From Magallana gigas (taxonomy: Eukaryota): a stretch of DNA of 64,000 nucleotides. Location of the stretch: positions 30,008,001-30,072,000 of the forward strand of contig NC_088858.1 of NCBI RefSeq assembly GCF_963853765.1. Direction: 5' to 3'. Position numbers and translations under genes: made by a program. The notes beneath the pieces were generated by a model. That model saw nothing but the letters and a program-made list of their open reading frames with translations. It searched no databases and had not been told where the DNA came from. Every line of letters begins with the position of its first letter. The stretch's first letter is position 1. Shown in pieces: positions 1 through 64,000 of this stretch.

Positions 1-150
1 ATTTTAAAATGTTTTAAGTTGACCCTAGATTCTGCATTTTAAATAAGGCAAAACTCTGGAATTTTGATTAAAAGATAAAAAAATGCCAGTTGTTCGCCAG
101 TGGTTTTTTGCAAATCATTTATTTTACATAAGGCGAATAAATGTATTCAG

Positions 151-3100
151 GCATCAATTCATACAAATAGCTCTGTTTATACAGGAGTTGTATCAGTACC
201 ACCAGAATGTGCTTCAGCTTGAGACCAAAGGTATCACACAGCCGCGCTCTCCCCGTGTTCTCACCACACAGCTGCTACAGACACTGCTGTCCATTCTACA
301 ACAGAAGCCCGTCCTTGGCCACACACTACTACAGTCTCTCAATGCTAAATCAGAACACGAACAGTACAAGAAAAACAACAAAGTATTACAGCTTCTCTAC
401 ATCAAAGCCATCAGTGGAGTATTGGATAAGATCTCACATCCCACTCACCCTGTGCTGGAAACTGAAGGAAATTTATCTAAAAATGAAGTGGAGAATCCAG
501 TATCATCTTTGGATAATAACCTGCAGAGTTTATATCAGATCCTTTCAATGTTTAATCCCAATTCCTATGAAAATTACTCTGAAATTCGAGAGATTTTTGG
601 CAGATTGCTGGAACTATCTGGGGGAGAAATACCTAAACTTAACAGGAAATCATTGCTATCTGCTCTTATTGGGGGAAAAGAAAATTATTTGGTACTGGAG
701 TTTCTCAAGTTGGAATATGAGATTTATGTAAAGACCAATGGTTTTCCGCCCAATATTCGTGATGATGATGCCACAGAAGAGACCAAAGTCATGTTGAAGG
801 TTTCAAAAGAAAACGATGTCAGGGAAAGAATGCATCATATGTTTTTGCGGTGTTACATCAACAAAGAGCATTTTCTTTATACTGTTGTGGTAAGAAAATT
901 GGGCTGTTAAAAAGAAACAAAGGGAAGGAAAGGACATCCATATTTAAAATACAATTATGTTAATGTCATACTCAGCATTAAACAGCTAGAGAAAATGATG
1001 TAAAAACCTTTTCTTGTAATTTTTTTTACAGAACACAGCAATTCTGTTGATAAAGCATGGGCTATTTGAGGACTTGAGTCAGCTGCTAGCATCAGCCAAG
1101 TTTGATCACTTGAGACCATTTCTGCTTCTCCATGGATGGTCTTATTGTCATTCCTGTGCCCAAGCAAAACTCTTGCTGGACACTCTGAAAACTGAACAGG
1201 TATTAACATAACGGAAATAGATGTCAGTTAGAAGGCAATGGTGTTAGATAGATAATACAATGGTGATAAATAGCTGTAAAAAATTAAAGTTTGTGTAATT
1301 AATTTGTTTTGCTCAATGTAGTGGAAAAGTTCCCACCCTGTGCTGGAGAGTGCATGTGGAAAGCTGTCCTACCAGATTGACCTCATCCAGTGGTGTCTGG
1401 ACTGGACAAAGTATGTTTGTAAATCTACAAGATAAATACATGTACTACTTTAAATGTCCCAGTAATCATGGAATAATATTAAGCATTTTAGAGTTATGAT
1501 TGTTTGTGGGAAGCTCAGTTTTTTTGTGTAAATGGTGGGTAACAAAAATCCAGTTCTTTTTTTCCCTCTTTCAACAGTCATTTATACACCCTGAACAGTA
1601 GCTTGGCACCAATAAAATTACTATTTCTTTAAGCAAAATTTTGGTTTTTTTGGTGGTGATGGAGGGGAAGAGGGGAGGGTAACAGTACTCTTGCAAGCAT
1701 GATAACGAATGAGCTGTAAACATTCATGATGACTGATTGATACATGCTAAAGTATTTGCATTGCTTTTGTAAGGCCACTATTGCCTGTTTCTGAGAAAGG
1801 TCAAGCCAGTTCCAATCAGCGAGCAGCAGACATGTTTACAGGGCTGGAAAACCACTCAGTATTGTACGTACTGCATCAATCAACTCGTCTCGCTACACTC
1901 GATCAACAAGATGTCCTGAACCTGCTACATAAAAGTCCTCTTCAGAACAACCCTGGTAAAGCACAGTACTTTTTCAGTCCATTTTTTCAAAACTGCAATT
2001 TTGTTGATGCAACTTCATCTTACATACGTAATTAATTAGACCTATAAATACTTACTGTAAATGATTATATTTAGCATGATTGTACAATATTTGGCAAAAA
2101 ATGGTTTTCCAACAAGTTATAGTAGATTTGAATTAGTGTTTATTGCAATGTCCCAATTCTTATGTGTTCACACTTGACATTTAGCGAGGACTTGATTAAG
2201 CGGGAGTGTCTTTCAGTCAAAACACCGAAAGGAATACAAAGCCAAATGTAATATGTTAGTAGTACCCAGGGTTTTATCTTTTTATAATGCTATAAAACCA
2301 CCAGAGATATTCTGTCAATAAACTTTCATCCATGTTCAATATTTGACTTTTAAGCTCATCTGAGCTAAAAGCTCAAATGAGCTTAACTGATCACTTTTTG
2401 TCTAGTATACATATGTCTGTTCATTTGTAAACCTTTTGCATTTTTGGCTTCTCCAGAACCACCTGGCCAATTTCAGCTTAACTTGGCACAAAGCATAATT
2501 GGGTAAAGGGGATTTCAATTCTGTTAAATGAAGGGCTACATCCTCTTTCAAGGGAGATAATTAAGAAATATTGAAAGCATGTATGAAAGCATCCAATGGT
2601 AAGGTAGATTCAGGTTTGTTCAAATCATGATCATGAGGGTAGGGTTGGGCCGCAATTGGGGATTAATTTTTACATAGTTATATATAAAGTAAAATTCTAA
2701 CAAAAATCTTCTATAAAACCAATTGGCCAGAAAAGCTGTAACTTGTGTGGAAGCATCCGTAGGTTGTATAGATTCAAGTTTATCCAAATCATAACCCCCT
2801 TGGGTTTGGTTGGGTCACAATAGGATTGGGAGTCAAATTTTTACATAGGTAAAAAAATTGAAAAATTCATGTGTTATAGAATATGGTATTACTTATATCC
2901 AAATCCAAGTATCTTGAAATTTGTTGACCATTCTCAATTATTGTTAAGAAGGTGGCCCCTGAAGGATTTTTTGGCCACACAAGGTTTATATTTAAAAGAA
3001 CAGTTGTTATTTTTAGATCTTCCTGAGAACTGAAATGCTCAATATGTGATATTGTATACTAGGAATCATTACAATGTTTCAACAATGTTTAACATAAGAA

Positions 3101-6100
3101 TAGCTGGAGAAAATTTTGAAAATCTTTTTATACAGAATCTGTTTTACTATTTTGTTCCGATATTTTGTATATGATCTTTAAAGCTGATTTATTATAGCTG
3201 TTGTTGCCCAAGCAAGTGATGTGGCCCATGGGCCTCTTTCTTAATGTTTGAAATGTAAATATTCAATACCAATTCCTTTATGTATACCCACTAATTATTT
3301 TTTTTTAATGATCAATCTGTCATGATTCCACATACCTGTATGAATTTAGTTACATATGTATAAAATATTCACATGCTTTATAATTGTAGATTCAAACAAA
3401 GCTCCAAAGGCAGTGAGGTTTGAGAGAGACAAGGTAATGGATGAAGTTCACATAGAGAGACGAAGAGACATTTCAATCTACACAGGTTACTGTGCAATCA
3501 AAAATGTAATGGATGCAATTTATTTTTGTGCTGAGTGTGTTCATGAAAAACTGGTTAATCCTGTACAAGAATCCAATTCTGTGACTCCCTTGGAACACAT
3601 GATTTCTATCATGCTGTCTTCTGGTGAATCTGGACTTTCTGACACAGGTTACAATTTCCAGGAAGAATACTCTAAAAATGTGACAGAAAAACTCAATGGT
3701 GCCAAAGTCTCCTTAAGTAGACTCCAACCTCTTACATTCAGGACAGAGATTTTAGAAAACATATTTTCTTTGCTTTTTCTTTCCCATGAGGACATTCAGG
3801 AGTCATCAGCTATTTTTGATTCTGACAGTGATATGGAAGATGATGAACGAAGGAGAGGCGATACTATCGTTGGTCATGCAAGTTTGAGTCAGAGTTTATT
3901 GTCGGAGGGAAGCACTTCCTCCCCATCTTATAGTGTAGATGAGAGGACCATGAGTGAGGAAGTCATAGAGGAGGTCAGCTCGAGTTATACTGGGGGCTAC
4001 GATGAACCGTTTGTGGAGGTTGTCTCAGAGGTCAAATCGAAGAGACTGGAAAGATCAGCTAGTCAAGACAGAAGTAGTAGAAGTGCCTATCTAGAGAGAC
4101 TTAACAGTTTAAAGGAAAAATTAGCCCAACAAAAAGGAGGGTCTGGGAATGGAAGTACTATAAGTACTGGGAGTACCAGCAACTGTCAGAAATTAGGCTT
4201 TCTCTGTAATGAATATTTAGTAAGGGACATTCTTTTAATGTTAAAGGAATGCTTGGTTGACCTGACTTCTGCACGGTTTCAATTACTGGGCAAAGAAAAA
4301 GAGACTTTGGGAAAATCTGTAAAGGCGGTCATTGACGTTAGACTTGAGGAGCCTCTTTCTCGTCTTGTTCAGTCAAGCGTGGATAAGGATGCCCTTCAGA
4401 GACATGTGACCCAGCTTCAGCAGTTTGTAAGTGAGGCTCAGTGGAGGTTTCAGTTGGTGTGTCATGAAAATATTCCTCAAACCCCAGGGATGGTGCTGGC
4501 CAAGCCAATCTCTTTTTCTCTTGAGGAAAATGATGAAGAAATGGCTTTTTCACTACAGCAGAAAAATGGACCGACTAAGCGAAACAGGAAGATCTCATCC
4601 TCTTCAAAAGGTATTGTATTTAAATTTAATTGCTGTTGTATTATATTGAATGGGATTTCTTGGTAATTCTGAATGTATCCAATTTTAATTTGGTTATATG
4701 TATGGCAAAGATTTTTTTTTTTGAATATTGAAATGTGCACTTTTAGATCTGAAATAAGTTTTGTTCTGTATTGATATCATCTCAAATTATCCAATGCATT
4801 TATAGAAGTAGGGCATATATGAAATTTGATTTATTTATCAAGAAGCAAAGTAAAATGAGTACATTAATTCATTGATAAGATGCCAAAGATGAAGATAGTA
4901 AGACTTGGAGAAAACCCAAAAGGAAGAGACAAAAATCTGGACAGAGAATACGAAAGTGTCTGGTTCCACAGGGAATTATATCTACCATGCTTTCCTCCCC
5001 TGAAACCCTCCTCAACATGTGTATCCGCAAACAGAACTTTAATCATGCTGCCGAGGTCATCAAGGTGGGTCTTTTCTATCCAATGCTCCGTGGAATTGTT
5101 ATTGCTTTCATGAACCATGAACAGTTTGTTTAACAATACATGTAAATCTTATACGAGACAGTTAATATCTACTCTCAGACTAGTGTTTATTTTGAAAGGA
5201 TATAAAATTGAAAACAATTATGTTAATATCATTCATAAATATTTTTTGTACGTTGTACTTAGTACATGAGATATATTTCCTATTGACACATAATTTTATT
5301 TCTATGTATGCCTTGATTTAAAATACAAATATAATTTTTTTTCCTTTGTAATAGCTGTTAAGACTTGATGATACTCCCCAAGCCAAGGAAGTAAAGTTTG
5401 CTGAAATGTTCTCCAAGAGCTCGAAGAAACTCCAGCAGCTTCCGTCTGGGCAAACTCAGGCTGTAAAACCCGGGAAAATGTCCATGAAAGGTTTGGCCTC
5501 AGTAGCGGCTGCAGGGGTAGCAACAGTTTCTGTGAACAGTGTCGCGGAGGAAATTCTGTCCGAGAAAAACATTCCCATGATCCCAAGTCCAAGGTCAAGA
5601 CATGTTGTTCCTGTGAAATATGCAGATTTTTTCAACCAAAATAACGTTTTTATGATGATTTTATTTGACATGTTGTGTACCTCTTGCAAGTCTTGGGAAA
5701 CTTGCAACAGTCTGATCGACATAATCAAAACAAAGATGGAGGTCAAACCAGTGAAATCTCACAATAGAGATGACAAACAGAAGACGGACAGCAGAATTCA
5801 ATGGATTTCTACTCTGGTGGAAAAGTTTGAGTCTTTGCTTCAGTTGGCAGGAGATATAGACCTGACAGCACCAGCTTCACAGAAAGATGTCCTCACTGTG
5901 TTATACAAACACAGCATTCAGACTTTCCTGCAGACAGCAACTCTGCCCCTTTTAAAGGATGACTGTTTATCTTATGCCAATTTGTTAATAGAAATGAAAA
6001 AAGTCATAGAAAGAACAGAACATGCATTTCAGCTGCATGGCAAAATGCCTTTGGAAGGATACATTCACAAATCTCCGAAGGCTAGTCCAGGATTCAGTCC

Positions 6101-9100
6101 TTTCAAAGTCAGCCCCAGGGATAGCCCTCACAGCAGTCCCAGGCCTTCCCCTAAAACAGAGGACCCCACACAGACAGATAAACCAGTCCTTCACAATGCA
6201 ATGAAACTCTTGATTCATGTGATGCAGAGAGAGGTTCCCAAGGGAGGAGTGTGTACGTTACTGACTGGGTAGGGGTTTTTCAACAAATCTGCATCTAAGT
6301 CACAGATATGTTTTAGCTTTATCAGTGAGAAAACTTTAACTTTAAATACAAATTTAAAGTAACTTTTGGTTTAGATTTTTCTGTCTGAAACAAATTTTTT
6401 ATATATTTATGGGATTTTGATTTTACCCTACAGTTCACCTCCATCTGTGACTGGAAGTAGGGATTATTTACAGAACTTGTATGATCACCTAAAGGGCCTG
6501 GCTTTTGTTGTAGCGGAAACAGAGGCGAAATCTAGTGGTATGATTTCATGTGATTCGTAATTTGACTGTTAGATGCTTTATGTCTTATCTAAGTACCCAT
6601 ACATGTAGTTTTACATTTCACATTTTGCTGGTCACTCACCATTATATATTTACTGAGTATATACCGGGTAATATAATAACCATATATAAAAGTATTGATT
6701 AAATACATGCTTGCTTGTTTTAATTTAAATTTAATTTAATTTCAGATTCCATGATAACACCCAAAAATTACTTTCACATGTTGTCAGAGGGACCAATAGA
6801 GACTTTGGGGAGATTAATGTTTTCTCTGAGAATTTTTCCAGAAAAGTAAGATCATTTTAAACCTATCAATCATTTCAAGATATTAATATATGATTATCAA
6901 TAGGTGCAAATACTTAGCATAAAATTGTTGATAGTACTTTAAAAATCACAACAAATACTTACCAAAAGTTTATTGATACTTAGCATAAGATTTTTGTTAG
7001 TTCTTTAATAATCACAACAAGAATCGTCAAGACTGAACATTTTTGACTGACACCTCTTCTGGAAGAGACATCAGTAAAAAAAAAAAAAAAATCTCAACAA
7101 ATTTTGCTGAGATTAGTTCTTTGACAACATCAGAAGATTTAATCAAAGATCAAATGAACTGTGATGTTCTTGAAGTGAACAGTGAGTCTTTTATTTGCTT
7201 ATAGGTTGGAGAAAGTGGCCAAGAAATTAAGTTTAAGCCTGACCCAGATCATTGTCCAGAGCTGTTGCACCAACATTCCAAGTAAACTCCCACTAAAACA
7301 AGGTACTCAAAGTCATTAAGCACCAACATTGAAAACTACATGTACATTTAGTTCAGTTAATAGTTGAGTGAGGCTATTATGAAGGGTGACATATTAGCTT
7401 GAATAGATTAGTGGTAGAGTTTCTGACTTTGGTAGAATTGCAAGGGTCTGAAGCTCAATTTAGAGTGTCCACCAATTTTATTTTCACCATGTTTTATATT
7501 CTCCCTTACCTGTTATATATATGTACATATAAAGTATTATTATATGACTACGGTCATTGTATTTTTCACATTCAGAATTCTGTATTTAATAGTTTTATTA
7601 GCTGACAATTTATTTTTGCTTACTAGTATTTTTTTTCAACACAAAGAAGTTTCATAATTTATTGTTTTTTAATTTTACAGATATAAGTGAAGATATTTCT
7701 GAGGAAGTATTAGAAAAAAGGGTAAATGTGTCATCAGAGAGTCCGGAAACAGTCGTCCGAAATATTTTAACTCATTTAGTGCATCTAATGAAAGGTGTCT
7801 CGGCAAAGAATAACCCAAAGTGTGTGTTTGACATTTCCTGTGCCAAAATATTGGTAAGGCTACCGGAATACAAGGAGCTTATGGCAGGAATTGAGGCCTT
7901 CAGAGATCTTGATTTAAACTTGTTAAAGTCCAGGAATGAAAAACTGTGTTTCCATGGCAACTTGCAAAATCTTATGTTTCTTCATATGTGCTTGGATGAT
8001 ATTGACAAAGCTACCTCTAATACAAAGGATCTCAGTAACAAAATTTTTTGTGAGGTGTGTGAAATGGAGAAAATTTTACGCATGAATCTTTTCAGTTATA
8101 CCATTGGGCAGCTGGGAAAAGTAAGGTAGAAATCAATTTACTTGCCGCATTTTGATACTTGTAGTTTATGCTGAGAAAAAAAAATATACCTAATGTGTAC
8201 TACCTTTCATGATTCATCTTATACAATCATGTATTTGTAAGTTTTTCACATTAGCTACTTTATCAGAAGCCATTATTATGATATTATAAAATGAATTCAT
8301 TTATATGTTATAAAACACATCTCAGTTTGCTTTGATTCTTTTCCAGCTTGTTCGATTTAAAGTTTGTTCTAAATCGGTTGGGTCTTCCACCCCCAGTAGA
8401 ATTTGGCAACATATTGAGGCGTCGTATGTCTGGTAAATATCTAGGAAATACCTGTACAATCATATCAATTTCAATGATTTAAGCAAAGCGTGTATACAGC
8501 TGACCATGTAGAAAATTAGGAACATATACATTTTATATAACCAAGGTCATCTTTTTTAGATCTGGATAAATGTGACCCTTGGACTAAGTTTGCCTTACAG
8601 CCGGAGCCCCGCCTTCTCTTTGTGACCACTTCCTGTGCTGAGTCCTCACCCCCTCTTCAGGTCAGTACATCTGTCTCCATGCAACCACTGATTTAGATAA
8701 AATTAGTAAATAAAAAAATTATCCATTTAAAATACCCAATTGTACTCGTAAATACAGTTTAAGTACCTGTAATTGCCTTACTGTGTAAGGATAAAGGGAG
8801 TGTATTCATTTTGGCCAGGTTTAGATAGATTTGATTTTCCCTAGAATAGCTATAACATTTAATTTACATTGTAAATCTATGTACAGTAGTGCACTCCTGT
8901 GCATCTTTTATTGTCTTTCAGATTCTAAACCCAGAGCTAGTGAAAAGTCAGCTGCAGTCTGCCATGAAAGAGTATCTTATCCATTGGGTCCAGATTGACA
9001 AGGCTAATAATACAGTATGTGTATACTTTTAAAAAATCCATCCTCTTACTTTTATGTGTAGGCTGAATAATAGATGGTAATTGTAGAATTTTGTGCCTAA

Positions 9101-12100
9101 AAAAATGATGAAAATTGGGGGTGGGAGGTCGGGGGATTCCTTGGACATATACTGGTATGTGTATATGTTCATGTTTATTTTTCATCTTTGTAAGTATGTC
9201 AAAATGAACTAAAGTCAAAGCAATTTGTTTTCTGATTAATTAAGTTTGTTTGCCCCTAAGATCACCCTCCCCGAGCTTCTGATGTGGTACAGACAGGACT
9301 TTAGCAGTGAACAGGAGGTATTCACAGCAGAACACGAGGGGATCCTCCATGTGGTAGAGGGGAACACCACAGGGTCAACACAGGCAGCCCTCAAAGAAAT
9401 GTTACAGATGGACAAGGTTCATGGTTACTCGGAGAGCATAGGTTAGTTGGTTTACCTAAGTTAATGTATTTATATTACTGTATTTATTCCACCCCAAAAT
9501 TGTAATCCTGAATGAAAGTATGCCTGGAAGACTTCATTTTTTTCTTGATGTTTTAAGAAAGAGGGGTGGGGAAATTTTTCTGTTCTTTCCTTTTTTATTT
9601 CCTTTAAAACCTGGGATGCATTTTATAAATTTGAAGAACTTATGACTTAACAAATTAAATAATGCTTATTAATTTCAAACTAATTAATATTTGACTTTAA
9701 TGGGCTGGAAAATATAAAATAGGGTAAATTGATAATTTTATAAATAAATTTTGTTCATCAAAAATCATTCCGCAAGACTGAAAATAATTACGACTTTGTC
9801 GTAAGTTCTTCTGTAAAACACAGCCCAGTTCTCTTTCTTTGGCACCTAAATTCTGTGCATGCCTATTGAATGCTCAATATCTTGTAGATACAACTGGGAG
9901 GAAAGAACTTCCCTTTAAAGTCCGGACTGCCAAATTTCGGAGCCACTTTTTGGTTAAATTTGACAAAGAGTATAGTACTTCGACTTCTGCTTCCTCAACA
10001 CCTACAATGGCCGCTCTCAAAACACATAGACGAGTTACCTCTCTTCCAGAGAATATGGATCTTTCGTTTGAACTCAGTGGTGAAAACAAGAAAAACAGCT
10101 CTATGAAGTATCAGTTAACTCCCGTAACATTGGAATACATCAAGGATGAGAGCCCCCTGGTGGCCACCTTAGTTAGTCTGGTGTGTATGGATGAGCTGGA
10201 CGACATCGAAGAACATCTGAATGTTGACTACTTCACAGGAAGTCTTCGGAGTCGATCCTCCTCAGAGATGAGTCTGGTGGACATTAAGAGCTATAGATAT
10301 CAAAAACTGACTCGAGACTATCCCATACTTAAGGGCCACATTCTAAGCTTTGTGATTCCTGTGGCTGGGGCAGAAGATCCGGAAATTTTGGGAAGTGCAG
10401 ACCCCATTCTAAAATTCATTTCTAACAATATATCAGACAGAGTGAAAGTGTGTATGCTTAATTTACATACCAGCAAGGAGTATCAAGTCACTTTAATGAA
10501 GCTGTTGGAGGATCTGACTAGAAAGGGAAAATGGTGGAATGTGATGTCACTCCTGGAGAGTATACCTATCATGGTTACAAGGAAGCATCCTGACCTCTGT
10601 GTCCTTCATGATTTTGCCTTGACCTGTTGTGTGACAGGCTTGGTCAGAAAAACCCAGCCCTTGACCAGATCTCAGATAGAGAAAACAGTCAGCTGTTTGC
10701 ACAAATTTTTGGACAAGGAATTATTTGTACATTTGTTGATGTCGGTGTACAAGAAGTTGCCCTTAGAAGAGAGTTGTGAACTTTTTGACCTGGCCTACTA
10801 TACACATATACATGAATCTCTGCATTCAGCAGTGAGCACAAAAATCAAGGAGTTGCAAATGTTTCTCAGAGTAAGTTCTTGTAAATTTATAAGGATTATT
10901 TAAAAGTTTTAATTAAGGAAGTGGGTATACGAGGGTCAATCAAAAAATACGAAGACTTTTGTCATAGCTATGCTACTTAATGTCATATCATTACTAAATT
11001 TGGTAGACATAATTTAGCAATAGTTTCAAACAATTTGCAAGAAAAAAGTGAATAAATTCCTTTATTTCTAAGAATTATTTAGAATCTAATCCTGCAAAAA
11101 TGAGATCACGGCACACGGTCAAAATTTTTGTAATGTCAACAATAAATCATATAATGTTGAAAGTAATATCTCAATAAATTGGGCTTCAAACCAAATAATA
11201 TTGAAACCTCAAATTAAGTTTTGTCTTGGTATTCTATGTTCCAAATAATGACGGGATGCATTTTTTTGTCGAACAGATATTAGTAACTAAAGACAGATAG
11301 TCCTCTTTAGAATTGACTAAAAACATCAACGTCGCCGGACATCACGGCGCAACGAGAGGTACAAAAAAATGAATTTAACCCAGGAAAAAGCCGACACAAG
11401 TTTTGAAAATGTTCAATGGTGCAAAAAATAAGTCAACAATTATTTGCAAGTTTGTGTTTAACTGTGATAAATTTTGTGGGGGTGATGGTAATTGTATTTT
11501 GAATATAAAACAGTCCGAAAGAGAGTCGAATATCTGTAAATATTTGGTGAAAAAATAAGTAACGTCAACCGATCGACGTTCGGGGTTATCCTTACTGTAA
11601 ACTAAGAGATACACAGTTAGAAAATGAAAACTTTGAAGAACTAACTTATGATTCTCGAACAAATGTGTGCAAATAAGATGTTAAGTGGTTCAGTGCAATC
11701 TTAAATTGTAAGGAGAACGGCACAAGAGACTAAACAGGATATAAAGATGGGGTATATCTATAAACTGTGCCTGTTTAACTTTAACGTCATGCTTTGAACG
11801 TTACCCTGCACCGTGATGACAAAACATGTTGTTTTTAAAAAGGGGGTAACAAAAATACCGTTTCATCAAATGGACTAAAACTTCGCATATCAATAACATA
11901 AGTGTTGGTGCGCAGATTAATCTGTTAAGTATGACTTTCATGAAAAATGTATGATAGACAGCCACATTGTCTTCGTATTTTTTGATTGACCCTCGTACAT
12001 GTACATGAAGTAGAAAAGCCCAAAATCAATTCTGAGTTTGAATCCCTATTTAGCAGCTTATAACCTAGATATCCCTCTTTACCATTTCAGATTGTTCTTT

Positions 12101-15100
12101 GAAGTTTATTTTCCTGGTTTGAATGAAACTACCGTAATTATACTTAATAGTCATTCTTGAATTTCATTGTACTTTAAACTTTTAGGTAACGGAATGTGCC
12201 AAAACTCTACAGTTCAAGCTTTCCAGTGGAACTTCCTTTGAGAAGCTGGAAAAAGAAGATATTGAGGGTTTGGGGCAGTTGTCAGAGTGGAGAAATGTCC
12301 AGGATCCAACACAGGCCAGTAGTGTGTTGTCTGTGTTACTCAGAACAGGGGACTACGAGACAGCCAAGCGCTGGTGTGCTTATGTCAGCTTTCCACAACA
12401 AAAGTCTTTGGTAATTAGTGAACATTATATAAATAGTGCCTGTTTGGGAGGGTAACAGTTGAAATTGACACCCCGAGAAAACCATTGTCAACCGACGCGA
12501 AGCGGAGGTTGACAATGGTTTTCGAGGGGTGTCAATTTCAACTGTTATCCTCCCAAACAGGCACTATTTATTTTGTTATACTGAATGTCTTTTTTAAAAT
12601 TTTTAAGAAAATTTTACTGCTTTTATATAGGAATAACGTGAATTCTACAGCGAACCGTACGCGCATAATTTTCGCGCATGTAACATTTTTTAATGTTACC
12701 CGTTGCCAAGTGCGTTGCTAACGCTGAGGGTAATAGCAGATATTATTAACTGCGTCTTAACCAATCAGATTTCAGTATTTAACATGAAAGTATAACAATA
12801 TATAAATAGTGCCTGTTTGGGAGGGTAACAGTTGAAATTGACACCCCGAGAAAACTTCGTGTCGGTTGACAATGGTTTTCGAGGGGTGTCAATTTCAACT
12901 GTTATCCTCCCAAACAGGCACTATTTATTTTTTTATACTGAATGTCTTAATTTTTAAGAAAATTTTACTGCTTTTATATAGGAATAACGTGAATTCTACA
13001 GCGAACCGTACGCGCATAATTTTCGCGCATGTAACATTTTTTAATGTTACCCGTTGCTAAGTGCGTTGCTAATGCTGAGGGTAATATAAAATATTATTAA
13101 CTGCGTCTTAACCAATCAGATTTCAGTATTTAACATGAAAGTATAACAATATGAATAAATATCAATAAATTTTAATATTTTACACATGTTTTGTTTGCTC
13201 AAGATTTTCATATGTATTGTATCTTTTCTTTAGGATGTCATAGAACATCAACTGTTCACACTTCTGGAAAACTCCAAGTCTAATTCAACCAAGTCATTTA
13301 TGGTGAGTTTTAAATTGACCATTAAAAAATGAAAACAAGCTATACTGGTAGATTTTTTTAAAAATCCATTATGATCTTGGAAGAACTGAATGATACAGTT
13401 TTTAACTCTCCCAATGTCTGTCATTCTTGTTCATTAGATATTAGAGGAATTGAAACAGACCAATGAGAAGGACTGTTGCAGAATCTGTGAGAATTTGCTG
13501 GAGAAATTGACCAGTCAGAAGGACTGTTTGTTTGTGGTGACTTACATGATAGAGCATCTGACTGGGGTGTTGACAGAGGAAAGAGTGGATGTTCTCCATC
13601 AGACACAAATTGGCTGTGAGGTTAGTTCATTTTAGCACACATATCTCCTACCCTCTCCTCGTTCTCCTCCATATATATTCCAACATCAGATAATCTGAGT
13701 GTCATCACTTTGATATACATGTACATGTACCGGATACCAGTGTACTTATTTTATGTTTTATGAGTATAATATTCAGCCAATTGTATGCTTTGAAATCATG
13801 TTTATTCTACGCATTAATATCATTTGATTCCAGATGTTGCTTTGCATGCCAGAGCCGTTTGTTTGTGACTATCGCCCTCTAGTGTCAGAACCAAAACTGA
13901 TGTTAGAACAGCTGCTGATGAACATGAAGGTATGAGTACCTGTTGTACAGAAAACCGGCATGGCATGTCTCTTTTCCTTAAATAAACAAATTAGGGTTGG
14001 AATATATCTGCTCAGTGATAGCCTCCTTTATTTATTTTTTGTAAATCAACCAAAATAGACTAAAGGTTTGACTTAATATGACATTGTGTAAAATAATAAA
14101 AAAGATAAGAAATAATATCTATGAATTTTAAATTAAAATCCTGTCTGGTGATCCAAACTTTAAATCATTGGGTTTTTCTACACTAACATTTAGTGATTTT
14201 ATCACACTAAAATTTTATTATTATTATTATTCTTTAACAAATGATTCATTGAAAAATATAACTGTTTGATATCATCCTAAAAACATCCAATGAATAATCC
14301 TAGTTAATCAGAAGTTCCTTTTTTGGAATCAATATGAATACCTGTAAATAGATTTAAAAAAAAACCCAGCTGTTACAGTAGTACTATGATAGCTAGGAAG
14401 TATAATTTATAAACAAATTCTTTATCTAGGTTGAGCTAGCTAGTCAGGCTTTTCAGAAAGTCCAATATAAACTGGAGAAACTGAGAAGTTCTGCTCAAAG
14501 GTTCACACAGCAAGATTTTAACAAGTTGATAGCTGAATATGCAACAAAGGCCCTGGAGTTTATTGTCATACAGTATGCAGAACTCGGTGAGTGTAATGCA
14601 AGTTAAGTTACATGTAAAGAAATATTCTGTTAAGACTTTAATCGCATTTTTCATTGTTGACTTTATGCTTTGGTACAAACTATTCCTCAGACAAAGATCG
14701 CTCACAGTCTCAACAATCGAACGCCTCAGATGGCTCCTCAGATAAGTTGGAGGGAACAACAGACAAATCGCCTACAAAGAGAACTAGTTTATCGGAGTCC
14801 GTCAGAATCAGGAGGAGCATTGATTACACAGGTCAGAATTCTAATCGGAGTTGATGAAAAGTAGGACAATGTGACAATAGGTCTCCTTCTCTGTAGAATT
14901 AGATGATCAAGAATATCATGCTTGTGATCTCCAGTAATATTTTGTCACTTAAAGAGTTGCCAAGCTTTTTGGATTCAAATGAGTGATTTTTTTTAATGGT
15001 GTCTTCTTCTTACCCATTAAGATATACAGTAAAATTTGTTTTAGTATTAACACAGATATAGTGAAAGCCAGCCAAATTTTGTAAAGTCCCTAGCTGGCAA

Positions 15101-18100
15101 AATTTCTAGCAAATCATTCTAAAATGTAGTAGTTAAACAAGCCAGGTTATATTAATTTTTTTGATATAGTAAACTTATTTTGAGTTTGTAGAAGTGAAAA
15201 AATAATGAAATTTACATCTTTTAAATGTAATACTTATAGAATTACTAATTGATGTTATTTTTTGAATAAATTTATTACCTCATAAAGCCTTCAATTTACA
15301 TTTTGGTTACATAAGGTTTCCTAAAAAATTCATTTTCATTATTATGAAACACCCCCATTAAATTGTAGTTTTTGGTAGAAGAAAAACTGTCAATCATATA
15401 ATTATTTACTATACTTATAATTACAAGTTCGCTATACATATTTAATGAATTATGGAATACGATATACATGTAGTGAAGTAAACCCACTGTTCCCTAGGTC
15501 TTCACTATTACCAAGTTTTCCTGTATGTGTTTGATAGATATTTATCAGCTAAATTTTTAGGTTATAGCTTTTTCATTCACTCACAGAAAATTTATTATAA
15601 TTTGTCAGCTATCTTAGTTAAATATTCCACTAAAGGTATTTATATAATTGTTCAGTTTTTCTGTTTTTGCCTGACTGAATTACAGCATTCATCTATTTCT
15701 GCGATATTTTTTTTGTCTGAATTTTACTTATTATCCTTGCTCCATGTACTTTGCAACATCCTTTTGCATTCATAATTTCAGACTTCTTTTAATTAGGGTT
15801 AATGTTTGAAGGACAATGAAAATGCTTCAAGAAGTTGAAAACATACTTTGTGAACCTTGCATTATAATCAATATCCATGCATGCTGCTTCAATCTATGAT
15901 GCATGCAGTTCATACAGGAAATGATTAAATGCTGTATTCAAAGAAAACTGACATTTAATTAATACTTTCTGGTACATGTTATTCAACATGTTCAAGAGGC
16001 AATCTAATTTATCAAATATGAATGCAATTGATGCTTGTAATGTGTATTGAGTGAGGCGATTTAAGTTTTAGACGTTCTGCTTTTTATATACTGTTAATAT
16101 ATACATGTATTATAATAATCAAATCAATATATTCTAATCCACAATAAAAATTATATACCGGTATTCCAATGTACTCATAATTTTTAAACATTTAACAACA
16201 GGGCTATATATAGTCACCCTACAATATGATCTAATGGGGGGGGGGGGATTGTCTCTTCAGAAACACTTGAAGACTCATTCAGATCCCCCAGTTCAGCTTA
16301 CCGGTACTATAATTGCATTAAAACTCTATTGTTATGTTAAATATGGCATCATTTTATTTCACTTCCTCGTTTTATTTTAGTCATAAAAAGGGTTTACATG
16401 TATTTCAGATCAACCTTGACTGTTAGACATTCATGTATATTAGCAATTTAAAAAGTTCACTGAAGTTGGTTGGTCAAGTGATCAAATCCTGTGAAGCCTG
16501 AAGGGCTTCTCATTAGATTTGATCAAGTACCAACCAACTTCATATCCCGAAGAACTTTTTAACATTGCTGTTTATTACTTATATTTACGTCTGAGAAAGA
16601 GAAATTGTTCGGAACTATTAATATTAGCGAGATTTTATGCTTATAATAATCCAAGCAACAAGCGATAAGTGCATGCTATGATCATTGTGACGTCATGAAA
16701 AAGTTCATACAGAATTGAACGTTTTCTATAGGTTCATATAAGGAAACATATTTGCAAATGTAAATGTATCAATATAAATATCAGAAAGATTAAAGTTTGA
16801 AACACCTTTCGTAATTTTTCAACTCAGTTCATGTACATATTTGACAAGATGTATTAATAGGTTAAATTGATATTGAAAACCACATTAATTAAAAAGAAAA
16901 ATTAATCCTTGAAATTTTTATGCCCCCCTTCGAAGAAGGGGGGCATATTGCTTTGCTGTCTGTCGGTCAGTCGGTCCACCATCAGTTTCCGTTCATTTTC
17001 TTTGCAAAGGATGAACATATTGAAATGAAATTTGGTATACAGGTTTATCATGATAATATCTAGATCAAGTTCAATATTGGGTATGATCGAGCAATTTTCG
17101 ACAGAGTTATGGCCCTTTGACTTAGAAAAATTTTTGAGTTATTTGCAGTTTCTGGTCATTTTCTTCGCATAGGATGAACATATTGAAATGAAATTTGGTA
17201 TACAGGTTTATCATGATTATATCTAGATCAATTTCGATATTGGGTATGATCGAGCAATTTTCGACAGAGTTATGGCCCTTGGACTTAGAAAAATTTGAGT
17301 TATTTGCAGTTTCGGGTCATTTTCTTCGCATAGGATAAACATATTGAAATGAAATTTAGTATACCCGTTTATCATGGACGTAGAAAAATTTGAGTTATTT
17401 GCAGTTTCCGCTCATTTTCTTTGCAGAGGGTGCACATATTGATATGAAATTTGGTATACAGGTTTATCTAAATAATATCTAGGTCAAGTTTGATTTTGGG
17501 TGTGATAGAGCAATTTCCGACAGAGTTTTGCCCCTTGGAATTCCAAATATTTGCAGTTTACGTTCATTTTCTTTGTGCCTCTGGATGTTTCCAAGGGAGG
17601 GGGGCATAAGTGTTTCACAAACATCTCTTGTTATTTCATAAGCTTACTTATGCAAGTAATTAAATATGCTGATTAAATTAAAACTTGTTACATGGACATG
17701 TACACTGTCTTTGGATTAAGTTAACTTTAAATTTACTGCTTCAGTCTCCATCATCTAATAAAAAACTCTGACTCAAAATTTCTTTTGTTTCTCCACAATA
17801 CTTTATCTTTGGATTTAATTTTTTTGTGTTGAAATGTTGAAATTCTGTATCTATTATTAATTTAACCCTAAAAGAAAATTTCTAAATAATATTTAAAGAT
17901 TAAAACTTCTTTCATATCTATATACATGTACCGGTATATATATATTTTTTTTATGAATTATTAGGTTTTAACAGACATCCTCTCAGTCAAAGTCCTAGCA
18001 TAGGTTCTGTTGTCAAGAGCAACAAAATTAACAAGTTTGTGATGCCAGCTGAGCCCCCACCCAGAGAAAAATGGCAGCCGGACAATGCCACACAAACATG

Positions 18101-21100
18101 CATGGTCTGTCGAGTCGAGAGATTCAGTATGGTAAGTATTTTGATAATAACTATAATACTATATACGGTAAGTGAAAAGATCTTCAAAATACATGTATAC
18201 ATTCATTGTGCTTTAATAAATATCTATAGATTTCTGACCATTTTGTAAATTCTAGTACATTGTAATAGAATTAAGTTTCATCATTTGCCCTCTGCTTTAT
18301 TATATTATGTATCTTCGAATGACATTGTCTGCATGATAAAAAGATTTTTTTAAAGACTATATAATAAATCATAAAAATAGAATCCAAAAGTTTATAGAAT
18401 GATACTTCAGTATATTGAGCTTACTTGTATTATTTCCTATTGATAAGGCATAAAATCTGTTTGGTTTGTTTAGTTCAACAGACGGCATCACTGTCGTAGA
18501 TGTGGCAGAGTTGTCTGCTCTTCCTGTTCAACAAAAACCTCATTGGTCAATGGTTTGGAGGTTAGGACATGTGATGACTGCTACGCTCAGTTATTCAATT
18601 CAAGGTAAACATATTAAGCTGACTTATTTCCAACCCATTATTAATACATGTATATGGTAAAAATTCATATCACAATATGATTAGAAGCTATCTGATAATT
18701 AATTATTTTTAAAAAGTGGTAAGCCTCTTTGGAATTTCAAGTCCTATAAATCACAATGCATGCATGTAATGATACAGTCATGACCGTCAACAGAAATACA
18801 TTAGACAGGTTTTTAAAGTCCATGCATAGAAGGAATGTTTTAAGTTATGATACCCAGTATTTTGAGTCTTATTATACCGGTAGTTAAAACTTAATGAACA
18901 GATAATCTAGCTTATATGTGTATACAAATTGAATCTGTTGTACATTGATAAATTTGATAGGCTTTTACTGATGAGGATGTATGACTCTTGGTTTTCTTTA
19001 ATGTAGAAAACCGGACGTTGAGATTTACCAGCAGTCCTCTGACAACTTGTCTGGTTCGAGTCTCACATCACGCGCATTTGGTCCAAGCTTTGCCACAATC
19101 CCAGAGCATGGGGAATCCATGAACCTTGCTGATGCTTTGCATCATTCAGAGCTGATATGGAAGCTGAAATCAAAAGACCCTGTGCATAATAAGATGGTTC
19201 GAGAGGATTTCTATTTTGAACAAGTAAGTTCATGTGAAAATTCTTAAAAGGTGTCTAACTATGCATATAAGGTTTAGAGCTAAGGAATAAAAAATTAGAT
19301 TGACTTATTTAACAGTTACTGATGTTTTTGTCAAATTGAAATATTTTAACTCGCAAAGTTTTTCAAAGTGTAGAAACTCCTTAAGTTAAATCTGTCTTTA
19401 TATTGAGTCTGCTTTGCTAATTACTTGATCTTACTCCACAGGCTCCCAGTACCTCACTGTGTCTGTCTCTGCTGGGTCTACACAGTAAGCCTCACAAATG
19501 TGGACAGCTGATGCTAGATCTGTGTGACAATCTGTCCCATTACCTGAAACCCATTGCCCCCGGGGTTCCCAACCCAGAGGTGGACTATGGACTTGTTCTC
19601 AGGTTAGCTTTTCAAATTAAATAAATATGAATGAGTAATTTACATTACATGAACGTGTACTTTAAAATGAAGGCATAATTTTTAGAATGCTAGAAAAATC
19701 CTCAAGAATTTTTCAAAATACTTTTTTTCCATTTTAGGCAAAAGTTAATTTAAAATGGACTCTTTAATTTTCATTCAATTTTTTTTTTTCAAGCATGATG
19801 AAAACTTTACTGATGCATTCCAAAATGCAGTACATCAACATAGGAGACCCTCAGGGGCTGGTGCGGTGTGAGACTTATCAGAGTCACCTTGACCTGCTCG
19901 GGATACTGGTCGAGGACAACTACACGGACCTCCCCACTCTACAGGAGCTCACCAAGAAAGACTATGTCACGTAAGCCAAGGTTTCCATAGCCATACATAT
20001 ATATTGAGGAGATAATGACTTTTTTTCATTTCTTATTTTTTGGGGACAATGCTGTCTCTTTGATTCTATTAAATATTGTCTTGAATAGATGTTCAGTGTT
20101 TCATTGTAAATGATATCTTTGGTTTCAAAACTGAAGAAGTATAAATTCATGTGAAAGTTTCTATGAAAGATTTTGACTAATTAGCAGCTCCTTGCCGTCA
20201 TCAGTTTGAAGTGTCCTATTGTGACATTCTCCGATTGTTTCATTGGTAGGCGGATGAGAGATAAGCTGATTCAGGTGGAGCGGCTCCACTTAGCAGTGGA
20301 AGTATCCACTAAATGTGGACTGGACCCAGCTGGGGTGTGGGCAGCCTGGGGAATGAACTGTCTCATTAATGGAGACTTCCCACAGGCCAGGGAAAAATTC
20401 AATCGATGTTTGAAGGTCAGCTGTGTAGTATTTTATTGTGTTACTGTTATTACAGCCTGTAAACCAACTTTTATCAGCATGCAAGAAAATTTCATGAGAT
20501 TCAGAACCTCATCATTGCAAATATTTTTGCTGGAAATTAATTGTTTTATGTCTTTTAGCCATTGTCTGACCGCAATCAAGTGATATATCCTCCCAAACTC
20601 CTAGCAGATGTGATTGACTTTCTAGAATCTACCCCATCAGCTGTTACTAAGCATGTGAGTACCGGTATATTGATTTGTAAAACTGAACCTGATTTTATCA
20701 TGTATCTCTACTACATTGATGCTGATAATGAATTTTCGTTTTTAGTTACAGCTGATGAAAACCAAAAGAGGAACGTGGCAGGATTTGTTAGCAGATCCGT
20801 TATTGGTAAGATCATTTCATTAGGCCTGCACATTCTGTACAAAAAAAGCCCTTCCCATGCATTGAATTATGCTGAAGACAAAAAAACCCTGCATTTTTGA
20901 AGTACCGTAACTGGTACTGTTAGTCTGATTTGTCATGCAGTATGTCCATTATATAATTATTGGGTGTAATGCTAGAAGAATTTATAAATATGGCACGTAT
21001 AAATATGTGACTATCAAGATACTGAATGGATATATTTACTTGGAGCTGCATCTATTTATCAGCATCTTTATTCTGTGTTTAAGGTCACTGAGGAAGGTGA

Positions 21101-24078
21101 TCCAAACTCCATACAATATGTAGAATGTCATTATTACCTGAAAACTTACGCTAGTTTCTACACCATCATTGACTTTCACCGCAGAAATGGAAGATGGATG
21201 AAAGCAGTACAGTTTATTCTAGATCAGGTGTGATAAATGTTTTGTTTTGAATTTATTGTTTTAGTGTATAGAATTTAAGATACAGATGTTTTAATATCCA
21301 ATTCAGCTTATAAGCCAGGCTTATGTACATATTCCTACATGTCTTTTAAGAGTGATGTTTGGAAAAAATTCCTATAAGACCTCATAGATAATTCATTTTG
21401 GAACTATAAACTTAGATTTTAGCTCTGATGAAATCCACAAAAAATTGTTATCATAAAGTAAATACATGTACTTACTGATTATTGTGTAGCTTATGCCATG
21501 AGTTAAAAACAGGAAATCTCTTAAGTTCTTTAGTAATAAACTGGTATGACTCTACCTGCATTCTTTTAGAAATGTTCAAAGGACGTATTTGTGGAATCTT
21601 TGTTGATCCCTGCGCTCAAGTCTGGAGAACTGGGAAAGTTGACCGACCAGATGGTAATGTTGGATCCTTCCCTAGAGAAATGGAATCCCTATCTGACAGC
21701 CACCTGTCGGCATCTGGTCAAGAACCGCCTGTACCATGTTCTGTATGAATTCCAAATATTCATGAAGGTAAGAATTGTTTCAGTTTCAATTAATCCATAA
21801 AATCTTTTCCCATATTTTCCTGTTGATGTACTTGTCAATATACATGAGATTTTAGAAAGTTTAAAAAATCTACATTTACATGGTTAACCCTGGAACTGTT
21901 AAATAAAACATACAATCTACACCATTAGTTTCATTGTGTTTACATATACAAGTGTATCATATATATTGTTCAATTTTTTTGTACAGGATTTCATTCGAGC
22001 TGCCATGACCTGCATCAACTATTTCTATCAGGGTGGTGCTAACAGCTACCTGGATCTATACACCAGAATCAGCTACCTCCACACCGCCCTCAGACACATG
22101 CAGTCTTACCTCGACCCCTCGGAGTGGGGCAGTGTCAAGCGGCCCACCATGTCAGAGGAGTCCAACTTCAGTACCTCAGGTCAAAGTTCAGACCCTGTCA
22201 GACTGACCCAGTCTCCAGAGGACGTGTCAAGGTCAGTCTTTCTTGTTTATGTTCATTTGAATTTTGAGTGTAGAGAAACGTATGCTACGTAATTAAATTC
22301 ATGCATATTGAACTCCTTAACTGACTTCTTTTATGTCTTAATTATTGTACATGTACCAAAAAAATGTAATCACTATATTATTTCCTTAATAAAATTACAC
22401 ATAATTTCATTTTTTTTCTTCAAATACATGTATTACCAAAGTTCTTTTTATGGATGCAAGTCTATCTAATTATTCTACAGAAACATAAGAACTGTGTCCA
22501 TACAGATAGAGATAACAAAGTACCTGTACAAGTGCCTTACCAACCCTGACCCTGAGGTTACCATGCCTACCCCGGTCTCTGACAGCAAGAGACCGTACCT
22601 GCCCACCATGTTTGGTAACACCAAGACAAGGACTGATCTCGTCAACATGGTACATATGTCTCATCTTTATCGATAAGATATCTGATTGATTTGCTCATAT
22701 ATACATATCTGATAAATGGGTTTGTCTAAAGTTTGTGTTATTTATAATTTTTGAGAGGAAATTTTATTGTTTTGATTTTTCAATTAGGTAATATTGCAAT
22801 AAAGGTCTTAATATATAAAATACAAAATGTTGTGCTTGTTCATACTTTGTTCTATATATTTAAAAAAATTGTGAAGATACATGTAACTTTCTCCAACAGT
22901 TATGTAACTGTAATTCTAATTCCTTTGTAAATTTGTAGGTTCTCCTAAGTGGAAATGATATTGCAACAGCTTTTGAACTGTCCTATAAAATAATTAAGGT
23001 AAACATTTTTTCTTCTCCCTTTCAGAGATTAGTGTTATCTTAAAAATAAAGTGCTTCATAGTGACATATCTAAGTTGTTTATGAAGAAATTTCATCCATT
23101 TGACCTTGAAATCATTAAAGGGGAGTAACTCAAGCAGATAATGCCTACTGATGAGCTTATTACACAGCAGTTGATTTTGAAATGAATGCTTATTTATAAA
23201 TTTGTGTCAATATTTTATCATCCAACTGTATACTCCTCTGTATAAAATTTTTAACTAGGAATATAAACTAGGCGGCACTGCAATCTTCACTCATGTTGCA
23301 AGAGAGATGGCCAAAGCTCGAAGGTTTGCTTATGTTAGATCGCTGCTGGACTCCATTGCAAAGGTTGGCTTTGGTGACAATGACACGGTGGATGAAATTG
23401 TCGGGGCCTGTATTCTTGTCATCTCCAACAATCCGTCAGAGGTAGGTGATTTTATTTTTAATACATGTATGTATATTGATTTGACATTTGCAATGTAGAA
23501 TTACTTGATAAGTTGTTTTTGTGATGATTAAATATTGACTGTTTTCGTGATCTATTTTCCATGGTAAAAAATACTATGCACAGAAATTATATTTGAAAAA
23601 TTCACAAAATATGACTGACGCAAGAAGTTACATATTTACCTGATTTTAGCAAGTTTTGTGAAACATGGAAAAAGTATAGGCCTACCAGTATATGGCATAT
23701 AACAATTATCTTTTTAATGAACATGGTGTTCTAATTAGATGAACTATTTTTTAGACAAAAGAAGCAGAAAACCTCATCAAATTATTGAAAAAGGATTCAA
23801 ATAAAGTAAGCTATATGTTCACTGAAAGTTTCTGATCATTGACTATTTAACCATATTCAATGTTTCCCTTGATATATTTCCCCTTGATATATTTTCTTAC
23901 TGATTTGCAGATCAATGCCTATATACTTTGTGGAAAGTTAAGGTCGGCGTACTTGATGGCAGTGAAATCTGAACGTGTGGAAGATGTCCAGAGAATTTGT
24001 GGAGCCGCTCAGCGAATGGGACAGACTGCGGTCAAAAACATCTGTGACAAGTGGTTACAGCAGAGGGGAAAACCATGA
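151..24078 (+). CDS. ZFYVE26: Spastizin / zinc finger FYVE domain-containing protein 26 (multi-exon, 5'-partial, roughly 3000 aa encoded in the window)
   Basis: GT-AG exons read from sequence include 151-889, 1032-1199, 1322-1410, 1774-1955, 3390-4610, 4880-5064, 5355-6252, 7681-8125, 9888-10870, 12186-12410, 13234-13302, 13438-13620, 13834-13929, 14430-14586, 17965-18131, 18474-18604, 20559-20654, 21084-21227, 21571-21768 and a last exon ending GKP-TGA at 24076-24078. Some boundaries are approximate. Recognised motifs: STMLSSPETLLNMCIRKQNFNHAAEVIK, LMLEQLLMNMK, the FYVE domain (WQPD..CMVC..RRHHCRRCGRVVC..C..C..C), DKLIQVERLHLAVEVSTKCGLD, and C-terminal INAYILCGKLRSAYLMAVK..VKNICDKWL. All resemble human SPG15/ZFYVE26 as I recall it. 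Confidence 0.95.
2348..3238 (+). mobile_element. Non-autonomous Helentron/Helitron-type element with degenerate ~165-bp internal satellite-like units, in a ZFYVE26 intron
   Basis: It starts in a T-run with AGCTCA..TGAGCT subterminal palindromes followed by a GTCT-rich stretch. Internal related units begin AAGCAT..G(G/T)A..GATTCAAGTTTGTTCAAAT (about 2490, 2590, 2750). It ends with the 3' hairpin GGCCCATGGGCC plus TCTTT. This matches the oyster HINE/Cg170-associated architecture as I recall it. Confidence 0.75.
7681..9412 (+). other. DUF547-like domain encoded in-frame within ZFYVE26 (exons 7681-8125, 8347-8432, 8560-8660, 8922-9014, 9261-9412)
   Basis: The spliced peptide reads ..PEYKELMAGIEAFRDLDLNLLKSRNEKLCFHGNLQNLMFLH..FSYTIGQLGKVSLFDLKFVLNR..DPWTKFALQPEPRLLFVTTSCAESSPPLQILNPELVKSQLQSAMKEYL..VQIDKANNTITLPELLMWYRQDF. 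It follows the DUF547 blocks (EKLAFWINxYNAL, YxIGG..SLDDIE, DPRIHFALxCxxxSCPP, LxxIFxWYxxDF) in the correct order. Exon phases are compatible. Confidence 0.75.
10930..11995. mobile_element. Non-autonomous Tc1/mariner-type DNA transposon (1066 bp)
   Basis: Perfect 27-bp TIRs CGAGGGTCAATCAAAAAATACGAAGAC / GTCTTCGTATTTTTTGATTGACCCTCG, flanked by TA (10928-29 and 11996-97). There is no transposase ORF inside. Confidence 0.92.
12427..13149. mobile_element. Head-to-tail tandem pair (~373-bp period) of a long-hairpin non-autonomous repeat (Crypton-like)
   Basis: Two near-identical units start AAATAGTGCCTGTTTGGGAG at 12431 and 12804, and both end TTAACCAATCAGATTTCAGTATTTAACATGAAAGTATAACAA. Each opens with a long inverted repeat (copy 1: 12429-12571). 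The family name is from memory of similar repeats. Confidence 0.8.
16450..16560. repeat. Imperfect ~110-bp hairpin, probably the end of a second hairpin-type repeat family
   Basis: Arm pairs are AAAAAGTTC/GAACTTTTT, TGAAGTTGGTTGGT/ACCAACCAACTTCA and TGATCAAATC/GATTTGATCA, with centre GAAGCC-TGAA-GGGCTTC. Confidence 0.7.
16915..17632 (+). mobile_element. Helentron-type non-autonomous element with an internal array of ~160-bp tandem repeats
   Basis: 5' TTTTATGCCCCCCTTCGAAGAAGGGGGGCAT palindrome, then GTCTGTCGGTCAGTC, then about four copies of TTTCCGTTCATTTTCTT..GAACATATTGAAATGAAATTTGGTATACAGGTTTATC.. (starting about 16986, 17150, 17310, 17405; the third is truncated). The 3' subterminal GGGGGGCAT is followed by hairpin GTGTTTCACAAACA(T) and CTCTTGTT. 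Confidence 0.85.
17965..18604 (+). other. ZFYVE26: FYVE zinc-finger domain of ZFYVE26, split over two exons
   Basis: Exon 17965-18131 gives EKWQPDNATQTCMVCRVERFSM. Exon 18474-18604 gives FNRRHHCRRCGRVVCSSCSTKTSLVNGLEVRTCDDCY. These contain the WxxD, R(R/K)HHCR and RxC FYVE signatures. Confidence 0.95.
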
Positions 24079-24764
24079 AGAGTTCCGACAACGAGACTAT
24101 ATAAGTGATATTTAAATCTGTTATTGTTGGATTACAATTTTTGGATGAAAGGAGAGCAAGAGAAACCAAGTAGTTAAAATAAAACATGTTTTTATCATTT
24201 AAGAATGTTTAACCATTATATGAGTACATTTCCAGAATTCTTGATTTCATGGTGCTTAAATTGTATTTCCAGAAAACATTTGAAAATGTGTTCGCATTTC
24301 TGTATTCCATTATTAGTCATATGTGAAACAGCTTTTTTGTGCCAAAGTAAGGCTTGTTGATAAAACTAATTAATATTTGTACATGTAATTAATAGATATG
24401 TGAGCTGCATGTGATAATAGGATTTTTTTCATGTGATACATGTATGTGATATGAAAATGATTCCAATATTGTGTATACTGCTGTACAGGTATACTGTGCA
24501 TGTATTTGGTTGTTTGCATAACATGACAGGATATTTACCGGTATGGGAAATCATTTTATCATGATAACCTTTACACACTATAAACATACACTGTACAAGC
24601 AGTGAATTTTTGTCTGTGGATCATGTTTGATTAACTTGGTCGTAACAATAAGATATTTGTTTCTTGGACTGTATTATACATATAAAATTGATATGTACAC
24701 ATTAAATTAACCAAAAATAATACTCTCTTAAGCTGGTGTATAATTAGGGACCCTCTCTGCAGGT

Positions 24765-25240
24765 GCCCTTTAGTGATCAGCCTGCCCATCCGTCTGTCTG
24801 AAAATACTTGTATGGAGCATATTTTCTCTCCCTTGGCCCAAGCTGGGTCATACTTCACCAACAGAGTGCCTCTGGGTAAAGGGTGTCCAATGACCTTGAA
24901 CTAAGTTTCTAGGTCAAGGGTCAAGGTCATATCAGACCTCATTATAAAATCCTTGTCCAAACCATATAATTATTCTCTCTTAAACCTATCTGACTCATAT
25001 TTTACATAAAAAGAGCATTTTGATAAAGGTGTGCAGTGACCTTGGATTATAGTTTAAGTTGAAATGTAATGGGCATAGCAGATCACTAGATCACTTAAAA
25101 ACCCAGTTTTGGATCATAAATTCTCTCCTATTTGTCCAATCTTGCATAGATTAAACCAAAAGAATTACTATTGGTAAGGAGTTTGCAGTGACAATGAAGT
25201 TCTATTTCAAAAGGTTCAGGTCAAAGCAAAGTTCTCTGAA
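24765..25240 (+). repeat. Degenerate Helentron-type repeat fragment between ZFYVE26 and MRPL11
   Basis: It has a CCATCCGTCTGTCTG microsatellite-like start, then related units with GTGACCTTG(A/G)..AGGTCAAGGTC motifs at about 24890, 25040 and 25190. Confidence 0.5.
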
Positions 25241-25767
25241 TTGCTTTTCATCCTAATTACCTTTATTTAAGTGGGGCCAGTTGAGGTGGTCATCATCTCA
25301 ATGAATGCTAGTAATTTATGCGAAATACTTAGTCATGCACATGTATTGTTGACTAAAGGAGGCAGAGGAATGCTGTGGCTTACAATTTGCAAAAATTTTA
25401 CACCCTCTTTGATGACAAGTACAATATAAACTGTAACATTATGGAGGTTTTGTAGATTGTTAATGCCCCATATTTAGATCATGGTCTAGATAGTGACATC
25501 ATCTCTCTATAGTACCGCTAATAAGTGGTATGACCAGATTCATTAAATATTTTCAAATGCCATACAGATTTAGAAATATTCAAGAACCTGGAAAACTGAA
25601 AAGATACAACCCTCCCTCTCCCAACAAAAAATAGTCAGAATTCCTGGGCTAGAAAATCAATATAAAAACACAAATATATCACATAAATATTTTATTTCTG
25701 TCATAAACATTTCATTGTCACATAAAAATCCTTGAACATGTACATGTATCATCATTATGAAGTACGA

Positions 25768-28700
25768 TTATTGTCTTAACAATTTTGCTTGTCGCTTAGC
25801 CTCCAATGCAGCTTCTTGTTCTTTCACAATTTCTTCCCTCTCTTTTAGAAATTTCCCATAATCCTCTGGTTTTAAGTCCCTCACAACCTCTATTCCAATG
25901 TTATGACACTGTCCAATTAAGCTCTTACAAATACATTCTAACGACATTCCACGGAATCGATTGTCTGAAGTCTCTTTGATTTTTGCGATTTCATATATGT
26001 GTTTCAAAGATAATTTTCCAGCAACTTCTTGCCCTATATAACAAAGGAACAGATGTATAATAAATAGATATCGGGCATTAAATTTTAAAGTATATATTTC
26101 TACATGTACGTTTATGCAGTTGCAAAGGATGAGGATTTAGTTTGCTTTGATAATATTTAAAAACTACCAAGTCATTTTACTAGTTTGTACATGTGTGAAA
26201 TAAAGAACAATTTTTACACTTTCATGAGGTTTAATCAGACTTCATGCTGAAATTTTTTTTGTGATATGGAAGACCAATAAATTCTTAGAAGAAAATGTTC
26301 TATACCTGGTTTCATGGCTGCTTTCTTTATACCTGCCGCCTGCTTCAAGAAATATGAGGTAGGAGGGCTCACAAGGGAAATACTATAAGTTCTGTCCACC
26401 TGGGTAAATAAAGTAAATCATTACTCTATAGGATTCTTTTACACAAAGAAATTCAAACAAACAAACAGGTTATAAGCTTAGGTTCAAACATCTGTCGACT
26501 TAAGCGCATGTGGATCGATATACTTTAAACCTCATTAGTAAGAACATGTGTATATATAGCAAAATCACTTGATAACTACCGTTACATATAACTTTTGTTA
26601 AAAATTCTTTTTACAATTTACAGTAACAGTCACGAGGAACTCTAATAATTAAAAGCAAAATCATATCATGGCTATTTTTTGTGTGGTCCAAAGATTTCTT
26701 TAAAATTCTCTTACCGGAATTTTCTTTCAATTTACTGTAAAAGTTATGAGGAACTCTGATAAAATTAATTAACGATTAAAGTGAACTGATTTTGACCACA
26801 ACGAGCCTTCCAACTTTACCAGCAGAATTTTATAACAACAACATTAACGACAGAGGCACTTATACAACATACCTGTTATCAGTCATAAAAAACAGAGCAC
26901 TTACATTAATTTTCAGATCAGCTATCAAGGGAACCTTTGGCTTGTATTCAGCAGTCATTGCATTGTAATCTTTACAAAATCCTGCTATTTGAACACCTCT
27001 CTATCAGCAAAAAGGAGTAGAAAATAAAGCAAAATAAAGCATATATCTACATTCAACTATATTCATATTTAAACATTTTTCATTTTGATGTTCATTTCTC
27101 TAAACATTTGTAAAATGTAACATGAGTGTAATGTTAATTATATAAAATGTAACCAACTTTGTTACCAGGTTATGGCAACTTCAACCTAAGTGGGGTGCTC
27201 AAAATGTAACAGACTAGAAGAAATATTACACTTGCTAGACTGACATAAACTTTTGGGCATTGTTAAAGAATTTTAATACATTATTAATGTATATTAAAAT
27301 ATAATAGCCTGATGACCTCAACTTTAGGGACTTATGAAAACAGGAAAAATAAATATTAATATGATATTGAAGCTAACTAAACCTAACAACCCAGTAACCT
27401 AATAGCTTAATTGAAAGAACACTTGACAAGAAATTAAGCTGCCATAGTTTAAATCCTGGTCTGGTCCATCAAGATGTTATCATTTTTCCCATCCTGTTAC
27501 AAACTGCAAGATGTTTCAAACGAATTACAGTCAACTCATAACCAAACTAACTCGTACCCAAACAGACTTGTAATCAATTTGTTGAGTAAAAAATGACTGC
27601 AATTATAATATTATGCCTGCCTTCAAAGAGGGAGAAGAATTTATGAATTTGTCAACCTAATTAATTTTTTTTTTTAAAGAAAAGATTGCATGTAGACAGA
27701 AATTTTCTATTAAATGTTGATAAAGGGACCTCTTTGGCAAACTTATCGATGACATTATATAATAAAAAATTCTACATTCATTTATCCCATAATTTCTTAA
27801 TTATTGTAATTATATCAAAACCTAACCTTTACAGATTATCTTTTACATTTACAATCCAAGTATCATTGTTTATGACCGGACCAACGGATTATTATAGTCT
27901 GTCCCAAGATATTTATGCAGCACATTTGGACGATTTTTAATAAAAATACACTTACCTGTGAAAGAAGTGCAATTAAAATAGTTGAAAGGGATATTTTCCT
28001 AGATAATTTCATTGACTCATTATCATCTTTCACTCAGAAAAATTCACAGGAACGAAAACAGATTCCTTACGGAGATTTGTAATGGGGAATGTTTACATCT
28101 TTTCTCCATTTGGAATACACTCGGAATACATCGCGCAATATTTCAACGTTATCATCCGGGCTTGCTGCAGTACAAAATCTCCGTAGACATCACATTTTTT
28201 AGCATTGTATTGAAACCTGATAAGTTAACAGGGGCGTTTTGACTGAGAAATCTTGGAAAGTTTTCATACTTTTGAATGAACATCGTTTGAATCCCGAGGT
28301 ATTTATAAATATCAAGCAATTAAGCCAAATGTGAATCCAAAATATCTTGGGACAGAGTATAGTCTGATTGGGTAGAAGTCGGTTTGGTTACGACTTCACT
28401 TTACTTTTGGGGTGCATGTTACAAATGCATTGACTGCGCTAATGAAATCTACTTGATAAGTTGGTCATCACTGGTTCTCAGAGAGACCTGAGACCAAATT
28501 GATAAGTTGTAAGGCATTAATAACTTTTAACCTGTTGTTGGCTGTTAACTTATTAATGATAAACTGATACTGGCACGCCAGTATAGTTTGGCAAAGCTTA
28601 ATTGATATATATCATCAAATGACGTTGATTTAACAATTCCGTTACGTCCTATACAAAAAAAATTCTGCCAATTTGCCCTGTAACAGAGCAGTACCAGTTA

Positions 28701-28957
28701 CTGTGAAGAATCTACATGTATTACTTTATTTATTAATGTAGGCCTATTACTCAAGCCAGTCAAGGCATGACAATGTGACCTTAAAACAACTTTGGCATTC
28801 GATTTACCTGAGCAAGCTGAGGACCCAGCGGTGGTGCTGCGACAGCTAAACCTGCCGGTATGATAACTTTAAGATACGGTGCATATTCTTGTTTGTTGGC
28901 GCCTGCTTTCTTGACATTTTTGCCAAGCTTTCCGGCTATTTTACCTTTCGACGCCAT
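25768..28957 (-). CDS. MRPL11: Mitochondrial ribosomal protein uL11m (39S L11)
   Basis: Four exons: 28957-28808 (MASKGKIAGKLGKNVKKAGANKQEYAPYLKVIIPAGLAVAAPPLGPQLAQ), 27000-26905 (RGVQIAGFCKDYNAMTAEYKPKVPLIADLKIN), about 26399-26306 (VDRTYSISLVSPPTSYFLKQAAGIKKAAMKP) and 26033-25768 (GQEVAGKLSLKHIYEIAKIK..GIEVV..). The L11 motifs PPLGPxLxQ, FCKxxN, PPTSYFLK and KHIYEIAKIK are all present. Confidence 0.95.
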
Positions 28958-29171
28958 GCTTTTTTGATTATCGATCCCGATTGCAAAAGTTACATGCGAG
29001 AGAACTATACTATATACGTCCCTGGAAAAAGAAAGTTCTTAAAAACTTTATACACTGATGATAATATTTTTTATCCTGTTTGATAGCAAGCGTGTCGGCA
29101 TTTCAAACAATATTGTTATATCTATTTTGGTAAAACATCGGACTCGATATACAATAATCATTTTTAACAAC
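28958..29171. promoter_or_regulatory. Inferred bidirectional promoter shared by MRPL11 and SF3B2
   Basis: Only 214 bp separate the two divergent ATGs (28957 minus, 29172 plus). The stretch is locally CpG-richer. No specific core motif is claimed. Confidence 0.7.
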
Positions 29172-32100
29172 ATGGAGTCGCTTCCCGATAATATCGAAGA
29201 ATATAAGAAATTTAAAGTTGTAGATCTCAAGCAGTTTTTGTCAAATGTTGGACTTCCAACTAATGGTAAGGTTTTCATTGCATCAAAATTTTTAAACGCT
29301 GTTAGATAAACCAAATTGCCTGCTTTATGTCCGCACCCGGGCACTGTAAGATAGCGTAGGGTAAACGTTTTTGCGTCCAAACCATTTTACCTGAAATATC
29401 CACTTACTGGTTTGGTCCTTTAAAAACTTAATATGTTTACAATACGATCGTTAAGCATTGGCATCATTAACTACAGGCAACTCTCTTCACTGTCAGCTAA
29501 CTCCCATCTAGCATTATTCCAAAATTCCACCCTCCCCCATGAAACTATGAGTATGACACAAAAAAACTTGTACCCATATAGGAATCAGGGTGCTTTTGCT
29601 CCGATCCCATGTTCGCTCTGAGAGGTTTTGCCCAGAGTACATGTTTGCTCCGAGTGATTTGGCTATACAGCGATTGTTGGTACTCCAATTGTCGGGCACT
29701 CTTTTGATCAATGAAGACCCCTACATCTACATAATTATACATGCTTTAAAATACACACAAAAAATACCAAGCGCAATGGGTTTTGGGTTCTAAATCTACC
29801 TCTTTTTCACTACTGGAGGTTAATATGTATTTCGAAAGGCTTCCTCTAATGATTGTCTCTTAATTTAGTAAAAAATTATATATATCTGTTTTAACAATAG
29901 ACATAGCACTGCACAGAAAATCACCAATACAAGAAAGGTCAGGCAAAAAGTTAGTCATCAACATATGCAGTTTATAGCTATTAATAAAATGGATGCCACA
30001 TTCGACCAATTCAAATGTGCATCATGTAGGAAAGGAGGAATAAACATGTTTAACTACATTAAAAAGATACCACTAGACTGGGAATTGAACACAGGACCTC
30101 TGCAATTCTAGTCAGGAGCTCTGCCACTGAGCTACCCAGGCTGATGTCCAAGGTCCATATAGCTATAATTGATGCAATCATTGTTTCTAACAGTCTGATT
30201 CATCAACAAATTTTTAATAAAAGTGAGATAACCCTTTGAATACATTCTATAATATTTTTAATTGTCTTTAAAGCTTTTATTTTAACTTAAATTGTTCAAT
30301 TATTTAATTTACCCCATAACTACAGTTCATCACTTATTTGTATAAAAATACATGTACCATTTTTGAATGATTATTAAGTACATCTGTATTTCAGAAGCTG
30401 AAATTATAGTGCTCTTAGGCTTCCAACTAAGAAAATCTTAACAAAGTCACATGATGATTTTAGCATTAAAATGTGCCTGAAGAAGTATACTGGTAATTTA
30501 ACAGACAATAAGCAAGTTCAGAAACTGTGATACAGTGTTAATATACTGTAGTTAGGATTTAAGGCAATTTTAGTGACTTTAATTAAAGTATTTGTGCAAA
30601 TTATTTATTTGTCACTTTAGTAATCGTGTGATTTTCCCCTTTGTATGCAGCATAACCTTGGTGGTATAGATCGATATACAAAAACAAAAGGAGATTCTGT
30701 ACGTCCGTTGTCCTATGTAATTAAGAAAATGACATCATCATGGTCATGCATTTTTGGTAAACTTGCGTGACAGAAATCAACTATCTGAAACATATGACTG
30801 TCAGTAACAGAGAACGACATGATCTAAAATGCAATTATATAATGTGTACTCCATTATCGGGCCCAAAGATTAAAGAAAATATAAAAATGTGTAAGAAAGC
30901 ATTTTAATCATATATATTTTGTTGCCATGTTGGTTTTTTATAGACTACAATATCCAAAAATAATAATTCAATGTTTAAATGTATTCCCTGTAGCCAAATT
31001 AATTTATGTTAATGGCTGTTTTGCAAAAACTTAGAAAGATGTGAGATTTAATTAACTGGTAATGGGTACATGTACCTTGAATTGATTGAATAACAGTACC
31101 GGTAATACAATTATGGTATTCAGTGATTGTTTTTCTCATGCTGCTTATTCTATTTTCAGGCTTAAAAGCAGATTTAATTGAAAGATTATACAACTTTAAA
31201 GTTGAGGTAATACTTATATTCAGAACTGAAGAACTTATTAATTTACTGTATTACAGTACAAGTATTTATGATAAATAATGATTATAAAGGTTGCATGTTT
31301 ACAAAAATTGAACAATGATATTTGTCATGTTTTGGGGGTTTTTTTTTTATTAAACTTTGAATTGCTTTTTCTGCAGGCATCAGAAAATGTAGAGAAAGAA
31401 AAAAATGAGGAAGAAGGTAAAAAGATTTAATAACTTTCTTTTTTGTTTGTTTTTGTGGAAATATGTGGTATCAGACTGTTTGTTAATATCAATAAAGGAG
31501 CTGAACCCATATTTTATACTTGTGGGATAAGTTCAGTTGATGTTATAAAAACTTCCATAGGCCCTATAGGGTTCACCTTTTGGGTTTGTAGTTGACATCA
31601 GCACATGTTTTGTTACATTCCTGAAAAACGAAATTTTTTTCTTTTAATGCAAAACATTTCTGTCAATTTATTTTATTTTCTTCTATTTCAGGTGACAATG
31701 TTGATGACAATGTTGAAATGGTGAGTTCCGTCTTCTTTTAAGAAATGATGATATTCATAATAATGAATTCCAATTTTTTGGTTTGTATGAGATTCTTAAT
31801 ACCGATAAACTAGGAAACAATTTTTGAATTCCATTCTGAAACAAGTCAGTGATAATCAGTATAACCCCTTTGATTCAGAAGTGGTTTAAAGTGTTGGGTA
31901 AAGTTTACTAAAAATATAAACAGAATTATTCTTTAGAATCACTAATAGTTTTGTCATTAATTTGGTCTTTTGGGAGAGTCTCTTATGCACAGGTACTTTC
32001 AAACATCCATAGCCTCTAATCACAGTCATATTTGTACATTAAAATGAAAAAAAAAAATTGTTTTAACACAGGAGGAACAGTCACCATCTCCACAACAGCC

Positions 32101-35100
32101 TGACCAACTTGAGCCAGCTGGTGAAGCATGGGTACCTCCCCCTCCTGATAGTAAACCACCCCCTCAAACAGCTCCCCCACCACCCACACAGGCACTGCCC
32201 CCACAACCTCCACCCCAGCAGGTAGTTCCAGAACCACCCTCCCCTCCTGAGCAGTCAACCCTCGCACCACCTCAGTCTGCTCCTCCACAACCTCCAGAAC
32301 CCAAAGATGTAAGTTGTTTACTTATTTCAAATTTTTTTTTTTGATTTTTGGTATATTCAAAATATTGTGTAGCCGGAGCTATAAAATGATGCTGAATATT
32401 TTTTTGGTTGGGTTTGGGCACAGAATTTGGATTCAGACCCTGATTTCCAGAGGAAACTAGCCATTCAGAGGCAGCTGATTAGTGAGGAGGAACAGAAGAA
32501 ACAGAAGGAGGCAGCAGCCCTAGCCCAGCAAGCTATCCTCCTCAGCCAGAGGGGTGGCTCTGCTGCTGCCCCTCCCCAACCCCCAGTTCCAGCCCCACCC
32601 CCCAGTGGTGACTTGATGGAAAAGGTCAGACAGCAGCAGGTCATGATAGAGATGGAAAAGCAACAGAGTGTGAGTATCTCCCCTCTATCTTTACATCATG
32701 ATTCATAACCTGTTTTATCACACCTGAAGGTGTTAATTAATACCTAACTGATTTATGTATGTACAAATTATTTGATGTGACATAACTACAACAGGCAATT
32801 TTATTTAATTATGTTTGAAATGTAGATGAGGAAAATGCAAGAAGAGGCAATAAATAAGGCAGAACAGGATCGCCGTATGAATGAAGCAGAACTGATGCGT
32901 CAGCAGCAAATTGCTTTGATGAAGGCACAAAGGGAGGCTCAGGAGAAACGGATACAAGAACAGCAACAGCAACCACCACCAGGTAAACACATGATTAAGA
33001 TATCTGGTGGTTTAGAGAGAACTTTAATTTGGGTGATTTTGAAAAAGGTGCGGTAAAAAGGGTAATTTTTTCCACAATATTTAAAGTATTTAAAAGCATG
33101 TGTAACCTATTTTTTTCAGTCCTCAAAAGGTTCAGATTCACTCTAATAATTTATTTTTTTACAAACCATTCTAGTTCCTCCCATGCATGTGGCTCCTCCA
33201 CAGCCCCCCATGCAGCCAGGGGTGCCTCCCCCACCCCCAGGGTTAGCAATGATGCCTCAGCCAGGAGCTGTGCCCATGAACATCCCAGGACAAGGCACCA
33301 TTCCACAGCAGCCTGTCAGTCTGCCCCCACAAGTACCCATGCAGCCAGCCCCAGCAATGCCCACTCAGAGTGGTATCCCGCCTCAAGTGGCAATGGCTAC
33401 ACCACTGATACCACCCGGCAGCATGGTGGCTCCAGGAATGATGATGCCAGGGGGTGGTCAGCCAGGTTGGTTTTCATCAATTAGAACATTGTTGTATTGA
33501 TCAAATCTATATAGTGTAGCTTAAAAGAGTGTATGATTTTGGGAAATTGCAGCTATATTATACAAGTATAATATCACTATTTTGAAATAAAAATAAATCT
33601 AAGAAGTACTGTTTTGAGGTAAATGCTGTTCATGTTTATGATTTATGGCTCTATTCAAGGTTTGATCCCACCAGGCTCTCAGACATTACCGGTACCTCCA
33701 GGCACCCAGATCCCAGTCACCCACCCTCCCATGCACCAGGCACCCCCTCCACCCGGTACACAGCCTGTATCTACACAACCTCCAGCCCAGGAGAGAGCTG
33801 CCACTTCTGCCCAGTCAGACATGGAAAAACTGCCTCCACCTCAGGTTGAAAAAAGATACATGTGCTTGCAATCTTTAAATTTTTCTATTCTGTAGTGTGC
33901 AAACTTCCTAAATTAATTGTATATTGAGTTTCGTAATAGATTTTATACATGATACATTAAATTGCATAATTAATTGCAAAATATGTATCTTTTAAGTTGG
34001 AATCTGGATCATCAAAGGATATAAAATTACCCCAAGCCCTGGAGAAGGTGTTAGCATTTAAAGATGTCAGAGCCCAAGAAGTTGGTGTTACATACGAAGA
34101 GATAGAACAGATGAACACTCCAATGGGTACAGTTCATACAAAAATGTCTTAGATCCATGGTTTTTTCATCATGTAAAGGAAAACAATTAATTCTAGATTA
34201 ATTAAATTACAATACCTGTAATGCTTTTAAAAAGTATACGTAATCCAAATTTTGCAAGAAGTTTTATTTTGTGGCATGAGAAGATGATCAATAGTTTCTT
34301 CTTGATTTGATGTACAGAGAGAAATGTTGATGAAGAGGATGGGAGCGAAGATGTGGGGTACGGTACATATGACATGGAAGAAGATGAGGAGGAATCCTCC
34401 AAAGCCAGCGCTGCAAAAGAGGTATCAATTTATGTGGGATAAATACCAATTATACATTTATATGCAGACATGATGCCAAATAACCAAAAATCTCAATTCT
34501 TTGCTACATGGATGACAGATATAGCTCTCTCATAAAAGAAAGAACAAGTTCATGATAAAAATGTAACTTTAATCTGTTATAGTCCAAGAATAAGAAACGG
34601 AAAAAGAAGAAGAAGAAGGCAAAGAAAAATCGACTTTTACAACAGCAGCAAAACAAGGAGCCAGACACTCCTACAGAAGACGACGTCCAAGTGGAGTAAG
34701 TACATGTGTTCTGAGCTGATCTGGGAAGATCATTTACACATATATGGAAACTTTCTATTAATAAGAATTAAATAGAAATCAACATTTTATTGTATGAATA
34801 TTATTGTTATTGATAAAACATCACCTTAATACTTCAGGTATGTTCAGGAGCAACTTGAACTTGACCCAACTGATCCAAACTACTTTACCTTTACCAAGAT
34901 TTTTGATGCTTTCAAGGTGAGAATTAATTTGAAATGATTGCAGCAGTATGTTCATGGGCATTGTATTTATTTGATTTATGTACATTCAGTATTTGGAATG
35001 CTCTGTGTGCATAATTCTACCTCTGTACAATTTTATTGGGTTTGACTCTTTGGATTTGATCATTTATGGTGTTCTTTTTACTGATATCTGTACATTATGT

Positions 35101-38100
35101 GGTATCATTAATTTTCGTGGGGGCCAATTTTCGTGGATTGCTAAACATTTTCAGGTTCGTGCGGACGTAATTTCGTGTATTCTCTTAAACCTACAGAGGA
35201 AATATGACTTTATTACCCTAATTTATTAATTCGTGGAGGATGTTAATTCGTGGATGAAAGGTACCCACAAATTCCACGAAAATTGAGCCACCACGAAATC
35301 TAATGATTCCACAGTATGTGGTATAAGAGCCTTACAAAGGAATGTATGATTTACTTAACAGATCACAGAGGAAAAGAAAGAGGATAAAGCTGACAAAAAG
35401 GAAGAACTGAAGAAGGAAGATCTTCCCAAGAAAATGGAGGAAGATGACATGGATGATGATAGTGATGATGACGACATGGTAAGTGAAGAGTTCAATCAAA
35501 TTCTCTGGGCTCACAATTATGAGGTAGAATGAAATGATATAAATGGAAGGAAAAATAAAATTATGATTTTTTTCTATTATTTGTTTTGGCCTTGATACAG
35601 TCTCTTGTTTTAGATGATATTAATAATAACAACATATTTGTCTGGTTACATTGATAATTCTATTACTGGTATTGAAAAATTCCGATAATAAATCAGACAT
35701 TATTTCTTGTTTATTTGTGAGTTGTGACGTTTTGATCTTATTTCATGAAATTAATTTTCAGTATGAATGTTACTCTTAAAAACTTTGCAAACCAGATATC
35801 ATATGTTGAAACAAACAAAAAACACCAAAGCATTTTCCTGAATGAGTGGTTGAATTCTTATTGCAAGGGACAATCTTACGGGATACATAATGATATCTAG
35901 ATTGCTGGGGAATTCAAAAGAATATTAGGAATTAAATTTTATAGGTGAACAGGATTAAAATGATGATGTATATATAAATCCGTATTACTTTTGCACAAAG
36001 GTCAAGAAGGATGAAGATGAACCCCATAAACTGTCAAAGAAGAAGTTGAAGAAAATGACAAGGTTGAGCGTAGCTCAGCTCAAACAGTTGGTCAGTAGAC
36101 CTGACGTTGTGGAGATGCATGATGTCACTGCACAGGATCCACGTCTGTTAGTGCACCTAAAGGCTACCAGGAACACGGTCCCAGTGCCCAGGCATTGGTG
36201 CTTCAAGAGGAAGTACCTGCAAGGAAAGAGGGGTATTGAGAAACCTCCATTTGAGTTGCCTGACTACATCAAAGCTACGGGAATCATGGAGATGAGAGAA
36301 GCTCTTGCTGAAAAGGTGAAGTCAGATTGAGATTAATTTATTAAAGATTTCCAAATACTCTAAGGTGCGAATTTTTAGTTACGAAAGTATTTATTACCCC
36401 ACTAAAATTAATGCCTCTTATGAACATGTACAACGTTATGGATATTTTTCCTTTAGTTTGTGTAAATGGTAAAGGCCAACATTGGAGCAACCAACATTTG
36501 GCAATTTGTGTGAAAGTGTGTTTCATGCATAATTGTATAACTGATATACATGTATAAATTTCATTAAATAGGAAGATCAAAAGAATTTGAAAGCTAAGAT
36601 GAGGGAGAAGGTTCGACCAAAGATGGGTAAAATTGACATAGATTACCAGAAACTCCATGATGCTTTCTTCAGGTGGCAGACCAAACCCAAAATGACAATT
36701 CATGGGGATCTCTATTATGAGGTTTGTATGATGCAGATGTTTTAAAGATACCAAGATTTTGATAATGGTTATGATGTTATGCTTTAGTTTGTTTGTGACA
36801 GACGCATATTGATCTTTAAGTAATATGTATGTTGATTATTTGAGATTTTTAAATCTTTGTTATTAAATAGGGAAAAGAATTTGAAACCAGACTGAAAGAA
36901 AAGAAGCCAGGGAATCTCTCAGATGAACTAAAAACAGCTCTTGGAATGCCATTGGGACATGTAAGTTCTAAAACTTTGATGTATCTGTTAAGTCACCTGC
37001 TAAATAGAAGAGAAGTGGGTTATACATTTTATTTTGATACTTTATTAAACATTCATTGATTCATAATTTGTTACAGAATTCAGAGAAATTTCCCCCTCCC
37101 TGGCTTATTGCCATGCAGAGATACGGACCTCCCCCATCATATCCCAATCTGAAGATTCCAGGCCTGAGTGCCCCAATACCTGAGGTTAGTACATCAATAT
37201 TATGCTAAGGTTTCAGTTTAAGATGTATAACATGTATTGATCTCCAGTTTCCTTCCTCCCTATAATAAGCACTAAGTGTGAGTTATATATGCTGATTTTA
37301 TGTGTGTTTATTGTAGGGTTGTTCATTTGGTTACCATGCTGGTGGTTGGGGCAAACCTCCAGTCGATGAAAATGGTAAACCACTTTATGGTGACGTGTTT
37401 GGTACACAAAGTTCAGAGTTCCAGGTTAGTTTGATTCTGTTTGTCAAAAACATTTTATCTTATTTAAAAATGAATGCAAGGTTTTACATACGATATTAGT
37501 TAGTGATACATAATTTGAAACTGATTAACTGTAGACCCCACTGCCAGAGGAAGATGTAGATAAATCTTTATGGGGAGAAATGGAAGAAGAATCTTCATCA
37601 GAGGAAGAATCAGAAGAAGAGGAGGAGGATGAAGAAGATGCTTCAGGCCTTGTCACTCCTGGACCAGAAGGGTAGGCGTAATAATTAAAGAGTTTACTTT
37701 TAGATTTCATCTGCCGCATAATTGAAAACTTCCTTTCAGGTTTTATCTTTATATTAAAGTTTATTTTTATAATAATGTTAAACAATCGTAAAAACTATCA
37801 CATGCTATTTCTCATTAGATACACATTTTTTGTTTTAGAAAGAAAACTTAAAATTCATAAATAATGAACTTTTTACACGTAGAAAAACAGTAAATAGTGA
37901 TCAGGAAATGATTTATGACGTGTTACAACATATTACTTTTGTTTAGAATGTGTGTGGTGAAACTTACATTTGCTGCAGTGGTATCTGTCATAAAGAAAGC
38001 CCAATTGATTTTAAATCTGCTTTTTTTCTTTAGATTGGTGACACCCAGTGGAATCACTTCTGTGCCTATGGGAATGGAGACTCCAGACATGATAGAGCTG

Positions 38101-39253
38101 AGAAAGAAGAGGATTGAGGATGCCATGGACCAGGGAGGGGAAACTCCAGCTCTCTACACGATCTTACCCGAGAAAAAAGCTGCTGTGGGTGGTGCCATGA
38201 TGGGTTCGGCCCATGTGTATGACACAACAGCGGTAAGTATCTGTCTGGATGGACTCATCAATCATACCAATGATTTATTTAGACATTTTCAAGTATTTAC
38301 TGTTCAACAGTATTGAAGATCAATTTGATTCAATGTTTGAAATGTTCTTTAAAAAAGGAAACTCAATCAGAGAATCAGAAACAATTATGGAAATCTATGT
38401 GATGAATTCAAACATTGCTATTACATTTCTTTGATATGGAATACATGTACCTGGTATTTTGTGTTAATGAATCGTGTTTGTTTATCTTTGATGTAGGTAA
38501 CAGCAAGCAAAAAAGACAAGCCTGGCACCGAGGGCATTGAGGTGGCCTTGAACCCTGAGGAGTTGGACCTGGACTCAGCAGCCATGCAGGCCAAATACGA
38601 CCAGACGATGAGGGAGAAGCAGAACCAGCTGGAGAAGGAGGACCTGAGTGATATGGTGGCTGAACACGCTGCTAAACAAAAGGTCAGTGCTCCAGTGTCT
38701 CTGTGTCAGTCAGTGATATGTAGGACAAGCATGTTGGCAAACAAAAGGGCCAGTGTCTCTTTATTTGTTTCATGTAAAAAACCATACACATGTAGCATTT
38801 TAAACGATTTAATTACCTGAAAAACATATCTAAATTGTCTCTTGTGGTTTGTTGAAAATGCTTTAAAGTTTGGTCATTTTTATAATATAATTTTTCCCCT
38901 CAAAAAAACTATTGTCAATCCCATCATTCGACACTTGTGACCAGTCTTGCATACACTTACTGACCGTGGACCAACTCACCTGAATTTAAAAATTGGTTTG
39001 ATGGTTGTAGAATTCATTATTTTCAATCCTGACCACCACTATAACAGAACAGAGCATGAATTATTCACGAGAAAGGGGGACAAGAATGGGGTTTTCTGAT
39101 GATCAGTTAGCCTTGCTTGTTTTAACAAACTACATGTAGATTATTACTTGTACATATTTTTCAATATTTTTTTTATTCTCCTTTCAGAAAAGGAAAAAGC
39201 AGCAACAAGACAGTGGAAAAGCTGCCAAAAAATACAAGGAATTCAAATTCTAA
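29172..39253 (+). CDS. SF3B2: Splicing factor 3B subunit 2 (SAP145)
   Basis: An N-terminal SAP domain is split over exons 29172-29265 and 31160-31206 (FKVVDLKQFLSNVGLPTNG|LKADLIERL). Pro/Gln-rich exons lie at 32-34 kb. The DUF382 region (LSKKKLKKMTRLSVAQLKQLVSRPDVVEMHDVTAQDPRLLVHLKATRNTVPVPRHWCFKRKYLQGKRGIEKPPFELP) is at 36001-36315. The PSP region (PPWLIAMQRYGPPPSYPNLKIPG, GYHAGGWGKPPVDE) is at 37-37.4 kb. The gene ends KKYKEFKF-TAA at 39251-39253, with AATAAA at about 39362. Confidence 0.97.
30060..30156 (-). repeat. tRNA-derived SINE-like module in SF3B2 intron 1
   Basis: The minus strand reads GCCTGGGTAGCTCAGTGGCAGAGCTCCTGACTAGAATTGCAGAGGTCCTGTGTTCAATTCCCAGTC, with Pol III A and B boxes. 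The anticodon stem does not pair well, so this is not a functional tRNA. Confidence 0.7.
35098..35314. mobile_element. Tc1/mariner-type MITE (copy 1), in an SF3B2 intron
   Basis: TIRs (C)TGTGGTATCATT / AATGATTCCACAG with TA on both sides and internal TTTCGTGG repeats. It is near-identical to 59765-59982. Confidence 0.85.
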
Positions 39254-40077
39254 TGGAATATATGACTCATTTTCATTGTTAGCCAGTCAGTGAAATTCAG
39301 AGGATTTGTCATTCAACATTGTCATTGACTTTTAGTCATATTTCTCAGAACTCATCTAGTAAATAAAAAAAAATTCACATTTTACTTTATTCTACATGTG
39401 TCTCTGTATATATGTAATACAAAAATGCCTGGATTAAAACATATAAAAATTGGTTCATTGGTGATTTTTATTTTGAAATGTGGAAAAAACATGCTTAAAT
39501 CACGTTATCTATTTAACTGATAAGTTAGATATTAATAGTGCTGTATGCGGTCCTCTACATAGAAATTTAGCGACAGTTATTGTACTCAATTCTCCTAAAC
39601 AATTGAGTATATTTTGTTATTTATAAAAAGTTAGTGATGATTTTATATTTTGTGTTCACACCAATATTCAGGCAATTGTGCCTCCCGTGAATGTCACATT
39701 AATTTCACTTCACACAAATTTCAACTGAAATTCAGGTGATTTCACACATGAAAACACGTTAAATTCTTTTGCGTGAATTTCACCTGAGGTACAATTGGTT
39801 GCGTATATGAAATATAACAACAAGTTTCTGGTATCTGTGAAACACAGCATTTTAAAAGTCTTTATATGTACAACAACAAATGATTTCCTTGTATGATATG
39901 AAAATACCATTTTCAATTTCATTTTCTACTGTAGAAATTAAATTCTTGAGCTTTTTAAACAATGTATAAATGTCAGCAAGATCAACATTTTGATTGTCAA
40001 TTTTTATAGAATATATTCAACAATCAATACAACAACAGAGTTTAGCACTTTAAAATAGTAAGAACATCCCCTGCACT

Positions 40078-43000
40078 TTAGTCTGTCCAGATATAGTAGG
40101 GGTACACAGGCGAGAAGTAATGGTCCCCTCTCATGTCTTCTGGGTCGTCCTCCTCTTTTATGCACGCCCCTCCCAACCGAGATTCCATGTAGGTCAAGGA
40201 CACTAAAAATAATAATCTTATCAAAGAAACATCCATTTTTTTAAGCTAAATGTATCAAAGACACCATGGACTGACGCAATCTATTTTTCTCAAAATGAGA
40301 AAAACAATTATTTTATTGTCTTCATGTACAAAGATATAAGCACAAATTATCTGATTAAATGAATTGATTAATTAGCTGATTAAGTAGTGTATCTTGCCTG
40401 CATAGTGCTCAGAACTAGCTTGTGATGACGTGGACCGATGACCTCTTGACCTTGAATCATGACGTGGTGATTGGGGCACAGGTCGTATGGTCGATCTTAA
40501 GGGTACGGTTCCCACTATGATTTCTAGAGGTACATACATTTCAAAAGATGGGCCAATAGCATCCACTCGTAACTAAAAAAAAAAAAATCAAGAACAATTA
40601 AAACATTTATTAACAACAAACATAAAACGACTAATTATCTATAAAATTGGTGGTGGTGGTGGGGGGGGGGGGGTGACAAGCTTTCAGATTTTGGATATTA
40701 TTTCAAATGTTTGTGCGAGGATTTTCATTTTCAATGCAAATGTAAGAAAAATGCTTTGATTGGAAAGTTTGGGATACAACACTTCATATTCACACCGAAT
40801 ATTAATATTGTCAACTGTATTTGAAGAACAATTATTTTAAAAACACATTTACATTGTACATGTTTTTATGTACTGTTTACGCTAGCCAAATGTGATATTC
40901 TTCTCTTGTAGTTGTAATAGTTATAAGAAAAGTAGAAACCCCCCTCCACCTTAGCTCTCGGAGACCATATACGTGTACATTCATCAATATTTTTTTAACA
41001 TCGCAATATATTTTTAACATACAATATGATAAAGTGTTCGAGGATTCCGGTTTGCTGAATATTTAATGAGAATTACAAAATGACGTGGACCTGACCGCGA
41101 TCGGGAACTAGGCCAAAGACTGTATACTAGTATACAAGTCAGATTTATAACTGAAACAGATAAATGCAATAATTGTCTTTGGTATAAATGAGATTTTATC
41201 TTTCAGATACTTCCTTTCAGTTTTTTCCCCGACAATTCTTCAGAAGATGGATTGCTGTTCATAACGGGATGTAAACTGATCAATATAACGTTACTTCGCG
41301 CACTTTCGACCACTCTATATAAATAAATAATCCGCACTTTGAACGAAACGAAAAAAAAAAAAACATTCACAAAAACACCATTTCCATTTGAAAACAAATT
41401 GTTTTCTATATTGTGGTGTAAAACACAAATTACTTTTCCCTGCTGTACAACTTACAGCGTAATTATGAATGCTAAAAGACACAATACCGATCTTGCTCCC
41501 TCTGATGCTGGATCAGGTGTTAAATCATCTGTTACATAACATTTAAGCTCAACTGTTATATATGTACGCTTTTTCATGTTTTTTTGGAAACGTTAAGAAC
41601 AAATAAAGTAGTGTGTCAAAATTCAGGGAAAATTCATTAATTGATATTGGTAAATAAGCATAGAACCATTTTAACAAGAGCTTGGACTTTGGGTAGTTGT
41701 GTCCAACGGCAATGTGACGAAGGCCAGTCTATTTCATTGTTGGCCACTCAGCCATGGCTGTTTGAAATTAACAAGATTTTGTCTGGCTCTTGAGCTAAGA
41801 CTACGCAGTCTCTGCATATTTCACTCGAAACATGCATTATCTTTAAAACCTGTTTTGATGCAAGACAGAATAAGTTACATTCCATCGAAAGTCCAAGGTC
41901 TTGTTAAAATGTTCTATATGATATAGCATATACCTCAAGTTTATACTGGATGTCAATGATATTGCACCCAAACAGGAAGCTCGGGGGTAGAGCTGGCAGT
42001 GGGATGCCCTGTCCCGTCCACGTGCTGGTAGCACCCCGGGGCAGGGAGCCGTGAGATATCTTGTCTATCTGTGTACTTACAGTCCGGGATTCATCGCGAC
42101 TGTGAAAACTGGTCGTCTGCAAGAAATGGCGCTAACAATTAAAAAACTAATTTTTTTTTTAATATTCAGCTAAAAACAAATCACACAAACAATTTGTCAA
42201 GAATTACCATTTTCAGTGTAATGGACGCACTTGTTATTTTTCGCCTCGACAGATTTTCGATTTCTACCGCCACGGGAATGATGTCCCCTGGAACGTAGCC
42301 CCTCCTCGGGAGGGACAGCAGAGCGCTGATTGGACCGGATGTACAGCACAGACAACAGATGTTCTTGCTGAGCGTCATTCCTGCTGGTGCCTGCAACCGA
42401 AATCATGTTATGCTACAAAAAAGCTAATTGATGAGTTCACTCAAATATTTAACTATTTCGTTTAGAAAACTTACGTCTATTTGCGGGATGGTGTTCAAAT
42501 CCAGTGAACCAATTACAGAGAAGGCCGTTTTGGTTACATGGGTGAACCTTTTTGGTTTTTCGATCGTCGCTTTGACCGTGTACCTCACGTGACCGTATTC
42601 GCCTTCGAAAGAAGATGGGATGTTTTCTGGAAGCTGGAACTGAAAGGGGTAGCAGTATGTCCCTCGTAGCAACGTAATCTTAGGGGCATCGTTATCTGTA
42701 ATGATAAACTCACATCAAGAAATCACAGAAGTACCCATTCAAGTTTAGGTCAATTTCAAAGATCACAATTCATATCAAAGATCAAGCACTGATATTAAAC
42801 CATTTCACCTTCAGCTAGTGAATTAAATTAAATTTTTTTCCTTGTAATTTTGTATCAAGTTCTGAAATTATAGAAATGCCACTACGCTACCATTGTTTCC
42901 AAGAACCGTTGTAGTAAAGTCGAAATATTCCTCATGAGCCGAGTGGTGTCGAGCCGGGGTCCTTAGAGGGGCTGGCCCACGCATGCGTTGATCCGTCCAG

Positions 43001-44361
43001 TGAACGAATGCCTCGCCTTTGACGTGCAGTCGAATGCCTACATTTCATAGAAAATTTAAAACATTCGCATTACCGATAGAGATCTAAAACCAATTTCCAA
43101 ACTATCTATTTAATTCTAAAGGTTCTCTCTCATAGGAGAATAAACAAGATTGCTGCAGATAAAATTTTATTCAAAACTCACCAACAAAACGGAACGCATG
43201 TGTGCAACTGAAATCCCTATCGCTTTAACAATGATTTAATTGCATTCAATTTAGAATAATGTTCATTAGAATCATAGCAGACATTTTCTGAGTTTTGGGG
43301 CGATGTAGATATCTGCATTTGACATTTCGACATATGTTTTATTGCCTTACATATCTTCAAGGTCTACTATTATGTCAGGAGAGTATGGCTGTGTAAGTGG
43401 ATTATAATTCAATTTTGTTTCATAAAATTACCGACAAGTAAAGATTACGATCACTTGGGAAATTTCCCACACCGCTCATGTGTTCCCCATCTCCATCCTC
43501 TGTAAATTAGAAACCGTCGAGGAAAAAAATCAAATTAATTTACCATTCAGCTACGATTTATTAAATTGTAACCAGATCTACATGTACACTGTATAACTCT
43601 GGCTATAGTATGGCCATAGGGCAGACGTAAATTTATAAATGCAATGTTATAAATTATTTATAAATCCCATCATGTTAACCAACAAACTCCCAAGGGACGC
43701 TCATAAGAAGAGTAAGAAAAGCTGATCACTCTGTAGAGATCCCCAAAGACTCATTAAACTGGTCGGTCAATTAGAGACCTCTTCTTTCAGGCTGCGTCTT
43801 GGATAAAGGAGCTCGCGCTTTCGCCAAGATGGCAGCTAGAGTACAAAGTATACCGTTTGAAACGATATTGAATGAAATTGTGAAAGGCGTGAAAACACAT
43901 TTGCAAAAATAAACGGCATCATTAGGAGAGGCAAGATGAAGAAAACAGGAAGAATTGATGACTCTATCGTTTACTCCAGATGGCAATGAATCATTTGCGA
44001 TTGGTTCCCAATGAATGATAAAGCTACACATTTTTTATACACTTTTCTTTCGAATCATGTAAAACTTTAAACCCAATTACTAGTATATCAAAATTACATG
44101 TTTTTGAAACGGAAGCAATTTGGGGTTTTTTTTCTTCCAAAAAGAGGTAGACATTGATACCGATACCAATACGTAATAAAGCAAATTTAAAGTTACAACT
44201 TAACACAATTAGATAATAAAAATTTCGTATCAATGCTACTCACATTGCAGATTGATCGGTTTGTCAACATCAACATTGAGGTAACCCTTGACATCTTGTC
44301 CAGCGTAGTAAAGTGGTACTGGATTTCCGAAATTTATATAAAAACGGGCGAGTTTAGGCAT
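40078..44361 (-). CDS. Alpha-arrestin (arrestin domain-containing protein, ARRDC/TXNIP family), 383 aa
   Basis: Seven exons (44361-44244, 43037-42891, 42695-42475, 42390-42208, 42116-41934, 40572-40398, 40202-40078) sum to 1152 nt, in frame. Motifs: YYAGQDVKGYLNV, IRLHVKGEAFVHWTD, YPFQFQLPENIPSSFEGEYGHVRYTVKA, LPRRGYVPGDIIPVAVEIEN, IPLPALPPS..CNIIDIQY.L, PLEIIVGTVP. The paralogue cannot be assigned. Confidence 0.93.
41663..41914. mobile_element. TA-flanked MITE (GAACC..GGTTC family), in ARRDC intron 5, in the opposite orientation to the copies at 50.8-51.3 kb
   Basis: About 28-bp TIRs GAACCATTTTAACAAGAGCTTGGACTTT / AAAGTCCAAGGTCTTGTTAAAATGTTC with TA flanks. The body is the reverse complement of 50968-51215. 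Confidence 0.85.
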
Positions 44362-46530
44362 ACTTCATTGAAATGCTGCTTGTATTCCATCAATGTAAAC
44401 ACGAGCTGTGTGATGTTTCGCTCACTCCTGCTGCTGTTGTAAATTTGTCGGAGATAACAAACGATCTCTGAGAAAATTACAACCGTCTGCCAGATGAAGC
44501 ACGCGCATGGCCAAGTGATGGCAGACGACAGAACCGCCGGTAGCTTCAGCAGCCATATGTAACTTTTTTGAACTATCGTCCTACTTCTTTATTATTATAC
44601 ACCTACGAATGTAATAACTAATATACGTTGCCTGTTACGAAATTGCGTTCCAGAGACAACAATATTGGTGATTTTTTAAAAGTCTCGTGAACAAAATTTG
44701 AAATAGTATCCCAACATTGTGAGGTATTGCTCTCGCTTGTTTCCACAATAAAAGTTGCAGTATAAAATAGAATTATACTATGGGGTAAACTTCATCGAAG
44801 TAACACGTGTCAATGTCTCGTAAGTATTTTGTGTGAATGTTAATAATCGATTTGGCTAATCTGTTTGAACATCATTTTGAAGTACAACGCAATAATACAG
44901 GCGAACCTCCGTACCGCAAAAACTTGATAGTGAAACGACCTTTGCGTAGTTGATTTAATTTTTAATGCATTAGTAAGCAAAAAAGACCTTTGGCAGTTAT
45001 TGTTAATACAGATTTACAACATTGCAATCTAAAATAAAAAGTTTTATTAAAAATTCAATTACATGTATACACGTAAATATTTTTTTTTTAATGTTTATTG
45101 GAGTACTTCAAAAACATACTCTAAATGGTGTGTATCACTTCACTAATTAATTAAGATCGATATAAGTTTTGTTAAAGTTAACGTATACGATAGATTAAAA
45201 ATTGAAACGCCAAATAAAAGTAAGGAAAATTGCCAAAACCAATGACAACAGCAGGGGAAAAAAATCAATCAAGACGAATCCAAGAAAATGGTTAATTATA
45301 CATTTAGTCTCGATAAATAAAGGAGATTTCCAAGGATTGTCGGTTGCGAGAGGTTCCGTAGTAAAGTAGTCCTTCAGGATAGAACATTTATTAGAAGGTT
45401 TGGAAGAATAATGATTACTCTATGGAGTCTTAAAAGGGAATTGACATGAATTCAAGAATCGGGAGAGATTAATTTAGACGATTTTTTTCTGACCATTCCA
45501 TCGAGAAAATGTATGTTTATTTTGGTTTAGAAAAAATAGAAGAAGTCGTAAGAATAAATATTTATCTTTATTTAATTGGCTGAAAAACCTAACACAAAAC
45601 ATAGTGCAAATTCGAAAGACCCCATTGACGTCATTCAAACGTCTGCAACGAGTGTTTGCGTGGCTCTTTTGTCACGGTTGAGTGACTTCATGTTTTTCCA
45701 TATGGAAGAGATCGTTTCTTGGTGATGTTGATCATGTGAATGATTTGACAACGTACTTGCAATACTGATCGTGTCGTCTGTAAAAGAAGTCAGAATTCTT
45801 GTTATGTTTACATGTAACTTTCATATTCCTCACACCGTACAAATGATAAAAATAGAAGAAATATGTTTTGAAATAAAATGAATTATATTTAAAAGCACTT
45901 CTTGAAGCACTAATTGTCGTTTTAAAATGAACATTCTATTTTTAAAAATGTTCTTGTAATGTACATGTTTATCTTCGAAATTCTTAGTTGATTTCGTTAC
46001 CTTTTGTACTGACACAACACGACCCAGGATATGACTTGGAGAGGAAATGGACGCCCTCTGGTCCCTCCTCTTTGATTTCAGCTGATGGCACTACAGAAAC
46101 AAATGCACATCTGTACAAGTCTTTTGTATGTTATCTTCTGGTTGGTGGTTAGCACATTCGCCAATATAGTACATATGATATATGTGACATAATACTAAAT
46201 ATAGCATTTTTCTTTTCATTTCAGCCAACTTATAAAATATATACATGTATACAACAATAATCGTGCGATATAGAAAATAAGTCAATTTTAACCATTTTGT
46301 CTGAAACTACAATTGTACTAAAAATTGATATAATCTGAATAAGCTGATCAGCAGCAATTAATTTTGTAGTGAATTGCAGCTTTGAGAATAGTATCACATA
46401 GTTGCTAATGGCGAAATATGGCAAAAATGCTTAGAAAAAATATACCCGTATAGAACACTTTGAGTACATTTGTGTTAGGTTTATCTCTACAGAAGAGCAA
46501 ACCGTATGTTTGTTTCCCGTACCCCTTGAA

Positions 46531-49500
46531 TTACACCAAGTAACGCAGTTCATAAATACAGCAATTGGCAGTGCCATCGTTTCCCTCACCTCTCGCGTTC
46601 TTCTGTCTACCAGACGATGACCTGGTGGGCGGCCTGCCGTCCACAGAATCCAGCGACTCCTCGTGACAGCCCGTCATCGAGCCCGACGATTTGAACTTTG
46701 CACTGGTTGATCGTCTGCCTGGGGACAGCGGGGGAGTCGTCTGCAAGGACTTAGAACTTTGTCGGGAGAAATTGCTTTCAAATGTACTCCATTGTCCTCG
46801 TAATGATCTGGACCCATTCAACCCTGCAAAATGCATAGGTTTATTATATAAAAGATATGATGGAAATGAACTTTACTTTCCTTTCAATAAGTTTCTTTTT
46901 TAAAAAGTTACCATTTCTCGATTGGGTTCGGTTAACAGGTGTTGGAGGGGCAGATTCTGTCTGTATTGTATCGTCAACTGAAAGATAAACCGTATGTCAA
47001 TATATTTTGATGGATCTTAGGGAAAACATTCGAAATTGCCCAACGGCTTTGTTCTAAAATTATTAAAGAAGTCATGCTTAATTACCACTGATTGGCTTTT
47101 GGTTGGGAATGTTTAAGCAAACACATGTTTTATTTGGTGTTTGGAACCAACATTTACTGTCATTGTTGGCGTCATCGTTGCCTTCCAGAAGTGACGCAAT
47201 GGAATCGTTTAGCTTTGCACGGCGTGAGACCTCAAGGTCAATGACAGGCCATTCTTGCTTATATTCTCGGATGACATGTTCAACCTTTTGTTTGAAAATA
47301 TCGTCCTTTTTGTCAATTTTTTCATGATTTTGACCAAAAAAGTAATTTTTGGTAAAAATTATAGGCAGTAGTCCTAGTATTGCAAATATTATAAGATGAC
47401 CCCACCAAGGAAGACTAGGATGTGTAATTTTCACTAATAGAATGGCAAAAATAATGTAGACTGTCCACAGAAAGGACTTCATTGCTGCTTCATAGAAATG
47501 GTTAGAGAGGGACCCCGGACAAGCATTGTGGCTCATGTAGCAAGCCTGAAAAAAGAAACTCTTAGGGACGCAAGGTTCGCCATGGTCATCTACGAACTGA
47601 ACAAGATGGCGAGCTTTCCACTTCGGCATTCCATTTTTAGAGGTGAATACATGACAGGCGGCACACTTTCCACATCCTCTGCCTGGGATCACTTGGTAGC
47701 ATCGGTTAGCGTCCGGAGTCGTGTCATCCAGCAAGTTTCTGTTTATCAATGGTCGTGTGTGTCTCTCCAGTAGAAAATTCTGCAGTTCGGTGTTAAAGTG
47801 CTGAAAAGTTTGTTCGACTTGTTTAAAATACATGCTCACATACACGCAAACAAAAAATACAATCAGCAAATACTGTGCTAGGTGACGAATGTTGATTATC
47901 ATGCCGATTACAATGAAGGTTAAGGTGTCAACAAAGATAAATAGCAGATCAATAACGATCGGTAGTCCACAGATTATGAAGACCAACCAACCAAGGCAAA
48001 AACAACACCACGTCAAACGACCACACGAGGACCGCGGGAAATCGGTCTCTTCTGCAACAGCTCCATGGGAATCAAATGATGGCAGGTTCATCAGGTCTCT
48101 GATGCTTTTTTCACAGTTGTTTTTGGACTTTTCCTGCACGAGATCTTCCATGTCGCTTCGTTTGTCTTCATCGTTCGTTTCCTTCATGCACCTTACTATT
48201 TCTCTCGAAAATCGCCAAAGCAACTGTAGCAAAAGATTAACGAAAGATAGCTTACAGAAAAGAAGGAAAAAGAAAATGATGACTAAGGACGCTAGCTTAA
48301 CGATAATCCACACGAATACATTGACGGCGTTTACGTCGGTAAGAACGTTGCTGGTGAAGGATTGCAGGAGAAATGACGTTGCCCAACTGGTTCCGATGGT
48401 CGAGAAATGTTTCACATAGGCTAAACTTCGAACAAAAATCCACACAGTTCTCTTCCAGAAAGTATCATCGGTAGTTATTTTCATGATTATAAGCATCAAC
48501 AACGGTAAAAACCACAGTACCAAACACGTCTGGTATATGTTGTAAAAGCCGTATAGAAACGATACAGAAACCAGCTTTTGAGAGTAAAATGGCAAAGTCG
48601 TGGTGAAGTTGTAAAACTTTGCGGCTTCCAATTTATTCCGAATGAAACGTTCTTCGTTATTCCAGCATATTGTTATGACGATTATAGGTATCCAAAAGAC
48701 GAAAATAGTTGCAAAGACTTGCACCACGTTTCGTACAAGAGACTCCCACGAGATATTCTTTGAAATTTTGCGTTTGCAACAGCCGTGCAGAGATACATAT
48801 TCGCTGTCTTCAGAAGCTTCTAAATTTTCAAGCACCTTTTGTTTGCGTCCATGTACGTAGCATTTGCACTGAAATAGCCGACGGTAGAGAAAGGATAAAA
48901 ATCCAACGGGTGCCTTGTTTTTACACACCAGACGACTCGGGTCCACTTTAAACCAGACAGCTCTTAGTTTGTAGTTTTCAGTTTTACTCATTTCCATGGT
49001 TTCTAACACGGTGGAGAGTCTGTCCAGATTTTCTCCAAATTTAAGTCTATACTGAAACCCACAAAATTTATACTTTGTTCCCAACTCAACAGTTCTTAAT
49101 TTGGAAACGCTTGGCGGGGGCGAAAAACGTTTTGTTATTTCCATTTCTAATGGAGCTTTCATTGAAAATACAAATTCCTTAAAGCAATGGCGTTTTCTGT
49201 ACAAACTTTCGGGAACAAAACGTACGATAGAGACAACGAACAAAAGTTTTATCACGAAAACAACAATGAAAAAAATGACTACCAATCGTTCACTCTTAAT
49301 TTCCTCACAATATACACTCCCATGTTCGTTTAATTTGCAGCAACTTAATATTTGAATGGTCTTTCCTGTTATATTTTTTAATTCTTCAGAACATAGAGAA
49401 TATGATCTCGAAACATGTGCATATACGTCCTCCAATAAAATTTGTCTCACCCTTGTGCGAAAAACACTTTCTCGAAAGTCTCCAAGGCAGTTATTCGGAT

Positions 49501-49858
49501 TTTCCGAAATCGAAACAACATTTGTGTGGAAGTAGGCGGACAACGCCCATCTGGCCATAGGATTCCAAGTGTAAACAGAGAAGAAAATGTTGTGTGTGTT
49601 GTCATCCCGGACTATCATCCAATCGGTTGTGCTGTTGGTCAGTTCATTACGATGCACCATAACCTTTATCCCCTCAACATCACCACCCTCCAACAACTGA
49701 AGCGAGTTCGATGTAAATCCTTGTAGCATCTTCGATGTACAAGGGATATCTGGTGCAATATCACCGACACTCGCATTTGCTTTAGAATCTGAAATAACAA
49801 TTTCAGACCACGAAATCAACACGCTCAGCATCAGAAAACTCGAAATTGTATATGCCAT
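46531..49858 (-). CDS. Uncharacterised signal-peptide-bearing multi-pass membrane protein, ~997 aa, two coding exons (49858-47158 and 46823-46531)
   Basis: A 2.8-kb uninterrupted ORF has a hydrophobic N-terminus from MAYTISSF, a Cys-containing ectodomain and about 9-11 hydrophobic segments. A donor (GACA|GTAAAT at 47157) and an acceptor (TTTTGCAG|GG at 46824) are both phase 1 and join the 101-aa ORF at 46531-46836 in frame. I recognise no known domain. Confidence 0.85.
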
Positions 49859-50823
49859 TTTCTTCTTATCTTCTCTGTTAATATTGCTTATTGTAAAATC
49901 CCACACACTACGCAAATTTGTGGAAATGCACCCTGCATTTCACCTGCAAAAATCTAATTTAACATGTCTTAAGTCTTAATCAAGTATATAGCAGTGTCGT
50001 TGACAGAAGGTAAATTAATACCCAGATAATCTTTCACGAATTACACAAGAAGTGCAATCAAGCGAGGCATTGATTGACTGTTCTTGTAGTTTAAAAGTAA
50101 ACCTTTTATCTTAGACTGAACGGCAAATAATCATATCAAAGCACACACAAACAATACACAATGCCTCAATAATAGCTACATGGTTGATAATAAAGGGGGG
50201 TTTAAATCTACATGAAATATTTACAATAGTAAAGTCTTGTACACAAGTGCTTTGTACTGCATTGGTCCTGGATTGAATGAACATTTCACATTTTCACTTT
50301 GCACGGCTTTTGGGGATTTTTTTGAATTTTTGTTTTTATTCATTCTAGATTCATAGTGTTTTATCATATATATTATGTGTTGTTTGTGACAAAATTATAA
50401 TTCAGACTGATAAATAATAATACATGATCAAACACATAATAAAAATCAGTTCTTTGGCAATGATAGGTCCGTAGCAGTCATGATGGCGGTGTAAAGGGTG
50501 TGGGGGGGGGGGGGGGGGGGGGAGAGGGGGTGAACCGTTGGACTTCTAATTTTTCGAAACATCTACAACCTAACCGTACAAACGTAAACTGATTTACAGT
50601 ATATCATAAAAAATAATTCTTTAAACTTTTTTTTTCAATTGATAAATCTTAATCTAAGGAGGATAAAAGTATTGAATTTGATTAAAGATTTAAGAAACAG
50701 ATTTATAACTACCCATCCCATCGTTGGAACCCACGGTTATTCTATCCTTAACACTGCTTTCAACAAATGGGTTGAAGCAGTGTATGAAACCCGTGGATTC
50801 CGACGATAGGATGAGAGCAGTTA

Positions 50824-51322
50824 GAACCGTTTTAACCAGACCTTGGACTTTCGGTAGGATGTAACTATCTTTTCCTTGCGTCAAAACAAGTTAAATATGA
50901 CGCTGGTTTCAAGTGAAATATGCACCGATTTTGTATTCTTAGCTCAAAAGCCAGACAAATCACGTTAGAACCATTTTAACAAGACCTTGGACTTTCGGTT
51001 GGACGTAGTTATCTATTTCTTGCGTCAAAACAAGTTAAAAGTGACGCGGTTTCAAGCGAAATATGCACCGATTGCGTAGTTTTAGCCCAAAGCCAGACAA
51101 ATCCTGTTGATTTTAAAGAGCAATGGCTGAGTGGCCAGCAATGAAATAGACAGGCCTACGTCACATTGCTGTTTAAAAAAACTACCCAAAGTCCAAGCTC
51201 TTGTTAAAATGGTTCTAATTTTAAAGAGCCATTGCTGAATGCCCAGCAATGAATAGACAGGCCTACGTCACAATGCTGTTTGACACAACTACCCAAAGTC
51301 CAAGCTCCTGTTAAAACGGTTC
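50824..51322. mobile_element. Nested MITE pair: complete copy 50968-51215 inserted into another copy of the same family (50824-50967 plus 51218-51322)
   Basis: Both copies have GAACC(A/G)TTTTAAC..TTGGACTTT TIRs and TA flanks. Removing the inner copy plus one TA restores the outer copy colinear with the inner one. Confidence 0.9.
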
Positions 51323-51989
51323 TATTCATTTCATTACTTTTTAAATCTCATGTTTAAAGAAAATAAATTGAGTCACATATTTTTGCCAGTGCCTTTCAAA
51401 CTCAGGGAAACTGGAGATTTTTTAACAAATACATATGTAATATTTTTTCAACACATACATGTAATCTGAATATTTATTGATATTTTCTAGTGTACTGTCA
51501 TGTAACGCAGTGACGAATTTAGAGGGGCACCCCTAAAATTGCCAAAATAAAGTTAAATCATACTCCATCTGGCAAAAAAATTAACAACTACATGTAGTTA
51601 TCAGTTTGTGAAAACTTATGGGATTTCTCTACATTAGACTGATTTCAACTGTATAGTATGAAGAAAACCTGTTGGTTCATTAGCGAAACGTATAGAAAAT
51701 CTATATTAGTAAAACGCTTTCCGTGGGTTCAAAAGTGACCATGCATGCAGTTAACCAATTTTGAGTAATTGGTTAAACTAGCTTATGTTTCTAACGACTC
51801 TTCCGTGTTTAGTACACGATGGCATGATTATCTTCTTTTAAAACCTCGGTAAAAATATCCCACTGATCTTGAGTTTTAAACCGATTATACATATTTATTA
51901 CCTAATCAAAGGGATTTTGTTGTTTTATTACAGATTAAATATTTTCGTCTATTTTGTATGTGTATTCAGGTTTGAAAGTGATCTATTGA

Positions 51990-64000: not shown

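What the first reader, a model, noticed from the sequence alone, without database searches (positions are those of the whole stretch)
7681..9412. Spastizin (ZFYVE26) carries an in-frame DUF547-like domain
Seen: five phase-compatible exons in the middle of ZFYVE26 splice into a peptide with the DUF547 blocks in order (EKLCFHGNLQNLMFLH, YTIGQLGKVSLFDLK, EPRLLFVTTSCAESSPP, LPELLMWYRQDF). Ordinary spastizin exons flank them on both sides. The exons in the window sum to about 3000 aa before the missing N-terminus. Knowledge: human spastizin (~2540 aa; AP-5/SPG11/SPG15 lysosome-recycling complex) has no annotated DUF547 as far as I recall. DUF547 is a function-unknown domain known from bacteria, plant MIP1- and glutaredoxin-DEP fusions and some animals. 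Inference: this is either a lineage-specific domain fusion or an ancestral architecture lost in vertebrates. Either way it ties DUF547 to PI3P-positive endolysosomes. The second Cys of the usual CxxxSCPP is replaced (SCAESSPP), suggesting altered chemistry.
Basis: partly seen in the sequence, partly recalled or inferred. Interest (0 to 1): 0.8.

Follow-up and report, generated by a model that had tools for sequence, protein, structure and literature searches.

The report
Oyster spastizin carries ancestral DUF547 domain
The oyster version of the spastic-paraplegia gene ZFYVE26 (spastizin) really does contain an extra, transcribed, roughly 300-residue DUF547 domain; the same domain is present from sea anemones to amphioxus and was cleanly deleted in vertebrates, so it is an old feature of the protein that public databases annotate automatically but that no searched paper discusses.

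Summary

- **Exons and transcript.** Five exons (7681-8125, 8347-8432, 8560-8660, 8922-9014, 9261-9441) total 906 nt, or 302 codons, between two phase-1 introns. RNA contigs from three studies and raw polyA reads join them to each other and to both flanking exons. No exon-skipping junction was listed.
- **Gene identity.** The gene spans window 170-24072 on the + strand. It is a ZFYVE26 orthologue with its own FYVE and TPR_ZFYVE26 exons.
- **DUF547 membership.** The spliced peptide could not be passed to Pfam, so this rests on proxies. A 75%-identical Saccostrea orthologue scores 48 bits on PF04784 (cut-off 27). An AlphaFold model (pLDDT 88) matches only DUF547 proteins in AFDB clusters.
- **Evolution.** Orthologues from cnidarians, molluscs, an annelid, a nemertean, a priapulid, a scorpion, echinoderms, hemichordates and amphioxus carry the domain. 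All 93 vertebrate-length homologues fetched lack it and have a 30-90-residue linker at that site. The architecture is therefore ancestral and was lost in vertebrates; it is not a lineage-specific fusion.
- **Cysteines.** The second canonical Cys position is Ser in all 37 orthologues and in the oyster. The first is not conserved either.
- **Function.** Still inferred. The most likely role is a non-redox binding module near the membrane.
- **Novelty.** Visible in public Pfam annotation; found in none of the searched papers.

The parts
170..24072 (+). ZFYVE26 (spastizin/SPG15) orthologue, about 34 exon pieces. The N-terminal ~127 residues lie upstream of the window.
   Evidence: tblastn of Saccostrea cucullata ZFYVE26-like P0164 residues 128-3057 is colinear with the window, 48-93% identity per piece and mostly 65-90%. 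Exon 5406-6269 hits human ZFYVE26 8yad_C residues 901-1120.
7205..7302 (+). Upstream flanking spastizin exon, spliced to the first DUF547 exon across a phase-1 intron.
   Evidence: Junction 7302>7681 in RNA contigs of X1 and X5. Matches Saccostrea residues 1295-1331.
7681..8125 (+). DUF547 module exon 1: N-terminal helices, the F..N..N....H motif, a variable insert and YTIGQLGKVS.
   Evidence: Pfam PF04784 at E 0.0055, 17.1 bits, profile positions 5-34, on this exon alone. phmmer finds ZFYVE26 orthologues at residues ~1400-1600.
8347..8432 (+). DUF547 module exon 2.
   Evidence: Junctions 8125>8347 and 8432>8560; Saccostrea residues 1482-1505.
8560..8660 (+). DUF547 module exon 3, with EPRLLFVTTSCAESSPPLQ. 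This is the site of the canonical CxxxSCPP motif, here SSPP.
   Evidence: Translation; column statistics show Ser in 37 of 37 orthologues at the second Cys position.
8922..9014 (+). DUF547 module exon 4 (ILNPELVKSQLQSAMKEYL...).
   Evidence: Junctions 8660>8922 and 9014>9261, also seen in raw polyA reads.
9261..9441 (+). DUF547 module exon 5 (ITLPELLMWYRQDF...). It ends at 9441, not 9412.
   Evidence: Only the 9441 end (donor GTTAGT at 9442) keeps the frame open. Junction 9441>9888 in three contig sets and one raw read.
9888..10874 (+). Downstream flanking exon. Its first ~25 residues still belong to the conserved module; the rest is solenoid.
   Evidence: The open frame continues. Saccostrea residues 1632-1964 at 76% identity. 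RNA contigs span it.
18474..18605 (+). FYVE zinc-finger exon (second half of the domain).
   Evidence: PF01363, 48.2 bits, E 1.2e-12.
23259..24072 (+). C-terminal TPR_ZFYVE26 exons (23259-23450 and 23920-24072).
   Evidence: PF25569, 36.8 and 74.2 bits.

Best explanation
Window 170-24072 (+) encodes the oyster orthologue of ZFYVE26/spastizin/SPG15. Exons 7681-9441, plus the first residues of exon 9888, encode a compact alpha+beta DUF547 domain of about 320 residues. It is constitutively spliced into the middle of the protein's alpha-solenoid, about 800 residues upstream of the FYVE finger.

**Shown.** The architecture solenoid-DUF547-solenoid-FYVE-solenoid-TPR_ZFYVE26 is the ancestral eumetazoan state, found from cnidarians to cephalochordates. 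Vertebrates deleted the module and kept a 30-90-residue linker at that site. The domain keeps most DUF547 family motifs (F..N..N....H, Y.vGQLG, S-PP, WY..DF). It evolves at about the same rate as the rest of the protein.

**Inferred.** Both canonical cysteine positions are changed, the second being invariant Ser in the whole clade, so thiol chemistry is unlikely. Elsewhere DUF547 is fused to PH, DEP, RasGAP, PTEN and glutaredoxin modules. The most likely role is therefore a non-catalytic binding module for a ligand or protein at the membrane. It would give the invertebrate AP-5/SPG11/SPG15 coat a second contact or regulatory site beside the PI3P-binding FYVE finger. Vertebrates either dispense with this function or have moved it elsewhere.
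For: **Splicing and transcription**
- All six junctions are seen and no skipping junction was listed.
- The spliced open frame is 663 aa.

**Gene identity**
- FYVE and TPR_ZFYVE26 exons lie in the window.
- A window exon hits human ZFYVE26 in the PDB.
- Saccostrea ZFYVE26-like is colinear with the window.

**DUF547 identity**
- PF04784 is over the cut-off across profile positions 5-125 in the Saccostrea orthologue (48.1 bits) and in Nematostella (53.9 bits).
- The excised domain regions of 10 of 10 other orthologues also pass (27.9-66.7 bits).
- The AF2 model has pLDDT 88 and pTM 0.87.
- The top 30 AFDB cluster hits are either named DUF547 or MIP1/DEP/PH/RasGAP proteins or unnamed; none carries another family name. 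Probability is 1.00 and TM 0.55-0.65 over model residues ~5-325.
- 99 of 100 ESM-Atlas feature hits are DUF547 clusters.
- The ZFYVE26-type profile recognises the exons of the oyster's own canonical DUF547 genes.

**Ancestral state and vertebrate loss**
- Precomputed Pfam lists PF04784 in every invertebrate row and in no vertebrate row.
- Amphioxus 795-1403 aligns to primate 677-1232 and amphioxus 1764-3100 to primate 1295-2525. Amphioxus against Nematostella is colinear end to end.
- Eight vertebrates show the same gap.
- 54 long homologues have the domain and 93 lack it; the best E-value among those lacking it is 2.2.
- There is no profile hit to human 8yad_C and no Foldseek hit in the PDB or Swiss-Prot AFDB.

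**Cysteines**.

**Partners present in the oyster genome**: Spatacsin_C and SPG48 families.

**Fusion contexts**: AFDB hit names; PTEN-C2-DUF547 in Entamoeba (10.1101/2021.11.29.470399); a plant MIP1-DUF547 protein at a polar plasma-membrane domain without any transmembrane segment (10.64898/2026.08.17.745151).
Against: **Function is untested.**
- No member of DUF547 has a known activity.
- No solved structure resembles the model; the best VIA Z of 5.6 is at noise level.
- The membrane-binding reading rests only on domain co-occurrence.

**The window's own peptide was not scored directly.**
- The full spliced peptide could not be passed to Pfam by reference. Its first exon alone scores 17 bits, below the cut-off.
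- A six-frame PF04784 scan of the genome did not pick up this locus.
- Membership for the window's own sequence therefore rests on the 75%-identical Saccostrea orthologue and on alignment to the orthologue profile (358.6 bits).
- The structure model is of the Saccostrea sequence, not the window's.

**Gaps in the survey.**
- Tunicates, cyclostomes, insects, nematodes, sponges and non-animals were not sampled, so neither the exact point of loss nor the age of the fusion is fixed.
- Whether the Cys pair is essential in canonical DUF547 proteins is unknown.
Confidence: 0.9

Rival explanations
1. The DUF547 module is a lineage-specific (mollusc or lophotrochozoan) domain fusion acquired by exon shuffling.
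For: The five exons are a symmetric phase 1-1 block of exactly 302 codons, the pattern expected of a shuffled module. Vertebrate ZFYVE26 lacks it.
Against: The same domain sits at the same position in Nematostella, an annelid, a nemertean, a priapulid, a scorpion, echinoderms, hemichordates and amphioxus. Amphioxus and Nematostella proteins align colinearly through it.
Confidence: 0.02
2. Vertebrate spastizin still has the domain, diverged beyond Pfam recognition, so nothing was lost.
For: ZFYVE26 evolves fast. Oyster exon 9890-10900 finds no PDB hit on its own.
Against: Only 30-90 residues lie between the conserved flanks in eight vertebrates, against about 350 in amphioxus. The orthologue profile with all filters off gives a best E of 2.2 in 93 vertebrate-length proteins. 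There is no hit to 8yad_C. No Foldseek hit appears in the PDB or in Swiss-Prot AFDB models, libraries that should include human spastizin (8yad_C is in the PDB sequence copy). Pfam finds nothing in primate residues 1100-1400.
Confidence: 0.02
3. The exons are a nested or alternative cassette: a separate gene, or a minor isoform, and not a constitutive part of spastizin.
For: Skipping the 906-nt block would preserve the reading frame because both flanking introns are phase 1.
Against: Single RNA contigs run from 7205 through all five exons (X1, X5), and from 7928 to 10344 (X4). Raw reads support four of the junctions, and no 7302>9888 joint was listed. Annotated orthologues in many species include the block.
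Confidence: 0.04
4. The module is an active enzyme that uses the retained family residues (N, H, Y, S-PP, WY..DF), with Ser replacing Cys as the nucleophile. On this reading spastizin in invertebrates is a coat-tethered enzyme acting on a lipid or small molecule at the lysosome.
For: F, N, H, Y and S columns are invariant across 37 orthologues spanning cnidarians to chordates. Ser at the canonical Cys position is 37 of 37. PTEN-DUF547 and glutaredoxin-DUF547 fusions place the family beside enzymes.
Against: No DUF547 activity has ever been reported. No structural similarity to any solved enzyme was found. Invariant residues can equally well be structural or ligand-binding.
Confidence: 0.2

Closest known systems
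Human/vertebrate ZFYVE26 (spastizin, SPG15; PDB 8yad chain C; AP-5/SPG11/SPG15 complex)
   Same: It is the orthologous gene. Both have a FYVE finger, the C-terminal TPR_ZFYVE26 domain and colinear alpha-solenoid flanks. The partner genes for spatacsin and AP5Z1 are present in the oyster genome.
   Different: Vertebrate proteins are about 2540 aa against about 3060-3200. They have a 30-90-residue linker where the oyster and other invertebrates have the ~320-350-residue DUF547 module. The cryo-EM description is solenoid-FYVE-solenoid with no such domain (10.1101/2024.06.14.598999).
Invertebrate ZFYVE26-like proteins in public databases (e.g. Saccostrea cucullata P0164, Mizuhopecten P0061, Branchiostoma belcheri XP_019625924.1, Nematostella P0057)
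   Same: Same architecture, PF04784 + PF01363 + PF25569, with DUF547 at the same position. Saccostrea is 75% identical over 663 aa.
   Different: Nothing of substance. The window's gene is an ordinary member of this group. In Argopecten the whole-protein DUF547 score falls just under the Pfam cut-off (24.3 bits), which shows how divergent this subfamily is.
Canonical stand-alone or fused DUF547 proteins (PF04784): the oyster's own paralogues on contigs C5 and C7; plant MIP1-leucine-zipper and GRX-DEP-DUF547 proteins; protist PH-, RasGAP- and PTEN-DUF547 proteins
   Same: Same predicted fold over about 300 residues (TM 0.55-0.65, probability 1.0). Shared motifs are F..N..N....H, S-PP and WY..DF, with reciprocal profile recognition.
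   Different: The module is embedded in a 3000-aa solenoid. Both cysteines of the canonical VCGAKSCPP are replaced: the second is invariant Ser and the first is variable. A 30-45-residue variable insert interrupts the core. The locus is too divergent to be picked up by the six-frame genome scan.

Membership tests
DUF547 (Pfam PF04784) | Match to the PF04784 profile at or above the gathering score (27 bits) over most of the profile. | tested here: met
   Met by proxy. The Saccostrea orthologue, 75% identical to the window's peptide, scores 48.1 bits over positions 5-125. The excised regions of 10 of 10 other orthologues score 27.9-66.7 bits. The window's exon 1 alone scores 17.1 bits over positions 5-34, below the cut-off. 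The full spliced window peptide could not be submitted by reference. It aligns to the orthologue profile at 358.6 bits.
DUF547 (Pfam PF04784) | Same three-dimensional fold as other DUF547 proteins. | tested here: met
   AF2 model of the Saccostrea domain has pLDDT 88. The top 30 AFDB cluster hits are DUF547-type or unnamed proteins, at probability 1.00 and TM 0.55-0.65 over residues ~5-325. Both sides of the comparison are predictions.
DUF547 (Pfam PF04784) | Cysteine pair of the CxxxSCPP motif, as in the oyster's canonical paralogues. | tested here: not met
   The canonical paralogue on C7 reads FALVCGAKSCPP. The window reads FVTTSCAESSPP. The second Cys position is Ser in 37 of 37 orthologues and the first is variable. 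Whether this pair defines the family is not established. From memory, not tested here: plant DUF547 proteins also lack it.
ZFYVE26 / spastizin (SPG15) | FYVE zinc finger (PF01363) in the C-terminal third. | tested here: met
   Window 18474-18605 scores 48.2 bits, E 1.2e-12. The first half of the domain is on exon 18051-18131.
ZFYVE26 / spastizin (SPG15) | C-terminal TPR_ZFYVE26 domain (PF25569). | tested here: met
   Window 23259-23450 scores 36.8 bits and 23920-24072 scores 74.2 bits.
ZFYVE26 / spastizin (SPG15) | Colinear orthology with vertebrate ZFYVE26 along the solenoid. | tested here: met
   Window exon 5406-6269 hits human 8yad_C residues 901-1120 at E 3.8e-5. Window to Saccostrea is colinear. 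Amphioxus to primate is colinear on both sides of the module.
ZFYVE26 / spastizin (SPG15) | Forms a complex with SPG11 and AP-5 on PI3P-positive late endosomes and lysosomes. | not testable with these tools
   Only the presence of the partner genes was checked: Spatacsin_C at C6:48.08 Mb and SPG48 at C7:35.0 Mb.

The most novel reading that the evidence does not exclude
DUF547 is an original working part of the AP-5/SPG11/SPG15 coat in animals, and possibly in older eukaryotes. On this reading it is a membrane- or phosphoinositide-linked ligand-binding or Ser-based catalytic module that vertebrates discarded. That would give this orphan domain family its first pathway assignment, and would mean the vertebrate complex studied in hereditary spastic paraplegia is a reduced version.
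Probability: 0.3. Interest if true: 0.65.

Novelty: new member of a known kind. Interest (0 to 1): 0.42.

Why it matters
Spastizin is a hereditary spastic paraplegia protein and part of the least understood adaptor coat, AP-5/SPG11/SPG15. All structural and cell-biological work on it uses vertebrate proteins, which turn out to lack a conserved globular domain of about 320 residues that the ancestral animal protein had.

DUF547 is widespread in bacteria, plants, protists and invertebrates and has no known function. Its conserved presence in spastizin places it in a defined, assayable pathway: lysosome reformation on PI3P-positive membranes. Tractable invertebrates are available for testing.

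The gain is a comparative-genomics lead, not a new kind of system. The architecture is already in automatic database annotation.

Tried and rejected
- **Pfam on single exons.** Only exon 1 gave a weak DUF547 hit; exons 2-5 are too short.
- **The spliced peptide** has no reference and was not typed in, so Pfam and AF2 were run on the Saccostrea orthologue instead.
- **PF04784 six-frame scan of the genome** found only two canonical DUF547 genes, on C5 and C7, and not this locus.
- **PDB sequence searches** with exon 1 and with the downstream exon found nothing relevant. The orthologue-domain profile against the PDB gave no ZFYVE26 hit.
- **Structure searches.** Foldseek against the PDB and Swiss-Prot AFDB, and VIA-align wide, gave no meaningful match, so no functional lead came from solved structures.
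- **The third protein search**, with the Nematostella domain region, added no new taxa. Tunicates, cyclostomes, insects and non-animals therefore remain unsampled.
- **Literature.** No paper holds DUF547 together with ZFYVE26, and none of the papers listed for DUF547 with spastizin or SPG15 holds both. No paper holds spastizin, Drosophila and 'domain of unknown function' together. The three PF04784 papers concern plants only.
- **Readings rejected:** nested gene or cassette exon, lineage-specific fusion, and a cryptic vertebrate domain (see the rival explanations).
- **Complex prediction** was not used, because no specific partner for the domain is claimed.

Full report
**1. What is in the sequence**

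The window is from an oyster genome: 564 Mb in 29 contigs, with the window at C6:30008001-30072000, and the RNA runs are labelled oyster.

Reading 7000-10200 and splicing by AG/GT sites gives five exons: 7681-8125, 8347-8432, 8560-8660, 8922-9014 and 9261-9441. Only a donor at 9442 (GTTAGT) keeps the frame open into the next exon at 9888.

The five exons total 906 nt, or 302 codons, and both flanking introns are phase 1.

**2. Transcription**

RNA-run contigs from three different studies and raw polyA RNA-seq reads were laid on 7150-10950. Two of the three contig runs are only guessed to be RNA by the tool.

All six junctions appear as GT..AG joints:

| Junction | Support |
|---|---|
| 7302>7681 | two contig runs; the third (X4) has a variant joint 7302>7684 with six extra letters |
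| 8125>8347 | three contig runs, no raw reads |
| 8432>8560 | three contig runs, two raw reads |
| 8660>8922 | three contig runs, raw reads |
| 9014>9261 | three contig runs, raw reads |
| 9441>9888 | three contig runs, one raw read |

Single contigs run from 7205 through all five exons, and from 7928 to 10344. No joint that skips the block was listed. Raw first mates lie on the minus strand, the usual orientation for a + strand RNA in stranded libraries. The block is therefore a constitutive, in-frame part of one transcript. It is not a nested gene.

**3. Which gene**

- The Saccostrea cucullata 'zinc finger FYVE domain-containing protein 26-like' (P0164, 3058 aa) maps colinearly, residues 128-3057, onto window 170-24072.
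- It is 75% identical to the 663-aa spliced peptide.
- The window has its own FYVE exon (18474-18605, 48.2 bits) and TPR_ZFYVE26 exons (36.8 and 74.2 bits).
- Exon 5406-6269 hits human ZFYVE26 chain 8yad_C, residues 901-1120, at E 3.8e-5.
- The genome also encodes spatacsin and AP5Z1 family genes.

This is the oyster spastizin orthologue.

**4. Is it DUF547?**

Sequence evidence:
- Exon 1 alone gives a sub-threshold PF04784 hit: E 0.0055, 17 bits, profile positions 5-34.
- An exhaustive phmmer search with exon 1 found 37 proteins. The long ones are 1554-3208 aa and match around residues 1250-1600 in the full-length (~2900-3200 aa) ones.
- The excised regions of ten of these all pass the PF04784 cut-off, nine over positions ~5-125 and one over 5-117, at 27.9-66.7 bits.
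- Saccostrea scores 48.1 bits and Nematostella 53.9 bits.
- The window's peptide aligns to the orthologue profile at 358.6 bits.

Structure and feature evidence:
- An AlphaFold2 model of the Saccostrea module, built on a 37-sequence alignment, is confident: pLDDT 88, pTM 0.87. It shows a compact alpha+beta domain of about 320 residues.
- Against AFDB fold clusters, the named hits among the top 30 are all DUF547-type proteins (DUF547, MIP1 leucine zipper, DEP, PH, RasGAP) and the rest are unnamed. Probability is 1.00 and TM 0.55-0.65, spanning model residues ~5-325. The structural domain is therefore much larger than the 125-position Pfam core.
- 99 of 100 ESM-Atlas feature hits are DUF547 clusters.
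- The ZFYVE26-type profile recognises exons of the oyster's two canonical DUF547 genes.

The six-frame PF04784 scan of the genome found only those two canonical genes and not this locus. This shows that the spastizin version is a divergent subfamily.

**5. Evolution**

Named orthologues with the domain include:
- bivalves, gastropods and a cephalopod
- Owenia (annelid) and Lineus (nemertean)
- Priapulus and a scorpion
- crinoids, sea stars and an urchin
- three hemichordates
- three Branchiostoma entries
- Nematostella

In the precomputed Pfam column, every invertebrate entry has PF04784 + PF01363 + PF25569. Every vertebrate entry (about 2150-2640 aa; sturgeon, teleost, reptiles, birds, monotremes, mammals) has only PF01363 + PF25569.

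BLASTP gives the following:
- Amphioxus against Nematostella is colinear end to end.
- Amphioxus 795-1403 aligns to primate 677-1232.
- Amphioxus 1764-3100 aligns to primate 1295-2525.

About 360 residues are therefore replaced by about 62 in the primate. Eight vertebrates show the same gap of 30-90 residues.

With all HMMER filters off, the 37-sequence profile finds the domain in 54 of 147 long homologues. The best E in the other 93 is 2.2.

The profile does not hit human 8yad_C. Foldseek finds nothing in the PDB or in the Swiss-Prot AlphaFold models. Pfam finds nothing in primate residues 1100-1400.

The domain block is about 30% identical between cnidarian and chordate, close to the 33% for the whole protein, so it is under comparable constraint.

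Conclusion: the architecture is ancestral to Cnidaria plus Bilateria and was deleted on the vertebrate stem or earlier within chordates. Tunicates and cyclostomes were not sampled.

**6. The cysteine motif**

The oyster's canonical paralogue on C7 reads FALVCGAKSCPP. The window reads FVTTSCAESSPP.

In the ungapped and HMM alignments, the second canonical Cys corresponds to a Ser that is invariant in 37 of 37 spastizin orthologues and in the oyster. The first canonical Cys corresponds to a variable position (T/D/E/N/S). The oyster's Cys lies one position later, in a column that is Gly in 25 of 37.

In fact both canonical positions are changed. The other family motifs are kept: F..N..N....H, Y.vGQLG, S-PP and WY..DF.

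**7. Mechanism**

*Shown:* a globular DUF547 domain is inserted in the solenoid about 800 residues before the FYVE finger, and has been conserved since the cnidarian-bilaterian ancestor.

*Inferred:* with both cysteines gone, thiol chemistry is unlikely. DUF547 recurs next to membrane and phosphoinositide modules:
- PH, DEP and RasGAP among the AFDB hits
- PTEN-C2-DUF547 in Entamoeba
- a plant MIP1-DUF547 protein at a polar plasma-membrane domain with no transmembrane segment
- GRX-DEP-DUF547 in plants

I therefore favour a non-catalytic, membrane-proximal ligand- or protein-binding module that supplements the FYVE finger in the AP-5/SPG11/SPG15 coat. A Ser-based enzymatic role is the main rival.

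No DUF547 protein has a known function, and no solved structure resembles the model. This step is weakly supported.

**8. Novelty**

The architecture is visible in the precomputed Pfam annotation of public entries. No paper in the searchable library links DUF547 with ZFYVE26, spastizin or SPG15. The cryo-EM study of the human complex describes SPG15 as solenoid-FYVE-solenoid.

The oyster gene is an ordinary member of an already-annotated invertebrate group. What is worth reporting is the evolutionary pattern, ancestral and lost in vertebrates, and the pathway context it gives an orphan domain.

The confidence of 0.9 applies to the anatomy and the evolutionary pattern. The proposed binding-module function is far less certain, at roughly 0.4.

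Noticed in passing
window 9690-9830 (intron between exons 9261-9441 and 9888-10874): RNA-contig depth here is 3-5 times that of the neighbouring exons (119-209 against 30-50). Contigs break with unrelated loose ends at 9798 and 9828. This looks like a dispersed repeat or a small transcribed element inside the intron, not part of the spastizin mRNA.
   Followed up: no
window 8027 and 8586: The assembly differs from all four RNA data sets at two non-synonymous sites inside the DUF547 exons. 8027 G>C changes AAG Lys to AAC Asn in the variable insert. 8586 A>G changes AAG Lys to GAG Glu in DPWTKF. These are probably allelic variants of the sequenced individual.
   Followed up: partly
window 57314-57838 (- strand): An open frame with a Sec1 family match (PF00995, 62 bits, profile positions 306-369). 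It is an exon of a Sec1/Munc18-type gene on the opposite strand near the 3' end of the window.
   Followed up: no
window 47081-49915 (- strand): A 945-aa open frame with no Pfam match at E 0.001.
   Followed up: no
G000:C7:38444196-38445532 and G000:C5:52549723-52554585 (loci L001-L006): The oyster genome has two canonical DUF547 genes with the SCPP/SCPA cysteine motif. The species therefore keeps both canonical and spastizin-embedded forms of the domain.
   Followed up: partly
window 7302/7684: One RNA contig (run X4) joins 7302 to 7684 with six extra letters, ATATAT, between them. This suggests an indel allele or a variant acceptor at the start of the first DUF547 exon (tables 5 and 5c).
   Followed up: no

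What the first reader, a model, noticed from the sequence alone, without database searches (positions are those of the whole stretch)
12427..13149. Tandem hairpin elements with opposite (flip/flop) loop orientations
Seen: copy 1 has the hairpin centre CCATTGTCAACC-GACGCGAAGCGGA-GGTTGACAATGG. Copy 2 reads GAAAAC-TTCGTGTC-GGTTGACAATGG. That is the reverse-complement loop (TCCGCTTCGCGTC, with one CpG-to-TpG change) plus a deletion of about 15 nt. The outer-arm asymmetries (GGGTAAC vs GTTATCC, CCCCGAG vs TTCGAGGGG) keep the same orientation in both copies, so only the tip is inverted. Knowledge: flip/flop hairpin isomers and head-to-tail multimers are hallmarks of rolling-hairpin or rolling-circle replication (parvovirus ITRs, poxvirus ends) and of recombinase-excised circles. 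Inference: this family may move through a single-stranded or hairpin-resolved intermediate rather than by cut-and-paste.
Basis: partly seen in the sequence, partly recalled or inferred. Interest (0 to 1): 0.72.

Follow-up and report, generated by a model that had tools for sequence, protein, structure and literature searches.

The report
Two stacked hairpin-ended oyster transposon copies
The "tandem hairpin repeat" is two separate copies, from different subfamilies, of a very abundant small oyster jumping element that inserts at one specific short mirror-symmetric site; the flipped hairpin tip is a rare inherited variant, not evidence of virus-like hairpin replication.

Summary
Window 12426-13149 is a head-to-tail pair of hairpin-bearing units. 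Unit 2's tip is the reverse-complement loop with a 16-nt deletion and one CpG>TpG change.

- The family has about 1,850 near-identical copies, and 94-97% carry one loop orientation.
- Flips occur almost only where the nearby G.A bubble has also become perfect pairs. That is the signature of template switching or hairpin repair in a palindrome.
- Unit 2's flip is inherited. Its nearest relative (L069, another chromosome) is a full-length flipped copy 4 substitutions away.
- The two units belong to different subfamilies, so the pair is two insertions and not a concatemer.

The element is a 373-bp non-coding transposon (TATATAAATAG...GTATAACAA) with no TSD and no TIRs. At one end it has a 143-nt hairpin whose mismatches all favour one strand. 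It inserts at the edge of a palindromic YAT|N6|ATR site. That site also lies inside the element and is partly rebuilt at its end, which explains the nests and 62 head-to-tail junctions.

The insertion is polymorphic among oysters. The enzyme is not identified: I lean to a tyrosine recombinase (Crypton type) over a Helitron-type Rep.

Earlier notes of this scan described the same element design on other DNA of this genome.

The parts
12411..13233 (+). Host intron (GT at 12411, AG at 13232-13233) of the gene that an earlier scan note calls spastizin/ZFYVE26. It is 823 nt, of which 724 nt are the two elements.
   Evidence: sequence: exon ...AAAAGTCTTTG|gtaatt and ttctttag|GATGTC. The gene name comes from scan note s1-385422 and was not tested here.
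12419..12425 (+). Left half of the target site (TGAACAT, ending in the conserved YAT). It is host DNA, and the insertion point lies between 12425 and 12426.
   Evidence: In 39 non-family flanks, position -2 is A in 37, -3 is C or T in 38, and -1 is T in 28. Self-nested insertions show that CAT belongs to the host.
12426..12798 (+). Unit 1: a full 373-bp element of the youngest subfamily, with 2 private substitutions.
   Evidence: Boundaries come from nested insertions and head-to-tail junctions.
12429..12571 (+). Unit 1 hairpin of 143 nt. It has a G.T wobble, a tandem GA/GA internal loop, a second GA/GA, and a C(GAA)G cap (loop 12494-12506).
   Evidence: fold of both strands. On the other strand the features become A.C, TC/TC and a TTC loop.
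12573..12582 (+). Inner inverted repeat TTGTTATACT, which pairs with the element's last 10 nt.
   Evidence: (I15).
12680..12699 (+). Internal small palindrome GTAACAT-TTTTTA-ATGTTAC. It is a perfect copy of the family's preferred target site and the hot spot for self-nesting.
   Evidence: insertions in both orientations fall exactly after GTAACAT.
12789..12798 (+). 3' terminal repeat AGTATAACAA of unit 1. The head-to-tail junction CAA|TATATA lies between 12798 and 12799.
   Evidence: the same 28-nt junction occurs 62 times in the genome.
12799..13149 (+). Unit 2: a 351-bp copy of an older subfamily. It lacks TTTTAA and has T and A at the two diagnostic columns. It carries a flipped loop and a private 16-nt deletion.
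   Evidence: Nearest relative is L069 (4 substitutions), against 10 substitutions and 3 indels to unit 1.
12856..12863 (+). Remnant of the flipped loop (TTCGTGTC).
   Evidence: The variant is unique in the genome.
13150..13166 (+). Right flank of the target (spacer plus right half).
   Evidence: the X12 contig that lacks the elements resumes at 13167.

Best explanation
SHOWN.
- The locus holds two independently derived copies of one family of 373-bp non-coding mobile elements, stacked head to tail in a short intron.
- The family has about 1,850 copies that keep an exact 29-nt hairpin core. Many are 99-100% identical.
- The element runs from TATATAAATAG to GTATAACAA. It makes no target-site duplication and has no terminal inverted repeats.
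- It always enters in one orientation, immediately after YAT of a palindromic YAT-N6-ATR site. The best form of that site is GTAACAT-N6-ATGTTAC.
- Its first 150 nt fold into a 143-nt hairpin. Every imperfection in it (G.T wobble, two tandem GA/GA bubbles, C(GAA)G cap) is favourable on the + strand and unfavourable on the complement.
- Its last 10 nt pair with the 10 nt just behind the hairpin, so the two ends meet on a folded single strand.
- Insertion keeps the YAT half-site and places the element's own AT-rich start (TATATA) beside it. The body also carries a perfect target.

INFERRED FROM THIS. Occupied sites and resident copies are hit again. That would produce the head-to-tail stacks and the self-nests.

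UNIT 2'S FLIPPED TIP. It was inherited from a rare flipped sublineage, then lost 16 nt locally.

INFERRED ORIGIN OF FLIPS. Across the family, flips arise sporadically by strand or template switching, or by hairpin mismatch repair, inside the palindrome. They are mostly dead ends, because the active source keeps the strand-marked 'flop' form.

INFERRED ENZYME. A site-specific recombinase acts on the folded strand with a single strand exchange at the edge of a 6-bp spacer. A Crypton-type tyrosine recombinase is the more likely candidate. A Helitron-type HUH Rep is the main rival.
For: COPY NUMBER AND IDENTITY.

BOUNDARIES, NO TSD.
- Self-nested insertions in both orientations restore the host sequence GTAACAT|T... 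exactly.
- 39 non-family flanks show no duplication.

TARGET PALINDROME. A at -2 in 37/39, T at +8 in 37/39, Y at -3 against R at +9, and an AT-rich spacer.

STACKS AND FULL HALF-SITES.
- 62 exact head-to-tail junctions, including arrays with 373-nt spacing.
- 180 copies have the full GTAACAT half-site on the left flank.

TWO SUBFAMILIES IN THE PAIR. A 6-nt indel and two diagnostic columns separate the units. Unit 2 versus L069 differs by 4 substitutions; unit 2 versus unit 1 differs by 10 substitutions and 3 indels.

LOOP ORIENTATION.

FLIPS LINKED TO A PERFECTED BUBBLE.
- About 21 flips against 47 flops among CGAG/CTCG-stem copies.
- About 5 flips among about 1,645 copies that keep the GA/GA bubble.
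- Odds ratio about 147, p about 7e-27. These are partly estimated counts.
- Flips lie on young and old subfamily backgrounds, so they are recurrent.

STRAND-BIASED HAIRPIN.

POLYMORPHISM. A contig of run X12 joins 12428 to 13167 with 16 letters in place of 738. Runs X1 and X4 carry the occupied left junction.

CANDIDATE ENZYMES IN THE GENOME. At least 143 DUF3504 (Crypton-recombinase-like) matches and at least 150 Helitron_like_N matches.
Against: - No autonomous partner was found.
- The element's joined ends do not rebuild the right half-site at 6-nt spacing, only at 7.
- This locus's own right flank has A, not T, at +8.
- The empty allele has 16 letters where 14 were expected, and I could not read them.
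- Some homodimers (L026) share a private substitution, so some pairs may be true concatemers or may have moved as dimers.
- Copies whose whole central part (bubble included) is inverted would be invisible to my patterns. They are only bounded by the 131 hits.
- The flip/flop counts cover only copies with exact 29-nt cores.
Confidence: 0.72

Rival explanations
1. Helitron/Helentron-type (HUH Rep) non-autonomous element. A Rep nicks single-stranded DNA at YAT|T on the left boundary and at ACAA| on the right end. The long hairpin is the end signal. Stacks are rolling-circle read-through or circle multimers.
For: - No TSD, orientation-specific insertion, a conserved short sequence 5' of one end, and a strand-biased hairpin.
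- The genome carries at least 150 Helitron-like Rep matches, many in open frames of 2,600-2,900 aa.
- Oyster HINEs are abundant and TSD-less (PMC7492417).
- Some dimers are homogeneous (L026).
- One earlier scan note (s1-366424) filed the same hairpin as Helitron-type.
Against: - Canonical ends (5' TC, 3' CTRR, A|T) are absent.
- Helentron geometry is not met. PMC4067079 describes 12-15 bp subTIRs 2-4 nt and 38-60 bp from the ends, and a 5-10 bp palindrome 8-35 bp from the 3' end. Here the palindrome is 143 nt and 3 nt from the end, and the T|T strand puts it at the 5' side.
- A symmetric requirement 7-9 nt downstream of the insertion point is not expected for a dinucleotide target.
- The window pair is a heterodimer.
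- None of 26 Rep matches on the listed part of contig 1 has a family hairpin within 10 kb (by eye).
Confidence: 0.25
2. One reading: rolling-hairpin or hairpin-resolved replication producing flip and flop isomers and head-to-tail multimers.
For: Both loop orientations do exist in the family. Head-to-tail arrays exist.
Against: - 94-97% of copies have one orientation.
- Flips are tied to perfected stems and to particular lineages.
- There is only one hairpin per element.
- The window pair mixes subfamilies.
- Unit 2's flip is shared with L069 on another chromosome.
Confidence: 0.03
3. Local events only: a tandem duplication of one inserted copy, followed by a template switch and deletion in the second hairpin.
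For: Palindromes are prone to such events. The 16-nt deletion is private to this locus.
Against: - The differences between the units coincide with subfamily-diagnostic states shared by many other copies (the 6-nt indel and two diagnostic columns).
- Unit 2 is closer to L069 than to unit 1.
- The same precise junction recurs 62 times.
Confidence: 0.05

Closest known systems
Crypton DNA transposons (tyrosine recombinase; Goodwin 2003; Kojima & Jurka 2011, PMC3212892)
   Same: No TIRs and no TSD. The presumed circle integrates by site-specific recombination. The target is palindromic with a 6-bp spacer and the crossover lies at the spacer edge, which is the classic geometry of a tyrosine-recombinase core site. 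Non-autonomous derivatives outnumber autonomous ones. The genome holds many DUF3504-type recombinase ORFs.
   Different: Published animal Cryptons are said to have no terminal repeats or structures. Here a 143-nt strand-marked hairpin sits beside the crossover point. Only one strand exchange is visible: the left junction always carries the element's spacer. No recombinase-coding partner with these ends was seen by me.
Helentron / HINE non-autonomous elements of oysters and insects (PMC4067079, PMC7492417)
   Same: Abundant in this species, TSD-less, AT- or T-rich targets, an inverted repeat pair of which one member lies in front of a palindrome, and tandem repeats associated with the elements.
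   Different: The size and position of the palindrome, the spacing of the repeats, the absence of a microsatellite or central repeat, and the palindromic target. The whole element, not an internal monomer, is what repeats.
Folded single-strand substrates of bacterial tyrosine recombinases (integron attC cassettes; CTX-phi integration at dif). This is a functional analogy from my own knowledge.
   Same: An imperfect hairpin whose mismatches mark the reactive strand, a single strand exchange, no duplication, the target rebuilt at one side, and stacking of successive insertions in one orientation.
   Different: Those systems are prokaryotic. No homology is claimed and nothing was tested here.
IS200/IS605 and IS91 (HUH) insertion sequences. 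This is a functional analogy.
   Same: Insertion next to a fixed short sequence that stays outside the element, no TSD, and subterminal hairpins.
   Different: Those are prokaryotic. Their targets are not palindromic with a downstream half-site.
Parvovirus ITR flip/flop
   Same: A terminal palindrome whose tip exists in two orientations.
   Different: The orientations are far from equimolar. The element has one hairpin only and is a chromosomal repeat with no viral genes.

Membership tests
Rolling-hairpin replicons (parvovirus-like flip/flop) | Both tip orientations present at roughly equal frequency | tested here: not met
   Flips are 3-6% of about 1,850 copies.
Rolling-hairpin replicons (parvovirus-like flip/flop) | Hairpins at both termini of the unit | tested here: not met
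   There is one 143-nt hairpin per element. The other end is a 10-nt repeat.
Canonical Helitron | 5' TC, 3' CTRR with a short hairpin about 11 nt upstream, and insertion between A and T | tested here: not met
   The ends are TATATA... and ...ACAA (or their complements). The flanks are YAT| and |W.
Helentron / HINE | No target-site duplication | tested here: met
Helentron / HINE | [quoted passage not shown] | tested here: inconclusive
   T|T in 18/39 and T|A in 17/39. On the strand that reads T|T the hairpin is at the 5' end.
Helentron / HINE | 12-15 bp subTIRs 2-4 nt from the 5' end and 38-60 bp from the 3' end, and a 5-10 bp palindrome 8-35 bp from the 3' end (PMC4067079) | tested here: not met
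   The repeat is 10 bp (14 bp with a mismatch). One copy is terminal and the other is about 150 nt from the far end. The palindrome is 143 nt and lies 3 nt from the end.
Helentron / HINE | Autonomous partner with Rep/helicase(/endonuclease) sharing the termini | not testable with these tools
   Rep matches were located, but no more genome letters could be fetched. Coordinates alone show no family hairpin within 10 kb of 26 Rep matches on contig 1.
Crypton | No TIRs and no TSD | tested here: met
Crypton | Short similarity between the element ends and the target, serving as recombination substrate | tested here: inconclusive
   The joined ends ...TAACAA|TATATA resemble the target ..TAACAT|WAWAWW. 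The match is not exact, and the right half-site is offset by 1 nt.
Crypton | Autonomous copy encoding a tyrosine recombinase with the same ends | not testable with these tools
   There are at least 143 DUF3504 matches, none demonstrably linked. Earlier scan notes claim hairpin-ended Cryptons in this genome. I confirmed only that a recombinase-like ORF exists at the place one note gives (C6:43334130-43334582).
MITE / DDE cut-and-paste | Terminal inverted repeats and a fixed-length TSD | tested here: not met
   The ends are not inverted repeats of each other. The right flank starts with TAT in only 6/39. Nested sites show no duplication.
Known RNA families (Rfam 15) | Match at the gathering score | tested here: not met
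   Only sub-threshold generic long-hairpin matches: best 55.6 bits against a cut-off of 140.

The most novel reading that the evidence does not exclude
These hairpin-ended elements are mobilised by a eukaryotic (Crypton-type) tyrosine recombinase that reads a folded single strand. The GA/GA bubbles and the GAA cap mark the reactive strand. The enzyme performs one strand exchange at the edge of a 6-bp spacer. This would be a eukaryotic counterpart of integron attC or CTX-phi recombination. It would explain the site-specific, TSD-less stacking and why flipped tips do not spread.
Probability: 0.3. Interest if true: 0.85.

Novelty: new variant of a known kind. Interest (0 to 1): 0.5.

Why it matters
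Animal DNA transposons that use neither a DDE transposase nor the canonical Helitron ends are poorly understood. The recombination sites of Cryptons in particular are undefined.

This family offers a clean, young and polymorphic system:
- exact ends;
- an exact crossover point;
- a 20-bp palindromic target;
- a strand-marked hairpin;
- natural 'mutants' (flipped tips, perfected bubbles) whose low copy number suggests which features matter.

It also gives a simple, replication-free route from a transposon to short tandem arrays, namely re-insertion into a rebuilt target. That is relevant to the unusual scattered satellite-like DNA of oysters.

For the specific claim made (flip/flop replication), the result is negative.

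Tried and rejected
- TSD of TA/TAT: rejected.
- 'CAT belongs to the element': rejected, because the right nested junction lacks it and head-to-tail junctions lack it.
- Satellite DNA of the published oyster satellitome: no monomer of about 373 bp is listed (PMC8268682).
- Rfam: nothing at threshold.
- Metagenome scan for the hairpin core: no match.
- Search for an autonomous partner. I did not try another tool to get them.
- ORFs in the 147 fetched loci contain no recombinase or Rep.
- Coordinates show family hairpins 5.8-6.6 kb upstream of one multi-copy recombinase-like ORF family. The orientation places that ORF outside the element, so this is probably nesting in a larger repeat. It remains unresolved.
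- Short-read contigs cannot confirm the internal structure of the pair, because the repeat depth is enormous.
Full report
WHAT IS THERE

The window comes from a 564-Mb, 10-chromosome genome. Earlier scan notes call it the Pacific oyster, and public runs that hold the stretch include runs labelled 'oyster metagenome'.

The finding lies in an 823-nt intron (12411-13233). It consists of two direct units, 12426-12798 (373 nt) and 12799-13149 (351 nt).

Each unit begins with a long hairpin: 12429-12571 and 12802-12928 (DNA folds -75.7 and -59.7 kcal/mol, z about -21 and -18).

Unit 1's tip reads stem-GA-CGC-GAA-GCG-GA-stem. Unit 2 reads GAAAAC-TTCGTGTC-GGTTG.

THE FAMILY

- A DNA search of the window's own genome gave about 1,000 candidates. 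The 40 that were scored were 98-100% identical over the whole unit.
- Exact 29-nt patterns spanning the left-arm bubble and the loop gave three counts: 1,717 for 'CGAG arm + loop as in unit 1' (flop), 90 for 'CGAG arm + reverse-complement loop', and 95 for 'CTCG arm + flop loop'.
- I fetched all 90 places of the second class and 30 of the third, and typed each hairpin relative to the non-palindromic body.
- Most are ordinary flop elements in which the two-base GA/GA bubble has become a perfect pair, on one arm or the other.
- True flips number 21-25 in the second class and about a third of the third class.
- Flips that keep the GA/GA bubble, like unit 2, number only five in the genome: L069, L073, L099, L108 and unit 2.
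- A further pattern (131 hits) bounds a class I could not see directly: inversion of the whole centre including the bubble.
- Overall, 94-97% of about 1,850 copies have one orientation.

WHERE FLIPS COME FROM

Flips are tightly linked to a perfected bubble. There are about 21 flips against 47 flops among CGAG/CTCG-stem copies, versus about 5 flips among about 1,645 copies that keep GA/GA. The odds ratio is about 147 and p about 7e-27, with partly estimated counts.

A single switch of the growing strand to the complementary arm and back predicts this pattern. It inverts the loop, and it copies one arm's bubble bases onto the other. Perfected stems without a flip fit intrastrand hairpin correction.

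Flips occur on the youngest subfamily background (L065, L080, L090, L093, L117, L138; 0-3 differences from consensus) and on several older ones. They are therefore recurrent accidents, with at most limited spread.

UNIT 2'S FLIP IS INHERITED, AND THE PAIR IS A HETERODIMER

An alignment of 115 elements shows a succession of subfamilies.

- Unit 1 belongs to the youngest: 373 nt, with a TTTTAA insertion and C and T at two diagnostic columns. It has 2 private changes.
- Unit 2 belongs to an older type that lacks the 6 nt and has T and A at those columns.
- Unit 2 differs from unit 1 by 10 substitutions and 3 indels. It differs from L069 (contig 5, 47.78 Mb) by only 4 substitutions, one 16-nt gap and one 1-nt indel.
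- L069 is a full-length copy with normal arms and a flipped loop.

So the flip predates unit 2's arrival here. Only the 16-nt deletion is local; the variant is unique in the genome. The pair is not a duplication or a concatemer of one template.

ENDS, TARGET AND STACKING

Many loci show an element inserted into another copy, in either orientation, always at the small palindrome GTAACAT-TTTTTA-ATGTTAC in the body (12680-12699 in unit 1).

In both orientations the host sequence is restored exactly if the insert is TATATAAATAG...GTATAACAA placed after GTAACAT. The CAT in front of every solo copy is therefore host DNA, there is no TSD, and the ends are fixed to within 1 nt.

Head-to-tail junctions are always CAA|TATATA (9 of 11 in the fetched loci). 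The exact junction occurs 62 times in the genome, and some arrays are spaced 373 nt apart.

Thirty-nine insertions into unrelated DNA show these positions:
- Y at -3;
- A at -2 (37/39);
- T at -1 (28/39);
- an AT-rich 6-nt spacer;
- W at +7;
- T at +8 (37/39);
- R at +9.

This is a palindrome, YAT-N6-ATR, entered at the left edge of its spacer. The full GTAACAT half-site flanks 180 copies.

After insertion the YAT half-site remains, and the element's own start (TATATA, then ATA) follows it. I infer that the occupied site stays attractive. This explains stacks of unrelated copies such as the one in the window, and the self-nests.

THE HAIRPIN IS STRAND-MARKED

All three kinds of imperfection are favourable on the + strand: a G.T wobble, two tandem GA/GA internal loops, and a GAA triloop closed by C-G. 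On the complement they become A.C, TC/TC and TTC. The special stability of GCGAAGC-type caps and tandem G.A pairs is from my own knowledge and is not captured by the energy model.

The last 10 nt of the element pair with the 10 nt just after the hairpin. On a folded single strand the two ends therefore meet at the hairpin's foot.

POLYMORPHISM

Contigs of four public runs were laid on 12100-13500.

- Run X12 has an 870-nt contig that joins 12428 to 13167, with 16 letters in place of 738. This is an allele without either unit.
- Simple absence would give 14 letters. I could not read the letters.
- Runs X1 and X4 carry the occupied left junction.
- The interior cannot be checked with short-read contigs.

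MECHANISM

What is shown: site-specific, orientation-specific, TSD-less insertion with one visible crossover point, and a strand-biased hairpin.

What is inferred: the enzyme. Two points fit a tyrosine recombinase best:
- symmetric half-sites 6 bp apart, with the crossover at the spacer edge, are the textbook geometry of such an enzyme's core site (as summarised in PMC3212892);
- the target spacer resembles the element's first six bases.

The left junction always carries the element's spacer and the right junction carries the target's. This fits a single strand exchange resolved by replication. Bacterial recombinases that act on folded single strands behave this way (my own knowledge).

A Helitron-type Rep is the main rival, but the canonical Helitron features and the published Helentron/HINE features were tested and mostly not met (see membership test).

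The genome contains both kinds of gene in number. I did not seek them by another route.

EARLIER NOTES OF THIS SCAN

Several notes on other parts of this genome describe the same design:
- a long strand-marked hairpin with a GAA cap;
- short end pairing;
- TSD-less insertion at a mirror-symmetric AT-rich site;
- self-nesting and head-to-tail dimers.

Some attribute the design to Crypton-type recombinase elements; one attributes it to Helitron-type elements. I reached the target rule, the self-targeting and the stacking independently, before reading them.

I could not test the Crypton link. I confirmed only that a recombinase-like ORF lies where one note places a Crypton (C6:43334130-43334582).

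LITERATURE

In the library I searched, animal Cryptons are described as lacking terminal repeats (PMC3212892). Oyster HINEs have a different end structure (PMC7492417). No paper describing this family was found.

VERDICT

The flip/flop replication idea is refuted. The object is a young, abundant, site-specific hairpin-ended transposon whose enzyme remains to be identified. The window shows a two-subfamily stack, with one decayed hairpin tip.

Noticed in passing
G000 C1:1480113/1486297, C1:33244909/33251104, C1:30670673/30664117, C3:10792856/10798615: Family hairpins lie 5.8-6.6 kb upstream of, and on the same strand sense as, a multi-copy recombinase-like ORF family (DUF3504 match 18-161, about 251-aa frame with one TAA). 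The orientation puts the ORF outside the element. This is probably a copy nested in a larger recombinase-bearing repeat.
   Followed up: partly
G000 C2:28950497-29018827: Ten copies of the left junction GTAACAT|element recur every 7.6 kb. This is a tandemly repeated unit of about 7.6 kb that contains one element copy.
   Followed up: no
L107:227-379 (G000 C9:23992304-23992456): A hairpin-only derivative. It is a perfect palindrome TATATAAATAG...CTATTTATATA with fully paired bubble and wobble, and with no body on either side.
   Followed up: no
L098 (G000 C8:8611757-8612385): A copy with both bubble arms swapped (CTCG/CTCG, so TC/TC on the + strand) but an unflipped loop. It shows that the loop and the arms can be exchanged separately.
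   Followed up: no
window 12411-12425: The stack sits only 15 nt downstream of a 5' splice site and enlarges a 99-nt intron to 823 nt. Alleles with and without it coexist. The effect on splicing was not examined.
   Followed up: no
I read the sequence but did not analyse it.
   Followed up: no
G000, genome-wide: At least 150 Helitron_like_N matches, many inside open frames of 2,600-2,900 aa without stops. This is an unusually large stock of apparently intact Helitron/Helentron genes.
   Followed up: no
G000 C6:54953938/54954311, C7:24923884/24924257, C5:53684603-53686277: Head-to-tail junctions spaced exactly 373 nt apart, meaning arrays of three or more units, and one dense cluster with junctions on both strands.
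   Followed up: no
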